In this document: positions 1 through 47,772 of the stretch, piece after piece
Layout: the number at the start of each line of letters is the position of its first letter
Position numbering within the stretch: the stretch's first letter is position 1
Source of the DNA: a virus
Lineage: Duplodnaviria; Heunggongvirae; Uroviricota; Caudoviricetes
Length of the DNA stretch: 47,772 nt
IMG/VR virus record: IMGVR_UViG_2698536610_000001
Direction: 5' to 3' (one strand)
The notes under the pieces: model-generated
Databases searched by the model: none
Seen by the model: only the letters and a program-made list of their open reading frames with translations
Told to the model about the DNA's origin: nothing
Program-made: the position numbers and the translations under genes

Positions 1-1
1 A

Positions 2-1297
2 TTAATTTTTCATTGCTTCGTTATGGGGCATGGTTGGGGCAAACTCGCTTAACTGTGTATTTAACAAAGCTACCTGTGCATTATTGTTTTCAGACATCCA
101 TTTTCCGTATACCTGAAATACCATTTGCGCATCTGCATGGCCCATCTGGTTTGCTATAAATGCTGGGTTAGCACCAGCTGTCAGCGACCAGCAGGCATAA
201 GTATGTCTCGACTGATATGATTTTCGATGGCGGAGTCCGGCACGTTTTATCGCTGCGTCCCACATCTGCCTTATTGAGTCAACGGTAAAATGGTCACCAT
301 AATTTTTTACTCTCGCTGACACTTCAGGTTGAAAAACAAAGGTGCATTTATGTTTTTCTGTTCTGCCATACTCTCTGAGGTGAACATCAATGATATGCTC
401 TTTGCTCAGTCTCGTTAATGTCATCTGACTCCGGAGAGCGTCGATTGCTGGCTTAATAAGATGAATGACCCGATTGGTTCCCGCCTGTGTTTTTGGTACC
501 GTGAAACGGTCTTTTGCTAAATTTCTCCTGATCATCATTGTTCCATTTTTCAGATCTATGTCCTCCCATCCAAGTGCACACAGCTCACCAGGGCGAACGC
601 CAGTATAAACAGAAACACACCATAAATTTTTGGCTTGCTGATTTCTGCACGCATCGATAAGACGGATGAATTCCTCCCGCGAAAGAGGATCCGGAATGGT
701 TCTTGATTCCTTTAATGGCGAGATCCCCTTAAACGGGTTATCTGCCAGGTAACCGTTATCAACACCAAACTGGAACACGGCGTTAAGATTTGTCATGTAA
801 TTATTTACAGTTACAGCCGATCTCCCTGGTTGTGTAACAATATAGTTACTTTTGGGGATCTGGTATCCAGTCAGTAGCTCTTTACGAACCTCCAGTAATT
901 TTTCTTTATTAATCGATGAGGCAAGATTTTTTTCACCGATTATGCTCAGGATATTTTTGATGACGGCACGGTATGTGTTGAGTGATGTTTTTGCGACTTC
1001 AGTTTCTTTCAGTGCCAGAAATTTTTCAGCCAGTTCTTTTATGGTTAAATCTTGTCGGGCCTCACCAAATTTTTCCAGATTGCGTGAGGAGGGAAACTGT
1101 TTTGCATAGTCGAAAACACCAGTTTTTATTGCGTAACAAACAGAGGCGCGTAGCTCACCTGCAACGCGCCTGTTTTTTGCTGTGTCAGGAACCCCCAGGT
1201 TTTCCCTGACTCTTACGCCTTTATAAACAAACCAGATACGTAATTTCCCTCCATGGTTTTCCACGCCTGTCGGATATTTCATTTCAACTTCTCTCAT
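2..1297 (-). CDS. int: Phage tyrosine integrase (site-specific recombinase), Rac/Qin-type
   Basis: 431-aa ORF; C-terminal catalytic region with the R...H..R...Y pattern (…HRKSYQSRHTYACWSL…GHADAQMVFQVYG); N-terminus resembles lambdoid prophage integrases; sits at the prophage edge next to an excisionase-like gene. Confidence 0.9.
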   Translation of the reverse strand: MREVEMKYPTGVENHGGKLRIWFVYKGVRVRENLGVPDTAKNRRVAGELRASVCYAIKTGVFDYAKQFPSSRNLEKFGEARQDLTIKELAEKFLALKETEVAKTSLNTYRAVIKNILSIIGEKNLASSINKEKLLEVRKELLTGYQIPKSNYIVTQPGRSAVTVNNYMTNLNAVFQFGVDNGYLADNPFKGISPLKESRTIPDPLSREEFIRLIDACRNQQAKNLWCVSVYTGVRPGELCALGWEDIDLKNGTMMIRRNLAKDRFTVPKTQAGTNRVIHLIKPAIDALRSQMTLTRLSKEHIIDVHLREYGRTEKHKCTFVFQPEVSARVKNYGDHFTVDSIRQMWDAAIKRAGLRHRKSYQSRHTYACWSLTAGANPAFIANQMGHADAQMVFQVYGKWMSENNNAQVALLNTQLSEFAPTMPHNEAMKN

Positions 1298-1316
1298 TAG
1301 TTAGTGTGGCTTTTAG

Positions 1317-1568
1317 TCAAGTAAAATGACGTCTTGGTCTTGCTGATGCCTGGCGCTCAATCCAGCGATCAATTTCTTCCAGGTTGTAAAAGCATGGACT
1401 GTTATCCCATGGCATACCGTCATGAGCGACATGCTTATATTCCCTTCCTTCCATAAACGATTTTTCCCGGGCCTTTTTTAACGTACCTTTTTTTATTCCT
1501 TTCAGCGCAATTAACTGCTCTTCGGATACCCATTTGCCGGGAGAGACAATCATGATTACTTCGCTCAT
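1317..1568 (-). CDS. Excisionase-like protein (start codon uncertain)
   Basis: Small basic ORF immediately upstream of int on the same strand, the canonical xis position; identification is positional plus general family resemblance. Confidence 0.5.
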   Translation of the reverse strand: MSEVIMIVSPGKWVSEEQLIALKGIKKGTLKKAREKSFMEGREYKHVAHDGMPWDNSPCFYNLEEIDRWIERQASARPRRHFT

Positions 1569-1640
1569 CGATTTCTTTATCTCTTACATCAGACGAGCGC
1601 CGGTTGCAGAATACCAGTCACAACCGGCGACAGTTGAACA

Positions 1641-4112
1641 TTAAGAATCAGCCTGACTCGGGATCAGTTTTTGCCAGATAGCTGAAACGTATTTTGCCTG
1701 GTAACGGGCGTCATCAAGTGCATTATGGCGCTCACCTTCGAATGGAATAGCCGTTCTGGCATCGAAGTCTATGGCTTTCCCCAGCTCAACGATTGTGCGT
1801 ACATCGCGATCGTTGTAGTAACGCCACGGGCAGGGGATTCCCTGCCGTTCGTATGAACGGCGCAAAATCGTGTTGTCGAAGTTGGCTCCATTTCCCCAGA
1901 CATGAACAAAAAATTCACCGGAGTTTTCGTCGATAAATTCCCGCAATTGTAACAGTGCATCATCTAACGGGATTTCATCGGTCATAATGGCAGATTGCGC
2001 TTCGCGTGATTGTTTAAGCCACCATTTAATGGTGTCACGATCAATGACTCCGCCAGCAGTTTCCAGATCGATAGTCTTACTAAATTCCGGTCCCATATCT
2101 CCGGTTTGCGGATCGAAAAATATTGCACCTATTGAGATAATCGGGGCATCGGGATTTTTTCCCATGGTTTCAAGGTCGATCATCAGATGAATCCCCGCTC
2201 TGCTGGTGGATGTGAGATTATGATGACCGTTCGTCTTAATTAAGGGATCTGACGCCTCGCCAGTTTCACTATCGCTGGCATGATGCTGATTGCCGCCAGT
2301 GTTCTCCTTGTGCTGATGCGCAGTGCCTTCCATTTCCTCCGGATCATTTTCCTGAACTTCAGGCTGATTCTCTCCATCGAATATTTCCTGGTATGTTGCG
2401 TCACCCATCACCGCACCACAATCAGGGCAGTTGCCGCCACCGCTATGACCGCAGGCGGTGCAGATCTTTTCCGGTTCCTGTTGCACTACTGGTTCAGGTT
2501 GTTTCGTTTCTGGCTCGTTTTGTTGCGTATTTGGGCTGTTTTGTTCCGCTTTCTGGTCGTTCTGTTCCGTTTCTTGCTGGTTCTGGTTCACAGAATCGAG
2601 GGTCTGGATCCCCTTAACCCATTTCGGATCATTCGGGTCGCTAATCCCTTCAACAAATTCACCACGTGATACTGCAAGCAGTTCATCGGCGTCAGGCTGG
2701 CTGATATTGGCTGCCTGCATAATTTTGTTTACTTCGTCAGAGGTAACTTTTACTGACCCTGGTTGTGCGGTCGTGTCAGATGCACCAGTATTTTGTTGTG
2801 AACCTGAGTATGTACCGTTTTTGCGGGCGAAATATTCTTCTTTCGTGATTTCAGTAGCCCCAGCAGACAGCGCCTTATCCAGACCAGAAAGTTTGTTTGC
2901 GCGACCGTATTTTTCGCCATCCTTGTCGGTGAAGAGGAAGTAGAACGGCCCCTCACGTTCTACAGATGGTTCGACTTCCACTTTGCATTCGGTTTTTTCG
3001 TTGTCTGGAATTGCCGTTTCCACTGCATCAGTTTCTGGTACTGGCGACGAGAGAGTATCAGTTGCGCTCTGATTTGTTCCTTCATCTTCAAACACGCCCT
3101 TTGTAGTCAGGTATTCAGTAATGTATTTGTTCAGTGCCACAGGGTCTTTGTGAATGTCGATCGGACGTTCACGGACAAGGCCAAAAATAGTCTGGCGGTC
3201 GTAGCGAAGGGCATCAGGCTGTTTGCGCATTGATGCCGAGATACGCTTCCAGTCTTCGCGGTCGTTGTCGATAACTTCTTTTTTTGCCCAGCGATGGATG
3301 CTGCCGTCAATGTTTCCGGCATCCACATCACCAGGCCAGAGAGCGTAGGCCAGTTCGTCATCCAGTGTTTTCCATGTCTGCTTGTATTCGCGATGAATGG
3401 CAGCAATGACCGGGTTGATTTTTCCTGTTGAATTTTCAGTGTGCTGTTGATTGGCTCTGGCGCGGGCGAGATCAACAACAGACGTGTATTTTCCGGCTTC
3501 CTTGCGTTCACCTTCGCGACGTTTTTTCCAGATGCGCATCTCTGCCTGAATTTCGGGCCATTTGGCACCAGGCTTACATTTATGCTTAACCCACCCGATG
3601 GCATGCAGCTTAAGCTCCGGATACATAGCGTTAACTTCTGGCATTTTCATCAACGCTTCAACGATATGGCCGTCGAATGTTGCCATGTCTTCCTGCAACA
3701 ATTCCTGTGCGCTAATCACCATATCAACAGTGATGTTTTCACATGTGTGGAACTTAACCATGACAGCGTTCTGTACTTCAGGGGCCAGCTTGTCAAAAGT
3801 GACGTTCATCGGATCGGATTCAGTCTCAACCGGAACAAAAGAAGCAGACGCCTCATCCCAGCGGTTTTCCTGCATATATTCAGCATCCCAGGAATCGAGG
3901 GCAGGGCGGGGTATACCGGGTTTATCCTCGCAAACAAGAAATTTATAAGCGCAGTCCTGAGCAGCCGGATAATGTTCCAGGAATTGCCAGTGAAATTTTG
4001 CTCGAGCACGGCGTTCGTCGCCAGCTTCAATGGCTGTGGCTACAGCCACAGCGCCTTCTTCCCTTGTTGCCAGTTCGTCAGGAATAGCGGCGCAAATAAA
4101 GACTTTACTCAT
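1641..4112 (-). CDS. Prophage exonuclease with C-terminal DnaQ-like DEDDh 3'-5' exonuclease domain and internal Cys4 zinc ribbon
   Basis: 823-aa ORF; C-terminal motifs MIDLETMG (Exo I), HVWGNGANFD (Exo II), HNALDDARYQ (Exo III); CTACGH…CPDCG zinc-ribbon motif; acidic low-complexity linker. Often annotated as exodeoxyribonuclease VIII in databases, but the domain seen here is DnaQ-like. Confidence 0.8.
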   Translation of the reverse strand: MSKVFICAAIPDELATREEGAVAVATAIEAGDERRARAKFHWQFLEHYPAAQDCAYKFLVCEDKPGIPRPALDSWDAEYMQENRWDEASASFVPVETESDPMNVTFDKLAPEVQNAVMVKFHTCENITVDMVISAQELLQEDMATFDGHIVEALMKMPEVNAMYPELKLHAIGWVKHKCKPGAKWPEIQAEMRIWKKRREGERKEAGKYTSVVDLARARANQQHTENSTGKINPVIAAIHREYKQTWKTLDDELAYALWPGDVDAGNIDGSIHRWAKKEVIDNDREDWKRISASMRKQPDALRYDRQTIFGLVRERPIDIHKDPVALNKYITEYLTTKGVFEDEGTNQSATDTLSSPVPETDAVETAIPDNEKTECKVEVEPSVEREGPFYFLFTDKDGEKYGRANKLSGLDKALSAGATEITKEEYFARKNGTYSGSQQNTGASDTTAQPGSVKVTSDEVNKIMQAANISQPDADELLAVSRGEFVEGISDPNDPKWVKGIQTLDSVNQNQQETEQNDQKAEQNSPNTQQNEPETKQPEPVVQQEPEKICTACGHSGGGNCPDCGAVMGDATYQEIFDGENQPEVQENDPEEMEGTAHQHKENTGGNQHHASDSETGEASDPLIKTNGHHNLTSTSRAGIHLMIDLETMGKNPDAPIISIGAIFFDPQTGDMGPEFSKTIDLETAGGVIDRDTIKWWLKQSREAQSAIMTDEIPLDDALLQLREFIDENSGEFFVHVWGNGANFDNTILRRSYERQGIPCPWRYYNDRDVRTIVELGKAIDFDARTAIPFEGERHNALDDARYQAKYVSAIWQKLIPSQADS

Positions 4113-4205
4113 TTTATTTTAACCTCATGACAGATTTAAGGATGAATAAATCCCTGCCATTGCTGGCATATAAGAATGAAACCGGATATTTATTACGGAA
4201 CTGTT

Positions 4206-4397
4206 TTAAAGACCTGCCGGGATTTCGATATTATCCTGGTGAATAACTTTATCGACCGGGTAACAGTTACCGGGAATTTTCTGTTCGGTTGCTGCAGTCA
4301 TACACTCCTGCATTGTCCTGTGAACACTGACTGCAATATCAACTGGCTCTCCGGAAACAAGAAAAACTGTCAGAACAAGCGCAAATGCTGAATTCAT
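4206..4397 (-). CDS. ydfD: YdfD-like small single-TM lysis protein
   Basis: 63-aa ORF MNSAFALVLTVFLVSGEPVDIAVSV… with N-terminal hydrophobic helix; matches remembered Qin YdfD; stop/start overlap with dicB; start set at the internal ATG of the 81-aa track ORF. Confidence 0.7.
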   Translation of the reverse strand: MNSAFALVLTVFLVSGEPVDIAVSVHRTMQECMTAATEQKIPGNCYPVDKVIHQDNIEIPAGL

Positions 4398-4582
4398 TGT
4401 GCACATCTTTTTGGCATCAGACGTAAACGAGCCAGCATTGAAACAATGCATATTTTATTTAATAGCTCCCGTTCTTGTTTTCTCTTGTTAATGGCATCTT
4501 CAGTAAATACTGGGTTACTGATAGTGACACCAATTTCAAAACAACCTTCAGACGTATTAACGTTTGGTAATAACGTTTTCAT
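4394..4582 (-). CDS. dicB: Cell division inhibitor DicB
   Basis: 62-aa ORF MKTLLPNVNTSEGCFEIGVTISNPVFTEDAINKRKQERELLNKICIVSMLARLRLMPK…; matches remembered DicB; GAGGA Shine-Dalgarno upstream; dicF immediately upstream on the same strand. Confidence 0.8.
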   Translation of the reverse strand: MKTLLPNVNTSEGCFEIGVTISNPVFTEDAINKRKQERELLNKICIVSMLARLRLMPKRCAQ

Positions 4583-4751
4583 TATCGCGTCCTCAACAAT
4601 GAATTTTGTGATGCGGTGCCTGGTGCCTCCAGGTGACGTTAACCAGTTAACAATTAACGCCGGATACAGAGAATCCACCCATAACACTGTTTTTGGTTTT
4701 AACTGTTCCGCGTGCGCTCAGCCGCATTCACCACATCACAAAATTCACTTT

Positions 4752-4809
4752 AAAAAGGGCGGCAGAGCAGTCACGGAGTAAAACTGATACCGCCAAACGT
4801 CACCAGAAA
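4752..4809 (-). ncRNA. dicF: DicF small RNA (ftsZ-targeting antisense sRNA) with 3' hairpin and U-tract
   Basis: Minus-strand sequence TTTCTGGTGACGTTTGGCGGTATCAGTTTTACTCCGTGACTGCTCTGCCGCCCTTTTT is readable directly; GGCGG…CTGCCGCC stem followed by a T-run; lies between ydfC and dicB as in Qin. Confidence 0.75.
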
Positions 4810-5121
4810 ATTGATAACAGAGGGCGTTGCAGCGGGGTTGTCACTTAAGCGTATGGTCAACCTGACAACCCGGTGTCCTCAACGGGGGAAGGAATAACCC
4901 CGCCATACTTACCGCCGCGCCATTTCGCGGATTGCCACAACCGGAAGCGCACGGTCGACGAAAATTTAACGACAGGCTATCTATGAACCAGCTACCTCGC
5001 CGTGCGCTTTCGCGTTATGGTCTGACTTTTCAGGGAAATATCCTTTCAGTAAACTGTCAGTGCTGGATGCTCACCCGTGTCCGGCACACGCACTCCACCT
5101 CACCCGTGGAGAACTCCTTTA

Positions 5122-5337
5122 TTACCAACCTGTAATCATTCTGGCAATGCTTAATGCTGCTGCTTTTTCCAGATTGGTGATATCCTGCTCCAGAGCGGAC
5201 AGATTTTCAGCCTGCTTAGCCCTGGCTTCATTGGCCCATTTCAGATCCTGCGCTGCATTAATTTTCTGGTGCATCCACTCATAAAGTTCATCATCGGTAT
5301 AGTCTGGCGCGATGATGACGGGTTCTCGTTTCTGCAT
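5122..5337 (-). CDS. ydfC: YdfC-like small protein (leftward early operon)
   Basis: 71-aa ORF with GAGGA SD; position between ydfB-like and dicF matches the Qin dicB operon; sequence consistent with remembered YdfC. Confidence 0.6.
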   Translation of the reverse strand: MQKREPVIIAPDYTDDELYEWMHQKINAAQDLKWANEARAKQAENLSALEQDITNLEKAAALSIARMITGW

Positions 5338-5366
5338 ACTGATTCCTCGCGGTGCTGTTTCGCTTA

Positions 5367-5495
5367 TCAGCCGTTAGATTTTGCCGAACTGGAAAGCGCC
5401 TGTTTAAATTCGTTGAAGCTGAGAGCTTCTTCGCCTTCGGCAAGACCTTCGAAGTATTCTTCGTAAGCCTTTTCCATGATTGTGTCGAAATCCAT
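5367..5495 (-). CDS. ydfB: YdfB-like 42-aa protein
   Basis: Hand-translated minus-strand ORF MDFDTIMEKAYEEYFEGLAEGEEALSFNEFKQALSSSAKSNG (below the track threshold); start is one base from the ydfA stop. Confidence 0.5.
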   Translation of the reverse strand: MDFDTIMEKAYEEYFEGLAEGEEALSFNEFKQALSSSAKSNG

Positions 5496-5496
5496 A

Positions 5497-5652
5497 TCAC
5501 TCACCTGAGTTTCTTTCCAGCCAGCGACGGGCACCATTTTCGGTTTTAAACGTTTTGCTTTTGGTATACGTCATCGCGGTGAACGTACCGTCCTGGTTGG
5601 GGAACACGCCACATACCAGAGATTCGCTGTTGCCAAGATCGATAGTATCCAT
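5497..5652 (-). CDS. ydfA: YdfA-like 51-aa protein
   Basis: Internal start MDTIDLGNSESLVCGVFPNQDGTFTAMTYTKSKTF… of the 69-aa track ORF; first gene downstream of the leftward promoter/operator region. Confidence 0.55.
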   Translation of the reverse strand: MDTIDLGNSESLVCGVFPNQDGTFTAMTYTKSKTFKTENGARRWLERNSGE

Positions 5653-5729
5653 GCTGACCTCATTTCCCCTTAACGCTGGGGTAGCGGAACTGTTTGCTGA
5701 GAACACCGTGCGGTGTGTTGATGCAAATA

Positions 5730-5758
5730 AGATTAGCTATGACTAACATATAGGTCAA
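5730..5758 (-). promoter_or_regulatory. Putative leftward early promoter (dicB-operon promoter analogue): -35 TTGACC, 17-bp spacer, -10 TAATCT
   Basis: Read on the minus strand; the spacer and -10 overlap the TTAGCTATGACTAA operator-like palindrome at 5733-5746. Confidence 0.45.
5733..5746. promoter_or_regulatory. Operator-like site TTAGCTATGACTAA (TTAG-N6-CTAA)
   Basis: Near-palindrome of the same TTAG…CTAA family that recurs four times around dicA. Confidence 0.5.
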
Positions 5759-5769
5759 GTGATTTTGTA

Positions 5770-5783
5770 TGTTATGGCTAACA
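5770..5783. promoter_or_regulatory. Operator-like half-palindrome TGTTATGGCTAACA
   Basis: Related to the other TTAG-N6-CTAA sites; between dicA stop and ydfA. Confidence 0.35.
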
Positions 5784-5818
5784 TAATTGATGTGGTAAAA
5801 GATAACTCATTGATGATG

Positions 5819-6226
5819 TTATCTTTTATTTGTCCGCTGACGGGCTTTTAGTAATTCTTCAAAGAGTTTATTGAAGTTTTTTACTCGAGCTCGCATTTCG
5901 GCGAGCTGGGTATCCTGTTCTGATTCTGGCAGTGCATTAAACAGCTCAAGGAGCTCTAGTTCTTTGGGGGATAAGGCAACTGGCTTCTCAACAGGTGGTG
6001 TTGGTTGCTTGTCTTCATCGCCAAATAGAATCCATGTTGGTGAGCATTGCAATACTTTGCTGAGGGCAAAAAGGTTCTTCCCTGTAGGTTCACTATCATC
6101 CCGTTCCCATTGTGATACAGACACATGGGAGATTTTCAGGGCTTTAGCAAGAGACCTTTGGGTGTGTTTGAGGTTTTTCCGACGATACCTAATGCGTTCG
6201 CCGATAGTTAAATTTTTTGTTTCCAT
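5819..6226 (-). CDS. dicA: DicA-type HTH (XRE family) repressor, CI-like immunity repressor
   Basis: 135-aa ORF METKNLTIGERIRYRRKNLKHTQRSLAKALKISHVSVSQWERDDSEPTGKNLF… matches remembered DicA; divergent from dicC; palindromic operators on both sides. Confidence 0.85.
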   Translation of the reverse strand: METKNLTIGERIRYRRKNLKHTQRSLAKALKISHVSVSQWERDDSEPTGKNLFALSKVLQCSPTWILFGDEDKQPTPPVEKPVALSPKELELLELFNALPESEQDTQLAEMRARVKNFNKLFEELLKARQRTNKR

Positions 6227-6228
6227 AG

Positions 6229-6242
6229 TTAGCTAATGCTAA
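6229..6242. promoter_or_regulatory. Operator-like palindrome TTAGCTAATGCTAA
   Basis: TTAG-N6-CTAA inverted repeat 3 bp beyond the dicA start codon, in the dicA-dicC intergenic region. Confidence 0.5.
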
Positions 6243-6248
6243 ATCGTA

Positions 6249-6277
6249 TTGACTATGTTTTTGTTAACATCTATTTT
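6249..6277 (+). promoter_or_regulatory. Putative rightward early promoter for dicC: -35 TTGACT, 17-bp spacer, -10 TATTTT
   Basis: Consensus -35 hexamer; the -10 region is overlapped by the 40-bp perfect palindrome. Confidence 0.45.
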
Positions 6278-6305
6278 GTTAGTCATGACTAACAAAATAG
6301 ATGTT
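6266..6305. promoter_or_regulatory. 40-bp perfect palindrome AACATCTATTTTGTTAGTCA|TGACTAACAAAATAGATGTT with core TTAGTCATGACTAA; putative main operator
   Basis: Read directly; the first 20 nt are the exact reverse complement of the second 20 nt; ends 4 bp before the dicC ATG. Confidence 0.6.
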
Positions 6306-6309
6306 TTAA

Positions 6310-6540
6310 ATGCTTAAAACTGACGCTCTTTTGTATTTCGGTTCAAAAACAAAACTTGCACAAGCAGCAGGTATTCGTTTGGCTTCGCTTTATAGCTGGA
6401 AAGGGGATTTAGTTCCCGAAGGTCGCGCGGTGCGTCTACAGGAGGCATCTGGCGGGGAGCTTCAGTATGATCCCAAAGTTTATGATGAATATCGTAAGAC
6501 GAAGCGGGCGGGGCGGTTGAACAATGAAAATCACTCCTGA
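6310..6540 (+). CDS. dicC: DicC-type Cro-like regulator
   Basis: 76-aa ORF MLKTDALLYFGSKTKLAQAAGIRLASLYSWKGDLVPEGRAVRLQEASGGELQYDPKVYDEYRK… matches remembered DicC; first gene of the rightward operon. Confidence 0.8.
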   Translation: MLKTDALLYFGSKTKLAQAAGIRLASLYSWKGDLVPEGRAVRLQEASGGELQYDPKVYDEYRKTKRAGRLNNENHS

Positions 6541-7045
6541 ACAGGCTCGTGAGGCTCTGGATGCCTGGATATGTCGACCAGGAATGACACAGGAGCAGGC
6601 GACGATATTAATCACTGAAGCATTTTGGTCTTTGAAAGAGCGCCCGAACATCGATGTTCAGCGTGTCACAGATGAAGGTGGCGCGGTTGATCAGCGAGCG
6701 CTTGGCGTTAATCGAGTGAAGATATTCGAACGCTGGAAGGCTATTGACACCAGGGATAAGCGTGAAAAGTTCACGGCGCTAGTGCCTGCAATTATGGAGG
6801 CTATCCGGATTAGTGATTTCAGGTTGTATCGTGAAATTAGTGACGGGAAAAGCATTACGTACATGATCGCCGGGTTAAACAAAGAATATGGCGATGTGGT
6901 GGAGTCCGGACTGCTTTTTGCTGATCCTGCCGTAGTGGATCGTGAAACTGACGAACTTATAGAAAAAGCAATTGCTTTCAAACTTGCGTATCGACAGCAA
7001 TACCAACAAAAAGCTGGATGGAATTATGAGCCTTCTTTTTGCTGA
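6524..7045 (+). CDS. Conserved phage early protein in the cII position (possibly YdaT-family)
   Basis: 173-aa ORF overlapping the dicC 3' end by 17 nt; family assignment is tentative and from memory. Confidence 0.45.
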   Translation: MKITPEQAREALDAWICRPGMTQEQATILITEAFWSLKERPNIDVQRVTDEGGAVDQRALGVNRVKIFERWKAIDTRDKREKFTALVPAIMEAIRISDFRLYREISDGKSITYMIAGLNKEYGDVVESGLLFADPAVVDRETDELIEKAIAFKLAYRQQYQQKAGWNYEPSFC

Positions 7046-7991
7046 ACGCCCACTGGTTATAAACACACAGCTTGCGATGAAGATTGGCTTAAATGAAGCC
7101 ATTGTGTTGCAGCAGTTGCATTACTGGTTGAGAGATACTAATTCCGGCATGGAATGTGATGGTGTTCGCTGGATTTACAACACAACGGAACAATGGCTGG
7201 AACAGTTCCCATTCTGGTCAGAGTCAACTTTAAAGCGCGCGTTTGCAAGTCTGAAAACGCTGGGGCTTTTGCGTTGTGAAAAGCTCAATAAATCAAAGCG
7301 CGATATGACCAATTTCTACACGATCAACTATGGGAGCGAGCTTTTAGATGGTGGCAAATTGAGCGAATCCATCGGTTCAAAATGCGCCGCTCCATCAGGT
7401 CAAAATGACACGATGGAAGAGGTCAAAATGAAACGCTCCATTGGTTCAAAACGACCCAATGTCATCGGGTCAAAATGGCCTGATGATCTTACAGAGAATA
7501 CAACAGAGATTACTACAGAGAATAAAAACACTTTTCGTCCGGAAGCTTCGCAACCGGACCCGCAGACGACTGAACAGGATTTTTTAACCCGGAACTCCGA
7601 CGCGGTTGTGTTTAGTGCGAAAAAACGCCAGTGGGGTAGCAGGGAGGATTTGGCGTGTGCGCAGTGGATCTGGGGGCGGATCGTGGGTCTCTACGAACAG
7701 GCAGCCAGTGATGATGGCGAGATCATGCGACCAAAAGAGCCTAACTGGACTGCCTGGGCCAATGACGTGCGCACAATGCGGATGCTGGATGGCAGAAGCC
7801 ACAGACAAATTTGCGAAATGTTTGGTCGGGTACAGCGAGATCCATTCTGGGTAAAAAACATCATGAGCCCGTCAAAGCTTCGTGAAAAATGGGATGAACT
7901 GGTCATCCGTCTGGGGCGTTCGTCTGTACAGCGTTGTGTGAATCATATTTCTGAACCGGATACAGAAATTCCGCCTGGTTTCAGGGGATAA
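7026..7991 (+). CDS. Replication initiator (O-like replisome organiser) with internal origin iterons
   Basis: Start at the internal ATG (MSLLFAERPLVIN…) overlapping the upstream stop; the protein carries IGSK repeats encoded by the iteron array; no separate P/DnaC-like loader follows. Confidence 0.6.
   Translation: MSLLFAERPLVINTQLAMKIGLNEAIVLQQLHYWLRDTNSGMECDGVRWIYNTTEQWLEQFPFWSESTLKRAFASLKTLGLLRCEKLNKSKRDMTNFYTINYGSELLDGGKLSESIGSKCAAPSGQNDTMEEVKMKRSIGSKRPNVIGSKWPDDLTENTTEITTENKNTFRPEASQPDPQTTEQDFLTRNSDAVVFSAKKRQWGSREDLACAQWIWGRIVGLYEQAASDDGEIMRPKEPNWTAWANDVRTMRMLDGRSHRQICEMFGRVQRDPFWVKNIMSPSKLREKWDELVIRLGRSSVQRCVNHISEPDTEIPPGFRG
7374..7478. repeat. Array of five iteron-like direct repeats (GGTYCAAAAYG), putative phage origin
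   Basis: Repeats at about 7374, 7398, 7421, 7443 and 7468, spaced 22-25 bp; followed by A+T-rich ACAGAGAWT repeats at 7490-7530; lies inside the initiator gene, as lambda ori lies inside O. Confidence 0.6.
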
Positions 7992-8031
7992 GTGTTGATT
8001 TCAGGTCATGAGGTAATTTTAAGGGGGACTT

Positions 8032-8463
8032 GTGGCAAAAGTTTTTACACAAGAAGAGCGGGAAAAAATTAAAGGGCAGGTGGTGGAACTCGTGCGCCAG
8101 AGCGGTCGTGAGACGCTACGGCAACTGGAAGCTAAAACAGGTGCGACAAGATATCTGATGAGCGTTCTTGCCAGAGAGCTGGTTGCCAGTGGCGATGTAT
8201 ACAACTCCGGCTACGGGTTATTCCCCTCTGAACAGGCGCGTAAGGACTGGCAAAACGCCCGCAAAAAACTCTCGAGGGCAAAGATGAAGAAAACAGCTGT
8301 GGTTGATCCGGACCTTATCTGGTCGTTACCTGATGGAGAAATACGCCGCTACGACAGTCGCCTAAACATAATCTGTCGCGAGTGCCGGAAGACTGAAGTT
8401 ATGCAGCGCATACTCGCATTCTATCAGGGAAATGCTCGATATCTATTGAAGCGACGAGATTAA
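8032..8463 (+). CDS. Hypothetical phage protein (possible DNA-binding protein), GTG start
   Basis: 143-aa basic ORF after the replication gene; start codon uncertain. Confidence 0.4.
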   Translation: MAKVFTQEEREKIKGQVVELVRQSGRETLRQLEAKTGATRYLMSVLARELVASGDVYNSGYGLFPSEQARKDWQNARKKLSRAKMKKTAVVDPDLIWSLPDGEIRRYDSRLNIICRECRKTEVMQRILAFYQGNARYLLKRRD

Positions 8464-8786
8464 AGAGCATTAGTTCAGATGTGAATTGACATTTTCGTGG
8501 CACAAGATTAGCGCTAGCGTGGTCGTTTGGTTTGTGCCAAGAGCGGATAATGCTGACATTCCTATGCACTAATTAACGCAGAGCAAGCCAGTTAGTTGGT
8601 TATGGAAGTAAGTTGTAGCCAGCAACTATCACCATCGGAGATATTTAGGGGGATGCACTCTAAGTTGTAGTTACTTTATAATGTCACTTTCAAAGCGGAA
8701 GCTTGTACAAAAGATGGATAAGCTTTTGTATAGTATGGGATTCAAGAATCACTAAAAGATGACAACAGTACTTACAGGATGTGGCT

Positions 8787-9026
8787 ATGATCCGAATTAT
8801 GATTAGAATATTTTCTTTGACATTCGTTGCTTGCGCTGGCTTTGCTGCATATCACTTCAATAGTGTGCCATTGATGTTCACTTCTGGTAGCTTTCTTGTA
8901 ACATTTTTAGGTACATTTATTGTTAATAAAAAAAGTTCAGGGCATACAATAATTCAAAAAAGCGGTAGCCATTCAAAAAATAATCAGACGGTCGTTTTTG
9001 GAAATAATGAAAACAAGCGAGGCTGA
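8787..9026 (+). CDS. Small membrane protein with two predicted TM helices (cassette gene A)
   Basis: ATG 8787 with AGGA upstream; hydrophobic stretches IFSLTFVACAGFAAY and FTSGSFLVTFLGTFIV; stop 2 nt before gene B; AT-rich. Confidence 0.5.
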   Translation: MIRIMIRIFSLTFVACAGFAAYHFNSVPLMFTSGSFLVTFLGTFIVNKKSSGHTIIQKSGSHSKNNQTVVFGNNENKRG

Positions 9027-9028
9027 TC

Positions 9029-9625
9029 ATGGTTGGTGTTACTCAAAGGTCAGGGAATTACTCACGTAATGTGCAGGTGGTTGTCGATTCTAACTCTGTT
9101 GATATTATAAAGTCTCCATCGATTTTTATGGATCTTGTTGGTATTTTAGTTGATTCGAATGTTATTGATCCTCGTACAAACAATGACTACGAGCCATATG
9201 ATATTGAGAATAAAATAGACTTCAATGATGTTATAAAACATAGAGAACGTATTGAAGGGTTCTATCTATATTCTTCGATGATAGATAAAGCGTATGAAAC
9301 ATTAAATGAAAGTATGCCTACTGCTAAGGAAACGGCACTGAAAAGCATCAATTCACGATATCTTGATTGTCAAGGAGATTTATTGCTTAAACATAGAGAA
9401 GCGTATAAGAGCTGCAAGGATGCTCAGGAACGGAATAATTTAAAGATTCAATTGGTAAGAGAGTTTGCAGATTGGATAATAGACAGTGTAATAGAGCACA
9501 TCATTAAGAAATGCTTAAATTCTCTTATGGCAATGAATTACACAAGCGAAGAAATCGAATGCCATGCTTCTTTTATCGTTTATCATGCATTCGTAGAGTG
9601 TAAGATTCTGGAAAAACCAATATGA
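9029..9625 (+). CDS. Hypothetical 198-aa protein (cassette gene B)
   Basis: Tightly coupled to A upstream and C downstream (ATGA overlap); no motif recognised. Confidence 0.55.
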   Translation: MVGVTQRSGNYSRNVQVVVDSNSVDIIKSPSIFMDLVGILVDSNVIDPRTNNDYEPYDIENKIDFNDVIKHRERIEGFYLYSSMIDKAYETLNESMPTAKETALKSINSRYLDCQGDLLLKHREAYKSCKDAQERNNLKIQLVREFADWIIDSVIEHIIKKCLNSLMAMNYTSEEIECHASFIVYHAFVECKILEKPI

Positions 9626-9858
9626 TTATCTCTGATGTAACAAAACCAAGCCAAACCTTGTATTACCTGGGGGCTCGGTTATTAGAATGCATGAGTTCAA
9701 ATGCTTATTCGTATGTTGATATTATAGACTTGTATAATGAATTCAAATCTAAAAATAACAACTCTTCATTCACGCAATATATTTACACTTTAAATTGGCT
9801 ATATTTATTAGGCCTGGTTGATGCTAACGAAAATGGAGATTTGATATTATGTTTTTGA
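9622..9858 (+). CDS. Hypothetical 78-aa protein (cassette gene C)
   Basis: Overlaps B by 4 nt and D by 10 nt; small, probably helical. Confidence 0.5.
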   Translation: MIISDVTKPSQTLYYLGARLLECMSSNAYSYVDIIDLYNEFKSKNNNSSFTQYIYTLNWLYLLGLVDANENGDLILCF

Positions 9859-11573
9859 AACGGCTAATAGTCAGTTCTTTCAGGCTTGGAGTGATTCGTG
9901 ATATCGAATTTCACATTGGCGTTAATTTGATTATTGACCGAAACACCTCCAGCAAAGAGCAAACTGGAAATGGTGTGGGAAAAACTACTGTATTAAGAGC
10001 TTTAGATTTTTGTTTTGGAGCAGAACAACTGAATTTTTATACCGATCCTGAATTCAAGAAAGAAAATTCGGTTATAAAAAATTATTTGATAGAGAACGAG
10101 ATTGAGTTTTGTTTAATTCTCACAAAAGATTTGAATAATAAAACTGCACCAGTAATAAAAATTAAGCGTAAAATTACATCTGAGACTAATAAAACGAAGG
10201 TTATAGCCTCAATAAATGAAGAGTCCTATACGAAGGCTAAAGATTTCAACGAGGCTTTAAAAAGAACATTATATCTTGATTCCGCGATAAAACCGACCAT
10301 ACGAGAGATTATGGGACGTGTTATTCGAAATACGCATGACAAGATGTCGAACGCATTAAAAACGATAAAAATGGGTTCTAATACACAATATGAAACGTTA
10401 AATCTGTTTATGTTTGGGTTCGGTAACTCACAGATTCTGGATGAAAAACAGTCAGTGACTAAAGCCTATAAACTGGCGAAATCCGATTATGAAGTAATTA
10501 CTCGCCATCGCTCAAAGAATGCTTTGGAACAAGCTATTGCAATTATAAATAGAGATATTATAGCACAAGAAGAGTTAATTTCTAATTTTCAAGTGGCAGA
10601 CTCTTATAATGATATGCTTGCTGAGTTAAATGAGTTAAAAATTAAAATTAGTGAAGTTTCTATCATACTATCATCTTTGGAGTTTAAGCAAAAATTAAAC
10701 GATAAGGCTATACTAGATCTGGAAAAAAGTCATGAAAATATAAATACACTAGATCTACAGAAGTTGTACTTAGAAGCAACTGATCGGTTAGGTAACTTAA
10801 ACAAAGAGTTTACTGAGCTACTTTCGTTTCATAATAAAATGCTTGTAAAAAAAGCTGAGTTTATTAGAAAACAAATGCAGCCAGTGCTGCAAGAAATTTC
10901 CAAATATAAAGATGAACTAAATAACTTATTGACTCAAGAATCAGAGCTTTTAAAGAGTTTGTCTTCGCATGGGACATTGGCAGACCTGCAAATAATGCAA
11001 AAAAAATTAAATTCATTATTTGAAGAAAAAGGTGGGCTTGAAGCTGGACTACTTCAAATCCAAGAGATGGAGAACAACTTTAATATACTGAAAGCAAAGT
11101 TTAATGATGTGTCAGATAGATTAAAATCTAAACTTGACGATTTTAACAAACGTCTTGCGCTATTCAATTCCTATTTTTCTTTATATACTAAAAAATTATA
11201 TCAGGATGAATATATTCTTTCCTATAAAGATTCCTCCGGTTCTTTCGTTTTTACCATTGAACCTTTAGGAACTTTGCTCACATCAGGTAATCAGGGAGAA
11301 GGAAAAAAGAAAGCCCAGGTTGCCTCTTTAGATTTTGCCTATTTATCTGTCCAGGAGTCTTTAGAAGCCAGAACACCACGTTTTATAGCTCATGATGGAA
11401 TTGAGGCAATTCATGTAAATCAAATAAATAAGTTATTCGAGATAGCTTCGGGGATTAATGGTCAATATATATTGGCTATTCTTAAAGACAAGTTGGAGAA
11501 TATTGATCAAGACTTCATCAATAATAGTGTTGTGCTTGAGCTTGGGGAGGACGATAAGTTTTTTAGGCTTTAA
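9849..11573 (+). CDS. ABC-type P-loop ATPase with long central coiled coil (SMC/Rad50-like architecture) (cassette gene D)
   Basis: Walker A GNGVGKTT at aa 40-47 (nt 9966-9989); heptad-rich helical region roughly aa 220-440; C-terminal signature-like TSGNQGEG, Walker-B-like RFIAHD and a following His. Confidence 0.7.
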   Translation: MFLKRLIVSSFRLGVIRDIEFHIGVNLIIDRNTSSKEQTGNGVGKTTVLRALDFCFGAEQLNFYTDPEFKKENSVIKNYLIENEIEFCLILTKDLNNKTAPVIKIKRKITSETNKTKVIASINEESYTKAKDFNEALKRTLYLDSAIKPTIREIMGRVIRNTHDKMSNALKTIKMGSNTQYETLNLFMFGFGNSQILDEKQSVTKAYKLAKSDYEVITRHRSKNALEQAIAIINRDIIAQEELISNFQVADSYNDMLAELNELKIKISEVSIILSSLEFKQKLNDKAILDLEKSHENINTLDLQKLYLEATDRLGNLNKEFTELLSFHNKMLVKKAEFIRKQMQPVLQEISKYKDELNNLLTQESELLKSLSSHGTLADLQIMQKKLNSLFEEKGGLEAGLLQIQEMENNFNILKAKFNDVSDRLKSKLDDFNKRLALFNSYFSLYTKKLYQDEYILSYKDSSGSFVFTIEPLGTLLTSGNQGEGKKKAQVASLDFAYLSVQESLEARTPRFIAHDGIEAIHVNQINKLFEIASGINGQYILAILKDKLENIDQDFINNSVVLELGEDDKFFRL

Positions 11574-11859
11574 GATTTGTAATTTGATAGATATGTAGAT
11601 ATCATTTTTCTCGCTCAAAACTGACAGTCAGATTTGAGCGAATTGCTTATGTAAGTATTTCGCAGAATCATGCCATTTATATTTATTAGAACATACGTAC
11701 TTTAAATGTGGGAGGCTGTCATGTTGGTTCTTAAATGTTCGCTGACTATTGCGGTGGTGCGGGCAATTTATTGTTCTGTTATTCTTATGGATCGCCTTTC
11801 TGACTGATTTCATATTGGCGAGATAACGGGAGTTAAGTAGAATGCCTGCGGGTGCTTGA

Positions 11860-12018
11860 GGCTATCTGCCTCGGGCATGAATACCAACGGCAGATAGAGA
11901 AAAGCCCCAGTTAACATTACGCGTCCTGCAAGACGCTTAACATTAATCTGAGGCCAATTTCATGCTAGACACATGTAGGTTAGCCTCTTACGTGCCGAAA
12001 GGCAAGGAGAAGCAGGCT
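11860..12018. promoter_or_regulatory. hok/mok mRNA leader; expected location of antisense Sok RNA (not mapped)
   Basis: Inferred from hok/sok locus organisation; mok ORF begins at 11962. Confidence 0.35.
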
Positions 12019-12174
12019 ATGAAGCAGCAAAAGGCGATGTTAATCGCCCTGATCGTCATCTGTTTAACCGTCATAGTGACGGCACTGGTAACGAGGAAAG
12101 ACCTTTGCGAGGTACGAATCCGAACCGGCCAGACGGAGGTCGCTGTCTTCACAGCTTACGAACCTGAGGAGTAA
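12019..12174 (+). CDS. hok: Hok/Gef family type I toxin (mok in-frame extension from 11962)
   Basis: MKQQKAMLIALIVICLTVIVTALVTRKDLCEVRIRTGQTEVAVFTAYEPEE; the 70-aa upstream extension MLDTCRLASYVPKGKEKQA… resembles Mok; GGCGAGGGA-GAAA-TCCCTCGCC stem-loop at 12182-12203. Confidence 0.8.
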   Translation: MKQQKAMLIALIVICLTVIVTALVTRKDLCEVRIRTGQTEVAVFTAYEPEE

Positions 12175-12244
12175 GAGACCCGGCGAGGGAGAAATCCCTC
12201 GCCACCTCTGATGTGGCAGGCATCCTCAACGCACCCGCACTTAA

Positions 12245-12270
12245 CCCGCTTCGGCGGGTTTTTGTTTTTA
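12245..12270 (+). terminator. Rho-independent terminator after hok
   Basis: CCCGC-TTCG-GCGGG hairpin followed by TTTTTGTTTTT. Confidence 0.65.
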
Positions 12271-12390
12271 TTTTCAACGCGTTTGAAGTTCTGGACGGTG
12301 CCGGAATAGAATCAAAAATACTTAAGTAGCGCGCAGGGAGAAGAGGGATGGTCCCTTAAAGGGGAGAGCTAATTATCCGGAAGGATTCTG

Positions 12391-12654
12391 ATGATGAACA
12401 TGATGATGAACATCGAAGAACTGCGTAAAAATTTTTGTGAAGATGGCCTCTATGCTGTGTGCGTTGAAAATGGAAATCTTGTTAGTCATTACCGCATTAT
12501 GTGTTTGCGAAAGAATGGGGCTGCGTTAATTAATTTTGTGGATGGTCGAGTGACAGACGGATTTATCTTGCGCGAAGGTGAGTTTGTCACTTCATTACAG
12601 GCACTGAAAGAGATCGGAATAAAAGCTGGCTTTTCTGCTTTTTCAGGAGAATAA
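12391..12654 (+). CDS. Hypothetical phage protein (87 aa)
   Basis: GGAAGGA Shine-Dalgarno; unusual MMNMMMN start; no motif recognised. Confidence 0.45.
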   Translation: MMNMMMNIEELRKNFCEDGLYAVCVENGNLVSHYRIMCLRKNGAALINFVDGRVTDGFILREGEFVTSLQALKEIGIKAGFSAFSGE

Positions 12655-12720
12655 ACTCATCTACAATCTTGCGCGGGGCTGAACTCCCGCTGAGTAACAC
12701 CGTGCCACCGGAGAAAACCG

Positions 12721-12999
12721 ATGGCACGCAACGCAAAATATTACAATTCTGATAATTCGCCCGTTCTTGCCTGCACGCACGGGCGGTATTCTCACGCATT
12801 CAAGTCTGAATGGTTCCAGCACCCTCCATGCACTGAAGAGCAGGCTGAATGGATAATTCAGTGTTACCGCAGGCGCGGATACGAGGTTAAGAAAGCCCTT
12901 AGTCTCGACTACCGTCACTGGATAATCTCAGTCAGATTGCCTTACTCCGAACGCCCACCGCGTCCGTCCCGTACATTCCAGCAACGCATCTGGAGGTAA
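12721..12999 (+). CDS. Hypothetical phage protein (92 aa)
   Basis: GGAGAAAA SD; stop is 1 nt before the DUF968 gene. Confidence 0.45.
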   Translation: MARNAKYYNSDNSPVLACTHGRYSHAFKSEWFQHPPCTEEQAEWIIQCYRRRGYEVKKALSLDYRHWIISVRLPYSERPPRPSRTFQQRIWR

Positions 13000-13000
13000 C

Positions 13001-14050
13001 GTGCGGGTATTACTTCGACCTGTTCTGGTACCGGAACTCGGGCTGGTGGTCGTTAAGCCGGGCCGTGAATCCATGCCGGTATTCCACAATACCCGGGTAC
13101 TGGTGGAGCCGGAACCGAAAAGCATGCGTAATCTGCCGTCCGGGGTCGTTCCTGCCGTTCGCCAGCCGCTGGTGGAAGACAAAACATTGCTGCCGTTTTT
13201 CAGTAATGCACGGGTAATTCGTACTGCTGGTGGTGCTGGTGCATTGTCTGACTGGCTGTTGCGCCATATTAAATCCTGCCAGTGGCCACACGGCGATTAT
13301 CATCACAGCGAAACCGTTATTCACCGTTATGGTACCGGCGCAATGGTGTTGTGCTGGCACTGCGACAACCAGCTGCGTGACCAGACATCCGAATCACTCG
13401 AGCAACTTGCTCATCAAAACCTGTCAGCATGGATGATTGACGTCATCGGTCACGCAATAAGCGGTACGCAGGAGCGTGAATTATCTCTGGCTGAATTATC
13501 CTGGTGGGCGGTCCGCAATCAGGTGGCGGACGCGCTACCGGAAGCGGTATTACGTCGCTCGCTGGGATTACCAGCGGAAAAAAACTGCTCGGTGTACCGC
13601 GAAAGCGACATCGTACCGGGAGAGCAGACCGCCACCAGCATATTGAAACAGCGCACAAAAAATCTTGCACCGTTGCCTCACGCCCACCAGCAACAAAACC
13701 CATCACAGGAAAAGACGGTGGTAAGCATCACCGTTGATCCAGAGTCTCCGGAATCTTTCATGAAGCTGCCTAAACGTCACCGGTGGGTTAAGGAGAAATA
13801 CACACGCTGGGTTAAGACACAGCCGTGTGCTTGCTGCGGTATGCCAGCCGACGATCCGCATCATCTGATTGGTCACGGGCAGGGCGGAATGGGAACCAAA
13901 GCACATGATCTCTTTGTTTTGCCTTTGTGCAGAAAGCATCACGACGAGTTGCATACGGATACCGTGGCATTTGAAGAGAAGTATGGCTCCCAACTGGAGC
14001 TGATTTTTCGATTTATCGATCGCGCGCTGGCAATTGGTGTGCTGGCCTAA
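13001..14050 (+). CDS. DUF968 family protein (YdfU-like) with C-terminal Cys/His cluster
   Basis: 349-aa ORF, same length as remembered Qin YdfU; C-terminal [18 protein letters not shown]…CRKHHDELH suggests an HNH/zinc-finger-like motif; GTG start assumed. Confidence 0.65.
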
Positions 14051-14067
14051 TTTTGTGGAGTAAGTTG

Positions 14068-14445
14068 ATGCGTGATATTCAGATGGTTCTTGAGCGTTGG
14101 GGGGCATGGGCGGCTAATAATCATGAAGATGTGACCTGGTCGTCCATTGCCGCCGGTTTTAAGGGATTAATTCCTTCAAAAGTAAGATCTCGTCCGCAAT
14201 GCTGTGACGATGACGCGATGATCATTTGTGAATGTATGGCTCGCCTGAAAAAAAACAACAGCGATTTACATGATTTATTGGTGGACTATTATGTCGGCGG
14301 CATGACTTTTATGGCGCTTGCACGTAAGCATGGGCGATCTGATTGTTGGGTTGGCAGGATGCTCCAGAAAGCTGAGGGCGTAGTGGAGGGCATGCTGATG
14401 GTGTTGGATCTCCGATTGGAGATGGATGCTGATTGTTCGAAATAA
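14068..14445 (+). CDS. Late-gene antiterminator Q (small QuuD/phage-82-type)
   Basis: [26 protein letters not shown]…; about 125 aa; followed by a strong intrinsic terminator (tR' analogue). Confidence 0.65.
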
Positions 14446-14543
14446 TTAAAGGAAAAGTTGCTGTCTGATTTTCATTAGTCTAACATTTTAAATGTTGGAA
14501 TCGCAACGTAGTTATTATCATATAACAGCTTGTTTCCTGATTT

Positions 14544-14572
14544 AGCCAGCCTCCCCAAAGGCTGGTTTTTTT
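14544..14572 (+). terminator. Intrinsic terminator, tR'-like, downstream of Q
   Basis: AGCCAGCCT-CCCCAA-AGGCTGG followed by TTTTTTT. Confidence 0.6.
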
Positions 14573-14600
14573 CTAATAAGTATCATTTCGGGTGGGGATT

Positions 14601-15125
14601 TTATTGTTTAACCCATAATAGTTCATTGACATTGAATCCCAACTTTTGAGCGGTACGCACATAGTCTGCTTTTACATTATCTGGAATAGTTTGGGTCCTT
14701 GCCAGAATCCATAGGTATTCTCTGTTCGGACCACTGACAAGAGCATACTTATACTCATCATCCAGTTTGATTACATTATAGCCACCATAGAAGGGGCCAA
14801 AAAACGAAACTTTCAACGCTGCAGTTTTAGTATCTCCAGTAAAGTATGCTTTACCTTCGCTCTCGCTCCATTTGTTTTTCGTTGGATCGTATCCACGGTT
14901 AAGTACGCGAATCCCTCCGTCGTTCCGTTTTTCATAAGTAGCGCTGACCTGTTCCAGACCACGTTCGAACCAGTTCTCGAGGCGAGCTATTTCATACCAT
15001 TTTCCGAGGTAGCGGTTGGCGTCAAAATTTGTAATCGGCTGCACACCTTTAGGTGGTGTCGGGGCCTTACATGCTATAAGAGTGAAAGAGAGTGCAATGC
15101 CAGTCAACACAGGCCATAACTTCAT
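14601..15125 (-). CDS. Bacterial lipocalin (Blc-like outer-membrane lipoprotein), prophage cargo
   Basis: 174-aa ORF; signal peptide with lipobox LIAC; lipocalin motifs …RYLGKWYEIARLENWFERGLE… and KVSFFGPFYGGYNVI match remembered Blc closely. Confidence 0.85.
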   Translation of the reverse strand: MKLWPVLTGIALSFTLIACKAPTPPKGVQPITNFDANRYLGKWYEIARLENWFERGLEQVSATYEKRNDGGIRVLNRGYDPTKNKWSESEGKAYFTGDTKTAALKVSFFGPFYGGYNVIKLDDEYKYALVSGPNREYLWILARTQTIPDNVKADYVRTAQKLGFNVNELLWVKQ

Positions 15126-15317
15126 AATAAATCCTGTACTTTTGATAGTTGAGAGTAAGTATGAAAGATAGATGAGTACGACCGATCACTTAAAGAACTT
15201 TCCTACTATATTAGGAATAGTCAATAACAGAAAAATTGTCAGTGATGAAGCCAGAAAGGCAATTTAGTCCGTGCACTACAAAGTTTATGTGTTAATGAAT
15301 TAATCAAGGGGGAGGAA

Positions 15318-16277
15318 ATGATAAAAAAACCTGTGATTGGGATCAGCGGTTGTTTGGGCGGTTCTGCTGTTCGTTTTGATGGTGGTCACAAAAGAGATGA
15401 CTTTTTAATGGACAAATTAGTGGAATGGGTAACATTCAGACCAGTATGTCCGGAAATGGCTATAGGGCTGCCAGTTCCGCGTCCTGCTCTACGACTTGTG
15501 CGCTCGAAGCAAGGAAATATACGGATGTGTTTCAGTCACGACCAGAATGAGGATGTGACAGAGAGAATGACAGAGTTTAGTCGTTCTTATATGGACAAAT
15601 TAAAGGATGTATCGGGGTTTGTGGTTTGTGCTAAATCTCCCAGCTGTGGCATGGAGCGCGTGCGTGTCTATGATGAAAATGGTAATCGAGGTCGTAAAGA
15701 TGGAGTGGGACTATTTACGAGCACTTTGATGGAAAAGTTTTCCTGGCTACCGGTTGAAGAGGATGGGCGATTACATGATCCAGTGCTTCGTGAGAATTTT
15801 ATTGAAAGAGTTTTTGCTTTGCATGAGCTCAATCACCTTTACAAGGAGAAATTATCAAGAAGAGAGTTATTAGCTTTTCATAGTCGTTATAAGCTTCAGT
15901 TGTTGGCGCATAGCCAGGCAGGCTATAAAGATATGGGACCATTTGTGGCTGCAATACACGAGTGGGCGGACCTTGAATCATACTTTGAGGTGTATCGTGA
16001 TAATCTGATGGCGATTCTCAGAAAACCAGCATCACGTAAAAATCACACGAATGTGCTGATGCATATACAGGGGTATTTTAGTAATTACTTAAGTACACGC
16101 CAGCGTAAAGAGTTGAGCGAGGTTATACTTAACTATCGTTCTGGCACATTGCCTCTTCTTGCGCCGTTGACTCTGCTGAAGCATTATCTGGGTGAGTATC
16201 CTAATGATTACTTGCTTACACAGAATTACTTCGATCCCTATCCGGAAGAACTGGCTTTAAGGCTGATGGTGAATTAA
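15318..16277 (+). CDS. DUF523/DUF1722 (YbbK/YbgA-like) fusion protein, prophage cargo
   Basis: 319-aa ORF; N-terminal VIGISGCLGG…CPE and C-terminal helical domain resemble the YbgA-type family; assignment from memory. Confidence 0.55.
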   Translation: MIKKPVIGISGCLGGSAVRFDGGHKRDDFLMDKLVEWVTFRPVCPEMAIGLPVPRPALRLVRSKQGNIRMCFSHDQNEDVTERMTEFSRSYMDKLKDVSGFVVCAKSPSCGMERVRVYDENGNRGRKDGVGLFTSTLMEKFSWLPVEEDGRLHDPVLRENFIERVFALHELNHLYKEKLSRRELLAFHSRYKLQLLAHSQAGYKDMGPFVAAIHEWADLESYFEVYRDNLMAILRKPASRKNHTNVLMHIQGYFSNYLSTRQRKELSEVILNYRSGTLPLLAPLTLLKHYLGEYPNDYLLTQNYFDPYPEELALRLMVN

Positions 16278-16756
16278 CTGTATGCGATATCATCTGAAAG
16301 TGATGAGTTCCTGCATGCAGGATATTTACAATCGTAAAAACTACACTATGATACCCATAGTGTCAGTTTGTATAAAAATCCTGTTCACGCTGAAGAAAAT
16401 ATTGAGATGCAATTTAATGTTGGTAAATATACCAGCCCCAAAATATTTTATTCAATCTGTTTTTATATAAAGATATTTCAAGTGAATATTAAGAGCATAT
16501 AATATTATTATTGCACGCAGCTATTATAATATAACAGATTAGTTTAATGATTTTTTGCGAGTTAAACACATGCTTTTATAGTTGTGATGCAATGAGATTT
16601 TCCTTATTGTTGAACTGGCGAATATTGATTATCCACCTATACTTACCTGGTGTAACCCCAATGATATCAGGTGGATAATATGCCATACATATGTTCTATG
16701 GTGATGCCTCTAATTAGTTGAATCTGATGTATAATACGGGCTTTTGAGGTTATCTC

Positions 16757-17029
16757 ATGGCCAGAGTTAATATTCATTGTCCCCGTTGTCAGTCAGCTCA
16801 GGTTTACCGCCATGGTCAGAACCCTAAAGGCCGTGACAGATTTCGCTGCCGTGACTGCCACCGTGTGTTTCAGCTCACTTATACTTATCAAGCACGTAAG
16901 CCGGGTATGAAAGAGCTGATAACTGAAATGGCCTTTAATGGTGCCGGGGTTCGCGATACCGCCAGGACAATGAAAATTGGTATTAACACCGTCATCCGGA
17001 CTTTAAAAAACTCGCGCCAAAGCGAATAA
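16757..17029 (+). CDS. insA: IS1 InsA (transposition regulator / N-terminal part of InsAB')
   Basis: MARVNIHCPRCQSAQVYRHGQNPKGRDRFRCRDCHRVFQLTYTYQ… with zinc-finger and HTH as in IS1 InsA. Confidence 0.85.
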   Translation: MARVNIHCPRCQSAQVYRHGQNPKGRDRFRCRDCHRVFQLTYTYQARKPGMKELITEMAFNGAGVRDTARTMKIGINTVIRTLKNSRQSE

Positions 17030-17451
17030 CTTCTTCGCCTGTTGCCCATGCTGATGTGGCGCTTATCTGCGAGCTTGATGAGCAATAGAGCTACGTTGGC
17101 AGTAAAGCCCGGCAACACTGGCTCTGGTACGCGTACAACACCAAAACAGGCGGTGTACTGGCCTACACTTTTGGTCCCCGAACCGATCAAACGTGCCGGG
17201 AGCTACTGGCACTGCTTACACCCTTCAACATCGGCATGCTGACCAGCGATGACTGGGGCAGCTATGGCCGGGAGGTGCCGAAGAATAAGCATCTGACCGG
17301 CAAAATATTCACCCAACGCATTGAGCGTAATAATCTGACGCTACGCACCCGCATTAAGCGGTTGGCTCGTAAAATAATCTGCTTCTCACGCTCAGTTGAG
17401 ATCCACGAAAAAGTGATCGGAGCGTTTATCGAAAAACACATGTTCTACTAA
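17030..17451 (+). pseudogene. insB: IS1 insB frame interrupted by an in-frame amber codon
   Basis: The InsB frame (-1 relative to insA) reads …ALICELDEQ*SYVGSKARQHWLWYAYN…; TAG at 17086-17088 replaces the Trp of the remembered DEQWGYVG motif; the distal part (17236-17451) is intact. Confidence 0.55.
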
Positions 17452-17470
17452 TTGGATGCACTACCATCAC

Positions 17471-17847
17471 TTGCATGTCTTGCTATCTTATCTTCAGAGA
17501 AAATAGTGCAAAGGTTTTTATTTGGGTGTCTTAATAGTTTAGGAAGTAAAGTTAAGGCTATTATCCACAAGGATATATCTGCAACATGGAGACTTTGTGA
17601 TATATCTTCAAGACTGTGCCTGAGTGAAAGTTTGTTAAAAAGAAAATTAAAACACGAAGGCTTATCATTTGGTAAACTAAATCTTGAAGAGCGAATGGTG
17701 ATGGCGGAAAGCTTATTAAGCTACAATTTATATTCTGTTGGGAAAGTTGCTGAGATATGCGGTTATGAAAATACGTCATATTTTGTAAGTGTTTTCAGAA
17801 GATATTTTGGTGTTCCTCTCCACAAATATTCATCAAGATTTTTTTAG
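17471..17847 (+). pseudogene. AraC-family regulator, C-terminal HTH fragment (5' end replaced by IS1)
   Basis: The ORF reads out of the IS1 right end; only an AraC-type HTH domain of about 125 aa remains (…YENTSYFVSVFRRYFGVPLHKY…); AT-rich. Confidence 0.5.
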
Positions 17848-18053
17848 AAAAACACATGATGTAACGTGATGCGATTTAATGATTTTGTAATTTTCGTATT
17901 TGATAATTTTATGATGCTTTCAGCTACGCCAGAATAATCGCTGGCGTTTTTCTTTTTGAATAGATGTTCAGGCCTTACGCTAATGTAACTTCTATACCTT
18001 TCCCTCTTCGTTCCGAACCGTGTACACCATCCGTTATTTGCGGAGGTGAGGCT

Positions 18054-18269
18054 ATGAAATCCATGGACAAGTTAACAACGGGCATTGCCTACGGCACCTC
18101 CGCAGGCAGTGCTGGCTACTGGTTTTTACAGTGGCTTGATCAGGTCAGTCCATCACAGTGGGCTGCTATTGGTGTGCTGGGAAGTCTGGTTCTGGGCTTT
18201 CTGACTTACCTGACGAATCTGTACTTCAAAATAAGAGAAGACAAGCGTAAAGCTGCGCGGGGAGAGTAA
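18054..18269 (+). CDS. Class II holin (phage 21 S-type pinholin) with dual-start motif
   Basis: [71 protein letters not shown]; two TM segments; GGAGGTGAG Shine-Dalgarno; Met1/Met4 starts. Confidence 0.85.
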
Positions 18270-18273
18270 TTCA

Positions 18274-18618
18274 ATGACTCAAAACTATGAACTGATTGTG
18301 AAAGGGATCCGCAATTTTGAGAATAAAGTTACGGTAACTTTAGCGTTACGGGACAAAGAACGCTTTGACGGTGAAATTTTTGACCTGGACATCTCGCTGG
18401 ACCGTGTTGAAGGTGCCGCGCTGGAGTTTTATGAGGCAGCAGCCAGAAGGAGCATCAGACAGGTCTTCCTGGATGTTGCTGCCGGGTTATGTGAAGGGGA
18501 TGAGCTGTCGCCGGAAAAGCGCCCCATAATTTTAGAGGCGCAGAATGTGTGGATAACCTACAAAGGAAAGCTACCGGGAAGAATTACTGGTTCTCTGAAG
18601 ACTCCGCCGAAATGGTAA
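18274..18618 (+). CDS. YdfR-like (DUF1327) protein inserted between holin and endolysin
   Basis: 114-aa ORF starting 5 nt after the holin stop; position and N-terminus match remembered Qin YdfR. Confidence 0.5.
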   Translation: MTQNYELIVKGIRNFENKVTVTLALRDKERFDGEIFDLDISLDRVEGAALEFYEAAARRSIRQVFLDVAAGLCEGDELSPEKRPIILEAQNVWITYKGKLPGRITGSLKTPPKW

Positions 18619-18856
18619 TTTCACCAGCATATTTTTCTTCCAGTAATACCGCCAGCCACTTGAAAGAATTTTGTTGTTGCTGGGACCATTTGGGGTTGAG
18701 TGATTCAAGCTGGAGCGATGCCAGTGTTGGTTGCATTTGTTCCTTGGGAATTGAGAATGCCAGATATGAAAATGCGACAGTAAGGGCATTTACATCATCC
18801 CGAAGCTTGGAAATGCAGTCGAGCAACTCCTGTAGAGAAATGGTGCTATTGTCCAT
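18584..18856 (-). CDS. Hypothetical 90-aa protein, antisense within the lysis cassette
   Basis: ATG preceded by a strong SD (AGAGAGGA, about 6 nt); convergent with and overlapping the ydfR-like 3' end by about 35 nt; no family recognised. Confidence 0.35.
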   Translation of the reverse strand: MDNSTISLQELLDCISKLRDDVNALTVAFSYLAFSIPKEQMQPTLASLQLESLNPKWSQQQQNSFKWLAVLLEEKYAGEITISAESSENQ

Positions 18857-18961
18857 AAACAATCCTCTCTATTGTATTTAACTATTCCTTGCCTGATTCA
18901 ACAGGCCGGGACAGATAAACATATCCAGGGTTCAGAAACCGATAAATCCTGATAAATATCC

Positions 18962-19504
18962 ATGAACGTAAAAATCAGATACGGCCTGTCGGCTGCCGTT
19001 CTGGCACTGATTGCCGTCGGTGCGCCTGCGCCTGATATTCTCGACCAGTTTCTGAATGAAAAAGAAGGTAACCACACAACGGCATACCGCGATGGTTCCG
19101 GCATCTGGACCATCTGTCGGGGTGCCACGGTGGTGGATGGAAAACCCGTTTTTCCCGGTATGAAACTGTCGAAGGAAAAATGCGACCAGGTTAACGCCAT
19201 TGAACGGGATAAGGCGCTGGCATGGGTGGAGCGCAATATTAAAGTGCCACTGACCGAACCACAGAAAGCGGGTATAGCGTCATTTTGTCCCTATAACATT
19301 GGCCCCGGTAAGTGTTTCCCGTCGACGTTTTATAAGCGGCTGAATGCCGATGATCGTAAGGGGGCATGCGAGGCGATTCGCTGGTGGATAAAAGATGGTG
19401 GGCGTGATTGCCGCCTGACAAAAGGGCAGAAGAATGGCTGTTATGGGCAGGTCGAGCGGCGCGATCAGGAAAGCGCACTGGCGTGCTGGGGGCTGGAGCA
19501 ATGA
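18962..19504 (+). CDS. SAR endolysin (T4-lysozyme-like, phage 21 R-type)
   Basis: N-terminal Ala/Gly-rich signal-anchor (LSAAVLALIAVGAPAP); catalytic E-x8-D-x5-T triad in NEKEGNHTTAYRDGSGIWTICRG. Confidence 0.85.
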   Translation: MNVKIRYGLSAAVLALIAVGAPAPDILDQFLNEKEGNHTTAYRDGSGIWTICRGATVVDGKPVFPGMKLSKEKCDQVNAIERDKALAWVERNIKVPLTEPQKAGIASFCPYNIGPGKCFPSTFYKRLNADDRKGACEAIRWWIKDGGRDCRLTKGQKNGCYGQVERRDQESALACWGLEQ

Positions 19505-20037
19505 AAATTAATCCGGATCTTATAGGCGTTGTCGTTATTGCTGGCCTTTCGGTCGCTCTCGTCAAGAGTTGCTCTCACGCCAGTAATCTTCAGAGCGATA
19601 ACGACGTTCTGCGAAGTGACAACTCTATGCTGGGGCAGGTAATCGCCACCCAGGCATTCAACTTCAATCGATTCAATCAGGTTGCAGAACATGCCAACAG
19701 TCTTAACTCCCTGATCGACACCAGCACCGAAAAAACCGTAATCGAATACCGGGAGATTCTCCGCCGTGAAAAAACCTGTGATCTGCCTGTTCCTGCTGAT
19801 ATCGCTGGTGGGTTGCTCGAATACACGTACCGTTTACGTGCCAGCGCCATGCACACCGATACCGGCAGACCTAATGAAGCCTATGATCGTACCGCTACCA
19901 CCAGCTCAATGACCTACTGCCAAGCTGTCTTGTGGATTAAGCCGCTACTGGCGTTGATAGAAAAAGGAAATAATAATTTTTCGAGTATTCGTGAAATTGA
20001 TGAGTTGCGTTACAGACCATCTGAGCATGGCCAGTAA
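19501..20037 (+). CDS. Rz i-spanin
   Basis: ATG overlaps the endolysin stop; N-terminal TM (LIGVVVIAGLSVALV) then helical periplasmic domain; embedded Rz1 frame. Confidence 0.8.
   Translation: MKINPDLIGVVVIAGLSVALVKSCSHASNLQSDNDVLRSDNSMLGQVIATQAFNFNRFNQVAEHANSLNSLIDTSTEKTVIEYREILRREKTCDLPVPADIAGGLLEYTYRLRASAMHTDTGRPNEAYDRTATTSSMTYCQAVLWIKPLLALIEKGNNNFSSIREIDELRYRPSEHGQ
19766..19912 (+). CDS. Rz1 o-spanin lipoprotein, embedded in the +1 frame of Rz
   Basis: Hand translation: (GTG)KKPVICLFLLISLVGCSNTRTVYVPAPCTPIPADLMKPMIVPLPPAQ; lipobox LVGC; Pro-rich; GGGAG SD 10 nt upstream. Confidence 0.7.
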   Translation: MKKPVICLFLLISLVGCSNTRTVYVPAPCTPIPADLMKPMIVPLPPAQ

Positions 20038-20111
20038 GGTTGCAGGAAATTTAAAATCTGGCGATGAAATTTAATATTAGAAATTCATTGCCTAGTGAGA
20101 TTAATAATGGG

Positions 20112-20157
20112 CATCCCTTTGTGACGATAAGCTTTAACACATTCACAAAGGGATATT
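20112..20157. terminator. 12-bp perfect inverted repeat between convergent Rz and the 230-aa gene (possible terminator)
   Basis: ATCCCTTTGTGA…(loop)…TCACAAAGGGAT; no clean U-tract, so terminator function is uncertain. Confidence 0.35.
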
Positions 20158-20205
20158 TAATATAGGGTGGTTAATTCCCACTTGCTGTGGTGTTTAGGGG
20201 GTAAT

Positions 20206-20898
20206 TCAAATCTTATCTAACTCATTATAGGCTTCGATAATAAAAATTCTGATTTTAATAAGGCATGATTCAATGAAAGGAATTACTTCATGGTCATTCC
20301 CATGGAATCTTATTTTTTTCTCTTCGGTAATGACTATGTTTAAAGGTACACCATTACCACTTCTTTGTAATTTCCCATTTTCGAAAGTAAAGTCTTCTAA
20401 TTTTTTGCCATTGATGTGGTTGTTTTTAAAGAGAATTTTTGCTGAGCTTCCTGCTGTGATTAAACCAAAACCATCTACGCTCACACTTAGGTCTTTAACA
20501 GAACTCTCTTCTCTTAAGGGGATTGGTTGTCTGTGCTTTACTTCATTAGTGAGATTACACATCATTTCCAACCAAGATTCGCCAGTGTGATAATCCTGTA
20601 TAGAAGTAAAAATTTTATATAATGGAGAAGATGATGGTGGGTTTATTTTTAGCGTCTTTGAGAAAAATTTATCAATAAACTCTTTTTTTCCGTAAGGGAA
20701 ATATATTTTGGGGCGCTCATCATTACTGCGTGGAGAAATATATTTATCATAGGTATCATTAGCGAGATACTCTAAGGAACTTCGTAAGTTTTCCAAAATA
20801 GCTTTGACTTTTACAGGCTTGATATGCTGTGTCTGTCTCATTATGTCAAGACTTTCTTCAACTTCTTGCAATAAGTCTAACGAGCCTTCTCTAGACAT
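20206..20898 (-). CDS. Hypothetical 230-aa protein in an AT-rich island (moron)
   Basis: Long ORF in strongly AT-rich DNA where chance ORFs are unlikely; opposite to phage late transcription, in the position lambda uses for bor; no motif recognised. Confidence 0.6.
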   Translation of the reverse strand: MSREGSLDLLQEVEESLDIMRQTQHIKPVKVKAILENLRSSLEYLANDTYDKYISPRSNDERPKIYFPYGKKEFIDKFFSKTLKINPPSSSPLYKIFTSIQDYHTGESWLEMMCNLTNEVKHRQPIPLREESSVKDLSVSVDGFGLITAGSSAKILFKNNHINGKKLEDFTFENGKLQRSGNGVPLNIVITEEKKIRFHGNDHEVIPFIESCLIKIRIFIIEAYNELDKI

Positions 20899-21479
20899 AC
20901 AGGTAATTCTCCTTTATGAATTTTCAACATGTTATAACTAATAATATATTTATCATATAACTGTATGAATAAATTGTGAGATTAGTAATGCAAGTTTCTA
21001 TCCATAGTGTTCTCTAAGTACCCGCTTCCATCATGTTGTTACGGACGGTATGGCTAAAACAAAGCACCTGAAGTTAAACGTTCTGAACTTTATGCTCGTT
21101 GAGCATATGAATTATCTGTAACCCGATGCGCTGGTTGTGGTTCACATTGATGGTCGTAATCAGCAGCGGTGGTGCCTGATGGCATGCAACTTCTTACTTA
21201 TAAAACTTCGTATGGAATTGTTGCCATAACGAGCCCAGCTTAGCAGTTTTTAATGGGTCCTCCCGGCAGTGTGTCCTGCCACGGGGCGGGAGCGTCGCGG
21301 AAAAAGGCTAGTTTTTGCATTTCCATGGCGGCGGCAGCATGTTTGGTAATTTATTGATAATTAAAAGTTATTTCTCTTTTCACCTGTACAATATTTTTTT
21401 CTCCCTGTCATTAGACCAGTTTGCAATTAATTGAAATATATAAATAAACATGATTTTCACCTGCCAGATGGAGTTGCTT

Positions 21480-22007
21480 ATGTCAAATGTGAGCGGGATC
21501 GGTGATGCTTATTACTGGAGTGTTTTTAAAATCGCTGAGGCCTTTGGGCTTCACCGGGACACAGTAAAAAAACGGCTCCTCGCGGCCAACACTCCTGTGG
21601 CTGCGACTGTCAGGGGGAACCCCGTTTACGCCCTGCAGCATGTCGGGCCCGCCCTGTTTAGTGTGAAGCATGAGGCAGCAGACTCTGTTCATGATCCATC
21701 CCGTATGGAGCCGAAAGAGAGAAAAGACTGGTACCAGTCTGAAAATGAAAGGATCAAGCTGGAAAAGGAGCAGCGAAAACTCATCCCAGTTGATGAAGTA
21801 GTCATCGTCTATTCGTCCATGAGAAAGGCTGTCGTCCAGGTTCTGGAGACAATTCCGGATGTTCTTGAACGCGATTGCGCCCTGACTCCTCAGGCCGTCG
21901 GCGTTGTACAGCAGGCCATTGATGACCTGCGATACACTCTTCAGGAAAAATCCTACGAGGCTTGTGCTGCTGAATTAATTCCTGATGAGGAAGGAGAGAG
22001 TCTCTAG
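21480..22007 (+). CDS. Terminase small subunit (Nu1-like)
   Basis: N-terminal HTH-like segment then acidic C-terminus; immediately upstream of the large terminase; GGAG SD. Confidence 0.7.
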   Translation: MSNVSGIGDAYYWSVFKIAEAFGLHRDTVKKRLLAANTPVAATVRGNPVYALQHVGPALFSVKHEAADSVHDPSRMEPKERKDWYQSENERIKLEKEQRKLIPVDEVVIVYSSMRKAVVQVLETIPDVLERDCALTPQAVGVVQQAIDDLRYTLQEKSYEACAAELIPDEEGESL

Positions 22008-22015
22008 GAGGAATA

Positions 22016-24115
22016 ATGGGTTTTTCATCAGCCCGAAATTTGGGAAGGGACATATCGGCAGGATTTTCCCCACCACGTCGCATGCCGATTTCGGAGGCTG
22101 TTAAAAAATTCATGCGTGTTCCCAAGGGGGCTGGTAACTCGGTGCCATGGGATCCTGAACTGACACCCTACATCATTGAGCCCATGAACTGCCTGGCATC
22201 GCGTGAATACGATGCGGTGATTTTTGTTGGTCCTGCGCGAACAGGGAAGACCATTGGTCTGATCGATGGATGGATTGTCTATACCATCGTTTGCGATCCT
22301 TCGGACATGCTCGTTGTGCAGATGACCGAAGATAAGGCCCGCGAGCATTCTAAAAAGCGCCTCGACAGAACGTTCAGAAGCAGTGCGGCGGTAAAGAAAA
22401 GAATGAGTCCACGTCGTAACGACAATAATGTCCATGATAAGACGTTCAGGGATGGCTCGTTCCTTAAAATTGGTTGGCCCTCGGTCAACATTATGTCGTC
22501 GTCGGATTACCGGTTTGTCGCCTTAACCGATTACGACCGTTTTCCGGAGAATATCGACAGCGAGGGTGATGGTTTCTCCCTGGCCTCAAAACGTACCACC
22601 ACATTTATGTCCGCCGGGATGACTCTGGTGGAGAGCTCGCCGGGACGTGACATCTGCGACAGCAAATGGCGACGTAAGTCGCCTCATGAAGCGCCACCGA
22701 CGACTGGTATTCTTTCCCTTTACAATCGTGGTGACCGCCGCCGCTGGTACTGGCCATGTCCGCACTGCGGTGAATATTTTCAGCCAGCTATGGATGCCAT
22801 GACCGGCTACCGTAATGAACCGGATCCCTTTAAAGCCAGTGAGGCGGCGTATCTACTTTGCCCGCACTGCAGCGGCATTATCACTGCGGAGAAAAAGCGT
22901 GAGCTCAATAGTGCAGGAGTCTGGTTACGTGAAGGTCAGGTCATTGATCGTAACGGCAACGTTTCCGGTGAACCGCGCCGCTCCCGTATCGCCAGTTTCT
23001 GGATGGAAGGGCCAGCTGCTGCGTATCAGACCTGGGCGCAACTGGTTTACAAATTACTGACTGCAGAACAGGAGTATGAAGCGACAGGAAGCGAAGAAAC
23101 ACTCAGGGCGGTTATCAACACCGACTGGGGATTACCTTATCTTCCTCGTGCCAGCATGGAGCAACGAAAAAGTGAACTGCTTGAGCAGCGGGCAGAGCCA
23201 GTTCCTTCCCGCAGTGTTCCGGATGGCGTTAATTTCCTTGTGGCGACAGTGGATGTGCAGGCGGGACGTCATCGCCGTTTTGTGGTTCAGGTAACGGGCT
23301 ATGGCAGCCGTGGCGAACGCTGGATTATTGATCGTTACAACATCACGCAGTCATTGCGCAGTGACTGCGACGGGGAGAGCCAGCGAATTGATCCGGCCAG
23401 CTATCCGGAAGACTGGGATGTCCTGCTGACGGATGTTTTTCATAAAAGCTGGCCGCTGGCCTCCGATCCTTCTCAACAAATGCGACTGATGGCAATGGCG
23501 GTGGATTCCGGCGGTGAAGACGGGGTCACTGATAATGCCTATAAATTCTGGCGTCGTTGCCGTCGTGATGGCCTTGGTAAACGTATTTACCTGTTTAAGG
23601 GCGACAGCATCCGTCGCGCAAAACTGATCAGCCGTACATTCCCTGATAACACCGGACGAACGGGCCGCCGGGCGCAGGCCGCAGGTGATGTGCCGCTCTG
23701 GCTTCTTCAGACGGATGCCCTGAAAGACCGGGTGAATAACGCGTTATGGCGTGACTCGCCAGGTCCAGGCTATGTGCATTTCCCTGACTGGCTGGGGAGC
23801 TGGTTTTACGACGAACTGACGTATGAAGAGCGGAGCAGTGACGGGAAATGGAGTAAGCCGGGTCGCGGTGCCAACGAAGCTTTTGACCTGATGGTGTATG
23901 CCGAGGCGCTGGTCATTCTGCATGGATACGAAAAGATCCGCTGGCCGGATGCACCGGAGTGGGCGAGCCGGGAAACCTGGCTGGAGTGTGTCCCGGACAG
24001 TACCGAACCGTCACCCTCACCGGAGCCGGTATCCACGCCTGTTAAAAAACAAAAACGGAAGAAAACAGTAACTGACGATGTTAACCCCTGGCTGACTTCC
24101 GGAGGATGGTTATGA
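22016..24115 (+). CDS. Terminase large subunit (lambda gpA-like)
   Basis: 699 aa; Walker A-like VGPARTGKT; C-terminal nuclease-like region; lambda gene order. Confidence 0.9.
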   Translation: MGFSSARNLGRDISAGFSPPRRMPISEAVKKFMRVPKGAGNSVPWDPELTPYIIEPMNCLASREYDAVIFVGPARTGKTIGLIDGWIVYTIVCDPSDMLVVQMTEDKAREHSKKRLDRTFRSSAAVKKRMSPRRNDNNVHDKTFRDGSFLKIGWPSVNIMSSSDYRFVALTDYDRFPENIDSEGDGFSLASKRTTTFMSAGMTLVESSPGRDICDSKWRRKSPHEAPPTTGILSLYNRGDRRRWYWPCPHCGEYFQPAMDAMTGYRNEPDPFKASEAAYLLCPHCSGIITAEKKRELNSAGVWLREGQVIDRNGNVSGEPRRSRIASFWMEGPAAAYQTWAQLVYKLLTAEQEYEATGSEETLRAVINTDWGLPYLPRASMEQRKSELLEQRAEPVPSRSVPDGVNFLVATVDVQAGRHRRFVVQVTGYGSRGERWIIDRYNITQSLRSDCDGESQRIDPASYPEDWDVLLTDVFHKSWPLASDPSQQMRLMAMAVDSGGEDGVTDNAYKFWRRCRRDGLGKRIYLFKGDSIRRAKLISRTFPDNTGRTGRRAQAAGDVPLWLLQTDALKDRVNNALWRDSPGPGYVHFPDWLGSWFYDELTYEERSSDGKWSKPGRGANEAFDLMVYAEALVILHGYEKIRWPDAPEWASRETWLECVPDSTEPSPSPEPVSTPVKKQKRKKTVTDDVNPWLTSGGWL

Positions 24116-24324
24116 ATCAGAATGATATTGAAGCCATGATTCAGCGTTATACGGAAGCTGAAATGGCGGTGCTGGACGGAAAATCCGTCACTTTTAATGG
24201 TCAGCAGATGACCATGGAAAACTTATCTGAGATCCGGCAGGGACGGCAGGAGTGGGAGCGCCGCCTTGCGGCTCTGATTACACGACGACGGGGGCATCCC
24301 GGGTACCGGCTGGCGAGGTTCTGA
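24112..24324 (+). CDS. Head-tail joining protein gpW-like
   Basis: About 70 aa; …RRRGHPGY… C-terminus resembles lambda W; overlaps the terminase stop; GGAGGA SD. Confidence 0.7.
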   Translation: MNQNDIEAMIQRYTEAEMAVLDGKSVTFNGQQMTMENLSEIRQGRQEWERRLAALITRRRGHPGYRLARF

Positions 24325-25832
24325 TGGCAATTCTTGATGATGTGATTGGCGTTTTTTCACCAGGATGGAAAGCGGCAAGGCTGCGTTCCCGTGCGGTGAT
24401 TCAGGCTTATGAGGCCGTAAAAACGACGCGGACACACAAAGCCCGACGGGAGAACCGAACTGCCGACCAGTTAAGCCAGTACGGGGCCGTGTCGTTACGT
24501 GAGCAGGCCCGTTACCTTGATAACAACCACGATCTGGTCATTGGTGTATTTGACAAGCTGGAAGAACGGGTGGTGGGGAAAAACGGGATTATTGTCGAGC
24601 CACATCCGGTATTACGCAATGGGGCCATTGCCCGTGATCTGGCAGCGGAGATACGCACCCGATGGAGTGAATGGTCTGTCAGTCCGGAAGTCACCGGGCA
24701 GTTTACCCGTCCGATGCTGGAACGTCTGATGCTGCGTACCTGGCTGCGCGATGGTGAGGTGTTTGCCCAGATGGTTTCCGGGCGCATAAACAGCTTGACG
24801 CCTTCTGCCGGTGTTCATTTCTGGCTGGAGGCGCTCGAGCCGGACTTTATTCCCATGACCAGTGATGAGAGCAACAGGCTGAATCAGGGCGTGTTTGTTG
24901 ATGACTGGGGGCGTCCCGAAAAATATCTGGTGTATAAAAGCCGTCCCGTATCCGGGCGGCAGATGGAAACCAAAGAAGTGGATGCAGAGCGAATGCTGCA
25001 TCTTAAATTTGTTCGCCGTCTGCACCAGATGCGCGGGACGTCTTTGTTGTCCGGTGTGCTGATCCGCCTCAGTGCTCTGAAAGAGTATGAAGATTCTGAG
25101 CTGACTGCAGCAAGGATCGCCGCTGCTCTGGGGATGTACATCCGGAAAGGCGACGGACAGAGCTATGAAACGGATGGTAATGACAGCAAGGAGAATGAAC
25201 GCGAGCTTACCATTCAGCCAGGCATTATTTACGACGATCTGAAACCCGGCGAAGAAATCGGAATGGTGAAGTCGGATCGCCCCAATCCTAACCTTGAAAC
25301 TTTTCGTAATGGTCAGTTGCGTGCCGTGGCTGCGGGCAGTCGTCTGAGTTTTTCCAGTACAGCGCGCAACTATAACGGCACTTACAGCGCCCAGCGTCAG
25401 GAGCTGGTTGAATCTACTGATGGCTACCTGATCCTGCAGGACTGGTTTATTGGTGCCGTCACCCGCCCGATGTACCGTGCCTGGCTGAAACAGGCTGTGG
25501 CATCCGGTGTTATCAGGCTACCCCGCGATCTGGACCGATCTTCACTGTATACCGCGGTGTATTCCGGACCGGTGATGCCGTGGATTGACCCTGTTAAGGA
25601 GGCTGAGGCCTGGAAAATTCAGATTCGTGGTGGAGCGGCGACAGAATCAGACTGGGTACGTGCAGGTGGTCGTAATCCGGATGATGTCAAACGTCGGCGC
25701 AAGGCCGAAATTGATGAAAACCGCAAGCTGGATCTGGTATTTGATACCGATCCGGCCAGTGATAAAGGAGGCAGCAGTGCCGCAACGAAACGACAGGAGC
25801 CGCAGCACACCGACGACCAGTCCGAAGAATAA
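24324..25832 (+). CDS. Portal protein (lambda gpB-like)
   Basis: About 500 aa after the terminase/W genes; ATG overlaps the W stop; start chosen at the internal Met MAILDDV. Confidence 0.85.
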   Translation: MAILDDVIGVFSPGWKAARLRSRAVIQAYEAVKTTRTHKARRENRTADQLSQYGAVSLREQARYLDNNHDLVIGVFDKLEERVVGKNGIIVEPHPVLRNGAIARDLAAEIRTRWSEWSVSPEVTGQFTRPMLERLMLRTWLRDGEVFAQMVSGRINSLTPSAGVHFWLEALEPDFIPMTSDESNRLNQGVFVDDWGRPEKYLVYKSRPVSGRQMETKEVDAERMLHLKFVRRLHQMRGTSLLSGVLIRLSALKEYEDSELTAARIAAALGMYIRKGDGQSYETDGNDSKENERELTIQPGIIYDDLKPGEEIGMVKSDRPNPNLETFRNGQLRAVAAGSRLSFSSTARNYNGTYSAQRQELVESTDGYLILQDWFIGAVTRPMYRAWLKQAVASGVIRLPRDLDRSSLYTAVYSGPVMPWIDPVKEAEAWKIQIRGGAATESDWVRAGGRNPDDVKRRRKAEIDENRKLDLVFDTDPASDKGGSSAATKRQEPQHTDDQSEE

Positions 25833-25845
25833 TTCCTGGTTCAGG

Positions 25846-27804
25846 ATGCAGGCAGGTCACCAGAGTGACGCGGATATTTATATTTATGACGAGATTGGTT
25901 TCTGGGGTGTTACAGCGAAGCAGTTTATCAGTGATCTGAATGCACTGGGCGATATCACCCACATTAATCTCCATATTAATTCACCGGGTGGCGATGTCTT
26001 TGAAGGCATCGCCATTTTTAATGCACTGAAAACACATGGTGCGTCCATTACCGTTTATGTCGACGGTGTGGCGGCGTCAATGGCGTCGGTCATTGCGATG
26101 GTGGGAAACCCGGTCATTATGCCGGAAAACTCCTTCATGATGATTCATAAACCATTTGGCTTTACGGGCGGTGATGCGGAGGACATGCGCACCTATGCCG
26201 ACCTGCTCGATAAAGTTGAGGCGGTTCTGTTACCCGCTTATGCACAGAAAACCGGGAAAACCACCGATGAAATTGCTGCCATGCTGGCGGATGAGACCTG
26301 GATGTCCGGTGCCGAATGTCTGGCACAGGGATTTGCTGATCAGGTGACACCAGCCGTTAAGGCAATGGCATGTATTCAGTCAAAACGTACAGAGGAATTT
26401 AAAAAGATGCCGGAATCCATTCGAAACATGATTACTCTGCCACGCAACAGTGCTCCACGCGTACAGGATGATGAACCTGCAGCCTCCCGGACGCCAGTGC
26501 AGGCAGCAGCACCCGTGGTGGATGAAAACAGTATCCGCGCGCAGGTACTGGCAGAGCAAAAAGCGCGTGTAAACGGTATTAATGATCTGTTTGCCATGTT
26601 TGGCGGGCGTTATCAGATGCTGCAGGCCCAGTGTCTTGCCGATCCTGAATGTTCGCTGGAGCAGGCCCGTGAAAAGCTGTTGAACGAGATGGGGCGCGAG
26701 TCCACGCCATCCAATAAAAATACCCCGGCTCATATTTATGCCGGTAACGGTAATTTTGTGGGGGACGGGATCCGCCAGGCGCTGATGGCGCGTGCCGGAT
26801 TTGAAAAAACCGAACGTGATAATGTCTACAACGGGATGACCCTGCGTGAATATGCCCGTATGTCACTAACTGAACGGGGTATTGGGGTTTCCGGTTATAA
26901 CCCGATGCAGATGGTCGGTGCGGCGTTCACACACAGTACGTCTGACTTCGGTAATATTCTGCTGGATGTTGCGAACAAAGCCATTCTGCAGGGCTGGGAA
27001 GATGCCCCTGAAACCTATGAACAGTGGACGCGGAAAGGTCAGTTGTCTGATTTTAAAATTGCCCATCGTGTGGGTATGGGGGGCTTCAGTGCTCTGCGTC
27101 AGGTGCGTGAAGGGGCGGAATATAAATACGTCACCACCGGAGATAAACAGGCCACTATTGCACTGGCGACCTATGGCGAGCTGTTCAGTATCACCCGTCA
27201 GGCCATTATCAATGATGATCTGAATATGCTGACCGATGTCCCGATGAAACTGGGCCGTGCGGCGAAATCCACTATTGCCGATCTGGTTTATGCCATTCTG
27301 ACGTCTAACCCGAAAATCTCCACAGATAATGTAAGTCTGTTCGATAAAGCGAAACATGCAAACGTACTGGAGAGCGCTGCAATGGACGTGGCATCGCTGG
27401 ATAAAGCCCGCCAGTTGATGCGCGTTCAGAAAGAGGGGGAGCGTCATCTGAATATTCGTCCTGCGTTCGTACTGGTACCGACGGCGATGGAGTCTGTTGC
27501 TAACCAGGTCATTCGCTCCTCAAGTGTCAAGGGGGCTGACATTAACGCCGGTATTATTAACCCGGTGAAAGATTTTGCTACCGTTATTGCAGAGCCTCGT
27601 CTTGATGATAACAGCCAGACCACCTTCTACCTGGCTGCGTCAAAAGGCTCCGATACGATTGAAGTGGCTTATCTCAACGGTGTGGATACGCCATATATTG
27701 ATCAGATGGAGGGCTTCAGTGTGGATGGCGTGACAACGAAAGTGCGTATTGACGCCGGTGTCGCGCCAGTTGATCACCGCGGTCTGGTGAAATGTACGGC
27801 GTAA
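25846..27804 (+). CDS. Prohead protease (ClpP/S49-like) fused to HK97-fold major capsid protein
   Basis: N-terminal protease region (…INSPGGDVFEGIAIFNALKTH…SMASVIAM…) and C-terminal capsid region in one 652-aa frame. Confidence 0.8.
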   Translation: MQAGHQSDADIYIYDEIGFWGVTAKQFISDLNALGDITHINLHINSPGGDVFEGIAIFNALKTHGASITVYVDGVAASMASVIAMVGNPVIMPENSFMMIHKPFGFTGGDAEDMRTYADLLDKVEAVLLPAYAQKTGKTTDEIAAMLADETWMSGAECLAQGFADQVTPAVKAMACIQSKRTEEFKKMPESIRNMITLPRNSAPRVQDDEPAASRTPVQAAAPVVDENSIRAQVLAEQKARVNGINDLFAMFGGRYQMLQAQCLADPECSLEQAREKLLNEMGRESTPSNKNTPAHIYAGNGNFVGDGIRQALMARAGFEKTERDNVYNGMTLREYARMSLTERGIGVSGYNPMQMVGAAFTHSTSDFGNILLDVANKAILQGWEDAPETYEQWTRKGQLSDFKIAHRVGMGGFSALRQVREGAEYKYVTTGDKQATIALATYGELFSITRQAIINDDLNMLTDVPMKLGRAAKSTIADLVYAILTSNPKISTDNVSLFDKAKHANVLESAAMDVASLDKARQLMRVQKEGERHLNIRPAFVLVPTAMESVANQVIRSSSVKGADINAGIINPVKDFATVIAEPRLDDNSQTTFYLAASKGSDTIEVAYLNGVDTPYIDQMEGFSVDGVTTKVRIDAGVAPVDHRGLVKCTA

Positions 27805-27890
27805 ACGTCGCAGACAACAACTCTGATGGCCCGTAAGGGCTTTTTTTGTACCTGAAATCAGCCCCTGAACGGGGCTGTGCGGAGACAGTT

Positions 27891-28214
27891 ATGGCAAAGA
27901 ATTTTGTAGAAGAAGGAAAAACGGTGGCGATTGTTGCCAGTGCAGCCATCAGCAGCGGAGATCTGGTGCAGGTGGGCGATGTTTTTGCGGTGGCGCTGAC
28001 CGATATTCCACAGGGTGAAACAGGCGACGGCATGACCGAAGGTGTGTTTATGCTGCCTAAGCTGAAAACGGATGACATGAAAACGGGTAAGAAGGTTTAT
28101 TTGAAGTCCGGAAAAGTTCAGCTGACTAACAGCGGCTCTGATCCGCTGGTCGGGGTTGTCTGGGCAGATGCCGGAACCAGTGCAGAAGAAGTGCCGGTAA
28201 AACTCAATGTCTGA
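27891..28214 (+). CDS. Small head protein (DUF2190-like, possible decoration protein)
   Basis: 107 aa with GGAGA SD; directly after the capsid gene. Confidence 0.45.
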   Translation: MAKNFVEEGKTVAIVASAAISSGDLVQVGDVFAVALTDIPQGETGDGMTEGVFMLPKLKTDDMKTGKKVYLKSGKVQLTNSGSDPLVGVVWADAGTSAEEVPVKLNV

Positions 28215-28482
28215 TCCCTTTTCCCGGCTGGCAGCGCGTATGGATGCTATCACGGTTAGAAAGATGGGAAAGACAGCCTCGATTAATGATGTCGATATGA
28301 CTGTGATCCCGGGAGAAACACTGGCAGAGCTGAATGCTCTGTCCGGACCTGCGGTCTCTCTGGTGGTGTTTTCTTCGGGATACCGCCCACGGCGCGGGGA
28401 TCGCGTTGTTTATGACGGACAACAATGGACGGTCACACGGCATGAACGTTTTAACGGTAAGCCAATGATCTTTATTGAGTAA
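28207..28482 (+). CDS. Head completion / head-tail connector protein (putative)
   Basis: 91 aa; overlaps the upstream stop; positional assignment only. Confidence 0.45.
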   Translation: MSDPFSRLAARMDAITVRKMGKTASINDVDMTVIPGETLAELNALSGPAVSLVVFSSGYRPRRGDRVVYDGQQWTVTRHERFNGKPMIFIE

Positions 28483-28493
28483 AGAGGTGTGGG

Positions 28494-29072
28494 ATGAAGG
28501 GGCTTGAGAATGCCATCCGTAATCTGAACAGCCTTGATACCCGTATGGTGCCACAGGCCAGCGCATGGGCGATAAACCGTGTGGCACAGAAAGCGGTCTC
28601 GGTCGCCACCCGGCAGGTTGCCGGGAATACCGTTGCGGGAGATAACCAGGTGAAAGGGATCCCCCTGAAACTGGTACGTCAGCGTGTCCGGGTGTTTAAA
28701 GCCAGTCCGTCAGGAAAAATGACGGCCAGGATCCGCGTTAACCGGGGCAATCTGCCCGCTATTAAGCTGGGGACAGCCCGGGTCAGACTGGCCCGGCGTG
28801 GTGGAAAACTGCAGTACCGTGGCAGTGTGCTGAAGGTGGGTAAATATCTTTTCCGGGATGCGTTTATTCAGCAACTGGCGAATGGTCGCTGGCATGTGAT
28901 GCGGCGTATTGATGGCAAAAATCGTTACCCCATTGATGTGGTGAAAGTCCCGCTGTCCGGACCGCTGACACAGGCATTTGAAGATGCCCGCGACCGCATT
29001 ATTGCTGCGGAAATGCCGAAACAGCTGGGGTATGCACTGAAACAACAACTGAGGTTATGGCTGACCCGATGA
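28494..29072 (+). CDS. Z: Tail completion protein gpZ-like
   Basis: 192 aa, same length and position as lambda Z. Confidence 0.6.
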   Translation: MKGLENAIRNLNSLDTRMVPQASAWAINRVAQKAVSVATRQVAGNTVAGDNQVKGIPLKLVRQRVRVFKASPSGKMTARIRVNRGNLPAIKLGTARVRLARRGGKLQYRGSVLKVGKYLFRDAFIQQLANGRWHVMRRIDGKNRYPIDVVKVPLSGPLTQAFEDARDRIIAAEMPKQLGYALKQQLRLWLTR

Positions 29073-29470
29073 ACCGACATACACAAATCCGCCAGGCCGT
29101 ACTGGCACGCCTTCGGGAACAGTGTGGAGACAGCGCCACGTTTTTTGACGGGCTTCCGGCATTTATTGATGCGCAGGAACTGCCTGCCGTGGCGGTGTGG
29201 CTGAGTGATGCTCAGTACACCGGAAAAATGACGGATGAAGATGACTGGCAGGCTGTTCTGCATATTGCTGTCTTCATCCGGGCACAGGCACCGGATTCAG
29301 AGCTGGATATGTGGATGGAGAGCACCATTTTCCCGGCCCTGAATGATATACCGGCACTTTCCGGACTCATCGACACCCTGATCCCTCTCGGTTTTAACTA
29401 TCAACGTGATAATGAGATGGCCACCTGGGCGATGGCGGAAATCACGTACCAGATCACGTACACGAATTAA
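29069..29470 (+). CDS. U: Tail terminator gpU-like
   Basis: MNRHTQIRQAVLARL…ATFFDGLPAFIDAQELPAVAVWLSDAQYTG… aligns with remembered lambda U. Confidence 0.75.
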   Translation: MNRHTQIRQAVLARLREQCGDSATFFDGLPAFIDAQELPAVAVWLSDAQYTGKMTDEDDWQAVLHIAVFIRAQAPDSELDMWMESTIFPALNDIPALSGLIDTLIPLGFNYQRDNEMATWAMAEITYQITYTN

Positions 29471-29475
29471 AGGAG

Positions 29476-30225
29476 GTGGCAATGACCACACCAAATCCAC
29501 TGGCAAAAACGAAAGGTGCGGGAACGACGTTCTGGATGTACACCGGCAAGGGTGATGCGTTTGCGAACCCTTTATCGGACACTGACTGGCTGCGTCTTGC
29601 GATGGTGAAGGATCTGCAACCTGGCGAAATGACCGCTGATGCAGAAGATGACACTTATCTCGATGATGAAGATGCAGACTGGAAAACGACAACCCAGGGG
29701 CAGAAATCCGTTGGTGATACTTCGGCGACGCTGGCCTGGCGTCCGGGTGACAGCGGGCAGAAAAAACTGGTTCAGTTGTTCGACTCCGGTGAAGTCTGCG
29801 CGTTTCGTATCAAATATCCCAACGGCACTGTTGATGTTTTCCGTGGCTGGCTGAGCTCACTGGGTAAAACCATTGCCTCAAAAGACGTGATGACCCGCAC
29901 AGTGAAAATCAGCGGTGTGGGGCGTCCGTATCTGGCAGAGGAAGGCACTGAAACAGTGAGCGTTACCGGGCTGACGGTGGCACCGGCATCTGCCAGTGTA
30001 AAAGTGGGAGCAACCACCACGCTGACCTTTACAGTAAAACCTGACGGAGCCAGTGACAAAGCGATCAGTGTGCATTCGACAGATCCACAGACTGCCACGG
30101 TGACCCTGAACGGGCTTGTGGCCACGGTGAAAGGCGTGAAGCAGGGCAGTGTCAGCATTGTGGGCATGACTTCTGACGGCGATTTTGTGGCAGTGGCTGC
30201 GGTGGCTGTCAGCGCCGCAGGTTAA
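29476..30225 (+). CDS. V: Major tail protein gpV with C-terminal Ig-like (Big_2) domain
   Basis: …GAGTTFWMYTGKGDAFANPLSDTDWLRLA…RFPNGTVDVFRGW… closely resembles lambda V. Confidence 0.9.
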   Translation: MAMTTPNPLAKTKGAGTTFWMYTGKGDAFANPLSDTDWLRLAMVKDLQPGEMTADAEDDTYLDDEDADWKTTTQGQKSVGDTSATLAWRPGDSGQKKLVQLFDSGEVCAFRIKYPNGTVDVFRGWLSSLGKTIASKDVMTRTVKISGVGRPYLAEEGTETVSVTGLTVAPASASVKVGATTTLTFTVKPDGASDKAISVHSTDPQTATVTLNGLVATVKGVKQGSVSIVGMTSDGDFVAVAAVAVSAAG

Positions 30226-30245
30226 CAGGACGATACTCATCATTT

Positions 30246-30269
30246 GCCCCGGTTATCCGGGGCTTTTTT
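30246..30269 (+). terminator. Intrinsic terminator after V
   Basis: GCCCCGG-TTAT-CCGGGGC followed by TTTTTT. Confidence 0.55.
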
Positions 30270-30285
30270 GCAGGTGGAGAACATG

Positions 30286-30672
30286 ATGTTTCTGAAACAG
30301 GGCACGTTTAATTATGAAAAGCAGTCCGTGGTGCTCAGTGAGCTGTCCGGGCTGCAGAGAATTGAATATCTGGCGTTTGTTCAGCAGCGAACGGCAAAGT
30401 TTGATGCCGAAGAGGGAGAACTGCCGGAGGCTGAACGACAGATTGCTTTTCTGCGGATGGGGATGGATATCAATGCCTGGCTGGTTTCCCGCTCACTGTG
30501 GAATGCGGAACAGTCTCAGGATGTTGAGACGCTTTGCGCATCCGTTATTACAACATGGTCGTATGATGCCCTGGGAGCGGGGGCGGAGATGGTTCTGTCG
30601 CTGAGCGGTATGGGAGTCATTGAGAATGCCGGGGATTTGGAGCATGAGGTGCTGACGCCGGAAAAGTCCTGA
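30286..30672 (+). CDS. G: Tail assembly chaperone gpG
   Basis: MFLKQGTFNYEKQSVVLSELSGLQRIEYLAFV… resembles lambda G; GGAAAAG slippery candidate just before the stop. Confidence 0.85.
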   Translation: MFLKQGTFNYEKQSVVLSELSGLQRIEYLAFVQQRTAKFDAEEGELPEAERQIAFLRMGMDINAWLVSRSLWNAEQSQDVETLCASVITTWSYDALGAGAEMVLSLSGMGVIENAGDLEHEVLTPEKS

Positions 30673-31010
30673 CGCGGGAAATGCAGTTTGTCATGCGGCT
30701 TGCCCGGGAGTTCCGGCGGGCAGACTGGCGGCGGATGCTGTCGGAAATGTCGGCCACTGAGCTTGGTGAGTGGGGCGATTATTTCCGGATGCAGAGCTTC
30801 AGTGATGTGTGGATGGATGCGCAGTTTGCCTCGCTGAAGGCATTGATCGTGAGAATGGTGTCCGGTAGCAGTGATGCTGCGGTGGCTGATTTCAGCCTTT
30901 TACCGGAAGAGAACGGGATACCGGAGCGAACGGACGAAGAACTGATGCATCTTGGGGAAGGTATTTCCGGAGGTGTGCGTTATGGACCAGATAGCCAACC
31001 TGGTCATTGA
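30648..31010 (+). CDS. T: Tail assembly protein T frame, expected to be expressed as a G-T fusion by -1 frameshift
   Basis: The -1 frame is open from 30648 through 31010 and overlaps the G 3' end; first in-frame ATG is at 30681. Confidence 0.65.
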   Translation, partial: GADAGKVLTREMQFVMRLAREFRRADWRRMLSEMSATELGEWGDYFRMQSFSDVWMDAQFASLKALIVRMVSGSSDAAVADFSLLPEENGIPERTDEELMHLGEGISGGVRYGPDSQPGH

Positions 31011-34000
31011 TTTGGGGATTGATGCGGCAGAGTTTAAAAATGAAATTCCCCGTATCAAAAACCTTCTGAATGGTGCAGCCAGCGATGCAGAACGGTCTTC
31101 TGCCCGTATGCAGCGTTTTATGGAGCGTCAGACTCAGGCCGCCCGGCAGACAACGCAGGCAGCTTCTTCGGCTGCAACAGCCGCATCCGTCCATGCGCAG
31201 ACGGTGGAGAAGAACGCACAGGCTCATGAACGCATGGCCCGCGAGGTGGAGAAAACCCGCCAGCGCATGGAGGCACTGAGCCAGAAAATGCGCGAGGAAC
31301 AGGCGCAGGCCATGGCTCTGGCGGAGGCTCAGGATAAAGCGGCTGCTGCGTTTTATCGTCAGATTGACAGTGTGAAACAGGCCAGTGCGGGGCTGCAGGA
31401 ATTACAGCGTATTCAGCAGCAGATCCGACAGGCCAGAAACAGTGGCGGGATTGGTCAGCAGGATTATCTGGCGCTGATTTCTGAGGTTACTGCGAAAACT
31501 CGTGTTCTTACACAGGCTGAGGAAGAGGCTACCCGACAGAAAGTGGCGTTTATCCGTCAGCTTAAAGAGCAGGCAACCCGCCAGAATCTTTCTTCTTCTG
31601 AGTTGCTTCGTGCTAAGGCTGCCCAGCTGGGGGTAAGCAGTGCTGCAGAAGTGTATATCCGCAAAATGGAGCAGGCAGGAAAAGCCACGCATTCGCTGGG
31701 TCTGAAAAGTGCAGCGGCCCGCCAGGAGATAGGCGTTCTGATAGGTGAACTGGCTCGCGGCAATTTAGGTGCGCTGAGGGGATCCGGGATAACGCTGGCT
31801 AACCGTGCCGGATGGATAGACACACTGATGTCACCGAAAGGCATGATGCTGGGCGGGGTTATTGGCGGTATTGCCGCGGCCGTCTATGGTCTGGGTAAAG
31901 CCTGGTATGATGGTCAGAAGGAGGGGGAAGAATTTAACCGCCAGTTGTCGCTGACGGGGCATTATGCCGGAGTCACTGCCGGGCAGCTGTGGACGCTCAG
32001 TCGTGCTATTTCCGGGAATGGTATCACGCAACATGCTGCAGCCGGTGCGCTGGCTCAGGTGGTGGGGAGTGGTGCATTTCGTGGAAACGATATCGGTATG
32101 GTGGCGAGAGCTGCCGCACAGATGGAGCGATCGGTTGGCCAGTCGGTCAGCGATACCATAAATCAGTTTAAGCGGCTGAAGGATGATCCTGTAAATGCCG
32201 CGAAGGCTCTGGACAATGAGCTGCATTTTCTTACTGCCACTCAGCTTGAGCAGATACGCGTCCTTGGGGAACAGGGGCGGTCCAGTGATGCGGCACGGAT
32301 AGCCATGTCTGCACTGGCAGAGGAAACCGGTCGGCGTACTGCGGATATTGATAATAACCTCAATGCGCTGGGCAGTACGCTGAAGTATCTGTCTGATTTA
32401 TGGAGTCGTTTCTGGGATGCGGCCATGAATATTGGTCGTGAAGACTCGCTGGATGAACAGATTTCCGCTTTACAGGAGAAAGTGTCGCGGGCGAAAAGAC
32501 TCCCCTGGACGGCATCATCTTCTCAGGTTGAGTACGATCAGCAGCGTCTTAACGAGCTTCAGGAGAAAAAACGCCAGAAGGATTTGCAGGATGCAAAAGA
32601 GCAGGCAGAGCAGAATTATCAGGAGCAACAGAAACGCCGTAATGCTGAAAATGCTGCACTGAACCGGATGAATGAAACGGAAGCAGCACGACATCAGCGT
32701 GAAATTGCGCGTATTAATTCCATGCAGTACGCCGATCAGGCTGTCAGGGATGCGGCGATACAACGTGAAAATGAACGTTACGAGAAAGCCCTGGCATCCG
32801 GTAAGAAAAAAACACGCGAACCCCGTAATGATGAGGCCACCCGGTTATTGCTGCAGTACAGTCAGCAACAGGCACAGGTGGAAGGACAGATTGCTGCTGC
32901 CAGACAGTCAGCAGGCATTGCCACGGAAAGGATGACAGAAGCGCATAAACAGCTTCTGGCTCTGCAGCAGCGCATCAGCGACCTGGACGGGAAAAAACTG
33001 ACGGCAGATGAAAAGAGTGTGCTGGCCCGTAAAGATGAACTGATTCAGGCACTGACGCTGCTGGATGTAAAACAGCAGGAGCTTCAGAAACAGACGGCAC
33101 TCAACGAGCTGAAGAAAAAAACAATTCAGCTGACCAGTCAACTGGCTGAAGAAGAGCGCGCTCAGCGTCAGCAACATGACCTGGATATCGCCACGGTGGG
33201 TATGGGTGATCAGCAGCGGCAGCGATATCAGGTACAACTGAGTCTTCGCCAGAAATACCAGCAACAGCTGGAGCAGTTGAGGCGGGATAGTGAGCAGAAA
33301 GGAACATATAACACGGATGACTACAGAAAGGCCGAGCAGGCGCTGACGGAGAGCCTGAACCGACAACTGAATGAGAATCGCCGTTACTGGCAACAGCTTG
33401 AAGTTGTGCAGGGTAACTGGAAAAACGGAGTCCTGCGTGCATTTCAGAATTTTACCGTGGATGCAGATAATACGGCAGGAACAGCAGAACAGGTGTTCTC
33501 GTCAGCCTTCAGCAACATGGGAAATGGCCTGGCAACTTTTGTCACTACCGGCAAACTCAATTTCAAATCCTTCACCTCTTCTGTGCTGTCAGATATGGCG
33601 AAAATCCTGGCGCAGGCAACCATGATGAAATCGATAAAAGGGATTGGCAGTGTACTGGGATTTGATCTCAGCAGCCTTTCCCTGAATGCCAATGGGGGGA
33701 TTTATCAGTCTGCTGATTTGAGTCGTTACAGTGGCACGGTGGTTAACCGTCCGACGTTTTTTGCTTTTGCAAAAGGCGCGGGTGTGATGGGGGAAGCGGG
33801 ACCTGAAGCCATTCTGCCACTGCGTCGTGGTGCTGACGGTAAGCTGGGGGTTGTGGCGGATATTGGTGGTTCAGGTATGGCGATGTTTGCCCCGCAGTAC
33901 AACATCGAGATCAATAACGATGGCACGAACGGGCAGATAGGTCCGGCTGCCCTGAAGGTGGTTTATGACCTCGGGAAAAAAGCGGCAGCGGACTTTATGC

Positions 34001-34047
34001 AACAGCAGGCCCGTGATGGTGGTCGGTTAAGTGGAGCATATCGGTAA
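30982..34047 (+). CDS. H: Tail tape-measure protein gpH
   Basis: About 1020 aa, largely helical, ending …INNDGTNGQIGPAALKVVYD… as in lambda H; GGAGGTG SD. Confidence 0.9.
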   Translation: MDQIANLVIDLGIDAAEFKNEIPRIKNLLNGAASDAERSSARMQRFMERQTQAARQTTQAASSAATAASVHAQTVEKNAQAHERMAREVEKTRQRMEALSQKMREEQAQAMALAEAQDKAAAAFYRQIDSVKQASAGLQELQRIQQQIRQARNSGGIGQQDYLALISEVTAKTRVLTQAEEEATRQKVAFIRQLKEQATRQNLSSSELLRAKAAQLGVSSAAEVYIRKMEQAGKATHSLGLKSAAARQEIGVLIGELARGNLGALRGSGITLANRAGWIDTLMSPKGMMLGGVIGGIAAAVYGLGKAWYDGQKEGEEFNRQLSLTGHYAGVTAGQLWTLSRAISGNGITQHAAAGALAQVVGSGAFRGNDIGMVARAAAQMERSVGQSVSDTINQFKRLKDDPVNAAKALDNELHFLTATQLEQIRVLGEQGRSSDAARIAMSALAEETGRRTADIDNNLNALGSTLKYLSDLWSRFWDAAMNIGREDSLDEQISALQEKVSRAKRLPWTASSSQVEYDQQRLNELQEKKRQKDLQDAKEQAEQNYQEQQKRRNAENAALNRMNETEAARHQREIARINSMQYADQAVRDAAIQRENERYEKALASGKKKTREPRNDEATRLLLQYSQQQAQVEGQIAAARQSAGIATERMTEAHKQLLALQQRISDLDGKKLTADEKSVLARKDELIQALTLLDVKQQELQKQTALNELKKKTIQLTSQLAEEERAQRQQHDLDIATVGMGDQQRQRYQVQLSLRQKYQQQLEQLRRDSEQKGTYNTDDYRKAEQALTESLNRQLNENRRYWQQLEVVQGNWKNGVLRAFQNFTVDADNTAGTAEQVFSSAFSNMGNGLATFVTTGKLNFKSFTSSVLSDMAKILAQATMMKSIKGIGSVLGFDLSSLSLNANGGIYQSADLSRYSGTVVNRPTFFAFAKGAGVMGEAGPEAILPLRRGADGKLGVVADIGGSGMAMFAPQYNIEINNDGTNGQIGPAALKVVYDLGKKAAADFMQQQARDGGRLSGAYR

Positions 34048-34376
34048 TGGAGACGTTTCACTGGAAAGTGCGCCCGGATATGAATGTGGTATCAGAGCCG
34101 AAAGTGGTGACAGTGAAGCTGGGCGATGGTTATGAACAGCGTCGTGCGGCGGGACTGAATAACCAGTTGTCGATTTACAGCGTGACGATACGTGTTCGTA
34201 AATGTGAACACCCATCTTTAAAAGCCTTTCTGGAACGGCACGGTGGCGTCCGCGCATTTCAGTGGACGCCACCTTATGACTGGAAGCCGATCAGGGTGGT
34301 TTGTCGTAAATGGTCGGCAAGCGTGGGGGCGCTGTGGGTAACCATAACGGCAGATTTTGAACAGGTCGTGGCATAG
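34047..34376 (+). CDS. M: Minor tail protein gpM
   Basis: 109 aa; METFHWKVRPDMNVVSEPKV…GDGYEQRRAAGLN… resembles lambda M. Confidence 0.9.
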   Translation: METFHWKVRPDMNVVSEPKVVTVKLGDGYEQRRAAGLNNQLSIYSVTIRVRKCEHPSLKAFLERHGGVRAFQWTPPYDWKPIRVVCRKWSASVGALWVTITADFEQVVA

Positions 34377-34385
34377 GAGGCCCTG

Positions 34386-35084
34386 ATGCAGGATATTTCA
34401 CAGGAAACACATCATGAGACGACACGCCTCACTCAGTCAGCCCAGGTGGTGCTCTGGGAAATCGATCTGACAGTGGTCGGTGGTGAACGTTATTTTTTCT
34501 GTAATGAGCAGAACGATAAAGGTGAGCCGGTCACCTGGCAGGGGCGACAGTATCAGGCGTATCCCATTCAGGGGACGGGATTTGAACTGAACGGCAAGGG
34601 CAGTGCTGCCCGTCCGACACTGACGGTTTCTAACCTGCACGGCATGGTCACCGGGATGGCGGAAGACCTGCAGAGTCTGGTCGGAGGAACGGTGGTCCGG
34701 CGTAAGGTTTACGCCCGTTTTCTGGATGCGGTGAACTTCGTCAACGGAAACAGTGACGCCGATCCGGAGCAGGAGGTGATCAGCCGCTGGCGCATCGAGC
34801 AGTGCAGTGAACTGAGCGCGGTGAGTGCCTCTTTTGTACTGTCCACGCCGACGGAAACGGACGGTGCCGTTTTTCCGGGACGTATCATGCTGGCCAACAC
34901 CTGCACCTGGACCTATCGCGGTGATGAGTGCGGTTATCACGGTCCGGCGGTCGCGGATGAATATGATCAGCCGACGTCCGATATCACGAAGGATAAATGC
35001 AGCAAATGCCTGAGCGGCTGTAAGTTTCGCAATAACGTCGGCAACTTTGGCGGCTTCCTTTCCATTAACAAACTTTCGCAGTGA
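34386..35084 (+). CDS. L: Minor tail protein gpL
   Basis: 232 aa; nearly colinear with remembered lambda L (…VVLWEIDLT…GERYFFCNEQN…). Confidence 0.9.
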   Translation: MQDISQETHHETTRLTQSAQVVLWEIDLTVVGGERYFFCNEQNDKGEPVTWQGRQYQAYPIQGTGFELNGKGSAARPTLTVSNLHGMVTGMAEDLQSLVGGTVVRRKVYARFLDAVNFVNGNSDADPEQEVISRWRIEQCSELSAVSASFVLSTPTETDGAVFPGRIMLANTCTWTYRGDECGYHGPAVADEYDQPTSDITKDKCSKCLSGCKFRNNVGNFGGFLSINKLSQ

Positions 35085-35089
35085 ATCCC

Positions 35090-35833
35090 ATGACAGAGAC
35101 AGAATCAGCGATTCTGGCGCACGCCCGGCGATGTGCGCCAGCGGAGTCGTGCGGCTTCGTGGTGAGAACACCGGAGGGGGAAAGATATTTTCCCTGCGTG
35201 AATATATCCGGTGAGCCGGAGGAGTATTTCCGGATGTCGCCGGAGGACTGGCTGAGTGCAGAAATGCAGGGAGAGATTGTGGCGCTGGTCCACAGCCACC
35301 CCGGTGGTCTGCCCTGGCTGAGTGAGGCCGACCGGCGGCTGCAGGTGCAGAGTGATTTGCCGTGGTGGCTGGTCTGCCGGGGGGCGATTCATAAATTCCG
35401 CTGTGTGCCGCATCTCACCGGGCGGCGCTTTGAGCACGGGGTGACGGACTGTTACACGCTGTTCCGGGACGCTTACCATCTGGCGGGAATTGAGATGCCG
35501 GATTTTCATCGCGGGGATGACTGGTGGCGTCACGGTCAGAATCTCTATCTGGATAATCTGGAGGCCACAGGGCTGTATCAGGTGCCGTTGTCATCAGCAC
35601 AACCGGGCGATGTGCTGCTGTGCTGCTTTGGTTCATCGGTGCCGAATCATGCCGCCATTTACTGTGGTGACGGCGAGCTGCTGCACCATATTCCTGAACA
35701 ACTGAGCAAACGAGAGAGATATACCGACAAATGGCAGCGACGCACACACTCCCTCTGGCGTCACCGGGCATGGCGCGCATCTGCCTTTACGGGGATTTAC
35801 AACGATTTGGCCGCCGCATCGATCTGCGTGTGA
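35090..35833 (+). CDS. K: Tail assembly protein gpK (JAB/MPN plus NlpC/P60-like)
   Basis: …VALVHSHPGG… metalloprotease motif and C-terminal Cys/His hydrolase region; start could instead be GTG 35081; 3' end overlaps the I frame. Confidence 0.8.
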   Translation: MTETESAILAHARRCAPAESCGFVVRTPEGERYFPCVNISGEPEEYFRMSPEDWLSAEMQGEIVALVHSHPGGLPWLSEADRRLQVQSDLPWWLVCRGAIHKFRCVPHLTGRRFEHGVTDCYTLFRDAYHLAGIEMPDFHRGDDWWRHGQNLYLDNLEATGLYQVPLSSAQPGDVLLCCFGSSVPNHAAIYCGDGELLHHIPEQLSKRERYTDKWQRRTHSLWRHRAWRASAFTGIYNDLAAASICV

Positions 35834-36372
35834 AAACGGGGGCCGAAGCCATCCGGGCGCTGGCCATGCAGATCCCGGCGTTTCGTCAGAAGCTGAGCGA
35901 CGGCTGGTATCAGGTACGCATTGCCGGGCGTGATACAGGTGAAACGGAATTATCAGCCCGTCTTAATGAACCGCTGGCAAATGGTGCTGTGATCCATATC
36001 GTGCCGCGTCTGGCGGGAGCCAAAAGTGGCGGTGTGTTTCAGGCTGTGCTGGGGGCGGCTGTTATGGCGGTTGCTATATGGATGCCGGGGGTAGGAATTA
36101 TGGCGAGTAATCTGCTGTTTTCTCTCGGTGCCAGTATGACGCTTGGCGGTGTTGCACAGATGCTGGCCCCTAAACCCAAAACCCCCCGCACACAGACAAC
36201 GGATAACGGCAAACAGAACACCTATTTTTCTTCACTGGATAACATGGTTGCCCAGGGCAATGTTCTGCCTGTTCTGTACGGTGAAATGCGCGTGGGGTCA
36301 CGCGTGGTTTCTCAGGAGATCAGCACGGCAGACGAAGGGGATGGTGGTCAGGTTGTGGTGATTGGTCGCTGA
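35731..36372 (+). CDS. I: Tail assembly protein gpI
   Basis: Ubiquitin-like N-terminus and hydrophobic Gly/Ala-rich C-terminus as in lambda I; start uncertain because it overlaps K. Confidence 0.75.
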   Translation: MAATHTLPLASPGMARICLYGDLQRFGRRIDLRVKTGAEAIRALAMQIPAFRQKLSDGWYQVRIAGRDTGETELSARLNEPLANGAVIHIVPRLAGAKSGGVFQAVLGAAVMAVAIWMPGVGIMASNLLFSLGASMTLGGVAQMLAPKPKTPRTQTTDNGKQNTYFSSLDNMVAQGNVLPVLYGEMRVGSRVVSQEISTADEGDGGQVVVIGR

Positions 36373-36432
36373 TGCAAAATGTTTTATGTGAAACCGCCTC
36401 CGGGCGGTTTTATCGTTTATGGAGCATGACGA

Positions 36433-39400
36433 ATGGGTAAAGGAAGCAGTAAGGGGCATACCCCGCGCGAAGCGAAGGACAACCTGAAGTCCACGCAGCT
36501 GCTGAGTGTGATCGATGCCATCAGCGAAGGGCCGGTTGAAGGTCCGGTGGAGGGATTAAAAAGTGTGCTGCTGAACAGTACGCCGGTGCTGGACACTGAG
36601 GGGAATACCAACATCTCCGGCGTCACGGTGGTGTTCCGGGCCGGTGAGCAGGAGCAGACACCGCCGGAGGGATTTGAATCCTCCGGCTCCGAGACGGTGC
36701 TGGGTACGGAAGTGAAATACGACACGCCGATCACCCGGACCATCACGTCGGCAAACATTGACCGACTGCGATTTACCTTCGGCGTGCAGGCACTGGTGGA
36801 AACCACCTCAAAGGGGGACCGGAATCCGTCGGAAGTTCGCCTGCTGGTTCAGATACAGCGTAACGGTGGCTGGGTGACGGAAAAAGACATCACCATTAAG
36901 GGCAAAACCACCTCGCAGTATCTGGCCTCGGTGGTGGTGGATAACCTGCCGCCGCGCCCGTTTAATATCCGGATGCGCAGAATGACGCCGGACAGCACCA
37001 CAGACCAGCTGCAGAACAAAACGCTCTGGTCGTCATACACCGAAATCATCGATGTGAAACAGTGCTACCCGAACACGGCACTGGTCGGCGTGCAGGTGGA
37101 TTCGGAGCAGTTCGGCAGCCAGCAGGTGAGCCGTAATTATCATCTGCGCGGGCGTATTCTGCAGGTGCCGTCGAATTATAACCCGCAGACGCGGCAATAC
37201 AGCGGTATCTGGGACGGAACGTTTAAACCGGCATACAGCAACAACATGGCCTGGTGTCTGTGGGATATGCTGACCCACCCGCGCTACGGCATGGGGAAAC
37301 GTCTTGGTGCGGCAGATGTGGACAAATGGGCGCTGTATGTCATCGGCCAGTACTGCGACCAGTCAGTGCCGGACGGCTTTGGCGGCACGGAGCCGCGCAT
37401 CACCTGTAATGCGTACCTGACCACACAGCGCAAGGCGTGGGATGTGCTCAGTGATTTCTGCTCGGCGATGCGCTGTATGCCGGTATGGAACGGGCAGACG
37501 CTGACGTTCGTGCAGGACCGACCGTCGGATAAGGTGTGGACCTATAACCGCAGTAATGTGGTGATGCCGGATGATGGCGCGCCGTTCCGCTACAGCTTCA
37601 GCGCCCTGAAGGACCGCCATAATGCCGTTGAGGTGAACTGGATTGACCCGGACAACGGCTGGGAGACGGCGACAGAGCTTGTTGAAGATACGCAGGCCAT
37701 TGCCCGTTACGGTCGTAATGTCACGAAGATGGATGCCTTTGGCTGTACCAGCCGGGGGCAGGCACACCGCGCCGGGCTGTGGCTGATTAAAACGGAACTG
37801 CTGGAGACGCAGACCGTGGACTTCAGCGTGGGTGCGGAAGGGCTTCGCCATGTACCGGGGGATGTCATTGAAATCTGCGATGATGACTATGCCGGTATCA
37901 GCACCGGTGGTCGCGTGCTGGCGGTGAACAGCCAGACCCGGACGCTGACGCTCGACCGTGAAATCACGCTGCCATCCTCCGGTACCACGCTGATAAGCCT
38001 GGTTGACGGAAGTGGTAATCCGGTCAGCGTGGAGGTTCAGTCCGTCACCGACGGACTTAAGGTGAAAGTGAACCGGGTTCCTGACGGCGTTGCAGAATAC
38101 AGTGTGTGGGGGCTGAAGCTGCCGACGCTGCGCCAGCGCCTGTTCCGCTGTGTGAGTATCCGTGAGAACGATGACGGCACGTATGCCATCACTGCCGTGC
38201 AGCATGTACCGGAAAAAGAAGCCATCGTGGATAACGGGGCGCACTTTGACGGCGACCAGAGCGGCACGGTGAATGGTGTCACGCCGCCAGCAGTGCAGCA
38301 CCTGACTGCCGAAGTCACCGCAGACAGCGGGGAGTATCAGGTACTGGCGCGCTGGGACACGCCGAAGGTGGTGAAGGGGGTGAGCTTTATGCTTCGCCTG
38401 ACCGTGGCAGCGGATGACGGCAGTGAGCGGCTGGTCAGCACGGCCCGGACGACGGAAACCACATACCGCTTCACGCAACTGGCGCTGGGGCGGTACACGC
38501 TGACAGTCCGGGCGGTAAATGCGTGGGGACAGCAGGGCGATCCGGCATCGGTATCGTTCCGGATTGCCGCACCTGCAGTGCCGTCGCGGCTTGAGCTGAC
38601 GCCGGGCTATTTTCAGATAACCGCCACGCCGCATCTTGCCGTTTATGACCCGACGGTACAGTTTGAGTTCTGGTTCTCGGAAAAGCGGATTGCGGATATC
38701 AGGCAGGTTGAAACCACAGCCCGCTATCTTGGTACGGCGCTGTACTGGATAGCCGCCAGTATCAATATCAGGCCGGGCCATAATTATTATTTTTACGTTC
38801 GCAGTGTGAACACCGTTGGCAAATCGGCATTCGTGGAGGCTGTTGGTCAGCCGAGTGATGACGCATCCGGCTATCTGGATTTTTTCAAAGGCGAGATAGG
38901 GAAAACCCATCTGGCTCAGGAGCTGTGGACGCAGATTGATAACGGTCAGCTTGCGCCTGACCTGGCTGAAATCAGGACGTCCATTACGGATGTCAGCAAT
39001 GAAATCACACAGACCGTCAATAAGAAACTGGAAGACCAGAGTGCAGCGATCCAGCAGATACAGAAGGTTCAGGTTGATACAAATAATAATCTGAACAGCA
39101 TGTGGGCTGTGAAGCTGCAGCAGATGCAGGACGGACGCCTTTATATTGCGGGTATCGGTGCCGGTATTGAGAACACCCCCGACGGCATGCAGAGTCAGGT
39201 GCTGCTGGCGGCAGACAGGATTGCGATGATTAATCCTGCAAATGGCAACACAAAACCGATGTTTGTTGGTCAGGGTGATCAGATATTCATGAATGAAGTG
39301 TTCCTGAAATATCTGACGGCTCCCACCATTACCAGCGGCGGTAATCCTCCTGCATTTTCCATGACACCGGACGGAAAGCTGACCGCTAAAAATGCAGATA

Positions 39401-39912
39401 TCAGTGGCAGTGTGAATGCGAACGCCGGGACGCTCAACAACGTTACGATAAATGAGAACTGTCAGATTAAAGGGAAACTGTCAGCCAACCAGATTGAAGG
39501 CGATATTGTCAAAACAGTGGGTAAGGCTTTCCCGCGGGACTCCCGGGCACCGGAGCGGTGGCCATCAGGGACCATTACCGTCAGGATTTATGACGATCAG
39601 CCGTTTGACCGGCAGATTGTTATTCCGGCGGTGGCATTCAGCGGTGCTAAACATGAGAGAGAGCATACTGATATTTACTCCTCATGCCGCCTGATAGTGA
39701 AGAAAAATGGTGCTGAAATTTATAACCGTACCGCGCTGGATAATACGCTGATTTACAGTGGTGTTATTGATATGCCAGCTGGTCACGGCCACATGACGCT
39801 GGAGTTTTCGGTGTCAGCATGGCTGGTAAATGACTGGTATCCCACAGCAAGTATCAGCGATTTGCTGGTTGTGGTGATGAAGAAAGCCACCGCAGGCATC
39901 AGTATCAGCTGA
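36433..39912 (+). CDS. J: Host specificity / central tail fibre protein gpJ
   Basis: 1159 aa, lambda J-like size, position and N-terminal region. Confidence 0.9.
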
Positions 39913-39931
39913 ATTTTATAACCCATATACG

Positions 39932-39956
39932 GGCGCCAGAAATGGCGCCTTTTTTA
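39932..39956 (+). terminator. Intrinsic terminator after J
   Basis: GGCGCCA-GAAA-TGGCGCC followed by TTTTTT. Confidence 0.6.
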
Positions 39957-39979
39957 TTGCAGAAAAGCGAGAGGTAATT

Positions 39980-40579
39980 ATGCGTAAAGTTTGTGCAGCC
40001 ATTTTGTCCGCAGCCATCTGTCTGGCCGTATCCGGTGCGCCTGCATGGGCGTCTGAGCAGCAGGCCACACTGAGCGCAGGGTATCTTCATGCCCGTACGA
40101 ACGCTCCCGGCAGCGATAATCTGAACGGGATTAACGTGAAATACCGTTATGAGTTTACGGACGCGCTGGGGCTGATTACGTCCTTCAGTTATGCCAATGC
40201 TGAGGATGAGCAAAAAACGCACTACAGCGATACCCGCAGGCATGAGGATTCCGTGCGTAACCGCTGGTTCAGCGTGATGGCGGGGCCCTCTGTGCGCGTG
40301 AATGAATGGTTCAGTGCGTATGCGATGGCGGGCGTGGCTTACAGCCGTGTGTCGACTTTTTCCGGGGATTATCTCCGCGTAACTGACAACAAGGGGAAAA
40401 CGCATGATGTGCTGACCGGAAGTGATGACGGTCGCCACAGCAACACGTCTCTGGCGTGGGGGGCTGGCGTGCAGTTTAACCCGACCGAATCCGTGGCCAT
40501 TGATATTGCTTATGAAGGTTCCGGCAGTGGTGACTGGCGCACTGACGGTTTCATCGTGGGTGTCGGTTATAAGTTCTGA
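39980..40579 (+). CDS. lom: Lom/Ail family outer-membrane beta-barrel protein
   Basis: Signal peptide (…AVSGAPAWA); alternating beta-strand pattern; C-terminal …GVGYKF; lambda lom position. Confidence 0.85.
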   Translation: MRKVCAAILSAAICLAVSGAPAWASEQQATLSAGYLHARTNAPGSDNLNGINVKYRYEFTDALGLITSFSYANAEDEQKTHYSDTRRHEDSVRNRWFSVMAGPSVRVNEWFSAYAMAGVAYSRVSTFSGDYLRVTDNKGKTHDVLTGSDDGRHSNTSLAWGAGVQFNPTESVAIDIAYEGSGSGDWRTDGFIVGVGYKF

Positions 40580-40605
40580 TTAGCCAGGTAACACAGTGTT
40601 ATGAC

Positions 40606-40633
40606 AGCCCGCCGTTTCAGGCGGGCTTTTTTG
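40606..40633 (+). terminator. Intrinsic terminator after lom
   Basis: AGCCCGCC-GTTTCAG-GCGGGCT followed by TTTTTT. Confidence 0.6.
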
Positions 40634-40643
40634 TGGGGTGAAT

Positions 40644-43600
40644 ATGGCAGTAAAAATTTCAGGTGTACTGAAAGACGGCACAGGAAAACCGGTACAGAAC
40701 TGCACAATCCAGCTGAAAGCAAAACGTAACAGTACCACGGTGGTGGTGAACACAGTGGCCTCAGAAAACCCGGATGAAGCCGGGCGTTACACAATGGACG
40801 TCGAGTATGGTCAGTACAGCGTCAGTCTGTTGGTGGAGGGATTCCCGCCGTCACACGCCGGGATTATCACCGTATATGAGGACTCAAAGCCGGGCACACT
40901 GAATGATTTCCTCGGTGCAATGACGGAGGATGATGTCCGGCCAGAGGCACTGCGCCGTTTTGAACTGATGGTGGAAGAGGTGGCGCGTAACGCGTCCGCA
41001 GTGGCACAGAACACGGCAGCCGCGAAGAAGTCAGCCGGCGATGCCGGCACATCTGCCCGTGAGGCGGCAACCCATGCGACTGATGCTGCAGGCTCAGCAC
41101 GCTCAGCCAGCACGTCAGCCGGACAGGCCGCTTCGTCGGCTCAGTCAGCGTCTTCCAGCGCAGGAACGGCATCAACAAAGGCCACTGAAGCATCGAAAAG
41201 TGCTGCTGCTGCAGAGTCCTCAAAAAGCGCGGCAGCTACCAGTGCCGGTGCCGCGAAAACGTCAGAAACGAATGCTGCAGCGTCACAACAATCAGCAGCC
41301 ACTTCTGCATCCACCGCGACCACGAAAGCGTCAGAAGCTGCCACCTCAGCCCGGGATGCGGCGGCTTCAAAAGAGGCGGCAAAATCATCAGAAACGAACG
41401 CATCCTCGAGCGCCAGTAGCGCAGCTTCCTCGGCAACGGCGACAGCAAATTCTGCGAAGGCGGCCAAAACGTCCGAGACGAACGCCAGGTCTTCTGAAAC
41501 GGCAGCGGGACAGAGTGCCTCAGCTGCGGCAGGCTCAAAAACAGCGGCTGCGTCGTCTGCCAGCGCCGCGTCAACAAGTGCCGGGCAGGCCTCAGCCAGT
41601 GCCACCGCCGCCGGAAAATCGGCAGAAAGCGCCGCATCATCCGCTTCAACAGCCACAACGAAGGCTGGCGAAGCCACTGAGCAGGCCAGCGCAGCAGCGA
41701 GGTCAGCTTCCGCAGCGAAGACATCCGAAACGAACGCGAAAGCGTCGGAAACCCGTGCAGAATCCTCAAAAACGGCTGCTGCATCGTCCGCCAGTTCGGC
41801 GGCGTCATCGGCATCATCTGCGTCTGCTTCAAAAGATGAGGCGAGCAGACAGGCATCAGCAGCGAAAGGCAGCGCCACGACGGCATCCACGAAGGCGACA
41901 GAGGCAGCTGGCAGTGCGACGGCGGCAGCTCAGAGCAAAAGTACGGCGGAATCCGCGGCAACGCGCGCTGAGACAGCGGCAAAACGGGCAGAGGATATTG
42001 CATCCGCCGTGGCGCTTGAGGATGCGAGCACGACGAAAAAGGGGATAGTACAGCTCAGCAGTGCGACCAACAGCACTTCCGAGTCACTGGCGGCAACGCC
42101 AAAAGCCGTTAAGGCCGCGTATGACCTGGCTAACGGGAAATACACCGCACAGGATGCAACGACAGCACAGAAAGGGATAATCCAGCTAAGCAGCGCGACC
42201 AACAGCACGTCTGAAACGCTGGCGGCAACGCCAAAGGCAGTAAAATCAGCCTATGACAATGCAGAGAAACGTCTGCAGAAAGACCAGAACGGCGCTGATA
42301 TACCCGATAAGGGACGCTTCCTGAACAACATTAACGCGATCAGTAAAACAGACTTTGCTGATAAGCGTGGTATGCGTTATGTGCGGATTAACGCTCCTGC
42401 AGGTGCAACATCTGGAAAATATTACCCTATTGTTGTTATGCGTTCTGCTGGCTCAGTAAGCGAACTGGCATCAAGGGTCATTATCACCACGGCAACGCGA
42501 ACCGCAGGCGATCCGATGAATAACTGCGAGTTTAACGGATTTGTTATGCCTGGTGGCTGGACTGACAGGGGGTGTTATGCTTATGGAATGTTCTGGCAAT
42601 ATCAAAACAATGAACGAGCCATCCACTCAATAATGATGAGTAATAAGGGCGATGATTTGCGCTCTGTGTTCTATGTTGATGGCGCTGCTTTCCCTGTTTT
42701 TGCGTTTATCGAAGATGGCCTGTCAATATCCGCACCTGGTGCTGATCTCGTTGTTAATGATACGACCTATAAGTTTGGGGCAACAAATCCAGCGACTGAA
42801 TGTATCGCGGCGGACGTTATCCTTGATTTTAAGAGTGGGCGTGGTTTTTATGAGTCTCATTCGTTAATCGTTAACGATAACTTGTCGTGCAAAAAACTTT
42901 TTGCCACAGACGAAATTGTAGCGCGTGGTGGTAATCAGATTCGAATGATAGGTGGGGAGTATGGGGCATTATGGCGTAATGATGGCGCTAAAACTTACCT
43001 GCTGCTTACCAATCAAGGTGATGTTTATGGTGGATGGAATACATTAAGACCGTTTGCTATTGATAACGCAACCGGCGAACTGGTTATTGGAACCAAGCTG
43101 TCTGCAAGTCTGAACGGTAACGCATTGACAGCAACAAAGCTGCAAACGCCAAGACGGGTTTCTGGTGTTGAGTTTGATGGTTCCAAAGATATTACTTTAA
43201 CCGCCGCGCATGTGGCTGCTTTTGCCAGAAGGGCAACGGATACATATGCCGATGCGGATGGTGGCGTTCCCTGGAATGCCGAATCAGGCGCTTATAATGT
43301 CACCCGCTCTGGCGACAGCTATATTCTGGTTAACTTCTATACCGGAGTCGGAAGTTGCCGGACCCTGCAGATGAAGGCGCATTACAGAAATGGTGGTCTG
43401 TTCTACCGTTCTTCAAGAGACGGTTATGGTTTTGAGGAAGACTGGGCAGAAGTTTATACCTCGAAAAATCTTCCACCAGAAAGCTACCCAGTCGGCGCAC
43501 CAATCCCGTGGCCATCAGATACCGTTCCGTCTGGTTATGCCCTGATGCAGGGGCAGACTTTTGACAAATCTGCTTACCCGAAACTTGCGGCCGCTTATCC

Positions 43601-44174
43601 GTCAGGCGTGATCCCTGATATGCGTGGCTGGACGATTAAGGGCAAGCCCGCCAGTGGTCGTGCCGTATTGTCTCAGGAACAGGACGGCATTAAATCGCAC
43701 ACCCACAGCGCCAGCGTATCCAGTACGGATTTGGGTACGAAAACCACATCATCGTTTGATTACGGCACTAAATCCACGAATAACACTGGTGCGCATACTC
43801 ATAGTTTAAGTGGCAGCACGAATGCAGCTGGTAATCACAGCCATAGAGATGGCCGTCGATTTAACCCCAGTGTTTTTAAAGATACTTATCAATATGGTTA
43901 TACAAGCTCAGGTCAAAATACCTGGGGTGTACAAGGTTCAGTAGGTATGTCTACGGGGTGGTTAGCTAATACCAGTACAGATGGTAATCATAGCCACTCA
44001 CTGTCCGGCACAGCAGCATCTGCAGGTGCACACGCGCATACTGTCGGTATTGGTGCTCATACGCACTCCGTTGCGATTGGTTCACATGGACACACCATCA
44101 CCGTTAACGCTGCTGGTAATGCGGAAAACACCGTCAAAAACATCGCATTTAACTATATTGTGAGGCTTGCATAA
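40644..44174 (+). CDS. stf: Side tail fibre protein (Stf) with Ala/Ser-rich repeats and C-terminal His-rich repeats
   Basis: About 1176 aa; long (S/T)AxxAAxS repetitive region; C-terminal GAHTHS / GNHSHS / GSHGHT motifs. Confidence 0.85.
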
Positions 44175-44755
44175 TGGCATTCAGAATGAGTGAACAACCA
44201 CGGACCATAAAAATTTATAATCTGCTGGTCGGAACTAATGAATTTATTGGTGAAGGTGACGCATATATTCCGCCTCATACAGGTCTGCCAGCAAACAGTA
44301 CCGATATTGCACCACCAGATATTCCTGCTGGCTTTGTGGCTGTTTTCAACAGTGATGAGGCATCGTGGCATCTCGTTGAAGACCATCGGGGTAAAACGGT
44401 TTATGACGTGGCTTCCGGCGACGCGTTATTTATTTCTGAACTCGGCTCATTACCGGAAAATGTCACCTGGTTATCCCCGGAAGGGGAGTTTCAGAAGTGG
44501 AACGGCACAGCCTGGGTGAAAGATGCAGAAGCAGAAAAACTATTCCGGATCCGGGAGGCGGAAGAAACAAAAAACAGCCTGATGCAGGCAGCGAATGAGC
44601 ATATTGCGCCACTTCAGGATGCTGTAGATCTGGAAATCGCAACGGAGGAAGAAAACTCGTTGCTGGAAGCCTGGAAAAAGTATCGGGTGTTGCTGAACCG
44701 TGTTAATACAACAACTGCACCGGATATTGAATGGCCAGTAGCACCTATAGGGTAA
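44174..44755 (+). CDS. tfa: Tail fibre assembly protein (Tfa)
   Basis: 193 aa; ATG overlaps the stf stop; conserved C-terminus …[27 protein letters not shown]. Confidence 0.85.
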
Positions 44756-45343
44756 ATTCGTAATGATTACCTAAATACGTTATTCTTTTGTTCAAAAAGT
44801 GATTTTGCTATAGGTAGGGAGTATGTTCTTGGATTAAGAATAAAAAATCGCCATGAAAGAGCTTCATGGCGAGTACATAAACGTACAAAATGTGATGAAA
44901 GTAGAGTGGCGTAAGCCACTATATTAAGATATGACAATAGCGAACAAAAGTAAATAACATTTTATGGACGTTTAATTGTTAATTATAAAAACTAGAGTGC
45001 CCGATATTGTTTATCTTGCTTTAAAATAATGTACTCAAACCAAATTTTTGAGCTAAAAGCTCAAATAATATAAATGCAATGATAATGTTTAATAAGACAA
45101 TTAGCTTGCTTTGTATTTTCATTTCGGAATACTGTTAAGTAACTTTGATGACCCTAACAATAGATCGGAATTTTCTTAGAGTCAATGGTCACTGTTTTTG
45201 TTTGCAAAGCAAATGTTTTGGTGGTTATAAGTTTTCCTAATATAGTCACCTATGCAACTTGTTCCGTGTGGAGATTAAAGGTTAAAATTTAATGCGAAGA
45301 TGGAATTATAATATATTTTTTTATAATTAATTTAACCTTAACA

Positions 45344-45441
45344 TCGTTGCTGGCGGCATGGAAGAAATATCGGGTCTTGCTGATATCGTGTTGGCACTTC
45401 CTTAGTGCGGTTATCGAATGGCCAGCTGTACCTGTGGGGTA
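45344..45441 (+). repeat. Degenerate direct copy of the tfa 3' end (remnant 1)
   Basis: CGTTGCTGGCGGCATGGAAGAAATATCGGGTCTTGCTGAT…GAATGGCCAGCTGTACCTGTGGGGTAA aligns with tfa 44656-44755; contains an in-frame stop. Confidence 0.6.
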
Positions 45442-46100
45442 AAAACTTTATATGGATGCTATTTTTATAATAGCTGGTAAAAACTGGCCGAACTGAAATT
45501 CACTGTTGATAAAAAAGATGTGTTTGAGTGTATGTCATTGTTTTCTTAATGGAATCCACTAGAATGCAGCGAATTTAAGAAGGTGGATTTTTATTGGAAT
45601 ATAAACTACAATAATGCTCAACTCGTTCGTAGAATTGTTTTTTCTTATTTCTTGGAATGCTAACCATTATATGCATTATGGGGGCGATACTTCCTGATAA
45701 TTTACATGATGCATACATTGAAGCAATAAATTCAATATCATTGTCATCAAAGTTAAAGCTTTCTCCGTCCATTTCAATTCCTTATGTGTTTGGCACAACT
45801 GATGCTGTATCCCATGAGAATTTATGCAAGTTGTTATGTTTGATTTGATATTGCAATGATAATTGTAGCTAATTGTTTTCAATTGAGTGAAAGTTTATTT
45901 CGAGTGATTAAGTCGAAAAAAAAGATTTCTCACGGTTAGTAAGCATATTAGGTCAGTATTCAGATATGAATGGTATTAATGACTAAATTTTCAATCATAT
46001 ATGGATTTATATGCTGATGAAGATGTTTTATTTGGCGATTCGTCAAGCATCTTCACTTAAGTAATCGTATATTTTAAGAGTGCAAAAGAGAAAGGGACAA

Positions 46101-46200
46101 CGTTGCTCGCACTCTGGATTAAATATAGGGTGTTGTTAAACTGCGTTGATACATAATTGTACCGGATATTGAGTGGTCTGAAGTCCCAGTCATTAAGTAA
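46101..46200 (+). repeat. Degenerate direct copy of the tfa 3' end (remnant 2)
   Basis: CGTTGCTCGCACTCTGGATTAAATATAGGGTGTTGTTAAACTGCGTTGAT…CCGGATATTGAGTGGTCTGAAGTCCCAGTCATTAAGTAA aligns with the tfa 3' end. Confidence 0.6.
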
Positions 46201-46488
46201 TCGTTTCGTGATATGCCGCAGAAACGTTGTATGCAATAACGTTCTGCGGTTGGCTGATGCACTTTCGAGAGTGTATTGAATAATTTCAAGCCGTTATTGT
46301 TTTTACGCGTAACACCATGAAAAGACTGCTTATCTGTTGGGGTGTTTTTTGGGGCATATATGGGACAGAAATAGGCCACAGATAGATAGTAAGATCGAAC
46401 TCAGGATGCTTTTGAAAAAATGTAACTATCTGAAAAAACCTAGAAAGCGCCAAGGAAACCACAGAATGAGAAAAAACATCTGTGAATT

Positions 46489-47772
46489 ATGGATTTCCAG
46501 TTATATTCGCTCGGCGCAGCGTTAGTGTTTCATGAAATATTTTTTCCTGAATCATCAACGGCAATGGCGTTAATTTTGGCAATGGGAACCTACGGTGCAG
46601 GTTATGTGGCGCGTATTGTCGGAGCATTTATTTTCGGCAAAATGGGCGACAGAATAGGGCGTAAAAAAGTGCTCTTTATTACCATCACCATGATGGGGAT
46701 CTGTACCACCTTAATTGGTGTGTTACCGACCTATGCACAGATTGGTGTTTTTGCCCCCATCTTGCTGGTGACGCTGCGTATTATTCAGGGGTTGGGTGCA
46801 GGTGCGGAAATTTCCGGTGCCGGTACGATGCTGGCGGAATATGCACCAAAAGGTAAGCGCGGAATTATCTCCTCATTTGTAGCTATGGGAACTAACTGCG
46901 GAACCTTGAGCGCAACGGCAATCTGGGCCTTTATGTTCTTCATTCTCAGTAAAGAGGAACTGCTGGCGTGGGGATGGCGTATACCGTTCCTGGCGAGCGT
47001 TGTCGTGATGGTCTTTGCTATCTGGTTACGTATGAATCTGAAAGAAAGCCCGGTCTTTGAGAAGGTTAATGACAGCAACCAACCCACAGCAAAACCTGCA
47101 CCTGCTGGTAGCATGTTCCAGAGCAAATCCTTCTGGCTGGCAACAGGGCTGCGTTTTGGTCAGGCGGGTAACTCCGGGTTAATTCAGACTTTCCTTGCAG
47201 GCTATTTAGTGCAGACGTTATTGTTTAACAAAGCAATTCCAACAGATGCATTGATGATTAGTTCGATTCTCGGCTTTATGACCATTCCGTTCCTTGGTTG
47301 GTTATCCGATAAAATTGGTCGCCGGATCCCGTATATTATTATGAATACCTCCGCGATTGTGCTGGCATGGCCAATGCTTTCTATCATTGTAGATAAAAGC
47401 TATGCCCCGAGCACCATTATGGTTGCACTGATTGTGATTCATAACTGTGCGGTGCTGGGATTATTTGCTCTGGAAAACATTACCATGGCAGAAATGTTCG
47501 GCTGTAAAAACCGCTTTACCCGGATGGCCATTTCTAAAGAAATTGGTGGTCTTATCGCTTCCGGTTTTGGTCCTATCCTGGCGGGTATTTTCTGCACCAT
47601 GACGGAATCCTGGTATCCGATCGCCATTATGATCATGGCATATTCAGTGATTGGTTTAATCTCTGCGCTGAAAATGCCAGAAGTGAAAGACCGTGATTTA
47701 AGTGCGCTGGAAGACGCTGCGGAAGATCAACCGCGTGTTGTAAGAGCTGTGCAACCTTCCAGAAGTCTGTAA
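46489..47772 (+). pseudogene. ydfJ: MFS transporter (metabolite:H+ symporter family, ydfJ-like), 5'-truncated at the prophage junction
   Basis: 427-aa ORF beginning inside the conserved N-terminal (E)xxDFxLY region (MDFQLYSLGAALVF…) with no first TM segment; G+C rises to host-like levels; ydfJ is remembered as the Qin insertion target. Confidence 0.65.

Follow-up and report, generated by a model that had tools for sequence, protein, structure and literature searches.

A defective ISEc30/IS1N-like insertion sequence within an internally deleted AraC-like cargo gene of a lambdoid prophage

The locus described here raises two linked questions: whether the IS1-type element that it carries can still transpose, and what has become of the regulatory gene in which the element lies. 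It is located in a Caudoviricetes sequence of 47,772 nucleotides (IMG/VR record IMGVR_UViG_2698536610_000001), referred to below as the window, and all coordinates are those of this stretch. A first-pass annotation, made from the sequence alone, had placed an IS1 with an internal amber codon at 16280–17960, next to a 'beheaded' AraC-family regulator. The element is indeed an IS1, with exact ends at 16700 and 17465, and the span given at first takes in its flanks as well.

The insertion sequence and its family

The ends of the element were set by alignment with three intact sister copies, which are inserted in pstS, sctI and bluF of other E. coli genomes. The window copy is 99.35% identical to them and shows five differences, four of which alter the protein: S3R and L72M in InsA, TGG to TAG at codon 111, and T207I, the remaining one being synonymous. 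The features of the element are as follows.

16700–17465, + strand: complete 766-bp IS1-family element, defective, of an ISEc30/IS1N-like isoform, delimited by alignment with the three intact sister copies
16700–16722, + strand: left terminal inverted repeat (IRL), GGTGATGCCTCTAATTAGTTGAA, identical in the intact copies
16757–17029, + strand: insA, an intact 90-codon reading frame taken from the ORF list (Zn_ribbon_InsA, 71 bits; HTH_Tnp_IS1, 94.6 bits)
17002–17011, + strand: programmed −1 frameshift motif TTTAAAAAAC (A6C), intact
17008–17451, + strand: insB' frame, encoding the DDE catalytic portion of InsAB' and broken by the amber codon, as read from the frameshifted translation (DDE_Tnp_IS1, 249.9 bits on the repaired protein)
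17086–17088, + strand: TAG in place of TGG, changing Trp111 of InsAB' to amber in the motif ELDEQW
17443–17465, + strand: right terminal inverted repeat (IRR), reverse complement GGTAGTGCATCCAATTAGTAGAA, identical in the intact copies

Read from the sequence, IRL agrees with the reverse complement of IRR in 18 of the 23 positions; the right end reads ...CACTACC in the window copy and all three sisters. InsA of IS1 consists of a zinc ribbon and a helix-turn-helix (HTH) and acts as a repressor and an inhibitor of transposition; the insA gene of the window departs from the intact copies by its two substitutions, S3R and L72M. A −1 frameshift at the A6C motif yields a 231-codon InsAB' frame colinear with those of the intact copies. 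The AT-rich flanks mentioned in the first-pass annotation are evident in the base composition, GC content being 25–31% to the left (16300–16700) and 31–33% to the right (17500–18000), against 46–57% inside the element.

Family membership was assessed with a 231-aa InsAB' protein rebuilt by the −1 frameshift, with Trp restored at the stop codon. This protein scored 260.9 bits against the NCBIfam model transpos_IS1 (NF033558; cut-off 100) and exceeded the gathering scores of three Pfam families, PF03811 (71 bits), PF12759 (94.6 bits) and PF03400 (249.9 bits), that is, of Zn_ribbon_InsA, HTH_Tnp_IS1 and DDE_Tnp_IS1. The hallmarks of the family are thus present: an InsA zinc ribbon and HTH together with the DDE_Tnp_IS1 domain, two frames joined at A6C, terminal repeats and, around the sister copies, 8-bp duplications. 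An uninterrupted InsAB' frame running through the DDE residues, which characterizes an autonomous active copy, is broken by TAG at codon 111. Judged by these sequence features, the window copy is a member of the IS1 family, but a defective one. Alignment to IS1 isoforms, the check proposed with the first-pass annotation, confirmed the family, the ends and the nonsense change alike.

The nearest named relative is ISEc30, whose InsAB' is 95% identical in amino acids to that of the window element, followed by IS1N of Shigella dysenteriae (94%), the isoform name resting on NCBI protein names; unnamed copies of E. coli and E. albertii are 97–98% identical. ISEc30 and IS1N share with the window element the order insA, A6C frameshift, insB' and inverted repeats of about 23 bp starting with GGT. 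The window copy differs from them by the W111 amber codon, three more amino-acid changes and the lack of a target duplication. IS1A of K-12 and IS1X2 belong to the same family and have the same gene layout, with a DEQW motif carrying Trp at the mutated position, but their InsB is only 41–42% identical to that of the window element. Canonical IS1 measures 768 bp, as against 766 bp here, and its inverted-repeat sequences are different. By sequence comparison the element is therefore best described as belonging to the IS1N/ISEc30 branch, not as the textbook IS1 of K-12. No second copy of it was detected within the window by blastn.

Each of the three sister copies is flanked by an 8-bp target duplication (ATCATTCC, ATCATTAT and AACAAATC). 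The window copy has none, the flanking 8-mers being different (tgttctat on the left, atcacttg on the right); this is due to the adjacent 312-bp deletion described below and reflects the history of the copy, not a property of the element. The target duplications of two of the three sisters (L003 and L004) begin with ATCATT, and the right flank of the window copy (17466–17473) begins with ATCACT. This likeness may point to a preference of the isoform for certain target sites.

Deletion within the AraC-like gene

A search with the surrounding 4.2 kb found many genomes that carry the same segment without the IS. In two of these, CFSAN061769 (allele L002) and T2 (allele L006), the gene is intact and encodes 237 or 243 aa. 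Alignment with these alleles shows that 312 bp (4405–4716 of L002, codons 8–111) are missing from the window exactly at the IS, both edges of the deletion coinciding with the two ends of the element. What is left of the gene lies on either side.

16680–16699, + strand: 5' remnant of the AraC-like gene, ATG plus 17 nt (M P Y I C S I...), recognised by aligning the window with L006 and L002, which lack the IS
17467–17847, + strand: 3' remnant of the AraC-like gene, 126 codons and the stop codon, with the double HTH domain, from alignment with IS-less alleles

The window sequence picks up at 17466, directly right of the IS, and the 3' remnant corresponds to residues ~112–237. It matches Pfam HTH_18 with 46.3 bits (cut-off 33.6) and HTH_AraC with 41.8 bits (cut-off 26.6). 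The C-terminal double HTH of AraC/XylS proteins is therefore present, and a complete protein with an N-terminal companion domain is absent. The NCBI pipeline PGAP describes the gene in two genomes inspected, PK8566 and MY203L1, as 'helix-turn-helix domain-containing protein; incomplete; missing N-terminus'. That the right end of the IS adjoins the C-terminal HTH domain of an AraC-type regulator was thus rightly recognised at the outset. The description of the gene as beheaded, with its N-terminal half missing, holds as regards a loss next to the IS but is only roughly correct, as the ATG, with the first 20 nt, is kept. In the window, the regulator and transposase genes alike are pseudogenes, and PGAP independently classes both as such in PK8566 and MY203L1, two of the nine genomes with the TAG-bearing allele.

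The first-pass annotation had also considered the arrangement consistent with an IS1-mediated deletion and had suggested a comparison with related prophages lacking the IS. The comparison provided the intact alleles from which the 312-bp loss was read, and the footprint, loss of sequence next to the IS and no target duplication, is the one expected. Adjacent deletion is a classical outcome of IS1 activity. As in the deletions described at gal and chl, the window keeps an IS end at the new junction, whereas the neighbouring DNA and the target duplication are gone; the mechanism in our case is read from the footprint, and recombination between two IS copies leaves the same one.

Such recombination, between two separate IS1 insertions in the gene in the same orientation, would be an unlikely but not negligible source of the loss. 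Its end product would be identical, a single IS between flanks that do not match each other, the DNA between the two copies having gone, and other E. coli genomes contain up to 44 places matching the isoform. It would require two independent hits within 320 bp, however, and the classical status of adjacent deletion also counts against it. An intermediate allele, carrying the IS with its 8-bp duplication in an undeleted gene, was not found at either junction among the 5,426 genomes. This tells against two successive insertions, and for the same reason the direction and the mechanism of the deletion are ones that we infer. Adjacent deletion, by intramolecular transposition from one end of the element, would be the more probable source.

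A different consequence of the rearrangement might be that the IS converted the regulator into a protein without its companion domain, active constitutively as a DNA-binding protein in the manner of MarA. MarA and SoxS illustrate that the AraC DNA-binding domain can act alone, and a 131-codon frame (17452–17847) covers the whole double HTH, starting from a TTG in the right end of the IS. This TTG directly follows the insB' stop codon TAA (17449–17454 for the two together) and is in frame with insB', a coincidence that has a one-in-three chance. No Shine-Dalgarno sequence precedes the TTG, however, and no promoter was predicted on the + strand of the IS right end. The allele is moreover rare: of the ~1,030 genomes that have the gene, 9 contain it, a distribution that gives no hint of selection. 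We therefore regard a functional product of this frame as very unlikely.

The regulator, its leader and its prophage neighbours

Intact alleles of the gene carry the AraC double HTH according to Pfam, and their best NCBIfam model is YdeO (NF007407), with 127.2 and 108.1 bits against a cut-off of 348, followed by GadX, HilD and HilC. The gene is not a YdeO orthologue, since a score of 127 bits lies below the curated cut-off. Over 235 residues, the product of the intact gene shares 54% identity with that of ECs_0287, the AraC-like gene located at the end of the Sp1 prophage in O157:H7 Sakai. We take ECs_0287 to be the probable orthologue of PatE from its position in Sp1, because patE (z0321) has been located on O-island OI-8 (PMC10877973); a literature search on ECs0287 brought no confirmation of this identity. 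The level of identity points to a paralogue of the probable PatE.

In O157:H7, the AraC-like proteins PatE, PsrA and PsrB (z0321, z1789 and z2104) are encoded by prophages and regulate acid resistance and type III secretion (PMC10877973), activation of gadE/hdeA being a mark of this group. The parent gene of the window resembles these proteins, as well as AppY and YdeO of K-12, in its size range (237–247 aa), its AT-richness, its C-terminal AraC double HTH and its location on a lambdoid prophage. It differs from this group in being without a name and, in the window, destroyed. The search for homologues that had been recommended for naming the parent gene returned generic names only; the placement near YdeO and the probable PatE comes from the NCBIfam models and the comparison with ECs_0287.

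Homologues with at least 80% nucleotide identity occur in ~1,030 of the 5,426 genomes. Alleles at least 99% identical to that of the window number only nine, all of them 100% identical and all nine carrying the IS. Intact versions are also found in viable lambdoid phages: IdasGreatGrand has a gene whose product is 98.8% identical in amino acids, and 1H12 and Lambda_2E9 have one at 82%, the three phages sharing the arrangement Q, blc, ybgA, regulator and holin. Taken together, these comparisons show that the parent gene is an unnamed but widespread cargo regulator of phages, belonging to the YdeO/probable-PatE group.

The leader of the gene contains an inverted repeat, and a second hairpin follows the coding sequence.

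16628–16679, + strand: leader stem-loop of the AraC-like gene, with perfect 11-bp arms at 16628–16638 and 16669–16679
17926–17957, + strand: terminator-like GC hairpin (ACGCCAG...CTGGCGT) with a T-run after it, TTTTTCTTTTT, located past the end of the AraC-like gene and upstream of the holin gene

The leader repeat had been noticed as a 10-bp inverted repeat just left of the element. It is real, but its arms measure 11 bp and it forms part of the leader of the regulator. It could not be retained as an IS end or another IS-related feature: it lies 20 bp outside the IS and was found in every IS-less allele examined, with one mismatch in the left arm (ATTTTCCACCT), the perfect 11-bp form being due to a T-to-A change seen only in the lineage of the window. 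The right arm, AGGTGGATAAT, which stops 1 nt short of the ATG, comprises the Shine-Dalgarno sequence and the spacer for the regulator gene; the stem pairs UCCACCU with the Shine-Dalgarno AGGUGGA, 1–5 nt upstream of the ATG.

An 11-mer repeat arises in ~0.7% of shuffles of the 418-bp intergenic region, and the 7-bp core TCCACCT/AGGTGGA is kept in the divergent allele of phage 1H12 (protein 82% identical), in which the loop is changed at many positions. Folding z-scores were weak (−1.87 for the window, −0.19 for an intact allele), and a covariation test was powerless on 76 usable leaders from 80 IMG/VR loci that are almost invariant. Upstream of O157 ECs_0287, too, the Shine-Dalgarno sequence folds into a stem. 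Among virulence regulators of the AraC family, LcrF and ToxT are known to be controlled by RNA thermometers. That the stem-loop might be a translational switch of this YdeO/probable-PatE-like phage regulator, for example an RNA thermometer, is a rather improbable idea. If true, the switch would matter only in the intact alleles, of which WP_001146311.1 is an example and which are present in about a fifth of E. coli genomes, the gene of the window being already destroyed.

Between Q and the holin gene (14053–18270), the window contains three cargo genes, namely blc (lipocalin; opposite strand), one of the ybgA family and the gene for the AraC-like regulator. The corresponding order in CFSAN061769 and T2 is Q antiterminator, blc (opposite strand), ybgA-family gene, intact HTH gene, holin, ydfR and lysozyme, and the cassette blc-ybgA-regulator is also present in isolated lambdoid phages. 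The position between Q and the lysis genes is the one occupied by the stx genes in Stx phages. The hairpin at 17926–17957 is conserved in IS-less alleles, and late transcription starting from Q would need to read through it.

PK8566 is 99.6–99.8% identical to the window over the 9.4 kb compared, apart from an extra intact IS1X2 downstream of the lysis genes (L001 8036–8802, corresponding to window ~20325–20334) that is absent from the window. IS1-type elements have hit this prophage repeatedly.

An Rfam scan of 14000–20500 with E values up to 1 detected nothing in the span of the IS and the AraC-like gene. Its sole match was a sub-threshold one to RF02278 at 14531–14574, between Q and blc (28.6 bits; gathering score 50), which is probably only a terminator-like hairpin. 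Elsewhere in the window there are perfect inverted repeats with ~18-bp arms at 6266–6283 and 6288–6305, separated by a 4-nt loop, and with 12-bp arms at 20113–20124 and 20143–20154.

The amber codon and the history of the locus

Codon 111 is TGG in all three intact sister copies. In an alignment of 18 IS1 transposases of 41–98% identity, Trp occupies the mutated column in 15 of the 17 other proteins, IS1A and IS1X2 included, down to 41% identity; the two exceptions are seemingly degenerate single-member entries. The initial claim that TAG at 17086–17088 replaces a Trp of IS1 is therefore borne out: the residue is conserved and the element is an IS1. The stop codon falls three residues past the first conserved Asp (D108), which is invariant, and the rest of the DDE_Tnp_IS1 domain is lost. 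PGAP labels the identical gene of PK8566 and MY203L1 'IS1 family transposase; programmed frameshift; internal stop'.

What InsA, InsAB' and the A6C frameshift do in IS1 has been described, InsAB' being made from less than 2% of transcripts (PMC12903888). The predicted truncated product, 110 of 231 residues, would essentially be an InsA-like DNA-binding protein, retaining the InsA-type zinc ribbon and the HTH and lacking the DDE domain beyond its first conserved Asp. With that part of the domain gone, the copy would have lost transposase activity and would be unable to transpose on its own.

The exact 61-mer centred on the TAG is present in nine of the 5,426 complete E. coli genomes, and in all nine at one and the same locus. 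In another 731 records the isoform is present but departs from this 61-mer at one or more positions, and the best whole-element matches at other loci do not exceed 99.4%, as expected if the copies there show all five differences. The nine carrier genomes mostly have one copy of the ISEc30/IS1N-like isoform each, strains CX08 and CX12 having a second place that matches it. Consequently, transposase might be supplied in trans in some hosts. The amber allele is thus real and stably inherited and shows no sign of movement; its confinement to a single locus in nine genomes fits a dead copy that stayed put.

Some transposase activity would be left if the amber codon were read through, naturally or by a suppressor tRNA of the supE type. 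Amber suppressors do exist in some E. coli strains, and the ends of the element, insA and the frameshift site are all intact. The restriction of the amber allele to one locus and the mostly single isoform copy of its carriers speak against such activity, however. Given the small share of transcripts that give InsAB', inefficient suppression would yield almost no protein, and most suppressor tRNAs would not restore the conserved Trp. Readthrough sufficient for transposition is, in our opinion, highly improbable. The idea that the TAG is a sequencing or assembly error in an intact transposase gene, suggested by its being a single-base difference from intact copies, is largely refuted and deserves hardly any credence, as the identical 61-mer recurs in nine independent complete assemblies from different hosts and sources, the internal stop is annotated by PGAP in both assemblies inspected, and the same copy has four other private substitutions.

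We consider the following history highly probable as a whole. An ISEc30/IS1N-like element would have transposed into a YdeO/probable-PatE-like gene of the AraC family, a cargo ('moron') gene that a lambdoid prophage of E. coli carries between its Q antiterminator gene and its lysis genes. The 312 bp comprising codons 8–111, together with one copy of the 8-bp duplication, would then have been lost by adjacent deletion or by recombination between two copies. A later G-to-A change would have converted Trp111 of InsAB' to amber, leaving a copy unable to transpose alone. The anatomy of the locus, the nonsense change, the conservation of the Trp, the deletion and the restriction of the amber allele to one locus are observed directly; the order of these events, the mechanism of the deletion and the loss of activity are what we infer from them.

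Because the ends, insA and the frameshift site are intact, the InsA repressor could still be made, and a cognate transposase supplied in trans could in principle move the copy. Immobile IS1 copies have been mobilised by transposase supplied in trans (PMC12903888). On this analysis the window copy would be non-autonomous, yet might be mobilisable in trans.

The locus represents ordinary gene decay, and automated annotation of public genomes with an identical locus has already marked both lesions. Its annotation can now be corrected in three respects: the isoform is ISEc30/IS1N-like, the ends lie at 16700 and 17465, and the regulator gene has suffered an internal deletion, not the loss of its 5' end. 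The prophage no longer encodes the YdeO/probable-PatE-like regulator, relatives of which govern type III secretion and acid resistance in EHEC (PMC10877973). The amber-bearing copy has kept to one locus in nine sequenced strains, and the locus provides a clear example of how insertion sequences erode the cargo genes of prophages and then decay themselves.

Follow-up and report, generated by a model that had tools for sequence, protein, structure and literature searches.

Module shuffling in a predicted pinholin, SAR-endolysin and embedded-spanin lysis cassette of a Qin-site prophage of Escherichia coli

The lysis pathway of phage 21 (OL657228.1) is encoded by the genes S21-R21-Rz21/Rz1-21, among which S and R abut and the o-spanin lies in the +1 frame of the i-spanin; its record annotates two products of the holin gene, the S21-71 antipinholin and the S21-68 pinholin. 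Endolysins of the signal-anchor-release (SAR) class are described as having two to three basic residues at the N-terminus, then a transmembrane domain (TMD) that is free of charges and weakly hydrophobic, and an E-x8-D-x5-T motif, the definitive test of SAR behavior being whether a pinholin or depolarization frees the enzyme from the inner membrane (PMC9239132). The cryptic prophage Qin of E. coli K-12, located at the chromosomal site ydfJ, carries the series essQ-ydfR-rrrQ-rzpQ/rzoQ. HK225, ZF40, and mEp237 constitute a family of embedded two-component spanins (Kongari et al. 2018, PMC6139136), and Escherichia phage Chlobot (PP925838.1) is a deposited complete phage genome from an environmental sample.

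Here, we compare with these systems a lysis locus found in a stretch of 47,772 nucleotides (the window), which contains a full-length lambdoid prophage at the same chromosomal site as K-12 Qin and extends from integrase to tail fibers; the genes for terminase, portal, capsid, and tail are intact. We put at about 90% the probability that the locus is the late-gene lysis cassette of this E. coli prophage and that it serves a pinholin/SAR-endolysin/two-component-spanin pathway composed of three known modules. The genes S, R, and Rz/Rz1 follow one another on one strand, in the order known from phage 21, and their ancestry is mosaic. The original prediction had described a phage-21-type system consisting of a dual-start holin, an endolysin, Rz, and Rz1, and all of these features are found where it had placed them. 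Its functional reading (dual-start pinholin, SAR-type lysozyme, embedded two-component spanin) stands, but as a statement of homology "phage-21-type" applies to the holin alone. When the products were aligned with the phage 21 lysis proteins, a comparison on which that prediction had been staked, similarity was found for the holin and the endolysin and was lacking for the spanins. The prediction had also run holin and endolysin together as a single uninterrupted system, overlooking two open reading frames that lie between them. The features of the cassette, in window coordinates, are the following.

18042-18046, + strand: Shine-Dalgarno sequence GGAGG for the holin dual start, read from the sequence
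18054-18269, + strand: class II holin gene of the S21 family, 71 aa, product beginning MKSMDKL (PF04971)
18274-18618, + strand: ydfR-family gene (DUF1327; PF07041, 1.5e-42)
18584-18856, - strand: antisense ORF of 90 aa (phrog_2411, 2.4e-59), annotated in RefSeq
18962-19504, + strand: endolysin, a T4-lysozyme-family muramidase of the RrrQ type, 180 aa (PF00959, 1e-23, 84 bits; phrog_7 endolysin)
18980-19033, + strand: SAR-like signal anchor of the endolysin, residues 7-24, from hydropathy and composition
19064-19066, 19091-19093, and 19109-19111, + strand: endolysin catalytic residues E35, D44, and T50, from the alignment with R21
19501-20037, + strand: Rz-like i-spanin (inner-membrane subunit), 178 aa (phrog_214 "Rz-like spanin", 2.1e-54)
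19519-19563, + strand: N-terminal TMD of Rz, residues 7-21, from hydropathy
19766-19912, + strand: Rz1-like o-spanin (outer-membrane lipoprotein), 48 aa, GTG start, wholly inside Rz in the +1 frame
19805-19816, + strand: Rz1 lipobox LVGC, with the predicted lipidated Cys17 at 19814-19816

The holin is the component closest to phage 21. It is a member of PF04971 (3.5e-35; 120 bits, cut-off 26), and 68 of its 71 residues (96%) are identical to those of S21; the holin of K-12 Qin belongs to the same family (84.5%). The anticipated Met-Lys-Ser-Met dual start is present as MKSMDK at 18054-18071, with Met1 at 18054 and Met4 at 18063, and is the same as the dual start annotated in phage 21; phage 21, DLP12, and HB-Coli0 share the conserved initiation region. 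The 71-aa product initiated at Met1 would be the antiholin form, and the 68-aa product initiated at Met4 the pinholin form. Residues of the G/A/S/T class make up 63% of TMD1 (residues 7-25), whereas TMD2 (residues 36-54) is hydrophobic and carries G40, S44, and G48; a weakly hydrophobic TMD1 and a G40xxxS44xxxG48 motif in TMD2 are pinholin traits. Both segments match S21 exactly from residue 9 on; within them, only I7L and S8T, where TMD1 begins, are different. Unlike in phage 21, there are no tRNA genes upstream of S. The holin protein occurs on 660 contigs in a collection of 15 billion proteins.

The endolysin has a different affiliation. It is of the K-12 RrrQ type: its identity is 89% to K-12 RrrQ but only 30% to R21 and RrrD (174 residues compared), and it lacks the closeness that would be expected of an R21 orthologue. 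It also has eight cysteines where R21 has four. What it shares with R21 is the fold, an N-terminal SAR-like segment, and the catalytic positions: the proposed E-x8-D-x5-T triad is present as E35-x8-D44-x5-T50, in register with R21 (3HDE, 3HDF) and also with RrrD (4ZPU). No obvious Shine-Dalgarno sequence precedes the endolysin start. The protein is found on at least 1000 contigs of the same collection, and a search of NCBIfam gave a sub-threshold match for the endolysin and none for the holin, YdfR, the antisense ORF, Rz, or Rz1.

The Ala/Gly-rich signal-anchor segment of the original prediction was also recovered. Since K4 and R6 are followed by 18 charge-free residues (YGLSAAVLALIAVGAPAP), 50% of which are G/A/S/T, the N-terminus fits the published SAR description (PMC9239132). 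Its mean Kyte-Doolittle hydropathy is 1.61, compared with 1.60 for the SAR segment of R21. Instead of a releasable SAR domain, such an N-terminus could be a Sec signal peptide that is cleaved off or an anchor that stays in the membrane: the segment is just 18 residues long, has a signal-peptide-like n-h-c layout and ends in VGA-PAP, and our literature search found no experimental paper showing SAR behavior of the RrrQ subtype. However, each of the small-x-small sites at which cleavage might take place has a proline directly after it, and proline at +1 blocks signal peptidase I. In composition and mean hydropathy, moreover, the segment matches that of R21, for which SAR behavior is proven. The gene also accompanies a pinholin; pinholes are much too narrow to let a folded enzyme through, and the pairing recurs in related prophages. 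We consider a cleaved or permanently anchored endolysin improbable; its sequence features and its pairing with a pinholin argue for SAR behavior of the RrrQ subtype.

With the spanins, the resemblance to phage 21 is lost. Rz, the ATG of which overlaps the endolysin stop codon as ATGA, has no significant match to the phage 21 protein (E 0.23). Comparisons of Rz with Rz21 and RzpD gave E values of 0.23-0.5, RzpQ was likewise without significant similarity, and the likeness of Rz1 to its phage 21 counterpart is limited to the signal peptide, the lipobox, and adjacent residues. Neither Rz nor Rz1 has a match in Pfam, and by sequence similarity the pair falls outside the lambda/phage 21 spanins (PF03245 for Rz, and the Rz1 family of Pfam). 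The pair is equally unrelated to the DUF2514-type RzpQ/RzoQ of K-12 Qin. By contrast, tblastn aligned Rz with mEp237 (84% identity over the matched span), HK225 (72%), and ZF40 (35%), and Rz resembles the i-spanins of this family both in its N-terminal TMD and in adjoining the endolysin gene. Rz1, for its part, shows the arrangement of their o-spanins, a lipoprotein encoded wholly within the +1 frame of the i-spanin, and shares with them the mature peptide CS(N/T)TRTVYVPAQCTPIP...PLPPA. Rz departs from the family over its final ~13 residues, and the partners of the pair in this cassette are an S21-type pinholin and an RrrQ-type endolysin in place of the HK225/mEp237 holins. We assign Rz and Rz1 to the HK225/ZF40/mEp237 family of embedded spanins, from the bioinformatic classification of which a spanin function is predicted. 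Like the endolysin, the Rz protein occurs on 1000 contigs or more of the 15-billion-protein collection.

The embedded gene deserves separate consideration. Its frame is indeed the +1 frame of Rz ((19766-19501) mod 3 = 1), with the GTG start and the lipobox LVGC that had been proposed. The signal is MKKPVICLFLLISLVG, and the mature peptide has 32 residues, 25% of them proline. Lipoproteins are sorted according to the Lol +2 rule; here the residue at +2 after the lipidated cysteine is a serine, which fits sorting to the outer membrane. A frame so short, with a GTG start and no Pfam or NCBIfam match, might have been open in Rz by chance, in which case Rz alone, or nothing, would act on the outer membrane; its exact sequence is absent from the 15-billion-protein collection, and an embedded lipobox ORF of this kind does arise in codon-shuffled Rz genes, if only in 1.8% of them. 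However, an embedded ORF with a lipobox-type cysteine and a mature peptide of nearly fixed length (32-33 residues) was found in all 10 of the Rz homologues examined, which span phages of six genera (Escherichia, Serratia, Stenotrophomonas, Providencia, Pectobacterium, and Hafnia). Among these homologues the mature Rz1 peptides are 50-88% identical, compared with 39-64% for the co-encoded segment of Rz, and the third codon positions of Rz are constrained solely inside the overlap (conservation 0.83, against 0.54 outside it). The HK225/ZF40/mEp237 family is, in addition, listed among the o-spanins (PMC6139136). Because the ORF recurs in every homologue and its mature peptide is better conserved than the stretch of Rz that shares its bases, we conclude from the sequence comparison that Rz1 is a real gene; the conservation data effectively refute a chance frame.

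Two extra genes separate S from R, which abut in phage 21. The first, ydfR, is shared with K-12 Qin; its product is 82% identical to K-12 YdfR over residues 1-74 and differs from it at the C-terminus. It has no hydrophobic segment, and we regard the gene as a cytoplasmic passenger within the cassette and not as a known lysis component. K-12 YdfR has been reported to bind the N-terminal domain of RNase E (PMC13232886). The second, the antisense ORF, is missing from K-12 Qin and present in Chlobot, where holin, ydfR, antisense ORF, and the 5' part of the endolysin gene follow one another at 96.4% nucleotide identity; this likeness stops inside the endolysin gene, at about window position 19414, beyond which Chlobot has another spanin region. 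The antisense ORF has a ribosome binding site (AGAGAGGA-N6-ATG) and a pN/pS of 0.26-0.54 relative to divergent copies. It has no Pfam match itself; nearly all of its homologues come from Escherichia/Shigella, and they carry neither functional names nor Pfam domains. Its AlphaFold2 model consists of four helices (pLDDT 71), for which the best Foldseek match in the PDB and BFVD reached no better than E 0.49. It is probably a moron transcribed against the late operon. As its segregating sites (8, 12, and 15 at the first, second, and third codon positions) do not strongly favor third positions, we also considered an ORF of 110 aa on the + strand (18549-18881) as the true gene and rejected it: divergent copies gain stops in that frame, whereas the antisense ORF stays open. 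PADLOC returned nothing for YdfR, the antisense ORF, or a downstream 230-aa ORF. One could imagine that these passengers tune lysis, YdfR acting through RNase E on the stability of the late mRNA, or the antisense ORF providing convergent transcription against leaky endolysin and spanin synthesis in the lysogen. We think this very improbable; if it were true, it would add an extra regulatory layer to the pinholin-SAR pathway in the numerous E. coli prophages with these genes.

By analogy with the characterized phage 21 and lambda systems, the pathway would operate as follows. The 68-aa pinholin would build up in the inner membrane until triggering, when it would form small depolarizing pinholes, and the 71-aa form with its extra Lys2 would act as an antiholin and postpone this event. 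The RrrQ-type lysozyme, exported by Sec, would be kept inactive on the periplasmic face through its weakly hydrophobic N-terminal signal anchor; depolarization would free it to refold, so that its E35/D44/T50 site could degrade the murein. Inner-membrane Rz and the embedded outer-membrane lipoprotein Rz1 are expected to form a complex that spans the periplasm and, once the murein is gone, disrupts the outer membrane.

The surroundings of the cassette bear on its expression. The Q gene lies at 14068-14445, and between it and S are a reverse-strand gene, an IS1 pseudogene (16757-17451) that cuts short an AraC-type gene immediately before S, and two terminator-like hairpins.

14544-14567: terminator-like hairpin, consensus match only
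17926-17947, + strand: terminator-like hairpin, ~100 nt upstream of the holin start, consensus match only

Since the cassette is 3.6 kb downstream of Q, with these elements in the interval, its expression after induction is uncertain. A scan for promoters found 14, compared with 13.3 expected from shuffling, and we claim none. The cassette could therefore be intact in sequence and functionally silent, cut off from the late promoter by IS1 and the inserted genes, a relic like those of K-12 Qin and DLP12; in strain PK8566 the same cassette lies within a clearly degraded prophage. On the other hand, none of the four lysis ORFs is truncated, each is the common allele, and the prophage has kept its integrase, excisionase, and repressor/cro-like genes along with those for terminase, portal, capsid, and tail. 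The hairpins need not be an obstacle either, for RNA polymerase modified by Q reads through terminators. A silent relic seems to us unlikely, though it is the most serious of the alternatives considered here, and we favor a lysis cassette that may still be expressed from the prophage.

This is a standard, well-understood set of E. coli prophage lysis genes and as such was already known: parts of the cassette region are matched by 4930 of 5426 complete E. coli genomes, the combination of modules is widespread among E. coli prophages, including Stx phages, and each module has a described counterpart, so that the locus carries little scientific weight in itself. The practical gain is a correction of annotation. 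In RefSeq the i-spanin of the HK225-type family is labelled "hypothetical protein," and the 48-aa o-spanin Rz1 is unannotated in public records; annotation pipelines could carry the HK225-family spanin labels over to such records. For the biology of these phages, the cassette is a clean case of module shuffling within a lysis operon, with one recombination junction inside the endolysin gene.

The lysis system originally predicted at 18054-20037, a phage-21-type set of dual-start pinholin, SAR endolysin and embedded Rz/Rz1, is borne out in that all of the described features were located in the sequence. The holin and endolysin genes are not adjacent; ydfR and an antisense ORF, neither of them mentioned in that prediction, lie between the two.

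Features of the lysis cassette (coordinates, strand or frame, description)
18054-18269, +, holin ORF of 71 aa; begins MKSMDKL, with Met4 at 18063
18274-18618, +, ydfR (DUF1327), between holin and endolysin
18584-18856, -, antisense ORF of 90 aa (phrog_2411), between holin and endolysin
18962-19504, +, endolysin ORF of 180 aa; starts MNVKIRYGLSAAVLALIAVGAPAPD; E35-x8-D44-x5-T50
19501-20037, +, Rz ORF of 178 aa; start overlaps the endolysin stop by ATGA
19766-19912, +1 frame of Rz, Rz1 ORF of 48 codons; GTG start; encodes MKKPVICLFLLISLVGC...; lipobox LVGC

The reading of the first gene as a dual-start pinholin of the S21 type is fully supported. Its product, which has the MKSM start, is assigned by Pfam to PF04971 ("Bacteriophage P21 holin S", 120 bits), and 68 of its 71 residues are identical to S21 in the complete phage 21 genome that served as reference (OL657228.1), where the dual start is annotated as yielding both the antipinholin S21-71 and the pinholin S21-68. 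The differences (I7L, S8T and R64K) are all conservative, and from residue 9 on both hydrophobic segments are those of S21, G40xxxS44xxxG48 included. The translation-initiation region, in which a GGAGG precedes Met1 by 8 nt, is likewise conserved with phage 21.

The label "phage-21-type" holds for the function of the cassette as a whole, but its homology to phage 21 extends to the holin only. The endolysin is just 30% identical to R21 as against 89% to RrrQ of the K-12 Qin prophage, which rules out an R21 orthologue. It carries a PF00959 lysozyme domain (Pfam) and matches the solved structures of R21 (3HDE, 3HDF) and RrrD (4ZPU) at ~1e-14; because residue 34 aligns with residue 34, E35, D44 and T50 fall on the catalytic residues of R21. 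The predicted SAR-like segment is also present: the basic residues K4 and R6 accompany an 18-residue charge-free stretch that is 50% Gly/Ala/Ser/Thr and has a mean hydropathy of 1.61 (1.60 for the R21 SAR segment), in agreement with the working description of SAR domains (PMC9239132), for which release by pinholin is the definitive test (PMC9239132). Taken together, the domain, the register of the triad, the N-terminal segment and the two identities argue for a SAR-type lysozyme of the RrrQ subtype. Because it has eight cysteines (C52, 74, 109, 118, 136, 150, 160 and 175), none of them in the SAR segment, compared with four in R21, extra periplasmic disulfides are suggested for the RrrQ-type enzyme. 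No obvious Shine-Dalgarno sequence precedes the gene.

Rz has no Pfam match and no significant similarity to the Rz of phage 21 or to K-12 RzpD and RzpQ. It matches PHROG 214 ("Rz-like spanin") at 2e-54. In tblastn, its identity over the matched span is 72-84% with the HK225 and mEp237 versions of Rz and 35-53% with those of phages from Serratia, Stenotrophomonas, Providencia, Hafnia and Pectobacterium. HK225, ZF40 and mEp237 form one family under embedded i-spanins and embedded o-spanins alike (Kongari et al. 2018; PMC6139136). The N-terminal TMD of Rz spans residues 7-21.

The embedded Rz1, with its GTG start and LVGC lipobox, was seen where predicted. When ten Rz homologues were extracted and their alternative frames translated, every one proved open in the +1 frame over a stretch that includes a lipobox-type Cys, compared with only 1.8% of codon-shuffled Rz genes containing a comparable ORF. 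The mature peptide has 32 residues in the homologues (33 in ZF40), with the consensus CS(N/T)TRTVYVPAQCTPIP..L..P...PLPPA over the ten. Across them, identity to the window is 50-88% for mature Rz1 but only 39-64% for the Rz residues read from the identical nucleotides; third-position conservation in Rz is 0.83 inside the overlap and 0.54 outside it, as expected of dual coding. The GTG at 19766, preceded by GGGAG, is the sole start yielding a charged n-region (MKK), and it is kept in the E. coli clade, 16 codons ahead of the lipobox Cys. In the Serratia, Stenotrophomonas, Providencia and Hafnia phages (loci L008-L013), Rz1 instead appears to start at a TTG that stands 24 codons ahead of the Cys and has a strong AGGAG in front of it; in the window a TAA closes the equivalent position. 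For Serratia phages OS31 and BZS1, the annotated Rz1 length of 107 aa looks too long. The residue after the lipidated Cys is Ser, consistent with outer-membrane sorting, and the conserved cysteines (C29, the second of the Rz1 precursor, and C93 and C140 of Rz) bring to mind the disulfide-linked spanin complex of lambda.

The ancestry of these genes is mosaic. Phage Chlobot is 96.4% identical to the window from the holin gene through ydfR and the antisense ORF and across most of the endolysin gene, within which this similarity stops at ~19414, and it is mEp237 that shares the rest of the endolysin and Rz (85%). Related loci pair the same holin and endolysin with a lambda-type Rz (PF03245) or, in some relatives (L101/L102, 1089-1623), with a ParD/ParE toxin-antitoxin pair that occupies the expected spanin position downstream of the RrrQ-type endolysin. 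Such partial matches and variable partners mark the cassette as a recombinant in which HK225-type spanins are joined to an S21-type holin module and an RrrQ-type endolysin, with a recombination junction inside the endolysin gene at ~19414.

Regarding the intervening genes, no hydrophobic segment was found in YdfR, which is 82% identical to K-12 YdfR over residues 1-74 but has a different C-terminus. A recent study reports that the K-12 protein binds the catalytic (N-terminal) domain of RNase E via residues 1-72 and co-purifies with RNA (PMC13232886). The antisense ORF runs against the late operon, overlaps the 3' end of ydfR by 35 nt and has a good ribosome binding site. Its homologues are nearly all from Escherichia/Shigella, and its pN/pS of 0.26-0.54 points to moderate purifying selection; as an alternative, an overlapping "shadow" ORF on the + strand was rejected, as stops arise in it in divergent copies. 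The predicted model has four helices (pLDDT 71), and searches for families, defence systems and folds gave no match. L101/L102 keep this ORF without ydfR.

The window is a segment of E. coli chromosome: the 2.3-kb region of the cassette is 100% identical in three complete genomes, and of 5426 complete E. coli genomes, 4930 have matches to parts of this region. Comparison with annotated genomes shows the Qin site (ydfJ) to be occupied by a full-length lambdoid prophage, in which integrase, excisionase, exonuclease, dicB and repressor/cro-like genes are followed by hokD, rem, ydfU and Q, and then by terminase, portal, capsid, tail and tail-fibre genes.

Features flanking the cassette
14068-14445, Q, upstream of S
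between Q and S, reverse strand, lipocalin gene
upstream of S, YbgA-family gene
16757-17451, upstream of S, IS1 pseudogene truncating an AraC-type gene
17452-17847, AraC-family HTH gene (phrog_1450), C-terminal half only, cut by the IS1 pseudogene
17926-17947, upstream of S, terminator-like hairpin
20206-20898, -, 230-aa ORF (phrog_13652, E 3e-159), just downstream of Rz

Because it is placed downstream of the antiterminator gene Q and upstream of the holin gene, the IS1 insertion (16757-17451) may be polar on late-gene expression, and since this and other insertions separate Q from S, expression of the cassette is in doubt. Downstream of Rz, the 230-aa ORF, without a match in Pfam, NCBIfam or PADLOC, occupies the slot that holds bor in lambda and phage 21; in strain PK8566 its counterpart is interrupted by IS1. 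That strain (L001, 3352-33659) has the same lysis cassette in a ~28-kb composite running from ttcA (Rac site) to ydfJ (Qin site) with several IS1/IS2 copies, an arrangement suggestive of Rac-Qin rearrangement or deletion. In the early region, upstream of hokD, ~8800-11600 aligns to 9432-12218 of the best-matching genome (L017), where an "ABC-three component system" is annotated, a candidate defence module that includes a DUF2326 protein.

Gene identities and motifs best support lysis by the pinholin-SAR endolysin-spanin pathway, as worked out in phage 21 and lambda (summarised in PMC6139136): timed pinholes would depolarise the inner membrane, depolarisation would set free and activate the tethered lysozyme, and the Rz-Rz1 complex would then destroy the outer membrane. 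Nothing here is new, since descriptions exist both of the cassette and of every module in it, and all are very common. RefSeq labels Rz a "hypothetical protein" and leaves Rz1 unannotated. A 15-billion-protein collection has the Rz protein on 1000 or more contigs and contains no exact copy of the 48-aa Rz1; the only useful by-product is a correction to the annotation of Rz and Rz1.

Follow-up and report, generated by a model that had tools for sequence, protein, structure and literature searches.

The reading frame of 90 codons (ORF90) that runs against the late genes within the lysis cassette of this Escherichia coli prophage codes for a protein, and it is probably a moron inserted into a cassette of the Qin/phage-21 type, with the accessory late gene ydfR on one side and the endolysin gene on the other. 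A moron is a phage cargo gene that was acquired independently; the concept is said to have been put forward by Hendrix and Juhala for the lambdoid phages. The window (the whole stretch of DNA that was analysed, 47,772 nucleotides) represents a lambdoid E. coli prophage of the Qin/phage-21 type, and the 1,651 nt around ORF90 are 100% identical in the strains PK8566, MB06171 and 23AR0885. At a coverage of at least 80% the ORF90 region was found in 1,053 of 5,426 complete E. coli genomes, about one in five, and in BL21 it is present within the Rac remnant. Both extra genes of the cassette had already been annotated, in RefSeq as "YdfR family protein" and hypothetical protein WP_000370545.1, and in PHROGs as families 406 and 2411. 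What is added here is the proof of coding, the boundaries of the indel and an explanation of the overlap, together with the link to a conserved chromosomal family and the recurrence of a convergent partner.

According to the first-pass annotation two extra genes separate the holin from the endolysin, a 114-aa YdfR-like gene and a convergent 90-aa ORF that overlaps its 3' end and has a strong ribosome-binding site. All of these elements were recovered, and the region is laid out as follows:

18054 to 18269, plus strand: class II (phage 21 S-type) holin of 71 aa (PF04971, E=3.5e-35), with possible starts at Met1 and Met4
18274 to 18618, plus strand: YdfR/DUF1327 gene, 114 aa (Pfam PF07041; phrog_406)
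18519 to 18541, minus strand: 7-bp GC-rich hairpin followed by UUUUCC, a marginal terminator candidate (RNA fold)
18584 to 18856, minus strand: ORF90, 90 aa, convergent to ydfR (RefSeq WP_000370545.1; phrog_2411)
18584 to 18618, both strands: convergent 3' overlap of ydfR and ORF90, 35 nt (from the coordinates of both ORFs)
18610 to 18900, no strand assigned: indel segment of about 291 nt (three-way DNA alignment with PhiR40_1 and BP-4795)
18863 to 18870, minus strand: Shine-Dalgarno sequence AGAGAGGA of ORF90, with the GAGG core 7 nt before the ATG
18871 to 18901, minus strand: best sigma-70-like promoter candidate, TTGAAT-N19-TACAAT (position-weight scan, score 11.4)
18901 to 18961, plus strand: leader of the endolysin gene R, common to phages that lack ORF90 (three-way DNA alignment)
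18962 to 19504, plus strand: endolysin R (rrrQ-type lysozyme; PF00959, Phage_lysozyme, E=1e-23; RefSeq rrrQ) with a SAR-like N-terminal segment
19501 to 20037, plus strand: Rz-like spanin (phrog_214 'Rz-like spanin', E=2e-54)
19766 to 19912, plus strand: lipoprotein ORF embedded in Rz, candidate Rz1 (ORF list)

The holin is named 'class II holin family protein' by RefSeq in the identical strain PK8566. The N-terminus of the endolysin, YGLSAAVLALIAVGAPAP, is hydrophobic and rich in Ala and Gly, with a 19-residue Kyte-Doolittle maximum of 1.87 at residue 9. The cassette has the composition of the pinholin/SAR-endolysin type of phage 21, SAR release itself being predicted from the sequence.

The coding capacity of ORF90, which starts with the ATG at 18856 and ends with the stop codon at 18584-18586, was evaluated on a set of 125 homologous loci, derived from viral contigs, annotated genomes and phage records, and the window (126 sequences in all). 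The set contains 35 distinct ORF sequences with a DNA identity of 88.6-100% and without indels. In the ORF90 frame the dN/dS was 0.36 overall and 0.23 for codons 1-47, as compared to 0.74 and 1.3 in the other two frames of the same strand, and the variable sites were distributed over the codon positions as 18/22/39 (chi-square p=0.009). Purifying selection on ORF90 is moderate, not strong. The full frame of 90 codons is intact in 120 of the 126 sequences, four singleton nonsense alleles were encountered and one allele is a codon short; intactness of the frame is by itself weak evidence for coding. The second codon positions are slightly more variable than the first.

Moreover, dN/dS alone cannot assign the coding strand, because a plus-strand ORF of 110 aa (18549 to 18881), whose third codon positions coincide with those of ORF90, scores equally well (0.30). 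In divergent clades (L099, L091, L085, L087 and L004) that keep the minus frame intact, this mirror frame contains one or two stops, and its terminating codon is not conserved either; coding on the plus strand was therefore rejected. A profile of E. coli ORF90 retrieved from 1.8 billion representatives proteins of the same length with an identity of 30-56%. A second profile search named homologs in Citrobacter, many species of Serratia, Sodalis, Chimaeribacter, Chania, Gibbsiella and Acerihabitans, and E-values for the profile ran down to 1e-30, with 30-40% identity in Serratia, Sodalis, Chimaeribacter and Citrobacter. The strand is thus decided by the stops in the plus frame and by the existence of distant ORF90 homologs of the same length, and we consider it settled that ORF90 codes for a protein. 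RefSeq PGAP annotates ORF90 as a gene as well. Conservation of the antisense frame across relatives had been suggested as a check; it was found to extend from homologs at 99% identity to those at about 30%.

A comparison with collinear phages shows how the gene is placed. PhiR40_1 and BP-4795 lack the 291-nt indel, which contains codons 1-82 of ORF90, its Shine-Dalgarno sequence, a hypervariable spacer of 35 nt (nucleotide diversity 0.134) and the promoter-like element. ORF90 thus has a base composition unlike that of the neighbouring genes (GC 0.416 for the indel, versus 0.485 for ydfR and 0.541 for R) and, judged from the alignments, it is present or absent among related phages that are otherwise collinear, as a moron should be. 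Codons 83-90 and the stop fall within ydfR sequence that phages without ORF90 possess as well and, conversely, the last two codons of YdfR (KW) and its stop lie on the indel. The YdfR tail of PhiR40_1 ends in ...GSLKTPPESQP*, followed by 63 nt to R, and that of BP-4795 in ...GSLKTPPLA*, followed by 50 nt. The overlap, which comprises the last 11 codons of each gene, is explained by the fact that each gene ends in the other's flank at the indel junction, and it follows that the constraint within the overlap adheres to the ydfR frame (dN/dS 0.30, versus 0.90 in the ORF90 frame) and that disorder is predicted for the ORF90 tail. The 35-nt overlap would then be a by-product of the junction, at which the last eight codons and the stop of ORF90 ran into a pre-existing ydfR and came to form a tail that is probably disordered and unconstrained.

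The larger difference with the Qin prophage of K-12 has the same location. Homology to the window stops around 18480 (YdfR residue 69) and resumes around 18952, 10 nt before the ATG of R, so that K-12 Qin lacks a block of about 18480-18951; in the window ydfR and R are 343 nt apart, but the K-12 genes ydfR and rrrQ overlap at stop and start. Among the phage records that carry YdfR, ORF90 is present in only 3 of 101. The K-12 comparison, together with a linkage in 125 of 125 loci, had pointed to the tail of YdfR-114 as a part of the ORF90 module, a possibility that was rejected as PhiR40_1 and BP-4795 have the tail and lack ORF90.

The family to which ORF90 belongs has a second, chromosomal home. 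In a survey of one genome per species 42 loci were found, and in 40 of them the homolog (X) occupies the fixed chromosomal site pyrC-dinI-X-bssS-solA, with no phage genes detected nearby. These 40 loci cover about 25 Serratia species and Chimaeribacter, Hafnia, Biostraticola, Acerihabitans and Sodalis, insect symbionts included. The chromosomal homologs share the orientation of the neighbouring genes and face no partner-like convergent ORF; two chance convergent ORFs were seen, the ends of which are unrelated in sequence. The Serratia homolog follows the dinI terminator and has an AAGGAG Shine-Dalgarno sequence of its own. All E. coli copies found were prophage-borne, and since the dinI-bssS spacer of K-12 (286 nt) holds no copy or remnant of the homolog, E. 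coli carries the family, in the cases found, solely on prophages. In the sequences searched the family is restricted to the Enterobacterales.

On the phages the homologs are always oriented against the late genes, at varied places in the late region:

E. coli: in the interval between ydfR and R
Stx2k phage: with ydfR on one side and a second, unrelated lysis cassette on the other
Citrobacter: ahead of the holin
after Rz, before the terminase genes
beside or between minor tail genes

This variation argues against a dedicated role in lysis. Indeed, ORF90 is not part of the lysis machinery: it has neither a match to a lysis family nor a transmembrane segment, and homologs occur away from lysis genes. 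Of the two possibilities raised earlier, an influence on the timing of lysis and an independent cargo gene, the latter is favoured, considering that most of ORF90 lies on a low-GC indel that is missing from collinear phages, and that its homologs are found elsewhere in phage late regions and as standalone genes on the chromosomes of Serratia and its relatives.

The ORF90 protein (with, for example, the peptide sequence LRDDVNALTVAFSYLAFSIPK) is matched by phrog_2411 over its full length (residues 1-90 of 90, E=2.2e-59). AlphaFold2, run on the family alignment, predicts three helices (residues 8-34, 38-52 and 59-78; mean pLDDT 81.8), after which residues 80-90 form a disordered tail that coincides with the part overlapping ydfR. 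It is an acidic protein in which neither a transmembrane segment nor a signal sequence was recognised (Kyte-Doolittle maximum 0.88); the motifs ELL..I, AFSYLAFS, L..ES.N and Q..F..LA recur in the family alignment. Searches for a function gave no match to ORF90 in Pfam, NCBIfam or the PHROG lysis families, and the defence and toxin-antitoxin models of PADLOC had zero matches for ORF90, YdfR or the chromosomal homologs. A place in a toxin-antitoxin or defence system is not supported by these models, and each of the partners is found without the other. A sequence-profile search of the PDB with the ORF90 family returned nothing informative (best YibL, E=0.13), Foldseek with the predicted model gave best E-values of 4.4 in the PDB and 0.5 in BFVD, and a single-protein scan of the viral collection for distant homologs (query P0067) had no match. 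ORF90 is unrelated to BssS, the neighbour of its chromosomal homologs, and a search of the literature gave nothing on 'ybl58', the PHROG number or the accessions of ORF90. Binding to a partner is the usual mode of action of helical proteins as small as this one. Judging from the predicted model, ORF90 is probably a small soluble helical protein that acts via protein-protein contacts. In hosts that do not have the chromosomal dinI-X-bssS gene, the phage copy probably provides that gene's activity or imitates it.

The neighbouring gene ydfR is a separate accessory late gene. Pfam PF07041 (DUF1327) matches residues 1-112 of its product with 144.2 bits against a cut-off of 25 (E=1.5e-42), and phrog_406 matches residues 1-114 of 114 (E=2.5e-67). 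The family is mosaic at about residue 66-69: residues 1-69 of the window protein form an N-domain in common with K-12 YdfR (82% identity over 74 residues), and residues 70-112 form a tail in common with PhiR40_1 and BP-4795. The dN/dS of the window gene was 0.48 for codons 1-69, 0.38 for the tail and 0.30 for the overlap. For the K-12 protein, two-hybrid assays showed binding of residues 1-72 to RNase E, in its catalytic N-terminal half, and to the paralog RNase G (PMC13232886). Moreover, the full-length Strep-tagged protein co-purifies Rne(1-598), the purified preparation carries RNA too, and K-12 ydfR is silent in standard growth conditions (PMC13232886). By sequence the window protein shares the N-terminal 69-74 residues, the region of the K-12 RNase E interaction; the binding, however, is known from the K-12 protein only, and the tail of 45 residues differs.

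With respect to expression, the ribosome-binding site of ORF90 (AGAGAGGA, read from 18870 to 18863 on the minus strand) is its clearest signal: GAGGATT(G/A)TTTATG, including the GAGGA core, is invariant over variant upstream sequences. A TTG two codons upstream of the ATG constitutes an alternative start that would give 92 aa. A strict consensus scan of both strands between 17850 and 19100 yielded no sigma-70 promoter. The promoter candidate TTGAAT-N19-TACAAT is weak, with a long spacer of 19 nt and a score that is reached by 6% of the shuffles; its predicted start, near 18864, falls inside the Shine-Dalgarno sequence, and its ACAAT is kept across the upstream variants. No LexA boxes were seen by eye upstream of ORF90 or of the Serratia homolog. 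The sole terminator-like site in a scan of 17850-19100 is located at 17926-17947 on the plus strand, upstream of the holin. The hairpin at 18519-18541, 43 nt past the ORF90 stop and within the ydfR tail, has four U residues only and falls below the criteria of that scan; its sequence recurs in phages without ORF90. The conserved block of 61 nt beside the start of R was considered as an ORF90 promoter and rejected, being common to phages without ORF90. This block, the R leader, has a nucleotide diversity of 0.033 as compared to 0.082 at the third codon positions of ORF90, and no Shine-Dalgarno sequence is visible in it upstream of the R ATG.

ORF90 may be transcribed leftward in the lysogen, from a weak promoter of its own and at a time when the late operon is silent, and translated from the GAGGA ribosome-binding site, after which the protein would act by binding a partner. 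During lytic growth, late transcription antiterminated by Q would cross ORF90 head-on and should shut it off.

The alternatives have to be weighed against a feature that recurs. In all six phage arrangements (6/6) the ORF90 homolog overlaps the 3' end of a small late-strand gene by 7-35 nt, with the following partners:

E. coli (window): YdfR-114, C-terminus ...GRITGSLKTPPKW
Citrobacter and Salmonella: 63 aa, C-terminus ...EKITGSLRAPIKL
L140 and L152: 62 aa, C-terminus ...RLTGDILIPLES
L147: 85 aa, C-terminus ...QIFGDLKKPPSY
L144: 60 aa, C-terminus ...LRDGSLVSF
L142: 85 aa, no clear C-terminal motif

Pure hitch-hiking does not account for a convergent 3' overlap in six out of six arrangements. 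The pairing is a real regularity that may stem either from the shared ancestry of a block of two genes or from a functional connection. In the latter case ORF90 and its convergent late-strand neighbour would work as a pair, which could take the form of a toggle between lysogeny and lytic growth or of an exclusion or toxin-antitoxin-like module, with the late partner counteracting the protein expressed in the lysogen. We consider such a functional cassette unlikely, even though it has several observations on its side. The pairing persists over ORF90 homologs that are only 30-63% identical, and the C-termini of the partners resemble each other more than do the ORF90 tails that overlap them: the YdfR tail ends in ITGSLKTPPKW, and ITGSLRAPIKL, LTGDILIPLES and FGDLKKPPSY are found at the ends of partners of 60-85 aa elsewhere. 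An N-terminal helix (S/T)LE..V..LE is common to three partners, those of Citrobacter and L140 both start with MTLEQ and align over their full length, and hhalign aligned the C-terminus of the partner family with that of YdfR-114 with P=7e-4. The probability in that alignment was only 26%, however, and a profile search built on the partners did not retrieve YdfR. Moreover, the association is loose on either side: in BP-4795, PhiR40_1 and Salmonella the tail or partner occurs without an ORF90 homolog or with only its last third, whereas at the 40 chromosomal loci the homolog occurs without a partner. A match in PADLOC is lacking too, and since phage genomes are densely packed any reverse insert will always have a convergent neighbour.

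A more far-reaching version holds that the two genes constitute a conserved mobile cassette of convergent genes overlapping at their 3' ends, in which a three-helix protein captured from the host (dinI-X-bssS) and a small protein or tail ending in ITGSLKxPPxW have been moved around the late regions of lambdoid phages of Enterobacterales, and in which the products made in the lysogen and in the late phase are mutually antagonistic or act on a common host target, possibly RNase E. In E. coli that target could be reached via the YdfR N-domain fused to the partner tail. This version strikes us as doubtful; if true, the pair would represent a state-dependent switch of a kind that has not yet been described.

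It is equally improbable, in our estimation, that ORF90 serves primarily as an antisense regulator, whose RNA, or the polymerase traffic that comes with it, would damp the expression of S, ydfR and R where it is leaky or early, and thereby set the timing of lysis, by convergent transcription into ydfR and perhaps the holin gene, the protein being secondary. The convergent 35-nt 3' overlap without a strong intrinsic terminator past ORF90, the distance of 343 nt that the insertion puts between ydfR and an R gene without a visible Shine-Dalgarno sequence (stop and start overlap in K-12) and the recurrence of the 7-35 nt overlaps in the six phage arrangements are in line with such a role. Nevertheless, it is the protein that is under selection, being conserved down to 30% identity at chromosomal sites where there is no partner; in two of the phage arrangements the neighbours are tail genes rather than lysis genes; and there are phages and cassettes with the same S, ydfR, R and Rz genes that do without ORF90. 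In addition, the constraint in the overlap follows the ydfR frame and not that of an RNA duplex, and the overlap is small, the ORF90 part of it being the tail that is predicted to be disordered.

Finally, that ORF90 is no gene at all, i.e. a chance or shadow ORF opposite the plus-strand ORF (18549/18612 to 18881) or a non-coding spacer, is very improbable: the equally low dN/dS of the plus frame, the slightly more variable second codon positions and the four nonsense alleles are outweighed by the stops and the unconserved end of the plus frame, by its Cys- and Ser-rich translation that lacks a Shine-Dalgarno sequence, by the confident structure prediction for ORF90 and, effectively refuting it, by the same-length homologs at 30-40% identity in other genera and other genomic contexts.

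The reading of ORF90 as a moron has direct consequences for annotation. The reverse ORF in a very common type of E. coli prophage lysis cassette should be listed as a real gene that is not a lysis gene, and its overlap with ydfR as an artefact of the junction. In addition, the orphan phage family phrog_2411 becomes linked to a conserved chromosomal gene beside dinI and bssS in Serratia, Sodalis and relatives, so that the phage and chromosomal copies provide two experimental entry points to the same small protein. If the convergent pairing is functional, it would represent a new type of prophage accessory module; if not, ORF90 is one more moron.

ORF90 can be compared with several known systems. 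Phage lambda has the morons lom and bor, the latter in antisense orientation immediately past Rz; a real Bor gene antisense after the lysis genes was also seen at the Salmonella loci. ORF90 resembles the lambdoid morons in that it is a single small gene with a patchy distribution among collinear phages, lies between late genes and against the late operon, has a lower GC content than its neighbours and has its own ribosome-binding site. It differs from them in the lack of a clear flanking pair of promoter and terminator, in its product, which is predicted to be soluble and helical instead of a lipoprotein or outer-membrane protein, and in its 3' end, which runs into the neighbouring gene and not into a terminator of its own. 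The cassettes essQ-ydfR-rrrQ-rzpQ of K-12 Qin and S-R-Rz of phage 21 have the holin family, the YdfR N-domain, the lysozyme and Rz in common with the window. K-12 Qin, however, has a different YdfR C-terminus (103 aa in total), a ydfR stop that overlaps the rrrQ start and no ORF90, and about 75 nt where the window has about 470 nt. The chromosomal dinI-X-bssS gene of Serratia, Chimaeribacter, Hafnia and Sodalis (about 89-97 aa) belongs to the same family as ORF90, with a similar length and the same motifs (profile E-values of about 1e-17 to 1e-27), whereas its identity is 30-40% and it is vertically inherited at a fixed site, on the strand of its neighbours and without a convergent partner.

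Besides ORF90, the convergent 90-aa gene on the minus strand downstream of the DUF1327 gene ydfR, the region contains the following frames and elements:

14601-15125, minus strand: lipocalin, a cargo gene between Q and the holin gene S
15318-16277: YbgA-like protein carrying a 2-thiouracil desulfurase domain and a DUF1722 domain, also a cargo gene between Q and S
16757-17451: IS1 element (insA/insB), inserted into an AraC-family HTH gene
17452-17847: remnant of this AraC-family HTH gene, C-terminal 131 codons only
17926-17947, plus strand: strong hairpin resembling a terminator (ACGCCAGAATAATCGCTGGCGT, then a T-run); the holin gene starts ~100 nt farther downstream
18549-18881, plus strand: 110-aa shadow ORF opposite ORF90, with third codon positions in common
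20206-20898, minus strand: 230-aa ORF between Rz and the terminase genes, opposed to the late operon

The dN/dS signal of ORF90 was reproduced almost exactly by the shadow ORF on the plus strand. This match constitutes a useful caution when the conservation of antisense genes is tested.

Homologs of ORF90 occur in varied surroundings. In the Salmonella enterica prophages L149-L151 (about 3158-3421) the small late-strand gene of 63 aa that partners the homolog is intact, and the homolog itself is reduced to its last third (...QQNSFKHLAKELEERLGSSITIL), an unrelated late-strand gene of 83 aa having taken the place of the rest. In phage phiSTEC1575-Stx2k (L004, 3165-4803) an S21-type holin gene, ydfR and ORF90 precede a second lysis set, unrelated to the first, in which an M15 peptidase and a pair of holin-like genes replace the lysozyme; the phage's homology with the window ends exactly at the start codon of the endolysin gene R. 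In Serratia and Chimaeribacter (L127, L137-L139, L159-L198) rne, encoding RNase E, lies ~2 kb upstream of the chromosomal dinI-X-bssS locus, where X is the ORF90 homolog, and in E. coli the homolog adjoins YdfR, an RNase E binder. This double proximity to RNase E is probably a coincidence of synteny.

The IS1 element and the interrupted AraC-family gene (16757-17847) are located in the cargo stretch that runs from the Q antiterminator to the holin, and both are annotated as pseudogenes by RefSeq in the strain with an identical lysis cassette, PK8566. Late transcription would require readthrough of the hairpin that follows them. At the other end of the cassette, the 230-aa ORF had no match in Pfam or PADLOC and may be another moron; in E. 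coli PK8566, whose lysis cassette is identical to that of the window, its position is occupied by a hypothetical gene other than this one, together with an IS1.

Upstream of R no Shine-Dalgarno sequence is visible (18901-18964), and the gap between ydfR and R contains no small upstream ORF able to couple the two genes. In the Qin prophage of K-12 the ydfR stop and the rrrQ start overlap (ATGA), whereas in the window ydfR and R are separated by 343 nt.

Follow-up and report, generated by a model that had tools for sequence, protein, structure and literature searches.

Background

In the Salmonella prophage Gifsy-1, HepS (STM14_3211) acts alone as a HEPN protein of abortive infection, sensing tail-tip proteins and cleaving tRNA (Sargen et al. 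2026, PMC13043305), and for Tha-1 and Tha-2 of Staphylococcus aureus prophages an antisense control against autoimmunity was described (Rostol et al. 2024, PMC11087260). In HEPN domains, helix 3 ends with the motif Rx4-6H, in which R is usually followed by N, D or H, and helix 2 has an acidic residue, often within Ex3[KR]; inserts are common, often between helices 2 and 3 (PMC3710099). In the Parep1/8 HEPN proteins the histidine was kept, the arginine was lost and other basic residues are conserved, and these proteins are possibly still active; in the Csx1 HEPN proteins a beta-hairpin lies right after the motif (Anantharaman et al. 2013, PMC3710099). With respect to genomic position, the comparable gene is bor of phage lambda (46459-46752, minus strand), a classic moron located directly after Rz/Rz1 and before cos, antisense to late transcription, which encodes a 97-aa outer-membrane lipoprotein for serum resistance.

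Here, we analysed a 47,772-nt virus record (IMG/VR IMGVR_UViG_2698536610_000001; hereafter, the window), in which the gene for a 230-aa protein occupies the slot of bor, as an earlier note on this DNA had proposed, and lies on the same strand. The product is, however, unlike Bor: it is predicted to be soluble and is unrelated in sequence and fold, and Bor-like lipoprotein features were not found, the acidic N-terminus (MSREGSLDLLQEVEES) having neither signal peptide nor lipobox. Compared with HepS, which has a canonical R100-x4-H105 motif, the family of the window protein is without the canonical motif and gave no match to a PDB chain by sequence or with Foldseek. Tha differs in its length (301 aa), its C-terminal HEPN domain, its canonical RNSIMH motif and its dedicated inhibitor gene ith, none of which is seen in the window gene. 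Parep1/8 and Csx1 are similar in the loss of the arginine with other basic residues present (here K121 and R39) and in an insert after the motif (here a beta insert), but there is no detectable sequence relation, and in place of a hairpin the window protein has an entire beta-rich domain as its insert. An adjacent MNT gene, as in HEPN-MNT modules, was found neither at 44 distant loci of the family nor in the prophage contexts.

Structure of the locus

The features of the locus are as follows (positions in the window):

19501-20037, plus strand: Rz-like i-spanin gene, left flank (PHROG 214 'Rz-like spanin', E 2e-54; RefSeq WP_000700651.1)
19766-19912, embedded in Rz in another frame: ORF of the Rz1 o-spanin lipoprotein, starting with MKKPVICLFLLISLVGC... 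and containing a lipobox
20113-20154, no strand assigned: inverted repeat of 12 bp without mismatches, loop of 18 nt, located where the Rz and cargo genes converge
20206-20898, minus strand: cargo gene, 230 aa, ATG start (RefSeq WP_023567552.1 'hypothetical protein'; PHROG 13652)
20899-21046, minus strand: putative upstream control region of the cargo gene (from the sequence and allele alignments)
21047-21225, plus strand: degenerate 5' remnant of a phage moron gene for a glycosyltransferase, with a frameshift and stop codons
21255-21323, plus strand: first part of the conserved cos region, with which the variable cargo slot ends on the right
21480-22007, plus strand: small terminase subunit (DUF1441, Nu1-like), right flank (PHROG 141, E 8e-65; RefSeq and phage annotations)
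22016-24115: TerL, directly downstream of the small terminase gene

The ORF that had been reported opposite to late transcription was thus present at the same coordinates, on the minus strand. The AT-rich stretch in which it lies was also found, but not at the claimed length of ~1.4 kb: GC is 0.32-0.35 over ~20050-21100, against ~0.50 for the lysis and terminase genes, and only ~1.05 kb is AT-rich. The glycosyltransferase fragment occupies 21047-21225, and the conserved cos region begins at 21255. The GC content of the cargo gene stays at 0.32-0.36 in all alleles, in hosts of higher GC. No tRNA gene was detected in the window with ARAGORN.

As for the right boundary, ~2,000-2,100 E. coli genomes share the cos piece and match only from position 21255 (query position 1856), and the records of phages cdtI and Tritos, which have the same cos and terminase, start at 21284; we infer a putative cohesive-end site at ~21284-21295 (GGGCGGGAGCGT). 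The stretch from the lysis cassette to cos is very probably a cargo slot of this lambdoid E. coli prophage, holding one intact moron and a wrecked one, the glycosyltransferase gene.

The cargo gene and its distribution

The cargo gene is very probably a real moron gene. It is an extra gene of deviating base composition between genes that neighbour each other in related phages, and the island is carried by 97 of 5,426 E. coli genomes, compared with ~2,100 that have the adjoining cos piece. The comparison with related phages lacking the insert, as had been advised, showed other cargo in the gap between Rz and cos, namely orf60 in cdtI, and cspI, a cspB-like gene, ynfN, gnsB, ybcV and ybcW in Tritos; the proposed moron architecture was thus borne out. 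Poultry isolates are numerous among the 97 carriers.

Homologues with 46-83% identity were found in prophages of Enterobacter, Cronobacter, Citrobacter, Raoultella, Atlantibacter and Superficieibacter. All nine Enterobacteriaceae prophage contexts have the cargo gene after the spanin or endolysin gene, before the packaging genes and antisense to the late genes, while the surrounding lysis and packaging modules differ (lambda-type, HK97-type HNH/Terminase_4, Terminase_3 and other types). The copies in Vibrio and Pseudomonas are likewise antisense prophage cargo, and distant copies lie at non-phage chromosomal sites. Among 50,697 phage records, tblastn detected no homologue in cultured phages.

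The gene is real and under purifying selection, dN/dS between alleles being 0.05-0.11. Note that dS was saturated, so that only overall purifying selection can be stated; for the same reason, the dN/dS test for diversifying selection in the beta domain was uninformative. Two otherwise intact islands have the cargo gene truncated by IS1.

Upstream of the start codon, a good match to a Shine-Dalgarno sequence (AAGGAG, 20914-20909) and a candidate -10 element (TATAAC, 20936-20931; TATAA[CG] kept in four alleles) were found. Conservation extends to ~21025 (79% nucleotide identity with locus L060 through 21025), and the nucleotide homology block common to the Enterobacter alleles is 20203-21025. 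Promoter-like sites, including 20980->20952 and 20969->20941, occurred at chance level (seven found and 5.4 expected in shuffled sequence). A moron in the Hendrix/Juhala sense would also have a promoter and a terminator of its own and be expressed from the repressed prophage. AT-rich DNA is often silenced by H-NS in E. coli. The Enterobacter counterpart of 20899-21046 is a divergent intergenic region shared by the cargo and glycosyltransferase genes. An internal antisense ORF (20273-20590, 105 aa) was considered as a hidden inhibitor gene and was rejected, as it is not conserved in other alleles.

Protein family and gene neighbourhoods

The gene had been called an orphan, which is incorrect: the single-sequence search gave 74 clusters and the profile search 1,057 representatives at 50% identity, from Proteobacteria, Bacteroidota, Deinococcales, CPR, Planctomycetota and archaea, including marine and soil genomes as well as CPR and archaeal ones. 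The statement that the protein has no recognisable motif held for database searches, since the cargo protein had no match in Pfam (E<=10), NCBIfam, PADLOC-DB 2.0 or PDB sequences, but not beyond them, as there is a clear family signature and a HEPN-like predicted fold (see below). Over 142 members, Pfam (E<=0.1) gave no HEPN and no recurrent family, and PADLOC-DB 2.0 gave chance-level single matches only; the family profile had two chance-level matches in PDB, both non-HEPN (E 0.25 and 1.2). In the profile search of 5.8 billion proteins, every entry obtained was a 'hypothetical protein' with no Pfam domain, and no annotated relative was among them. WP_023567552.1 and its peptide fragments were absent from the searchable literature and from the part of the DefensePredictor supplements that was covered.

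By all-against-all clustering of ORFs over the 44 distant loci, no recurrent neighbour cluster was found except in syntenic Neisseria; the cargo gene has no conserved partner, and its product would work alone. In a raw listing, the genes within two positions of it include PARIS AriAB (E 4e-197), MzaA, type II methyltransferases, RT_UG29, BrxH, DpdF, PsyrT, MazF, IS110 and terminase. One distant homologue (P0072) has a 4-nt overlap with the gene for a 515-aa ATPase matching PADLOC mad3, AriA and AbiLi. This ATPase was rejected as a defence partner: Pfam identifies it as an oligopeptide-type ABC-transporter ATPase with two domains (ABC_tran x2 and oligo_HPY), it belongs with adjacent permease genes, and in N. 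perflava the gene lies elsewhere in the same operon. Eight longer family members were uninformative with respect to domain fusions, one having a weak DUF6941 match and the others probably mis-called starts.

Predicted HEPN-like fold

The remote-homology and structure predictions that had been recommended thus yielded, besides the large unnamed family, a predicted fold of the HEPN type. The model is a soluble four-helix up-and-down bundle, the best structural matches of which are the HEPN toxins of HEPN-MNT modules; Foldseek against PDB gave nothing significant, and the structure search of BFVD gave one match, to an unnamed viral protein (A0A514TZW7, E 3e-5). The sole hydrophobic window of the protein is a predicted amphipathic C-terminal helix, which is taken to be helix 4 of the bundle in the model. 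A sequence-profile relation to a described HEPN family was not found with Pfam, PADLOC or PDB. The fold is probably HEPN-derived.

At the end of helix 3, H122 is present in all 142 family sequences, K121 in 141 and N118 in 132, and in helix 2, E36 is present in 123, R39 in 137 and D/E43 in all 142. The helix-2 acidic residue of HEPN domains is therefore found, with the spacing Ex2R and not Ex3[KR]. His122 and Asn118 are correctly placed for Rx4-6H, but the defining arginine is missing: position 117 is occupied by Thr in 102 of the 142 sequences, by Val in 14 and by Asn in 13, and basic residues never predominate there. Since position 117 is mostly Thr, the motif reads T-N-x-x-K-H, and in the predicted structure it sits at the HEPN position. 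Variation in the protein is greatest in the beta insert that separates helices 3 and 4 (mean entropy of 3.10 bits; 57-103 aa).

Proposed function

Given the likeness of the predicted fold to HEPN, a domain that cuts RNA, the function that we consider most likely is anti-phage defence by a single gene of an undescribed kind, although we put it forward as a serious possibility, slightly short of a probability; that the protein would act as an RNase, which in HEPN domains is a metal-independent activity depending on the motif His, is possible but more doubtful. In favour of the defence reading are the purifying selection, the size of the family, the conserved slot and orientation, the absence of a recurrent partner, the defence genes nearby, the motif position, the variable insert and the precedents HepS and Tha; against it weigh the missing motif arginine, the negative profile and Foldseek searches, the chance-level promoter sites, the frequent silencing of AT-rich DNA by H-NS and the absence from cultured phages.

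We infer lysogen expression, nuclease activity, the trigger, the defence phenotype and an antisense off-switch of the cargo gene along the following lines. In the lysogen, with the late operon silent, transcription of the gene would start in the AT-rich region upstream of it. Its product would be a divergent HEPN-type nuclease, in which His122 at the end of helix 3 may be helped by Asn118 and Lys121, and by Glu36, Arg39, Ser40 and Tyr44 of helix 2. The nuclease would be inactive until the variable beta-rich insert senses a component of the superinfecting phage, and would then cleave RNA (tRNA, rRNA or mRNA), leading to abortive infection as for the solo HEPN proteins HepS and Tha. Upon prophage induction, Q-antiterminated late transcription would run antisense through the gene, and we propose that the gene would thereby be turned down and self-killing limited. 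The reading in full, namely that the gene is the E. coli member of an undescribed, very widespread solo immunity family with a T-N-x-x-K-H site, in which the Lys or the helix-2 Arg replaces the motif arginine, with a hypervariable beta sensor and with a fixed antisense placement within phage operons that silences it at the lytic switch, is rather unlikely.

If the defence reading is true, a large invisible family, for which Pfam, NCBIfam and PADLOC have no model and whose annotation is 'hypothetical' everywhere, would join the catalogue of bacterial immunity, and the protein would be the second prophage-borne stand-alone HEPN-type sensor-effector of Enterobacteria, after HepS; the catalytic arginine of HEPN would then be dispensable or relocatable. 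The strict antisense placement after the lysis cassette would offer a simple model for how a prophage avoids its own abortive-infection gene, and the lysis-packaging junction of lambdoid and HK97-like prophages would be a cargo hotspot that could be mined like those of P2 and P4. If there is no phage phenotype, the gene would be one more conserved moron with its role unassigned.

Alternative explanations

The protein could instead be a non-catalytic HEPN-like binding or regulatory protein that has lost the catalytic arginine and binds a nucleotide, RNA or protein and thereby changes the physiology of the host or the interplay of phage and host in the lysogen, for example for superinfection exclusion by sequestration or for the block of a host or rival-phage system. 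We regard this as unlikely, because His122 is invariant in the 142 sequences and Lys121, Asn118, Arg39 and Gln101 hardly vary from phylum to phylum, a pattern typical of active sites, and because Parep1/8, also without the arginine, is possibly still active (PMC3710099).

A lysogenic-conversion or fitness factor apart from phage defence, bor-like and serving a niche such as the avian or gut one, would fit the slot and strand of bor, the many carriers from poultry and the adjoining relic of a glycosyltransferase moron. Against it, neither a signal peptide nor a lipobox is present in the cargo protein, whose sole hydrophobic window is the amphipathic helix taken as bundle helix 4, and the occurrence of the family in genomes from the sea and from soil, and in those of CPR and archaea, speaks against a virulence role tied to a host niche; we consider this explanation quite improbable.

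A phage life-cycle gene, either a lysis regulator or an accessory factor for packaging or cos, is suggested by the constant position at the lysis-packaging junction in Enterobacteriaceae and is nevertheless very improbable, since the gene without exception runs antisense to the late operon, occurs in only 97 of the ~2,100 E. coli genomes with the same cos region, is found neither in cdtI and Tritos nor in any of the 50,697 phage records, is truncated by IS1 in otherwise intact islands, and has distant copies in non-phage chromosomal sites. Just as improbable is a selfish toxin or addiction element that stabilises the prophage (the HEPN toxin of a toxin-antitoxin pair), for although HEPN-MNT toxins are the top structural matches, no MNT or other conserved partner accompanies the gene at the distant loci or in the prophages, and the internal antisense ORF is unconserved.

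Inverted repeat and glycosyltransferase relic

The 12-bp perfect inverted repeat that had been noted at 20112-20157, between the cargo gene and the convergent Rz gene, was found, with fully complementary 12-nt arms at 20113-20124 and 20143-20154. The folding energy of the hairpin is -17/-19 kcal/mol (z = -2.7 for the plus strand and -4.7 for the minus strand, against dinucleotide shuffles). The hairpin lacks a U-tract, went uncalled in the terminator scan and does not have the form of a canonical terminator; weak termination in both directions and the binding of a protein are possible roles. The Rfam scan of the island for RNA elements gave chance-level miRNA matches on the hairpin and nothing else. 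The hairpin was rejected as part of the cargo cassette, since the 20203-21025 homology block does not include it and the Citrobacter alleles, with no more than 5 nt from one of the two stop codons to the other, lack it.

The glycosyltransferase relic was recognised with tblastn from a pair of HSPs in collinear order, which cover residues 21-56 and 60-80/90 and score 27.7 and 29.3 bits. In 300 shuffled controls, the score never rose above 20.4 bits. The intact glycosyltransferase of Enterobacter has 485 aa (PHROG 1579 'glycosyltransferase', E 1e-251), and in the Enterobacter prophages its gene is divergent from the cargo gene.

Organization of the lysis-packaging interval

A lambdoid prophage of E. 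coli makes up the window, and the following features were assigned in it (coordinates, strand where relevant, description).

19501-20037, Rz-like spanin gene, end of the lysis cassette (PHROG 214, E 2e-54)
19766-19912, Rz1 ORF with lipobox, embedded in the Rz-like spanin gene
20113-20124 and 20143-20154, arms of a perfect 12-nt inverted repeat (18-nt loop)
20206-20898, minus strand, cargo gene, 230 aa
20914-20909, good Shine-Dalgarno sequence (AAGGAG) upstream of the cargo-gene ATG
20936-20931, candidate element TATAA[CG], kept in four alleles
21047-21225, plus strand, glycosyltransferase remnant, frameshifted and stop-interrupted (first ~90 codons of a 485-aa gene)
21480-22007, small terminase gene, DUF1441/Nu1-like, first packaging gene (PHROG 141)
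22016-24115, TerL gene, second packaging gene

The 230-aa minus-strand ORF between Rz and the terminase, proposed in the earlier note, was thus confirmed, as was the perfect inverted repeat. The same note had described an AT-rich island of about 1.4 kb; the low GC held over about 1.05 kb of it (GC 0.32-0.35 across ~20050 to 21100, against ~0.50 on either side), and the right part proved to be the glycosyltransferase relic and cos. On sequence comparison, the conserved cos region starts at 21255 and the putative cohesive-end site is at ~21284, because the match of ~2,000 E. coli genomes to this stretch begins only at 21255 and the cdtI and Tritos phage records start at window position 21284 (GGGCGGGAGCGT...). 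This leaves 20038-21254 as the variable cargo slot. Nucleotide homology with the closest Enterobacter allele (79% identity) runs from 20203 to 21025, a block that comprises the ORF and ~127 nt upstream and excludes the hairpin. With the boundaries mapped, the island thus resolves into the hairpin, the intact cargo gene, its upstream region, the relic and cos.

The inverted repeat folds better than shuffled sequences (z -2.7 and -4.7), has no U-run and received no call in the terminator scan. It falls outside the conserved cassette, and Citrobacter, with 5 nt between the two stop codons, has nothing corresponding to it. The hairpin may act locally as a weak terminator in both directions; the cargo unit is not defined by it. 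The conserved block upstream of the ATG extends to ~21025, and promoter-like matches were no more frequent than in shuffled sequence.

The relic was detected as two collinear tblastn HSPs (27.7 and 29.3 bits; none of 300 shuffles exceeded 20.4 bits). The intact 485-aa gene, whose product matches PHROG 1579 ('glycosyltransferase', moron category, E 1e-251), is divergent from the cargo-gene homologue in Enterobacter prophages (homologue loci L003 and L060). The end of the relic, at or just short of 21255, suggests that the cargo came to adjoin cos through a deletion or recombination. In NZ_AP040249.1 (genome match H50), homology spans the lysis genes, the island and cos to 21323 and ends there; the island and left cos are therefore seemingly joined to a different packaging module, which suggests recombination breakpoints inside the cos region.

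Slot occupancy and context of homologues

The island was present in only 97 of 5,426 complete E. coli genomes, and the cargo gene in under 5% of the prophages having this cos. Related phages without the insert (the earlier note had proposed such a comparison with prophages) hold other cargo in the slot: with the same terminase, cdtI carries orf60, and Tritos carries cspI, a second csp gene, ynfN, gnsB, ybcV and ybcW. In position, the likeness to lambda bor proposed there is exact, bor occupying this very slot on the minus strand. IS1 was found within the island in two of the 97 (L075, NZ_CP080172.1; H24, NZ_CP138399.1); in the former, PK8566, it sits within the 3' portion of the cargo gene, of which a 600-nt shortened CDS remains.

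Context was surveyed for eight homologues (46-83% identity) from Enterobacter (three), Cronobacter, Citrobacter, Raoultella, Atlantibacter and Superficieibacter. All eight lie directly after spanin/endolysin genes and before packaging genes, on the opposite strand, and around them the endolysins (GH19 or Phage_lysozyme), the spanins and the packaging modules (lambda-type in the window; HNH/Terminase_4/TerL_ATPase; Terminase_3/Phage_portal_3; another type) vary. Glycosyltransferase, integrase and GNAT acetyltransferase genes are co-resident at some loci; a GNAT gene (Atlantibacter, L072/L073, 6783-7349) and an integrase gene (Enterobacter, L070, 4465-5469) adjoin the homologue, so the lysis-packaging slot looks like a general cargo hotspot. 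In Enterobacter cloacae-complex prophages (L003-L005, positions 6691-8000), ~1.3 kb between homologue and lysis genes contains no called gene.

Vibrio and Pseudomonas homologues (25-33% identity) are prophage cargo antisense to their neighbours in other slots. Across 44 more distant loci no neighbour gene cluster recurred, except in the syntenic Neisseria loci. Heterogeneous genes within two genes of the homologue included PARIS AriAB, MzaA, type II methyltransferases, RT_UG29, BrxH, DpdF, PsyrT, MazF, IS110 transposases and a terminase; this raw neighbour list suggests that distant homologues reside in variable or defence regions. The Neisseria homologues (~30% identity; L006-L009, L022, L024, L028, L032) lie inside a yejBEF-like oligopeptide ABC-transporter operon and adjoin an AMP-binding enzyme gene, at operon positions differing between species; at some loci there is a 4-nt overlap between the homologue stop codon and the start codon of the ATPase gene. 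This ATPase was considered as a defence partner and rejected, being the transporter ATPase of the surrounding operon.

The cargo protein family

Over its full length the protein matches PHROG 13652, a group of unknown function (E 3e-159), and its RefSeq entry is WP_023567552.1 ('hypothetical protein'). The single-sequence search returned 74 clusters, for the most part Enterobacteriaceae, and the profile search of 1.84 billion representatives returned 1,057 relatives at E<=1e-3 (512 at E<=1e-10), nearly all of 220-250 aa; the term 'orphan' in the earlier note is hence superseded. Genome matches were from Gammaproteobacteria, Neisseria, Bacteroidota, Deinococcales, Planctomycetota, Nitrospirae, CPR and archaea. 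Searched by profile, 5.8 billion proteins yielded unannotated relatives only; no consistent Pfam family was found among 142 diverse members, no PADLOC model, NCBIfam model or PDB sequence relative for the protein, and the literature searched (a scope that did not extend to Brenes & Laub 2025) gave the family no name. Pairwise dN/dS among enterobacterial alleles was 0.05-0.11 with dS saturated, and allele GC was 0.32-0.36 (Pseudomonas 0.42) regardless of host. The cargo gene is very probably a real moron gene, and the low GC, antisense placement and variable-slot residence support the moron reading of the earlier note.

Predicted structure and motif

The structure was modelled with AlphaFold2 from a 28-sequence alignment (pLDDT 88.3, pTM 0.72), giving helices at 3-23, 28-53, 72-82, 92-98 and 109-122, a beta-rich segment at 128-198 and a final helix at 205-229. 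All 142 sequences have P68 and H122, and conservation reaches 90% or more at K32, R39, S40, L42, Y44, F67, F79, Q101, W109, N118 and K121; from helical periodicity, the conserved residues appear to cluster in space. The earlier note had seen no motif; the C-terminal end of helix 3 (109-122) reads T117-N118-x-x-K121-H122, with the exact R-x4-H spacing, N after the first position and the invariant His. In HEPN proteins, helix 3 ends with an Rx4-6H motif whose Arg is usually followed by N, D or H; helix 2 has a conserved acidic residue, and helix 2-3 inserts are common (PMC3710099). Here one face of helix 2 carries E36, R39, S40, D/E43, Y44 and D48, and segment 54-108 (YFPYG loop, Q101) is a helix 2-3 insert. 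The most variable part is the post-motif beta-rich insert (57-103 aa; mean entropy 3.10 bits, against 1.8 in helices 2 and 3); Csx1 likewise has a beta-hairpin straight after the motif (PMC3710099). The motif Arg position is Thr in 102 of the 142 sequences, and Parep1/8 is a HEPN family that keeps the His and has no Arg (PMC3710099).

Foldseek gave nothing significant for the model, and the unrelated bundles CheA P1 and vinculin also score ~8, so the fold assignment is likely and unproven; judged from the model, the fold is probably HEPN-derived. Lacking both the defining Arg and any sequence-profile link, the protein cannot be assigned outright to the HEPN superfamily and is best described as HEPN-like.

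Proposed function and alternatives

On the favoured reading the cargo gene would be a prophage-encoded single-protein abortive-infection system, because it is a solo gene under strict purifying selection, patchily distributed across phyla and resident in prophages or variable regions, because its antisense placement in phage operons is conserved and its GC low, and because a HEPN-like core with an invariant His stands beside a hypervariable domain. An anti-phage role is predicted at slightly short of an even chance, and an RNase mechanism more tentatively, as possible and rather doubtful. The closest worked examples are HepS of Gifsy-1, a solo HEPN protein that is inactive at rest, is triggered by tail-tip proteins and cleaves tRNA anticodon loops (PMC13043305), and Tha, a HEPN RNase from S. 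aureus prophages that tail proteins trigger and that antisense transcription helps to hold in check on induction (PMC11087260). By analogy, the gene would be expressed in the lysogen, the beta domain would sense a component of an incoming phage and the HEPN-like core would cleave RNA; on induction of the resident prophage, Q-dependent late transcription would run antisense through the gene and damp its expression. The family, which is large, lacks annotation and lends itself to direct testing, may be a variant of prophage-borne solo HEPN-type defence with the mechanism proposed here.

A non-catalytic HEPN-like binder or regulator would account for the missing motif Arg, but not readily for the invariant His-Lys-Asn. 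The protein might instead be a bor-like fitness factor unrelated to defence; however, it is soluble, and environmental bacteria and archaea also have members of its family. A phage life-cycle gene would hardly be antisense, confined to under 5% of same-cos prophages, missing from every one of 50,697 sequenced phage records and hit by IS1 in two islands, with truncation in L075. The toxin of a toxin-antitoxin pair would need a partner, and none was found, the internal antisense ORF being unconserved.

Other features of the window

Upstream of the holin gene are two further patches of AT-rich sequence (16300-16750 and 17350-17950; GC 0.29-0.33). For ORF 17452-17847, matches were confined to PHROG 1450, in its C-terminal half, and to a transcriptional-regulator PHROG (AraC-like HTH tail); this ORF probably represents a further moron, whole or truncated. 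Between the holin and endolysin genes, a 92-aa ORF (18584-18862, minus strand; RefSeq equivalent WP_000370545.1, hypothetical protein) lies antisense to a ydfR-family gene (18274-18618), another small backwards-facing gene within the late operon.

Follow-up and report, generated by a model that had tools for sequence, protein, structure and literature searches.

Does the head region of this viral DNA encode the prohead protease and the major capsid protein as one polypeptide, and does such a fusion mark the head genes as an unusual, separately acquired module? A first-pass annotation had suggested both for a 652-aa open reading frame at positions 25846-27804 of the window (the whole stretch of 47,772 nucleotides analyzed, IMG/VR record IMGVR_UViG_2698536610_000001; all features given below lie on the plus strand). 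The translation of 25846-27804 contains zero internal stops, and an open reading frame scan of the window showed the frame to run uninterrupted from 25585 up to the TAA ending at 27804. Both the protease and the capsid domain fall within this single stop-free frame, so that the two proteins indeed form one polypeptide. The most likely full extent of the gene, based on NCBIfam family NF045540 and the start chosen by PGAP, is 25777-27804, encoding a 675-aa precursor of 73.5 kDa, in which the ATG at 25846 corresponds to Met24 (residue numbers refer to the 675-aa form unless stated otherwise). The gene product scored 982.8 bits against NF045540 (cutoff 475), covering model positions 2-651 of 652, and phrog_133 matched it over its full length (1181.8 bits). 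Neither the open reading frame list nor Pfam revealed a frame or gene between the protease and capsid domains, and a scaffold frame sought between the portal and cement genes was not found; the next gene encodes a 107-aa cement protein. The earlier statement that a separate scaffold gene is absent thus holds. With a full-length family score, a ClpP-fold protease, an HK97-fold capsid domain, a central region and the synteny of NF045540/Gifsy-2-type fusions all present, we consider it very probable that the gene encodes the head shell of an intact Qin-like lambdoid E. coli prophage and belongs, as an ordinary representative, to the Gifsy-2-type "tripartite capsid gene" group. A pseudogene or a remnant of a defective prophage was ruled out by the intact frame, plaque-forming relatives of 99% identity and a complete virion operon.

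A single frame of this kind might also be an artefact, in which a recent inactivating mutation or an error in sequencing or assembly joined adjacent protease and scaffold-capsid genes. ClpP-like head proteases covering only residues ~16-250 are encoded in about 1480 phage records, protease-less scaffold and capsid proteins exist (P0166 and P0223), and the joint between the two parts sits in a low-complexity linker, as such a merger would have it. However, an uninterrupted gene at a coverage of at least 80% is found in 2016 complete E. coli genomes, full-length matches occur in 80 of 50,697 phage records, and plaque-forming or otherwise isolated phages are among the relatives of 99% identity that carry the unbroken gene. 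DNA identity over the full gene is 98.6-99.3% for phi458, mEp460, cdtI, Tritos, Ayreon and HannyBb. Moreover, the fusion is present in Gifsy-2, both domains are carried by 136 of the best 148 representative clusters at 50% identity, down to 34% identity, and a dedicated full-length NCBI model exists. This conservation refutes the artefact in practice, and we give it virtually no credence.

The arrangement had been called known but uncommon. It is already known, as evidenced by the Gifsy-2 precedent, by a family name curated at NCBI and by the thousands of members in databases, and it is rare among phage records; among E. coli prophages, however, it is not uncommon, as the fusion gene is present in 2125 of 5426 complete E. 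coli genomes (about 4 in 10). Given this frequency, the Gifsy-2 precedent and the NCBI annotation rules, the fused arrangement is real yet ordinary. Experiments on this locus or its 99% relatives were not found in the searchable literature.

An AF2 model built on 137 diverse sequences (mean pLDDT 88.4, compared to 35 with 10 close homologues alone) shows a ClpP fold, a disordered linker, a three-helix domain and a capsid fold. The ClpP-fold (S14-like) prohead protease domain comprises residues 21-192 (25837-26352; pLDDT 86-98) and was recognized by Pfam (CLP_protease, PF00574, residues 23-168 in the 652-aa numbering, E 4.6e-36), NCBIfam (NF045542, 217 bits; cutoff 120), a PDB search (ClpP match, E 8e-16) and Foldseek (TM 0.77-0.83 to ClpP structures). 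Conservation of the predicted catalytic residues was counted across 133 homologues with identities as low as about 34%: Ser101 (26077-26079) is present in all 133, His124 (26146-26148) in 132, and the position of Glu173 (26293-26295), which stands where the catalytic Asp is in an alignment to ClpP 1y7o, holds Glu or Asp in 126. Because Glu and not Asp occupies this position, we can only infer the third catalytic residue. The protease had been described as ClpP/S49-like, of which the S14/ClpP part is borne out and the S49 part is not: the S49/SppA model TIGR00706 reached 21.8 bits (cutoff 155), the SppA/SDH matches were likewise weak and well under cutoff, and BLASTP gave no match to the lambda C protein, so that an S49, lambda gpC-like protease was rejected. 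A cellular ATP-dependent ClpP was rejected as well (TIGR00493, 60 bits against a cutoff of 308.6, with other ClpP equivalogs also far below cutoff); the domain shares the ClpP fold and is not a ClpP orthologue.

While the frame reads through as first described, its start was probably placed 69 nt too far downstream, a product of 675 aa being likelier than one of 652 aa. At 25765-25770, a Shine-Dalgarno sequence (AGGAGG) precedes GTG 25777 with a 5-nt spacer; no other in-frame start of the frame is preceded by a 6-nt match, and PGAP picks the same GTG in ATCC 25922. In diverged homologues, the start is kept exactly 23 codons 5' of the Met, despite the differing sequence of the extension. In the AF2 model, Met24 lies inside a predicted β-strand (residues 22-26); the conserved first β-strand reads WFRMQ, with Met24 within it, and the W-[FY]-x-[IM] strand before Met24 is kept in distant homologues. 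Translation most likely starts at GTG 25777 and not at ATG 25846. This start gives rise to the 675-aa product and to a 56-nt, out-of-frame overlap (25777-25832) with the 3' end of the portal gene (24321-25832; stop TAA at 25830-25832), consistent with the overlap that the first-pass annotation had noted for the upstream part of the frame.

Translation from ATG 25846 would instead involve re-initiation 14 nt past the portal stop and yield 652 aa without a portal overlap. ATG is the better start codon, and its location just 3' of the portal stop would favor coupled re-initiation; in addition, it is the start annotated in the GenBank records of mEp460 and cdtI, and the models NF045540 and NF045542 begin only at "ADIYIY". 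On the other hand, the preceding sequence, ttcctggttcagg, lacks a Shine-Dalgarno sequence, while GTG 25777 has AGGAGG at a 5-nt spacing. The residues just 5' of Met24, "NSWFR", are invariant in relatives while adjoining residues vary, and they fit the W-[FY]-x-[IM]-x-A motif of distant homologues that start further upstream; this WF segment forms a confident β-strand in the predicted structure. Furthermore, there is no Met at the equivalent position of Gifsy-2, where, as in 53 of the 133 homologues, the residue is Ile. Since ~40% of the distant homologues are without the WF strand, their start falling directly at the "IxIYG" strand, and since phage records annotate the ATG, we retain initiation at 25846 as an unlikely, though not negligible, option.

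Both starts might also be used, with GTG 25777 giving a 675-aa form with a complete first ClpP-fold β-strand and ATG 25846 a 652-aa form with a part-strand and a weakened or inactive protease. We regard such dual initiation as improbable; if it did occur, the phage could tune the amount of active protease despite the fixed 1:1 ratio of protease to shell polypeptide, and, through the 56-nt overlap, output of the fusion protein would be linked to translation of the portal gene as well. With GTG 25777 as the preferred start, the annotation in phage records that gives 652 aa is probably 23 residues short.

Downstream of the protease domain, residues 193-221 (26353-26439) form a conserved segment with two short helices (pLDDT 76-81) that hardly varies among close relatives; the alignments of stand-alone phage ClpP-like proteases extend to about residue 215-250. 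A hypervariable, indel-rich linker of P, T, Q and A residues follows (residues 222-248, 26440-26520; pLDDT 40-58), which is only 22% identical to its Gifsy-2 counterpart, compared to 87% for the capsid core. The stand-alone scaffold and capsid homologues P0166 and P0223 begin to match at positions 235 and 201 of the 652-aa form, respectively, i.e. at residues 258 and 224 of the 675-aa form. The linker is the probable ancestral gene-fusion joint.

Residues 249-310 (26521-26706) form a three-helix domain (helices 250-273, 280-288 and 294-307; pLDDT 89-97). No Pfam family matched this domain or any part of the entire stretch 193-374. The three-helix domain accompanies the capsid part in NF045541 (match 202-649) and in P0166/P0223, and, by analogy with the HK97 delta domain, it is a candidate internal scaffold; a central region of ~130-180 residues occupies the place of a separate scaffold gene, as is typical of the family. 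The three-helix domain is followed by a low-confidence loop (residues 311-326, with the pLDDT dipping below 50 at residues 320-324) and then helices, together spanning residues 311-374 (26707-26898). We infer that the maturation cleavage site lies within this putative cleavage zone.

The HK97-fold major capsid core, which is Mu gpT-like (PF25209), comprises residues 375-675 (26899-27801; 32.7 kDa). Pfam Phage_capsid_4 (PF25209) matched residues 352-649 in the 652-aa numbering (E 5.4e-55), placing the beginning of the domain at residue 375 of the 675-aa form, and Mu-like_gpT matched as well. In a PDB profile search with the full-length alignment, the top 60 matches were ClpP chains only, and a Foldseek search of the PDB was likewise swamped by ClpP. 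The capsid half was therefore searched on its own and against BFVD, yielding the Mu GpT-domain capsid proteins 8rkc/8rkx in the PDB (E 2.5e-4) and major capsid proteins in BFVD (TM 0.79 and 0.64), HK97-family entries included. The AF2 model contains a spine helix of 29 residues (482-510). Judging from these boundaries, the mature shell protein could have a mass of about 33 kDa if it begins near residue 375, or of about 38 kDa if it begins near residue 327.

A head built from this precursor would carry one protease per shell subunit, unless internal initiation or frameshifting produced an additional, protease-less scaffold-capsid protein and thereby lowered the protease-to-shell ratio below 1:1. 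Lambda offers a precedent, with nu3 (5132-5737) nested in frame in C (4418-5737), and at 1:1 each shell subunit would bring about 40 kDa of cargo into the interior, a heavy load; moreover, the conserved segment after the protease contains an in-frame Met211, which has a weak AGGA 10 nt before it. However, internal in-frame starts have Shine-Dalgarno matches of at most 4-5 nt, and no start is located at the linker/scaffold boundary. The sole slippery-looking stretch, the lysine pair in "EEFKKMP" (codons 209-210), reads "EEFEHMP" in Gifsy-2, so that both a nested internal start and a conserved slippery site were rejected. In addition, no sigma-70-like promoter was found in 25400-28300, and there is thus no sign that the capsid half is transcribed separately. 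A second primary product is therefore very unlikely. Directly 3' of the fusion stop, at 27828-27848, there is a terminator-like hairpin (GGCCC-GTAA-GGGCT, then T7), and a rho-independent terminator is annotated at the equivalent site in the mEp460 record.

Based on these features and on analogy with related systems, we propose that translation, probably beginning at GTG 25777 within the end of the portal gene, yields a single 675-aa precursor. This precursor would consist of the N-terminal ClpP-fold serine protease (Ser101, His124, Glu173), the variable linker, a helical center and the Mu gpT-type capsid domain, with the helical central region standing in for a dedicated scaffolding protein, as the delta domain does in HK97. 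The capsid domains would build the procapsid on the portal and enclose the central and protease parts. After assembly, the protease might remove roughly the first 320-375 residues, and the fragments would leave. DNA would then be packaged, the shell would expand and the 107-aa cement protein from the adjacent gene would bind on the outside. Assembly and self-cleavage at this E. coli locus are predicted from homology.

The genes flanking the fusion gene bear on whether the head module is mosaic. Upstream lies the 503-aa portal protein of the lambda family (PF05136, E 5e-82; TIGR01539, 458 bits), which in BLASTP comparisons shares 64% of its residues with the portal of Gifsy-2 and 21% with lambda gpB. 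Downstream, at 27891-28214, lies the 107-aa head cement/decoration protein (PF09956, Phage_cement_2, E 9e-21; phrog_122, head decoration), the predicted partner of the mature capsid shell. The fused head gene had been thought to contrast with lambda-like tail genes, suggesting a mosaic head module. BLASTP does not support this view as worded: all the virion genes tested, from the small terminase through J, resemble their Gifsy-2 counterparts (40-77% identity), with gene order kept. Relative to lambda, the terminase and portal belong to the same families but are distantly related (24% and 21% identity, respectively), and Z/U/V/M are about 50-55% identical; only from L on, through K, I, J, stf and tfa, does the identity to lambda jump to 80-96%. 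As the block from terS to J is evenly Gifsy-2-like, the head module does not represent an insertion with respect to its tail. These identities place the recent mosaic joint inside the tail module, at gene L.

For annotation, the gene is better named as a major capsid precursor than merely as "Clp protease", "Nu3" or "scaffold", as in many phage records. Beyond correct annotation its significance is small, since protease, scaffold and shell in one chain are a described solution to capsid assembly.

The closest characterized system is the "tripartite capsid gene" of Gifsy-2 (Effantin et al. 2010, Virology 402:355, as cited in PMC12315714). The Gifsy-2 gene product (NC_010393, 22471-24561) is 69% identical to the present protein over 668 aa and likewise arranges a ClpP-like protease, a central region and an HK97-fold capsid, with 87% identity in the capsid core. 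Work on Gifsy-2 reportedly covers the fused genes, capsid and procapsid structures and details of processing. In both phages, the 5' end of the fusion overlaps the portal gene, a 107-aa cement gene comes next (61% identity) and the order is terS, terL, W-like, portal, fusion, cement, FII-like, Z, U, V. The two differ in the linker, which is unrelated in sequence (with indels) and shorter in the E. coli prophage, in the protease half, which is more diverged (62% identity), and in the portal overlap (86 nt in Gifsy-2, 56 nt here). Gifsy-2 is a Salmonella phage, whereas the present locus belongs to an E. coli host and a Qin-like prophage backbone. mEp460, cdtI, phi458, Tritos, Ayreon and HannyBb, as well as the NF045540 members in E. 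coli genomes, carry essentially the same gene, from which nothing of substance differs; only the annotated start (ATG in phage records, GTG with PGAP) and the names (protease, scaffold, Nu3, major head protein) vary.

In HK97, scaffolding is provided by an N-terminal extension (delta domain) of the gp5 capsid protein, which is removed by a packaged protease, and there is no separate scaffold gene. The E. coli fusion resembles it in having a scaffold-type N-terminal extension on an HK97-fold capsid protein, the fold match coming from BFVD. The HK97 protease gp4, in contrast, is herpesvirus-protease-like and encoded by a separate gene, which the present locus does not have, its protease being ClpP-fold and fused. 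Furthermore, the HK97 shell is stabilized by covalent crosslinks (Lys-Asn isopeptide bonds forming a chainmail), while the E. coli locus has an adjoining cement gene, as do lambda and Gifsy-2, which suggests non-covalent stabilization of the shell.

The fusion gene shares with lambda C/Nu3/D/E its position after a gpA-type terminase, W and a lambda-family portal, as well as protease and scaffold in one frame and a small decoration protein that stabilizes a T=7 shell. However, the lambda protease is of the S49 type and not S14-like, the capsid protein is part of the same polypeptide only at the E. coli fusion locus, and the lambda decoration protein belongs to the gpD family, unlike the PF09956 cement protein of the E. 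coli prophage. No BLASTP match at E<=1e-3 linked the fusion and cement proteins to lambda C, Nu3, D, E or FI, and the locus thus lacks the likeness to C, Nu3, D and E of a lambda-type head module.

A ClpP and gpT-like capsid fusion has also been reported in 34% of Paracoccus siphoprophages, where proteins of ~700 aa combine an N-terminal S14 ClpP with a C-terminal Mu gpT-like capsid domain and were read as a gene fusion (PMC6536676). Paracoccus phage Pben1 matches the capsid half of the present protein. The Paracoccus proteins join the same two domains in an alphaproteobacterial host, with only distant similarity of about 25% identity over the capsid half.

The plus-strand frame carrying the protease and capsid regions is free of stops from 25585 to the stop codon ending at 27804, and translation of 25846-27804 yields 652 residues with zero internal stops. 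In the numbering of this form, Pfam assigned CLP_protease to residues 23-168 (E 4.6e-36) and Phage_capsid_4 (PF25209, Mu gpT-related) to residues 352-649 (E 5.4e-55). PHROGs family 133 covered the protein end to end (1182 bits), and NCBIfam NF045540 matched it with 982.8 bits (curated cutoff, 475 bits). The gene is flanked by a lambda-family portal gene (24321-25832) and a gene for a 107-residue cement/decoration protein (27891-28214), and no other gene lies between its protease and capsid domains. With these matches in a single open frame and nothing between the domains, the first-pass annotation correctly recognized a real feature, a protease and major capsid protein made as one polypeptide with no separate scaffold gene between them.

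A stop or frameshift parting the two domains on resequencing would have undone this reading. Conservation of the uninterrupted gene across genomes and phages answers that concern, and a single frame arising as an artefact is ruled out by its conservation in isolated phages, E. coli genomes and representative clusters. In megablast, the gene was 98.6-99.3% identical in the isolated phages phi458, mEp460, cdtI, Tritos, Ayreon, HannyBb and others, and about 77% identical in Stx2 phages. It occurred in 2125 of 5426 complete E. coli genomes, at a coverage of at least 80% in 2016 of the 2125, and RefSeq names it there as the fusion protein. Exhaustive searching of 1.84 billion cluster representatives with HMMER gave 38,823 matches at E ≤ 0.001; protease and capsid parts stood in one protein in 136 of the 148 best new representative clusters, at identities down to 34%. 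Among 50,697 phage records, tblastn matched 1560, chiefly through stand-alone ClpP-like head proteases, and 80 over the full length of the fusion. A ClpP+gpT fusion of ~700 residues has also been described in 34% of Paracoccus siphoprophages (PMC6536676). The arrangement, earlier called known but uncommon, is indeed known, but in E. coli it is very common. In some related proteins the frame is longer still, with the portal (P0033, P0034, P0067 and P0068; 1080-1135 residues) or the terminase (P0006 and P0065) joined to the protease-capsid protein. Such chimeric ORFs probably reflect single-base indels or misassemblies, for instance where the portal and fusion genes briefly overlap, and not genuine larger fusions.

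The ATG at 25846 lies 14 nt past the portal stop and is not preceded by a Shine-Dalgarno sequence. The only strong Shine-Dalgarno sequence ahead of any in-frame start, AGGAGG with a 5-nt spacer, precedes a GTG at 25777, 69 nt upstream. PGAP starts the gene at this GTG, giving 675 residues and an overlap with the portal gene; GenBank phage records start it at the ATG. Relatives with N-terminal extensions of differing sequence all retain a start exactly 23 codons ahead of the Met, and K-x-N-S-W-F-R just before the Met is invariant while the flanking residues vary. In addition, distant fusion homologues with their own start further upstream, such as MSKKSWFHMQAAGRGHADIYIYDEIG, share a W-[FY]-x-[IM]-x-A motif that precedes the "aEIyIYdEIG" strand by ~10 residues. 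At the position of this Met (residue 24 of the 675-residue form), 53 of 133 aligned sequences have Ile and 14 have Met, Gifsy-2 reading SNSWYSIRA there, and a confident structure model shows a β-strand at residues 22-26 (WFRMQ) that pairs with residues 31-36. Based on the conserved spacing and motif, the distant homologues and this β-strand, we consider GTG 25777 the likely translation start. Its product would comprise 675 residues (73.5 kDa) and overlap the portal gene by 56 nt, out of frame; the overlap remarked on earlier therefore stands, while the start then proposed is probably 69 nt short. Two E. coli variants of the fusion protein, P0038 and P0048, contain the N-terminal motif twice (MLKQNAWFRGEPKASLKNNSWFRM...), which suggests a small duplication in the portal-overlapping region.

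A structure model based on 137 sequences reached a mean pLDDT of 88.4; with 10 close sequences as input, pLDDT was 35 and the model could not be used. In 675-residue numbering, used from here on, a disordered N-terminus (residues 1-20) precedes a ClpP fold (residues 21-192), two short conserved helices (residues 193-221), a disordered P/T/Q/A-rich linker (residues 222-248), a confident three-helix domain (residues 249-310), a low-confidence loop (residues 311-326) and the capsid part (residues 327-675) with its 29-residue spine helix (residues 482-510). The ClpP-fold region matched ClpP crystal structures with TM scores of 0.77-0.83 (Foldseek) and the PDB by sequence with an E-value of 8e-16. 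Ser101 is present in 133 of 133 aligned sequences and His124 in 132; Glu173, at the position of the catalytic Asp of ClpP, is Glu in 111 and Asp in 15. The capsid part resembled phage major capsid proteins in BFVD (TM 0.79 and 0.64), HK97-family entries included, and by sequence the solved Mu-GpT-domain capsid proteins 8rkc/8rkx (E 2.5e-4). The linker is only 22% identical to that of Gifsy-2 and has many indels even among close relatives. Stand-alone phage proteases align to about residue 215-250, the stand-alone scaffold-capsid proteins P0166 and P0223 match from residues 258 and 224, and residues 225-672 are matched by NF045541, a sister family whose protease differs. Given these boundaries, the variable linker is probably where a protease gene and a delta-domain-plus-capsid gene were fused in an ancestor.

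By homology, the precursor would assemble on the portal via its capsid domain into a shell enclosing the central region and protease. The protease would then cut off roughly the first 320-375 residues, the shell would mature and the cement protein would bind. A mature chain starting near residue 375, at the beginning of the Pfam capsid domain, would weigh about 33 kDa, and one starting near residue 327 about 38 kDa. A nested internal product is unsupported, as we found no good Shine-Dalgarno sequence at any internal in-frame start of the gene, no promoter-like site in its region and no conserved slippery site, the sole slippery-looking KK pair being absent in Gifsy-2. Between the fusion and cement genes, inside the late operon, lies a terminator-like hairpin (27828-27848; GGCCC-GTAA-GGGCT followed by T7), at the equivalent of which a rho-independent terminator is annotated in mEp460; it may fix the ratio of capsid to downstream expression, or Q antitermination may carry transcription through it.

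The virion genes were compared with lambda by BLASTP (E ≤ 1e-3). Identities were 24% for terL and 21% for the portal, and the fusion, cement, W-like and FII-like proteins had no match at this threshold. Across 28494-34376 identity to lambda was ~25-55% (Z, U and V, 50%, 54% and 55%; G and T, 33% and 38%; H, 25%; M, 55%), compared with 80-96% over 34386-44755 (L, K, I and J, 92%, 96%, 80% and 83%; side tail fibre, 80% and 71% in two segments; tfa, 91%). Since all genes tested from the small terminase gene to J are 40-77% identical to Gifsy-2, the head module belongs with the tail shaft genes in one old, widely distributed Gifsy-2-like block. The proposed contrast between a mosaic head module and a lambda-like tail is not supported in that form; recent lambda-like exchange instead starts at L, inside the tail, the step in identity marking a recombination joint that separates M from L. 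For packaging, the genes remain of the lambda family (ATPase and nuclease domains of gpA; portal, TIGR01539). The side tail fibre (40638-44174; 1178 residues) joins a lambda Stf-like N-terminus to Phage_fiber_2 repeats, a trimerisation domain of the T4 gp34 type and a collar domain, and the 41-42 kb stretch is of unusual composition (GC 0.62, AT skew 0.38).

The window is apparently a complete Qin-like lambdoid prophage, a relative of the defective Qin prophage of K-12 (gene content of 1-21400 and 46489-47772), its left side carrying integrase, excisionase, 823-residue exonuclease, ydfD/dicB, dicA/dicC, ydaT-like, hokD, rem, ydfU, Q and lysis genes; ydfJ, a host MFS transporter gene at the right end, is N-terminally truncated in ATCC 25922 according to RefSeq. 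A low-GC island at 9029-11573 (0.32-0.37, against about 0.5 in the surroundings) encodes a 198-residue protein with the CTD10 domain of ABC-three-component (ABC-3C) systems and, adjoining it, a 574-residue DUF2326 protein with a match to PDC-M68B, a candidate defence family in PADLOC (E 2.8e-41). In related prophages the equivalent site, flanked by the DUF977 gene and hokD, holds a DUF262 or DUF4209 gene, and the island looks like a variable anti-phage defence hotspot. Cargo-like genes also occur in the late region (14601-16277 and 20206-20898), namely a minus-strand lipocalin-family gene and, directly following the Q antiterminator gene, a YbgA-type gene (2-thiouracil desulfurase and DUF1722). 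Ahead of the terminase genes, a low-GC patch (0.33) has a minus-strand ORF of 230 residues that gave no Pfam or PADLOC match.

What this analysis adds to knowledge of the fusion is limited to a probable correction of the start codon, a domain map and a mosaic boundary moved to tail gene L. The closest known system is Salmonella phage Gifsy-2 (NC_010393), whose counterpart gene (22471-24561) encodes a product 69% identical overall to the fusion protein (protease, 62%; three-helix domain, 48%; capsid core, 87%). Its head and tail gene order is that of the window, a cement gene (61% identical) likewise follows, and fusion and portal genes overlap in like manner, by 86 nt compared with 56 nt here. 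Effantin et al. reportedly divided the Gifsy-2 protein into an N-terminal ClpP-like protease, a ~200-residue central domain possibly serving in scaffolding and a C-terminal capsid protein, and are said to have modelled its T=7 capsids with HK97 gp5 and lambda gpD.

Follow-up and report, generated by a model that had tools for sequence, protein, structure and literature searches.

Fragments of the tail fibre assembly gene tfa are known from the right end of the K-12 prophage DLP12, where a tfa fragment, ybcY on the minus strand, a second tfa fragment, appY and ompT follow one another. The two fragments, which we take to be those named tfaD and tfaX in the K-12 annotation, are listed in the PGAP record as 'tail fiber assembly protein, incomplete'. 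This layout of DLP12 recurs in the viable phages PhiR26_1 and 2G7b. In all three, C-terminal tfa fragments stand in direct orientation with a leftward cargo gene between them and more cargo after, and the array lies in the stretch from the tail-fibre genes to the attachment site. The N-terminal part is missing from the fragments, in which stops or frameshifts occur, and the cargo of these arrays comprises a SAM methyltransferase, a hydrolase and OmpT.

Additional tfa and tail-fibre C-terminal pieces are also found beside the tail-fibre gene in the host-range systems Mu G/Gin, P1 C/Cin and e14 P/Pin. These systems require an invertase, inverted crossover sites and inverted cassettes, and the alternative tfa genes of the G, C and P segments are arranged tail-to-tail. 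K-12 Qin, which is inserted in ydfJ, has the order tfaQ, pinQ, ydfK, ynfT and ydfJ'.

Recombination of lambda with the Qin and Rac prophages across stf-tfa has been demonstrated experimentally, with short, diverged shared sequences serving as crossover points in the mosaic exchange (De Paepe et al. 2014, PMC3945230). For Salmonella phages, the SopE cassette is described as a cargo gene which moves with constant flanks among unrelated prophages (Mirold et al. 2001, as reported in PMC7380047). As far as that report describes the cassette, these studies deal with a process or with a single effector cassette, whereas the locus analysed here holds footprints only, with a dead tfa end in place of the 'constant' flank.

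The window, which is the whole stretch of 47,772 nucleotides that was analysed, was found to contain a complete lambda-like (Qin-type) E. coli prophage inserted in ydfJ. Its right end resembles the DLP12-type arrays in the direct orientation of the tfa pieces, in their damage and in their position, with the tail-fibre genes to one side and the attachment site to the other. It differs in having three copies, one of which belongs to a live gene, in its insertion site and in its cargo, which consists of a YncL-like protein and uncharacterised DNA. The insertion site is that of K-12 Qin, with which the window shares tfa, at about 92-94% identity, and the ~270 bp that precede ydfJ', at 86%. In Qin the space between these is taken up by genes for an invertase, for a cold-shock protein and for a small protein, in the window by segment A, relic c2, segment B and relic c3 (Table 1), and nothing is common to the two there. 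Extra tfa pieces beside the tail-fibre gene also recall the invertible systems, but the window has neither an invertase nor inverted cassettes. The pattern of relics at junctions is an ordinary one, already documented in kind.

Architecture of the interval between tfa and ydfJ'

The order tfa, A, c2, B, c3 and then C, which carries a hairpin and the attachment-site end, was read off the 1.7 kb (44756-46488) that separate tfa from the prophage/host junction. This interval, placed between the tail-fibre gene tfa and ydfJ', is the counterpart of the non-essential b region of lambda, the home of accessory cargo. Its content varies among relatives, with pinQ-ydfK-ynfT in K-12 and AraC, sitABCD or MFS genes in others. 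A sequence-only reading had described the DNA between the copies as AT-rich with only short ORFs, which agrees with its GC content of 33.4% and with the ORF list. The GC content is 51.5% in c2 and 37% in c3, compared with 47-53% in tfa and stf and 48% in the window as a whole. The same reading called the interval gene-poor. The ORFs are indeed short, but the term holds only in part, as segment A contains the gene for a conserved YncL-like small protein.

The live tfa directly follows stf and bears the PGAP name tfaQ in identical genomes. Full-length membership of the Tfa family was found for this first copy alone. At the other end of the interval, insertion of the prophage has left ydfJ' without an N-terminus.

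Table 1. Features at the right end of the prophage (positions in the window; strand "." where neither applies)
Feature	Position	Strand	Basis
tfa (tail fibre assembly protein, 193 aa), intact	44174..44755	+	PHROG 105, E=2e-98; Pfam Caudo_TAP PF02413, E=1e-43
c1, final ~100 nt of live tfa	44657-44755	+	ends in TAA
Segment A, AT-rich (29% GC) cargo module (moron), read leftwards	44756..45343	-	prophage and phage homologues
Intrinsic terminator (predicted), 11-bp stem and U run, at the end of the leftward segment A transcript	44848..44872	-	terminator scan
Gene for a YncL-like 33-aa small protein (membrane location predicted), unannotated, MKIQSKLIVLLNIIIAFILFELLAQKFGLSTLF	45021..45122	-	NCBIfam, shuffles, dN/dS
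Sigma-70-like promoter (predicted), TTGACT, 17 nt, TATTGT, 5' of the YncL-like ORF	45157..45185	-	sequence scan
Recombination breakpoint within segment A, ~45240	45205..45282	.	sliding identity along alignment
c2, orphan tfa 3'-end relic (Tfa aa 162-193 and stop)	45344..45442	+	self-alignment, tblastn, diagonal identity
Segment B, AT-rich (31% GC)	45443..46053	.	found inside the A-c2-B-c3 array only
65-aa hypothetical protein in segment B	45575-45772	-	PGAP call; AAGGA precedes
c3, the further decayed of the two tfa 3' relics, spanning tfa nt ~437 up to the stop	46054..46200 (start approximate)	+	blastn, diagonal identity
Segment C, native tfa-downstream DNA up to the prophage/host junction	46201..46488	+	K-12 Qin homology, hairpin fold
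ydfJ', host MFS transporter gene, N-terminus missing	46489..47772	+	PGAP annotation of identical genomes

The tfa 3'-end relics

The last ~100 bp of tfa were observed to recur twice more in the same orientation, as had been noticed from the sequence alone, and all three copies end in TAA. Relic c2 aligns with c1 in two blocks, 85% and 81% identical, and with its part of the Tfa protein at E=8e-8 (tblastn). It contains a compensating +1/-1 indel pair by which ten codons are scrambled and is therefore non-coding. Relic c3 is represented in blastn by tfa nt 437-568 matching window positions 46054-46183 (69% over 132 nt, E=3e-15), and it continues to the stop at 46198-46200. It had been placed at 46101-46200; the copy and its stop are real, and its true extent is longer, at about 147 bp. 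Roughly aa 146-193 of Tfa are represented in c3, interrupted by an in-frame TAA and a frameshift.

Exact-diagonal signal was confined to the last 146 nt of tfa (c2, z=7.4; c3, z=6.3); for tfa nt 1-436, further upstream, exact-diagonal identity showed no homology on either diagonal. Neither relic encodes a usable Tfa or Tfa domain, and they are relics rather than family members. Both are non-coding remains, probably without present function. We noticed that c3 is closer to the 3' end of lambda tfa (77-79%) than to c1 (69-73%), and that c2, over its first 54 nt, likewise resembles other tfa genes (89%) more than c1 (85%). Judged by these identities, c2 and c3 derive from tfa genes of other lineages and not from a local duplication.

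The copies had been interpreted as decayed alternative tail-fibre-assembly cassettes at a site where related prophages carry a Pin-type invertase. This holds in so far as c2 and c3 are decayed pieces of other tfa genes and as K-12 Qin, at the identical chromosomal site, has pinQ directly after tfaQ. The proposal of an invertible, shufflon-like tail-fibre segment whose invertase has since been lost did not hold, although invertible segments do contain tfa fragments, and we regard it as extremely improbable. From a segment of this kind one would expect tfa and stf C-terminal fragments in inverted orientation, and this disfavours it: every tfa homology in the region is direct and on the plus strand, and tblastn found no stf C-terminal fragment downstream of tfa on either strand and no remnant of PinQ, YdfK or YnfT there. 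In the self-comparison of the window the relics belong to no inverted-repeat pair, and identical relic types occur beside ordinary cargo in phages without an invertase. The earlier observation that the invertase is absent was borne out, as K-12 PinQ gave nothing better than E=3.5 by tblastn against the whole window. An unvalidated 26-bp crossover-site consensus, allowing up to three mismatches, was found neither in the window nor in the pinQ-bearing K-12 Qin.

All three copies also match the Rfam family IS009 (RF02111), with 212 bits for c1, 33 for c2 and 39 for c3 and E-values down to 5e-53, and they could accordingly be viewed as genes or elements for a structured RNA maintained by its function. 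This is very unlikely. The gathering score of 117 bits is exceeded by c1 alone, with a match (44517-44715) that lies inside tfa, in its reading frame and on the coding strand; c2 and c3 fail, and both depart from c1 by indels and scrambled stretches. RNAalifold of eight diverse tfa 3' ends gave a weak consensus of -7.4 kcal/mol, in which the covariation term was positive (+0.61) and 1 of the 22 pairs was compensatory. IS009 matches in such regions are best taken as tfa sequence and not as evidence of an sRNA.

Segment A and the YncL-like gene

Of 5426 complete E. coli genomes, 831 were observed to carry segment A, which is unannotated in every record listed or inspected. Its identity to the window is 96% in the relative L002 and 81% in L007. 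A DNA search recovered it in four phage records, the viable phages mEp332, ev099 and PhiR70_1 being among the carriers, and in these phages and in other prophages it is likewise located directly 3' of tfa. When the genome collection was scanned with 21-mers for more diverged copies in other species, the one match, on a contig of an unrelated MAG, was due to chance.

The 33-aa ORF of this segment matches the NCBIfam family NF000537 (YncL) at E=1.3e-5, with residues 1-28 of 30 aligned, but its 25.0 bits lie below the curated cut-off of 35 bits for this equivalog, and it is for this reason named YncL-like and not YncL. YncL is a 31-aa E. coli membrane protein of the stress response; the peptide encoded in segment A is of similar length and, like it, is predicted to form a single helix. 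The alignment of the two contains ten identities together with conservative replacements. It scored 60, compared with 20.4+/-4.1 for shuffled sequences, none of 2000 of which scored as high. Unlike yncL, the ORF is phage-borne, and it has no DNA similarity to the yncL locus. It is intact in three lineages (the window, L007 and L009) with dN/dS of 0.05-0.08, about 0.06. Such coding constraint argues that segment A is not junk and that the ORF is a real, conserved protein-coding gene, the membrane location of its product being predicted. For YncL, membrane depolarisation upon induction has been assayed with DiBAC4(3) (PMC12542507). Searching the phages with the peptide by tblastn gave no match; this is probably due to low-complexity masking, since the DNA search did recover segment A in phages.

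Upstream of the ORF, the -35 hexamer of the predicted promoter was found to be invariant across five diverged copies while the -10 element is TATTGT or TATCGT, and the element may well function as a promoter. Furthermore, the predicted terminator and a hairpin at 44905-44920 make up a highly conserved 3' block of ~100 nt, which is 88-97% identical in L007 where the adjacent DNA is 45-75% identical. The fold of 44940 to 44838 has an energy of -27.2 kcal/mol (z=-6.75). Segment A therefore shows the features of a moron, with its own predicted promoter and terminator and a deviant composition, and for segment B composition alone was observed. The other short ORFs of segments A, B and C gave no credible family in PHROGs, Pfam or NCBIfam. 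'Empty' AT-rich DNA 3' of tfa can thus conceal real small genes.

Segments B and C

The 65-aa ORF called by PGAP in segment B has just near-identical E. coli relatives, whose lengths vary. No homologues of the segment or of this ORF were found beyond the array, and PHROG, Pfam and NCBIfam were all without a match. The array itself is present, for example, in strain ECC-1470. We considered B together with c3 as one complete, heavily decayed tfa, for which a weak tblastn match (Tfa aa 29-66, E=2.9) and a global Rfam alignment are both colinear with c3. The reading was nevertheless rejected: the local DNA alignment of tfa nt 1-436 with B scored 14 against 12.4+/-1.5 for shuffles, there is no diagonal signal before nt 437, and the plus-strand ORF has no PHROGs match.

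Segment C opens with a hairpin at 46215-46250, identified by folding. The segment shares 86% identity with K-12 Qin, and its first ~90-100 bp are common to prophages that bear sitABCD. A homologous hairpin is located directly 3' of the first tfa end in PhiR26_1, where this tfa is full-length, and in 2G7b, where it is an orphan fragment.

Homology breakpoints

Homology to other prophages and phages was observed to begin or end within 30 bp of a relic edge. The match with K-12 Qin runs up to the tfa stop (44756) and resumes at 46216, which is 16 bp past the c3 stop, and pinQ-ydfK-ynfT occupy the place between. The match with L002 covers tfa and A and ends at 45334, 10 bp short of c2, and that with L007 covers A and c2 and ends 30 bp past c2. 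In L007 a Bcr/CflA transporter and sitDCBA follow, so that a c2 relic with identical indels adjoins different cargo. In L004, an orphan tfa fragment and the DNA downstream of it match c3 plus ~100 bp at the start of C, here beside sitABCD. The array A-c2-B-c3-C-ydfJ is kept in L011, where c1 has shrunk to an orphan of 132 bp and a different tail-fibre gene precedes it; replacement of the fibre therefore does leave a tfa 3' scar.

A further breakpoint was located within segment A. To the left of ~45240 the window is of the L002/mEp332 type (95-100% identical), and to the right, through c2, it is of the L007 type (93-100%). The identity with L007 over c2 and the preceding 120 bp is above that of the remainder of A. 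We read this high identity as a probable recent recombination tract, with selection on the c2 block as an alternative. The suggestion that the array may record past switching is in agreement with L011, the breakpoints and the crossover at ~45240, which support past exchange of the tail-fibre/cargo end.

Origin of the relics

Most probably, c2 and c3 are dead leftovers of two tfa genes from other lineages, stranded at recombination junctions between accessory blocks. Recombination with other lambdoid phages and prophages would have rebuilt the tail-fibre/cargo end repeatedly. Of the DNA ahead of the variable cargo, the final ~100 bp of tfa are the most widely shared, and exchanges would therefore tend to start or stop there or in nearby shared blocks. 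Older tfa ends would then be left 3' of the newly gained DNA and decay afterwards. The exchanges could have used a phage Red/RecET-type pathway or host RecA acting on short, diverged homology, and at least one illegitimate join per relic would have been needed in addition. A RecE-type exonuclease is encoded by the prophage itself (1641-4112). No genome was found with c2 or c3 inside a full-length tfa followed by B, or by C at ydfJ, and so we infer the order of events. Viewed this way, the array illustrates the experimentally shown recombination of stf-tfa between phages and defective prophages and settles no open question; the practical gain lies in annotation and interpretation.

The clustering of breakpoints at the relic edges would also be expected if the relics were kept by second-order selection as portable homology arms, or 'linkers', for the capture and swapping of lambdoid cargo. 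In keeping with this, c2 persists with the same indels where segment A has diverged to 81%, and its GC content is normal amid DNA of 30% GC. Yet c3 is clearly decaying, with its low GC content, stop and frameshift, a recent exchange tract would account equally well for the identity of c2 between the two genomes, and such selection is beyond proof from sequence alone. We consider maintenance of this kind quite unlikely. It is improbable, too, that the tfa end is a dedicated recombination linker for cargo, one module of which brings a YncL-like peptide that could alter the membrane physiology of the lysogen. If the linker reading were true, stranded tfa 3' ends would be docking or exchange arms for lambdoid cargo modules.

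Alternatively, a circle carrying cargo and a tfa 3' fragment could have entered by a single crossover in the tfa 3' end (Campbell-type), duplicating the homology, or unequal crossing-over could have occurred between co-resident prophages. A single crossover with a circle necessarily gives an insert flanked by direct repeats, and the DLP12/PhiR26_1 layout (tfa, ybcY, tfa fragment) is consistent with it. Partners are available, as a 116-bp tfa 3'-end probe was found at 18,642 places in 5,311 genomes with a median of four per E. coli genome. But c1, c2 and c3 are of different tfa lineages and lengths, for which a simple duplication of one sequence is insufficient, and we regard these routes as unlikely. 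They address the formation of the relics and not their identity, and are compatible with their being leftovers at recombination junctions.

Orphan tfa ends in other genomes

In lambdoid prophages, orphan tfa 3' ends are handy for locating where cargo modules begin and end, and our literature search found no published description of them as cargo borders. An equal-length probe from the tfa 5' end was found at 7,072 places; the excess of the 3' probe mixes orphan fragments with the higher conservation of the 3' end. In the nine places where orphan fragments were compared, their starts were observed to span tfa aa 108 to 162, all within the last ~45% of the gene. The tfa stop is kept in seven of the nine, and the other two, DLP12 tfaX-type fragments (L005 and L006), lose homology ~35 nt earlier. 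This spread of starts fits independent or inherited truncations, and would be less expected of a specific site.

Position and structure of the interval

The window spans a complete lambda-like prophage, in which terminase and tape measure lie between a RecE-type exonuclease and J, and in which Lom, the side tail fibre gene stf and tfa are followed by ydfJ', the host gene interrupted by the insertion. Identical stretches of complete E. coli genomes are annotated as stf, tfaQ, a 65-aa hypothetical protein, ydfJ (partial), ydfI and ydfZ. From this gene order and annotation, the 1733 bp between the tfa stop and ydfJ' occupy the position of the lambda b region, from the tail-fibre genes to the right attachment site. 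A 349-aa HNH endonuclease homologue (PHROG 96) was observed mid-prophage, and stf residues ~100-480 form a long repetitive alanine/serine/threonine-rich stretch crossed by long spurious ORFs, both antisense and in the alternative frames.

Coordinates of features in the window and in loci of other prophages and phages (L numbers)
Feature	Position	Strand	GC
Integrase	2-1297	minus	
RecE-type exonuclease	1641-4112		
HNH endonuclease homologue	13001-14050		
J	36433-39912		
Lom	39980-40579		
stf	40638-44174		
stf repetitive stretch	40900-42100		
tfa	44174-44755		
c1, live tfa 3' end	44657-44755		
Segment A	44756-45343		29%
Strong terminator	44872-44848	minus	
Hairpin	44920-44905	minus	
Conserved transcript end	44838-44940	minus	
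33-codon YncL-like ORF	45122-45021	minus	
Promoter-like site	45185-45157	minus	
Nearest-relative switch	45205-45282		
c2	45344-45442		51.5%
Segment B	45443-46053		31%
65-aa ORF	45575-45772	minus	
c3	46054-46200		37%
Segment C	46201-46488		39%
Hairpin of C	46215-46250		
ydfJ', N-terminus missing	46489-47772		
IS009 matches	44517-44715, 45328-45403, 45967-46158		
Hairpin-led block, L004	about 4100-4210		
Hairpin-led block, L007	5577-5672		
AraC-family regulator, L002	5502-6245		
AraC-family regulator, L010	4605-5348		
AraC-family regulator, L013	4496-5248		
AraC-family regulator, L014	4505-5248		
AraC-family regulator, L015	4719-5468		

The three direct copies of the tfa 3' end noticed in the sequence-only reading were recovered by a repeat finder and by MAFFT, and all three end in TAA. 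The first relic, c2, corresponds to Tfa residues 162-193 (E=8e-8). The second, c3, had been placed at 46101-46200 but is somewhat longer, as tfa nucleotides 437-568 align at 46054-46183 (E=3e-15) and the match continues to the stop at 46198-46200. When tfa was slid gapless along the region, its first 436 nt gave no signal and only the last 146 nt stood out (z=7.4 and 6.3). In c2, ten codons are scrambled by a +1 insertion and the -1 deletion after it, and c3 has a frameshift and an in-frame TAA; we infer that the relics gained indels after they were stranded and that c3 drifted towards AT. The DNA between the copies is AT-rich as described, against 47-53% GC for tfa and stf.

The Rfam family IS009 (RF02111), whose gathering score is 117, also matches all three copies, at 212, 33 and 39 bits. 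The consensus fold of eight diverse tfa ends is weak and without covariation support. The seed of the family was presumably an intergenic sRNA prediction corresponding to an orphan tfa fragment. IS009 effectively represents the 3' portion of the tfa coding sequence, and its matches in prophage regions should not be taken as sRNA genes.

Exchange or inversion

The copies had been read as decayed alternative tail-fibre-assembly cassettes in the position of a Pin-type, shufflon-like system, and pinQ is present at the corresponding position of Qin, the K-12 prophage at ydfJ. However, a tblastn search of both strands of the window downstream of tfa found no fragment of PinQ, YdfK, YnfT or stf, which agrees with the reported lack of an invertase, and all tfa homologies in the window are direct; both observations argue against a decayed invertible segment. 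A crossover-site pattern had 0 matches in the window and also 0 in the pinQ-bearing Qin, and so favours neither reading. The relics c2 and c3 derive from past tail-fibre-end exchange and not from an inversion system, and the earlier interpretation is partly supported.

Of 5426 complete E. coli genomes, 578 contain the array A-c2-B-c3-C at a coverage of at least 80%. Individual parts of the array are found apart from one another as well, with the limits of shared sequence at the relic edges. In K-12 Qin, tfa is matched to its stop (44756) and homology restarts at 46216, 16 bp past the c3 stop, with pinQ, ydfK and ynfT between. A prophage at bioA/ybhB (L002) shares a 261-bp tfa fragment and A (96%) up to 45334, 10 bp before c2, where an AraC-family regulator follows. 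A Rac-like remnant (L007) carries A and c2 (81%) with identical c2 indels; its homology ends 30 bp past c2, beyond which lie a Bcr/CflA transporter, ~90 bp from the start of C, and sitDCBA. In L004, a 135-bp orphan tfa fragment and downstream DNA resembling c3 and the start of C adjoin sitABCD, and in L009 a full tfa and A are followed by sitDCBA. L011 has the entire A-c2-B-c3-C-ydfJ array, in which c1 is a 132-bp orphan after a different tail-fibre gene; this is direct evidence that fibre replacement leaves a tfa 3' scar.

Compared in 40-bp steps, the window matches L002 at 95-100% from 44730 to about 45240, whereas from there through c2 it matches L007 at 93-100% and L002 at down to 35%. This sharp switch of nearest relative within A, with the L002/mEp332 type to the left of it and the L007 type to the right, is read as a recent homologous crossover, and the array was therefore built at least partly by homologous exchange within A.

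The array would have started as a ydfJ prophage ending in a c3-type tfa, a hairpin and attR. Further lambdoid elements may then have contributed new DNA by exchange, with right-hand joins inside the resident tfa that stranded first c3 and then c2; in the latest exchange, a homologous crossover in A would have replaced stf and tfa together with the left portion of A. The repeated tfa end is confirmed and exceeds a short motif; it is an ordinary outcome of lambdoid mosaicism, for which the K-12 reference genome offers a precedent.

Segments B and C

Segment B was seen solely within this array. Its 65-aa ORF (PGAP hypothetical protein WP_001421370) has a plausible ribosome-binding site, AAGGA, and occurs in many length variants; a family search gave no match, its relatives are confined to near-identical E. 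coli copies with no homologue beyond this array, and it may be spurious. Segment C starts with a hairpin, which comes immediately after the first tfa 3' end both in PhiR26_1, where this is a full-length tfa, and in 2G7b, where it is an orphan fragment; c3 together with C therefore appears to preserve the original order of tfa end, terminator and attachment site of a prophage at ydfJ. The ~90-bp block led by this hairpin was also observed directly after tfa ends and, in prophages that carry sitABCD, by the sitD 3' end. It represents another shared junction sequence and may act as a two-way terminator.

Orphan tfa ends in other prophages

Nine orphan fragments in the loci compared start at Tfa residues 108, 132, 147, 147, 154, 156, 156, 162 and 162, and these variable 5' ends argue against a specific recombination site. 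The tfa stop is retained in seven; the two DLP12 tfaX-type fragments (L005, L006) diverge ~35 nt short of the end. K-12 DLP12 has the order tfa fragment, frameshifted methyltransferase (opposite strand), second tfa fragment, appY and ompT, of which the viable phages PhiR26_1 and 2G7b carry an intact version. Across the 5426 genomes, a 116-bp tfa 3' probe (44640-44755) was found in 18,642 places in 5,311 genomes (median 4 per genome) and an equal-length 5' probe (44174-44289) in 7,072 places, an excess that mixes higher 3' conservation with orphan fragments, not separable here. Within tfa, it is the 3' end that is widely shared. Red-beta-driven recombination of lambda with Qin or Rac across stf-tfa, at homology both short and diverged, was measured in experiments (PMC3945230). 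Various prophages and viable phages repeatedly carry an AraC-family regulator (appY in K-12 DLP12) slightly downstream of tfa ends, frequently with IS remnants after it.

A YncL-like gene in segment A

The single finding beyond the ordinary is an unannotated YncL-like gene in segment A. The interval had been called gene-poor, which holds in part only, as A carries a conserved 33-codon ORF and is a small gene cassette. A conserved promoter-like site (TTGACT, 17 nt, TATTGT) precedes the ORF, with no obvious Shine-Dalgarno upstream, and a highly conserved hairpin and terminator block lies about 150 nt beyond it (-27.2 kcal/mol, z=-6.75). The peptide, MKIQSKLIVLLNIIIAFILFELLAQKFGLSTLF, matches NCBIfam YncL under the cut-off (E=1.3e-5) and scores 60 against K-12 YncL (MNVSSRTVVLINFFAAVGLFTLISMRFGWFI), compared with 20.4+/-4.1 for shuffles. 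L007 and L009 both retain an intact ORF, and the window differs from them by 12 synonymous and 7 non-synonymous and by 4 and 1 substitutions respectively, with a dN/dS of 0.05-0.08. The ORF is under purifying selection and is predicted to encode a 33-aa YncL-like small membrane protein. YncL is a stress-induced peptide whose overproduction depolarises the membrane (PMC12542507). Segment A was found in 831 of the 5426 genomes, unannotated in every record listed or inspected, and among viable phages mEp332, ev099 and PhiR70_1 carry it after tfa.

In addition, the leftward transcript ends in a stretch of ~100 nt that is much more conserved than its flanks. This block has no matching Rfam family; it folds as a hairpin, an A/U-rich linker and the terminator, a layout like that of an Hfq-type or 3'UTR-derived sRNA.

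Follow-up and report, generated by a model that had tools for sequence, protein, structure and literature searches.

The 47,772-nt stretch of DNA analysed here (IMG/VR record IMGVR_UViG_2698536610_000001), which is called the window throughout, is a tailed-phage record that ends on its right in an open reading frame (ORF) for a bacterial transporter. This arrangement raises the question of how a bacterial gene came to be joined to phage DNA at this point, and of what is left of the gene. An earlier note, made from the letters of the window, had placed a right prophage-host junction inside ydfJ and had equated it with the insertion site of Qin. From the comparisons presented below, we assign a probability of about 96% to the reading that positions 46350..46497 represent the attR site of a lambdoid prophage of the mEp460/Qin integration type, which would have been inserted in ydfJ by site-specific recombination mediated by its integrase (Int).

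The bacterial part of the junction is defined by the following two features.

46489..47772, + strand: ydfJ', the 3′ fragment of an MHS-family MFS transporter gene, comprising codons 29-455 plus the stop codon (427 amino acids).
46483-46485, + strand: an in-frame TGA stop codon located two codons upstream of the ydfJ' ATG, where the frame reads ...KKHL*I.

Membership of the ORF in the MHS family of MFS transporters is evident from its MFS domain (Pfam MFS_1, E 1.2e-37; Sugar_tr, E 6e-25) and from its identity to intact YdfJ, which it matches over residues 29-455 at 426 of 427 positions with A449V as the sole substitution. An intact ydfJ allele (e.g. that of FDAARGOS_401) is 1,368 nt in length, encodes 455 amino acids and resides in the order rspA-rspB-ydfJ-ydfI. 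When the region 45900-47772 was compared by megablast with 5,426 complete E. coli genomes, 5,373 of these matched, always at ydfJ. The window ORF is nevertheless only part of a gene, not a full member of the family, because it carries neither a complete first transmembrane segment (TM1) nor a start and a promoter of its own. The equivalent 1,284-nt stretch in K-12 and in strains with a window-like right end is labelled by RefSeq as ‘MHS family MFS transporter YdfJ, incomplete, missing N-terminus’.

The extent of the truncation can be read from the domain alignment. The MFS_1 match begins at residue 21 of intact YdfJ (profile position 2) and at residue 27 of the truncated protein's own numbering (profile position 33), such that the alignment of ydfJ' is short by the first ~30 profile positions. 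This alignment and the hydropathy profile place the cut after residue 28 inside TM1. Therefore, the N-terminal truncation described earlier is real, but the cut bisects TM1 instead of removing it, and the C-terminal part of TM1 (MDFQLYSLGAALVF...) is retained. An upstream start for the ORF is impossible because of the in-frame TGA at 46483-46485, and the intact in-frame ydfJ start whose presence the earlier note had regarded as incompatible with a junction is not there.

Comparison of four att sites served to define the position of the crossover. The bacterial site attB was taken from an uninterrupted E. coli locus (L001), attL from the relatives APEC O78, K-12 and 13KWH46, attR from the window and K-12, and attP from free phages, with mEp460_ev081 as the source. 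The two features that make up attR are as follows.

46487..46497, no strand assigned: the attR common core, TTATGGATTTC (11 bp), predicted region of strand exchange, which includes the ATG at 46489 that corresponds to Met29 of intact YdfJ.
46350..46486, + strand: the P arm of attR, of phage origin, given as the minimal stretch kept among prophages with unrelated right-end cargo.

The sequence TTATGGATTTC is the only block identical across attB, attL, attR and attP, and it is likewise the sole block common to all five sequences in an alignment of attB with two attL and two attR sites. To the left of the core, attL tracks attB and attR does not, whereas to the right of the core attR tracks attB and attL does not. 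Downstream of 46497, attL tracks attP while attR tracks attB; upstream of 46483, attR and attP are collinear and attR is unrelated to attB. A single 1-nt gap lets the similarity between attB and attR reach 46483 but no further (TGAATT-ATGG versus TGAATTTATGG). Because attR is collinear with attP and unrelated to attB left of 46483, and because attL runs with attP right of 46497, the exchange is confined to 46483-46497. The alignment of all four sites is consistent with a single reciprocal crossover in the core.

The same boundary emerges from the points at which homology of other genomes to the window begins. These starts are discrete, at 46216, 46230 (K-12 Qin), 46325, 46350 (O157/O145-type prophages) and 46483 (uninterrupted alleles). 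The start at 46483 marks the bacterial boundary since it is the one found in uninterrupted alleles, and genomes with the other start points share a phage arm of varying length. The alignment to uninterrupted ydfJ proposed in the earlier note thus yields homology that begins at the core. The assignment to the Qin insertion site is borne out as well: the K-12 attL carries the same core, and the attR of K-12 runs collinear with the window, base by base, from 46230 to the end of the core.

The core occurs once in the 47.8-kb window and twice, in direct orientation, in the 49.9-kb locus of 13KWH46 (L006), where the copies lie at the rspB/int and ydfJ junctions. It is found at both prophage ends in K-12 as well. 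For the window element, whose own attL lies outside the window, duplication of the core is inferred from relatives that are 99-99.9% identical. About 0.009 matches of 11 nucleotides are expected by chance between two 200-bp segments, and on these sequence comparisons the attR junction is not a chance feature. The view that the core is undefinable from the window is correct for the window taken alone, but genomes from outside define it as TTATGGATTTC. Similarly, attR had been expected within about 100 bp upstream of 46489, which is where part of the P arm is located, but the crossover core at 46487..46497 overlaps the ATG itself.

Base composition follows the junction loosely. The G+C content is 0.323 from the stop codon of the tail-fibre assembly gene (tfa) onward (44756-46215), 0.395 in 46216-46486, and 0.467 in 46487-47772. 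AT-rich DNA of phage origin does directly precede the ORF as first noticed, and the rise in G+C is real, but it extends gradually over roughly 46000-46800 with no step at the junction. A small ORF at 46466..46525 on the + strand (MRKNICELWISSYIRSAQR; 19 codons, with AAGGAA 8 nt upstream) extends through the attR core and into a different frame of ydfJ', and it was considered as a phage-host fusion peptide. This candidate was rejected because O145 RM12761 reads ATG TGA at the same place, and the ORF is unlikely to be a gene.

The other half of the split gene is expected at the left end of the prophage. The window edges coincide exactly with the stop codons of int (1..4) and ydfJ (47770..47772). 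The window was thus cut on gene boundaries, and for this reason attL, which lies 36 nt further left, is missing from it. Window positions 1-1700, which carry the integrase region, are 99.9% identical to many genomes, and in APEC O78 this region resides directly downstream of rspB. The interval between rspB and int in that genome contains the first 84 nt of ydfJ, followed by TTATGGATTTC and by 36 nt of phage DNA that end at the int stop codon, which equals window position 1. The order at this attL is therefore B arm, core, P′ arm, int stop. In genomes with 99.9%-identical int, the attL core accordingly sits 36 nt left of window position 1, beyond the window start as had been predicted. The absence of the other ydfJ half, which would have argued against a junction, is not seen: all related genomes that were inspected carry the 84-nt 5′ fragment in the interval from rspB to int. 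By analogy, the attL of the window element would read, from left to right, the rspB stop, ~57 nt, ATGACAATAGAAAAACAT... (84 nt of ydfJ), TTATGGATTTC, AAGAGTCATG...TATTAA, and position 1.

An attP site was rebuilt from window positions 46327-46497 plus the P′ arm and used as a query against a phage collection. It is contiguous in four free phages (PhiR42_1, HannyBb, mEp460_ev081 and Tritos), with 95-96% identity over 358/360 nt, and it adjoins the integrase gene there. A five-way alignment of the P arm was made from the window, K-12 Qin, LB19b, MS 119-7 and O145 RM12761. The stretch from 46350 to the core is conserved in these five right-end contexts, among which the neighbouring DNA comprises pinQ/ydfK/ynfT, a tail-fibre assembly gene, DinI/NleC, or the filler of the window itself. 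In Qin-like and mEp460-like elements, P-arm homology extends left to about 46216-46230. Two features of the arms may be relevant to Int binding.

46350..46367, + strand: candidate arm-type Int binding sites, TGGGGCATATATGGGACA, a block that is identical among the five contexts and flanked by variable sequence.
1..60, + strand: the distal P′ arm of attL/attP, which overlaps the 3′ end of int and carries TGGGGCA repeats at 24-30 and 35-41.

The TGGGGCA repeats that begin at 46350, 24 and 35 are put forward as candidate arm-type sites on the basis of their position and conservation. This motif shows no enrichment across the whole window, where 7 copies were found versus 7.6 expected.

The enzymes that would act on these sites are encoded immediately next to them.

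2..1282, − strand: int, a tyrosine integrase with an arm-DNA-binding N-terminal domain (426 amino acids when read from the start annotated in RefSeq; the program-called ORF reaches 1297).
1317..1568, − strand: xis, an excisionase (83-aa ORF, 82/83 identical to the mEp460_ev081 excisionase; ‘excisionase family protein’ in RefSeq).

Int matches the Pfam families Arm-DNA-bind_2 (E 5.7e-24) and Phage_integrase (E 3.9e-18), aligns with the structure of the Tn1549 integrase over the catalytic region, and is identical to the Int of mEp460_ev081 at 425 of 426 residues. A cognate integrase and an excisionase therefore adjoin the att site. Binding of Int to the arm and core sites, as well as catalysis of the attP x attB and attL x attR reactions, is its predicted role. 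The prophage is ~47 kb in length, carries int, xis, terminase, portal, capsid, tail and tail-fibre genes, and looks complete. Its closest counterpart over the right half is the prophage of 13KWH46, which is 99.1% identical to window positions 23000-47772. No genome in the collection exceeds ~99% identity over the whole window, and attL was therefore taken from relatives; either the window element is a mosaic or its source genome is outside the collection.

Several other genes of the element deserve mention. In the early region, a 198-aa protein (9029..9625, + strand) matches the Pfam family CTD10 of ABC-three-component (ABC-3C) systems (E 1.6e-10), and the adjacent 574-aa protein (9849..11573, + strand) carries DUF2326 with a weak AAA_21 match and matches the PADLOC candidate defence family PDC-M68B (E 2.8e-41). 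By these domain matches, the two genes likely form a prophage-borne anti-phage defence module. At the equivalent place, the 13KWH46 prophage has a DUF4145 protein. Cargo of a non-phage type includes a Blc-like lipocalin (14601..15125, − strand; Lipocalin_2, E 7.5e-43) and a 2-thiouracil desulfurase/DUF1722 protein (15318..16277, + strand; E about 2e-40). The side tail-fibre protein (40638..44174, + strand; 1178 aa) includes an Ala/Ser/Thr-rich low-complexity repeat region of ~350 residues. The corresponding proteins are 1023 aa in Z1322HEC0001 and 1132 aa in 13KWH46, and these length differences among the closest relatives point to expansion and contraction of the repeats. Further right, a 31-aa ORF (45347..45442, + strand) resembles the C-terminus of the tail-fibre assembly protein (44174..44755) and appears to be what is left of a second, decayed copy of tfa. 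The interval between tfa and attR holds a Pin-type invertase and ydfK in K-12 Qin and mEp460_ev081, and AT-rich filler (G+C 0.32) in the window. The presence of filler in place of the invertase and ydfK suggests that an invertible tail-fibre segment was lost.

Other accounts of the junction can be weighed against these data. A scar left by deletion or illegitimate recombination could also abut AT-rich foreign DNA, and the window by itself, with one copy of the core and no obvious repeat, would fit such an origin. However, the breakpoint is identical to the base in about 3,300 genomes that carry different prophages, the core is present at both ends of complete loci, attP is contiguous in free phages and in-silico excision is exact, which refutes a scar and makes this the most improbable of the explanations considered. 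It is also very hard to sustain that a site-specific crossover took place further upstream, within 46380-46486, such that the sequence around the ATG would be purely bacterial. The 1-nt gap that stretches the attB/attR similarity left to 46483 is in its favour, but left of that point attR matches attP and is unrelated to attB, so that a crossover there is refuted, and the sole exact shared block is 46487-46497.

More weight might be given to the proposal that the 427-aa ORF is a working, shorter transporter translated from Met29, expressed by read-through from the prophage or from a promoter in the P arm, such that the ydfJ-ydfI unit is rewired rather than inactivated. The reading frame is open throughout and agrees with the intact allele at 426/427 residues, the truncated form persists in thousands of genomes, and the late and tail-fibre genes of the phage are co-oriented and point toward ydfJ'. 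Conservation of the ORF, however, is equally expected from recent and repeated insertions, at least 8 residues of TM1 and the entire N-terminal cytoplasmic segment are gone, and RefSeq marks the gene as a pseudogene. A scan of 45800-46700 revealed no sigma-70-like promoter on the + strand and no terminator, and no Shine-Dalgarno-like sequence precedes 46489, where the DNA reads ...catctgtgaattATG. In ydfJ', the fragment is left without its own promoter, ribosome-binding site and 28 codons. A functional short transporter is therefore unlikely, and the lack of a promoter-like site and of a Shine-Dalgarno sequence before 46489 makes it most likely that ydfJ' is a 5′-truncated pseudogene. A related and still less probable idea is that rspAB-ydfJ-ydfI, a sugar-acid locus, is controlled by the prophage as a reversible switch (‘active lysogeny’), or that YdfJ' is expressed by read-through of the late operon. 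The only observations in line with such roles are the apparently intact int and xis genes and the exactness with which ydfJ can be restored.

We therefore favor integration by Int at an att site within ydfJ, in which Int would recombine attP with an attB located in ydfJ codons 28-31. Strand exchange would occur in the 11-bp core common to attP and attB, leaving the core duplicated at both prophage ends. At attR, the phage P arm would come to lie left of the core and the bacterial gene from Met29 onward to its right. At attL, the promoter, the ribosome-binding site and codons 1-28 would stay beside rspB, 36 nt from the int stop codon. Insertion would thereby split ydfJ'-ydfI from rspAB and leave ydfJ as a 5′-truncated pseudogene for which the phage brings no replacement 5′ end. 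Joining the attL of APEC O78, 13KWH46 or K-12 to the attR of the window at the core in silico yields a 455-aa ORF that is identical to intact YdfJ at 454 of 455 residues. Since both Int and Xis look intact, precise excision should restore ydfJ. The competence of the window prophage for excision and the exact bases cleaved within the core are inferred from sequence.

Empty sites are common. Of 5374 complete E. coli genomes searched with a 301-bp attB probe, 2009 (37%) have an unbroken ydfJ site, and the rest, about 63%, are split at the same point. A 2019 review gave an occupancy of 48% among 638 strains (PMC6379469). With roughly 63% of the genomes occupied, ydfJ is inactivated in most sequenced strains, including K-12, and this should be remembered in studies of the rspAB-ydfJ-ydfI locus. 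This cluster has reportedly been tied to L-gulonate catabolism in E. coli CFT073; our search of the literature on the function of ydfJ, rspAB and ydfI returned nothing on the substrate of the transporter. The presence of an attR in ydfJ is already known, and no new biology is added here. The value of the analysis lies in annotation. The right prophage boundary is fixed to the base, with the core at 46487..46497 and phage DNA ending at 46486, the ydfJ ORF is best annotated as a probable 5′-truncated pseudogene instead of a short transporter, and the element as a lambdoid prophage that looks complete and shares the integration type of mEp460 and Qin.

The nearest known system is Qin of K-12, whose attL lies at intQ'/rspB and whose attR lies at ydfJ'. 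Its site-specific integration at the 5′ end of ydfJ removes the promoter and 28 N-terminal codons (PMC6379469). More broadly, published lists of lambdoid insertion sites include ydfJ for strains W, K-12, B, Crooks and SE11 (PMC3032704, PMC2608844). The window element and Qin share attB in ydfJ codons 28-31, the 11-bp core, the P′ arm, the integrase lineage and a P arm that is about 97% identical from 46230, and the outcome for YdfJ, without its 28 N-terminal codons and promoter, is the same. In contrast, Qin is a 20.5-kb decayed remnant in which int is truncated by IS2 and the exonuclease gene is cut, and it has pinQ, ydfK and ynfT beside attR where the window has other right-end filler (44756-46215) and, elsewhere, other cargo. 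The window element agrees with Qin in its integration module and att site, but not in gene content or defective state, and a Qin-site lambdoid prophage, distinct from Qin, is the most fitting description of it. Strains of the O145/O157 type carry at the ydfJ site a prophage in which nleC, a type III effector gene, and a DinI-like gene lie beside attR, and the P arm in O145:H28 RM12761 (L007, 1..1508) matches the window over its last 137 bp only.

Comparison with free phages covered attP, Int, Xis and the gene order from tail fibre to exo. Beyond the 95-96% attP identity of mEp460_ev081, PhiR42_1, HannyBb and Tritos to the reconstructed site, these phages share with the window the order tail fibre, tfa, attP, int, xis, exo. 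They differ between tfa and attP, where mEp460_ev081 carries a Pin-like serine invertase and a ydfK-like gene and the window has an AT-rich stretch with only a 65-aa hypothetical ORF.

The layout of the lambda att sites and the roles of Int, Xis and IHF at them are well established, and the window prophage follows the same order, attL(BOP′)-int-xis ... tail genes-attR(POB′). Also shared with lambda are a long P arm (at least 137 bp in the window), a shorter P′ arm that abuts int, a heterobivalent tyrosine integrase and a separate excisionase. The lambda core, GCTTTTTTATACTAA, is 15 bp in length and lies between gal and bio, whereas that of the window is 11 bp, and the arm-binding domain of the window Int belongs to Arm-DNA-bind_2, which is not the family of the lambda domain. 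Finally, unlike that of lambda, the attB used by the window element resides inside a coding sequence to which the phage supplies no replacement 5′ end, and the target gene is consequently inactivated.
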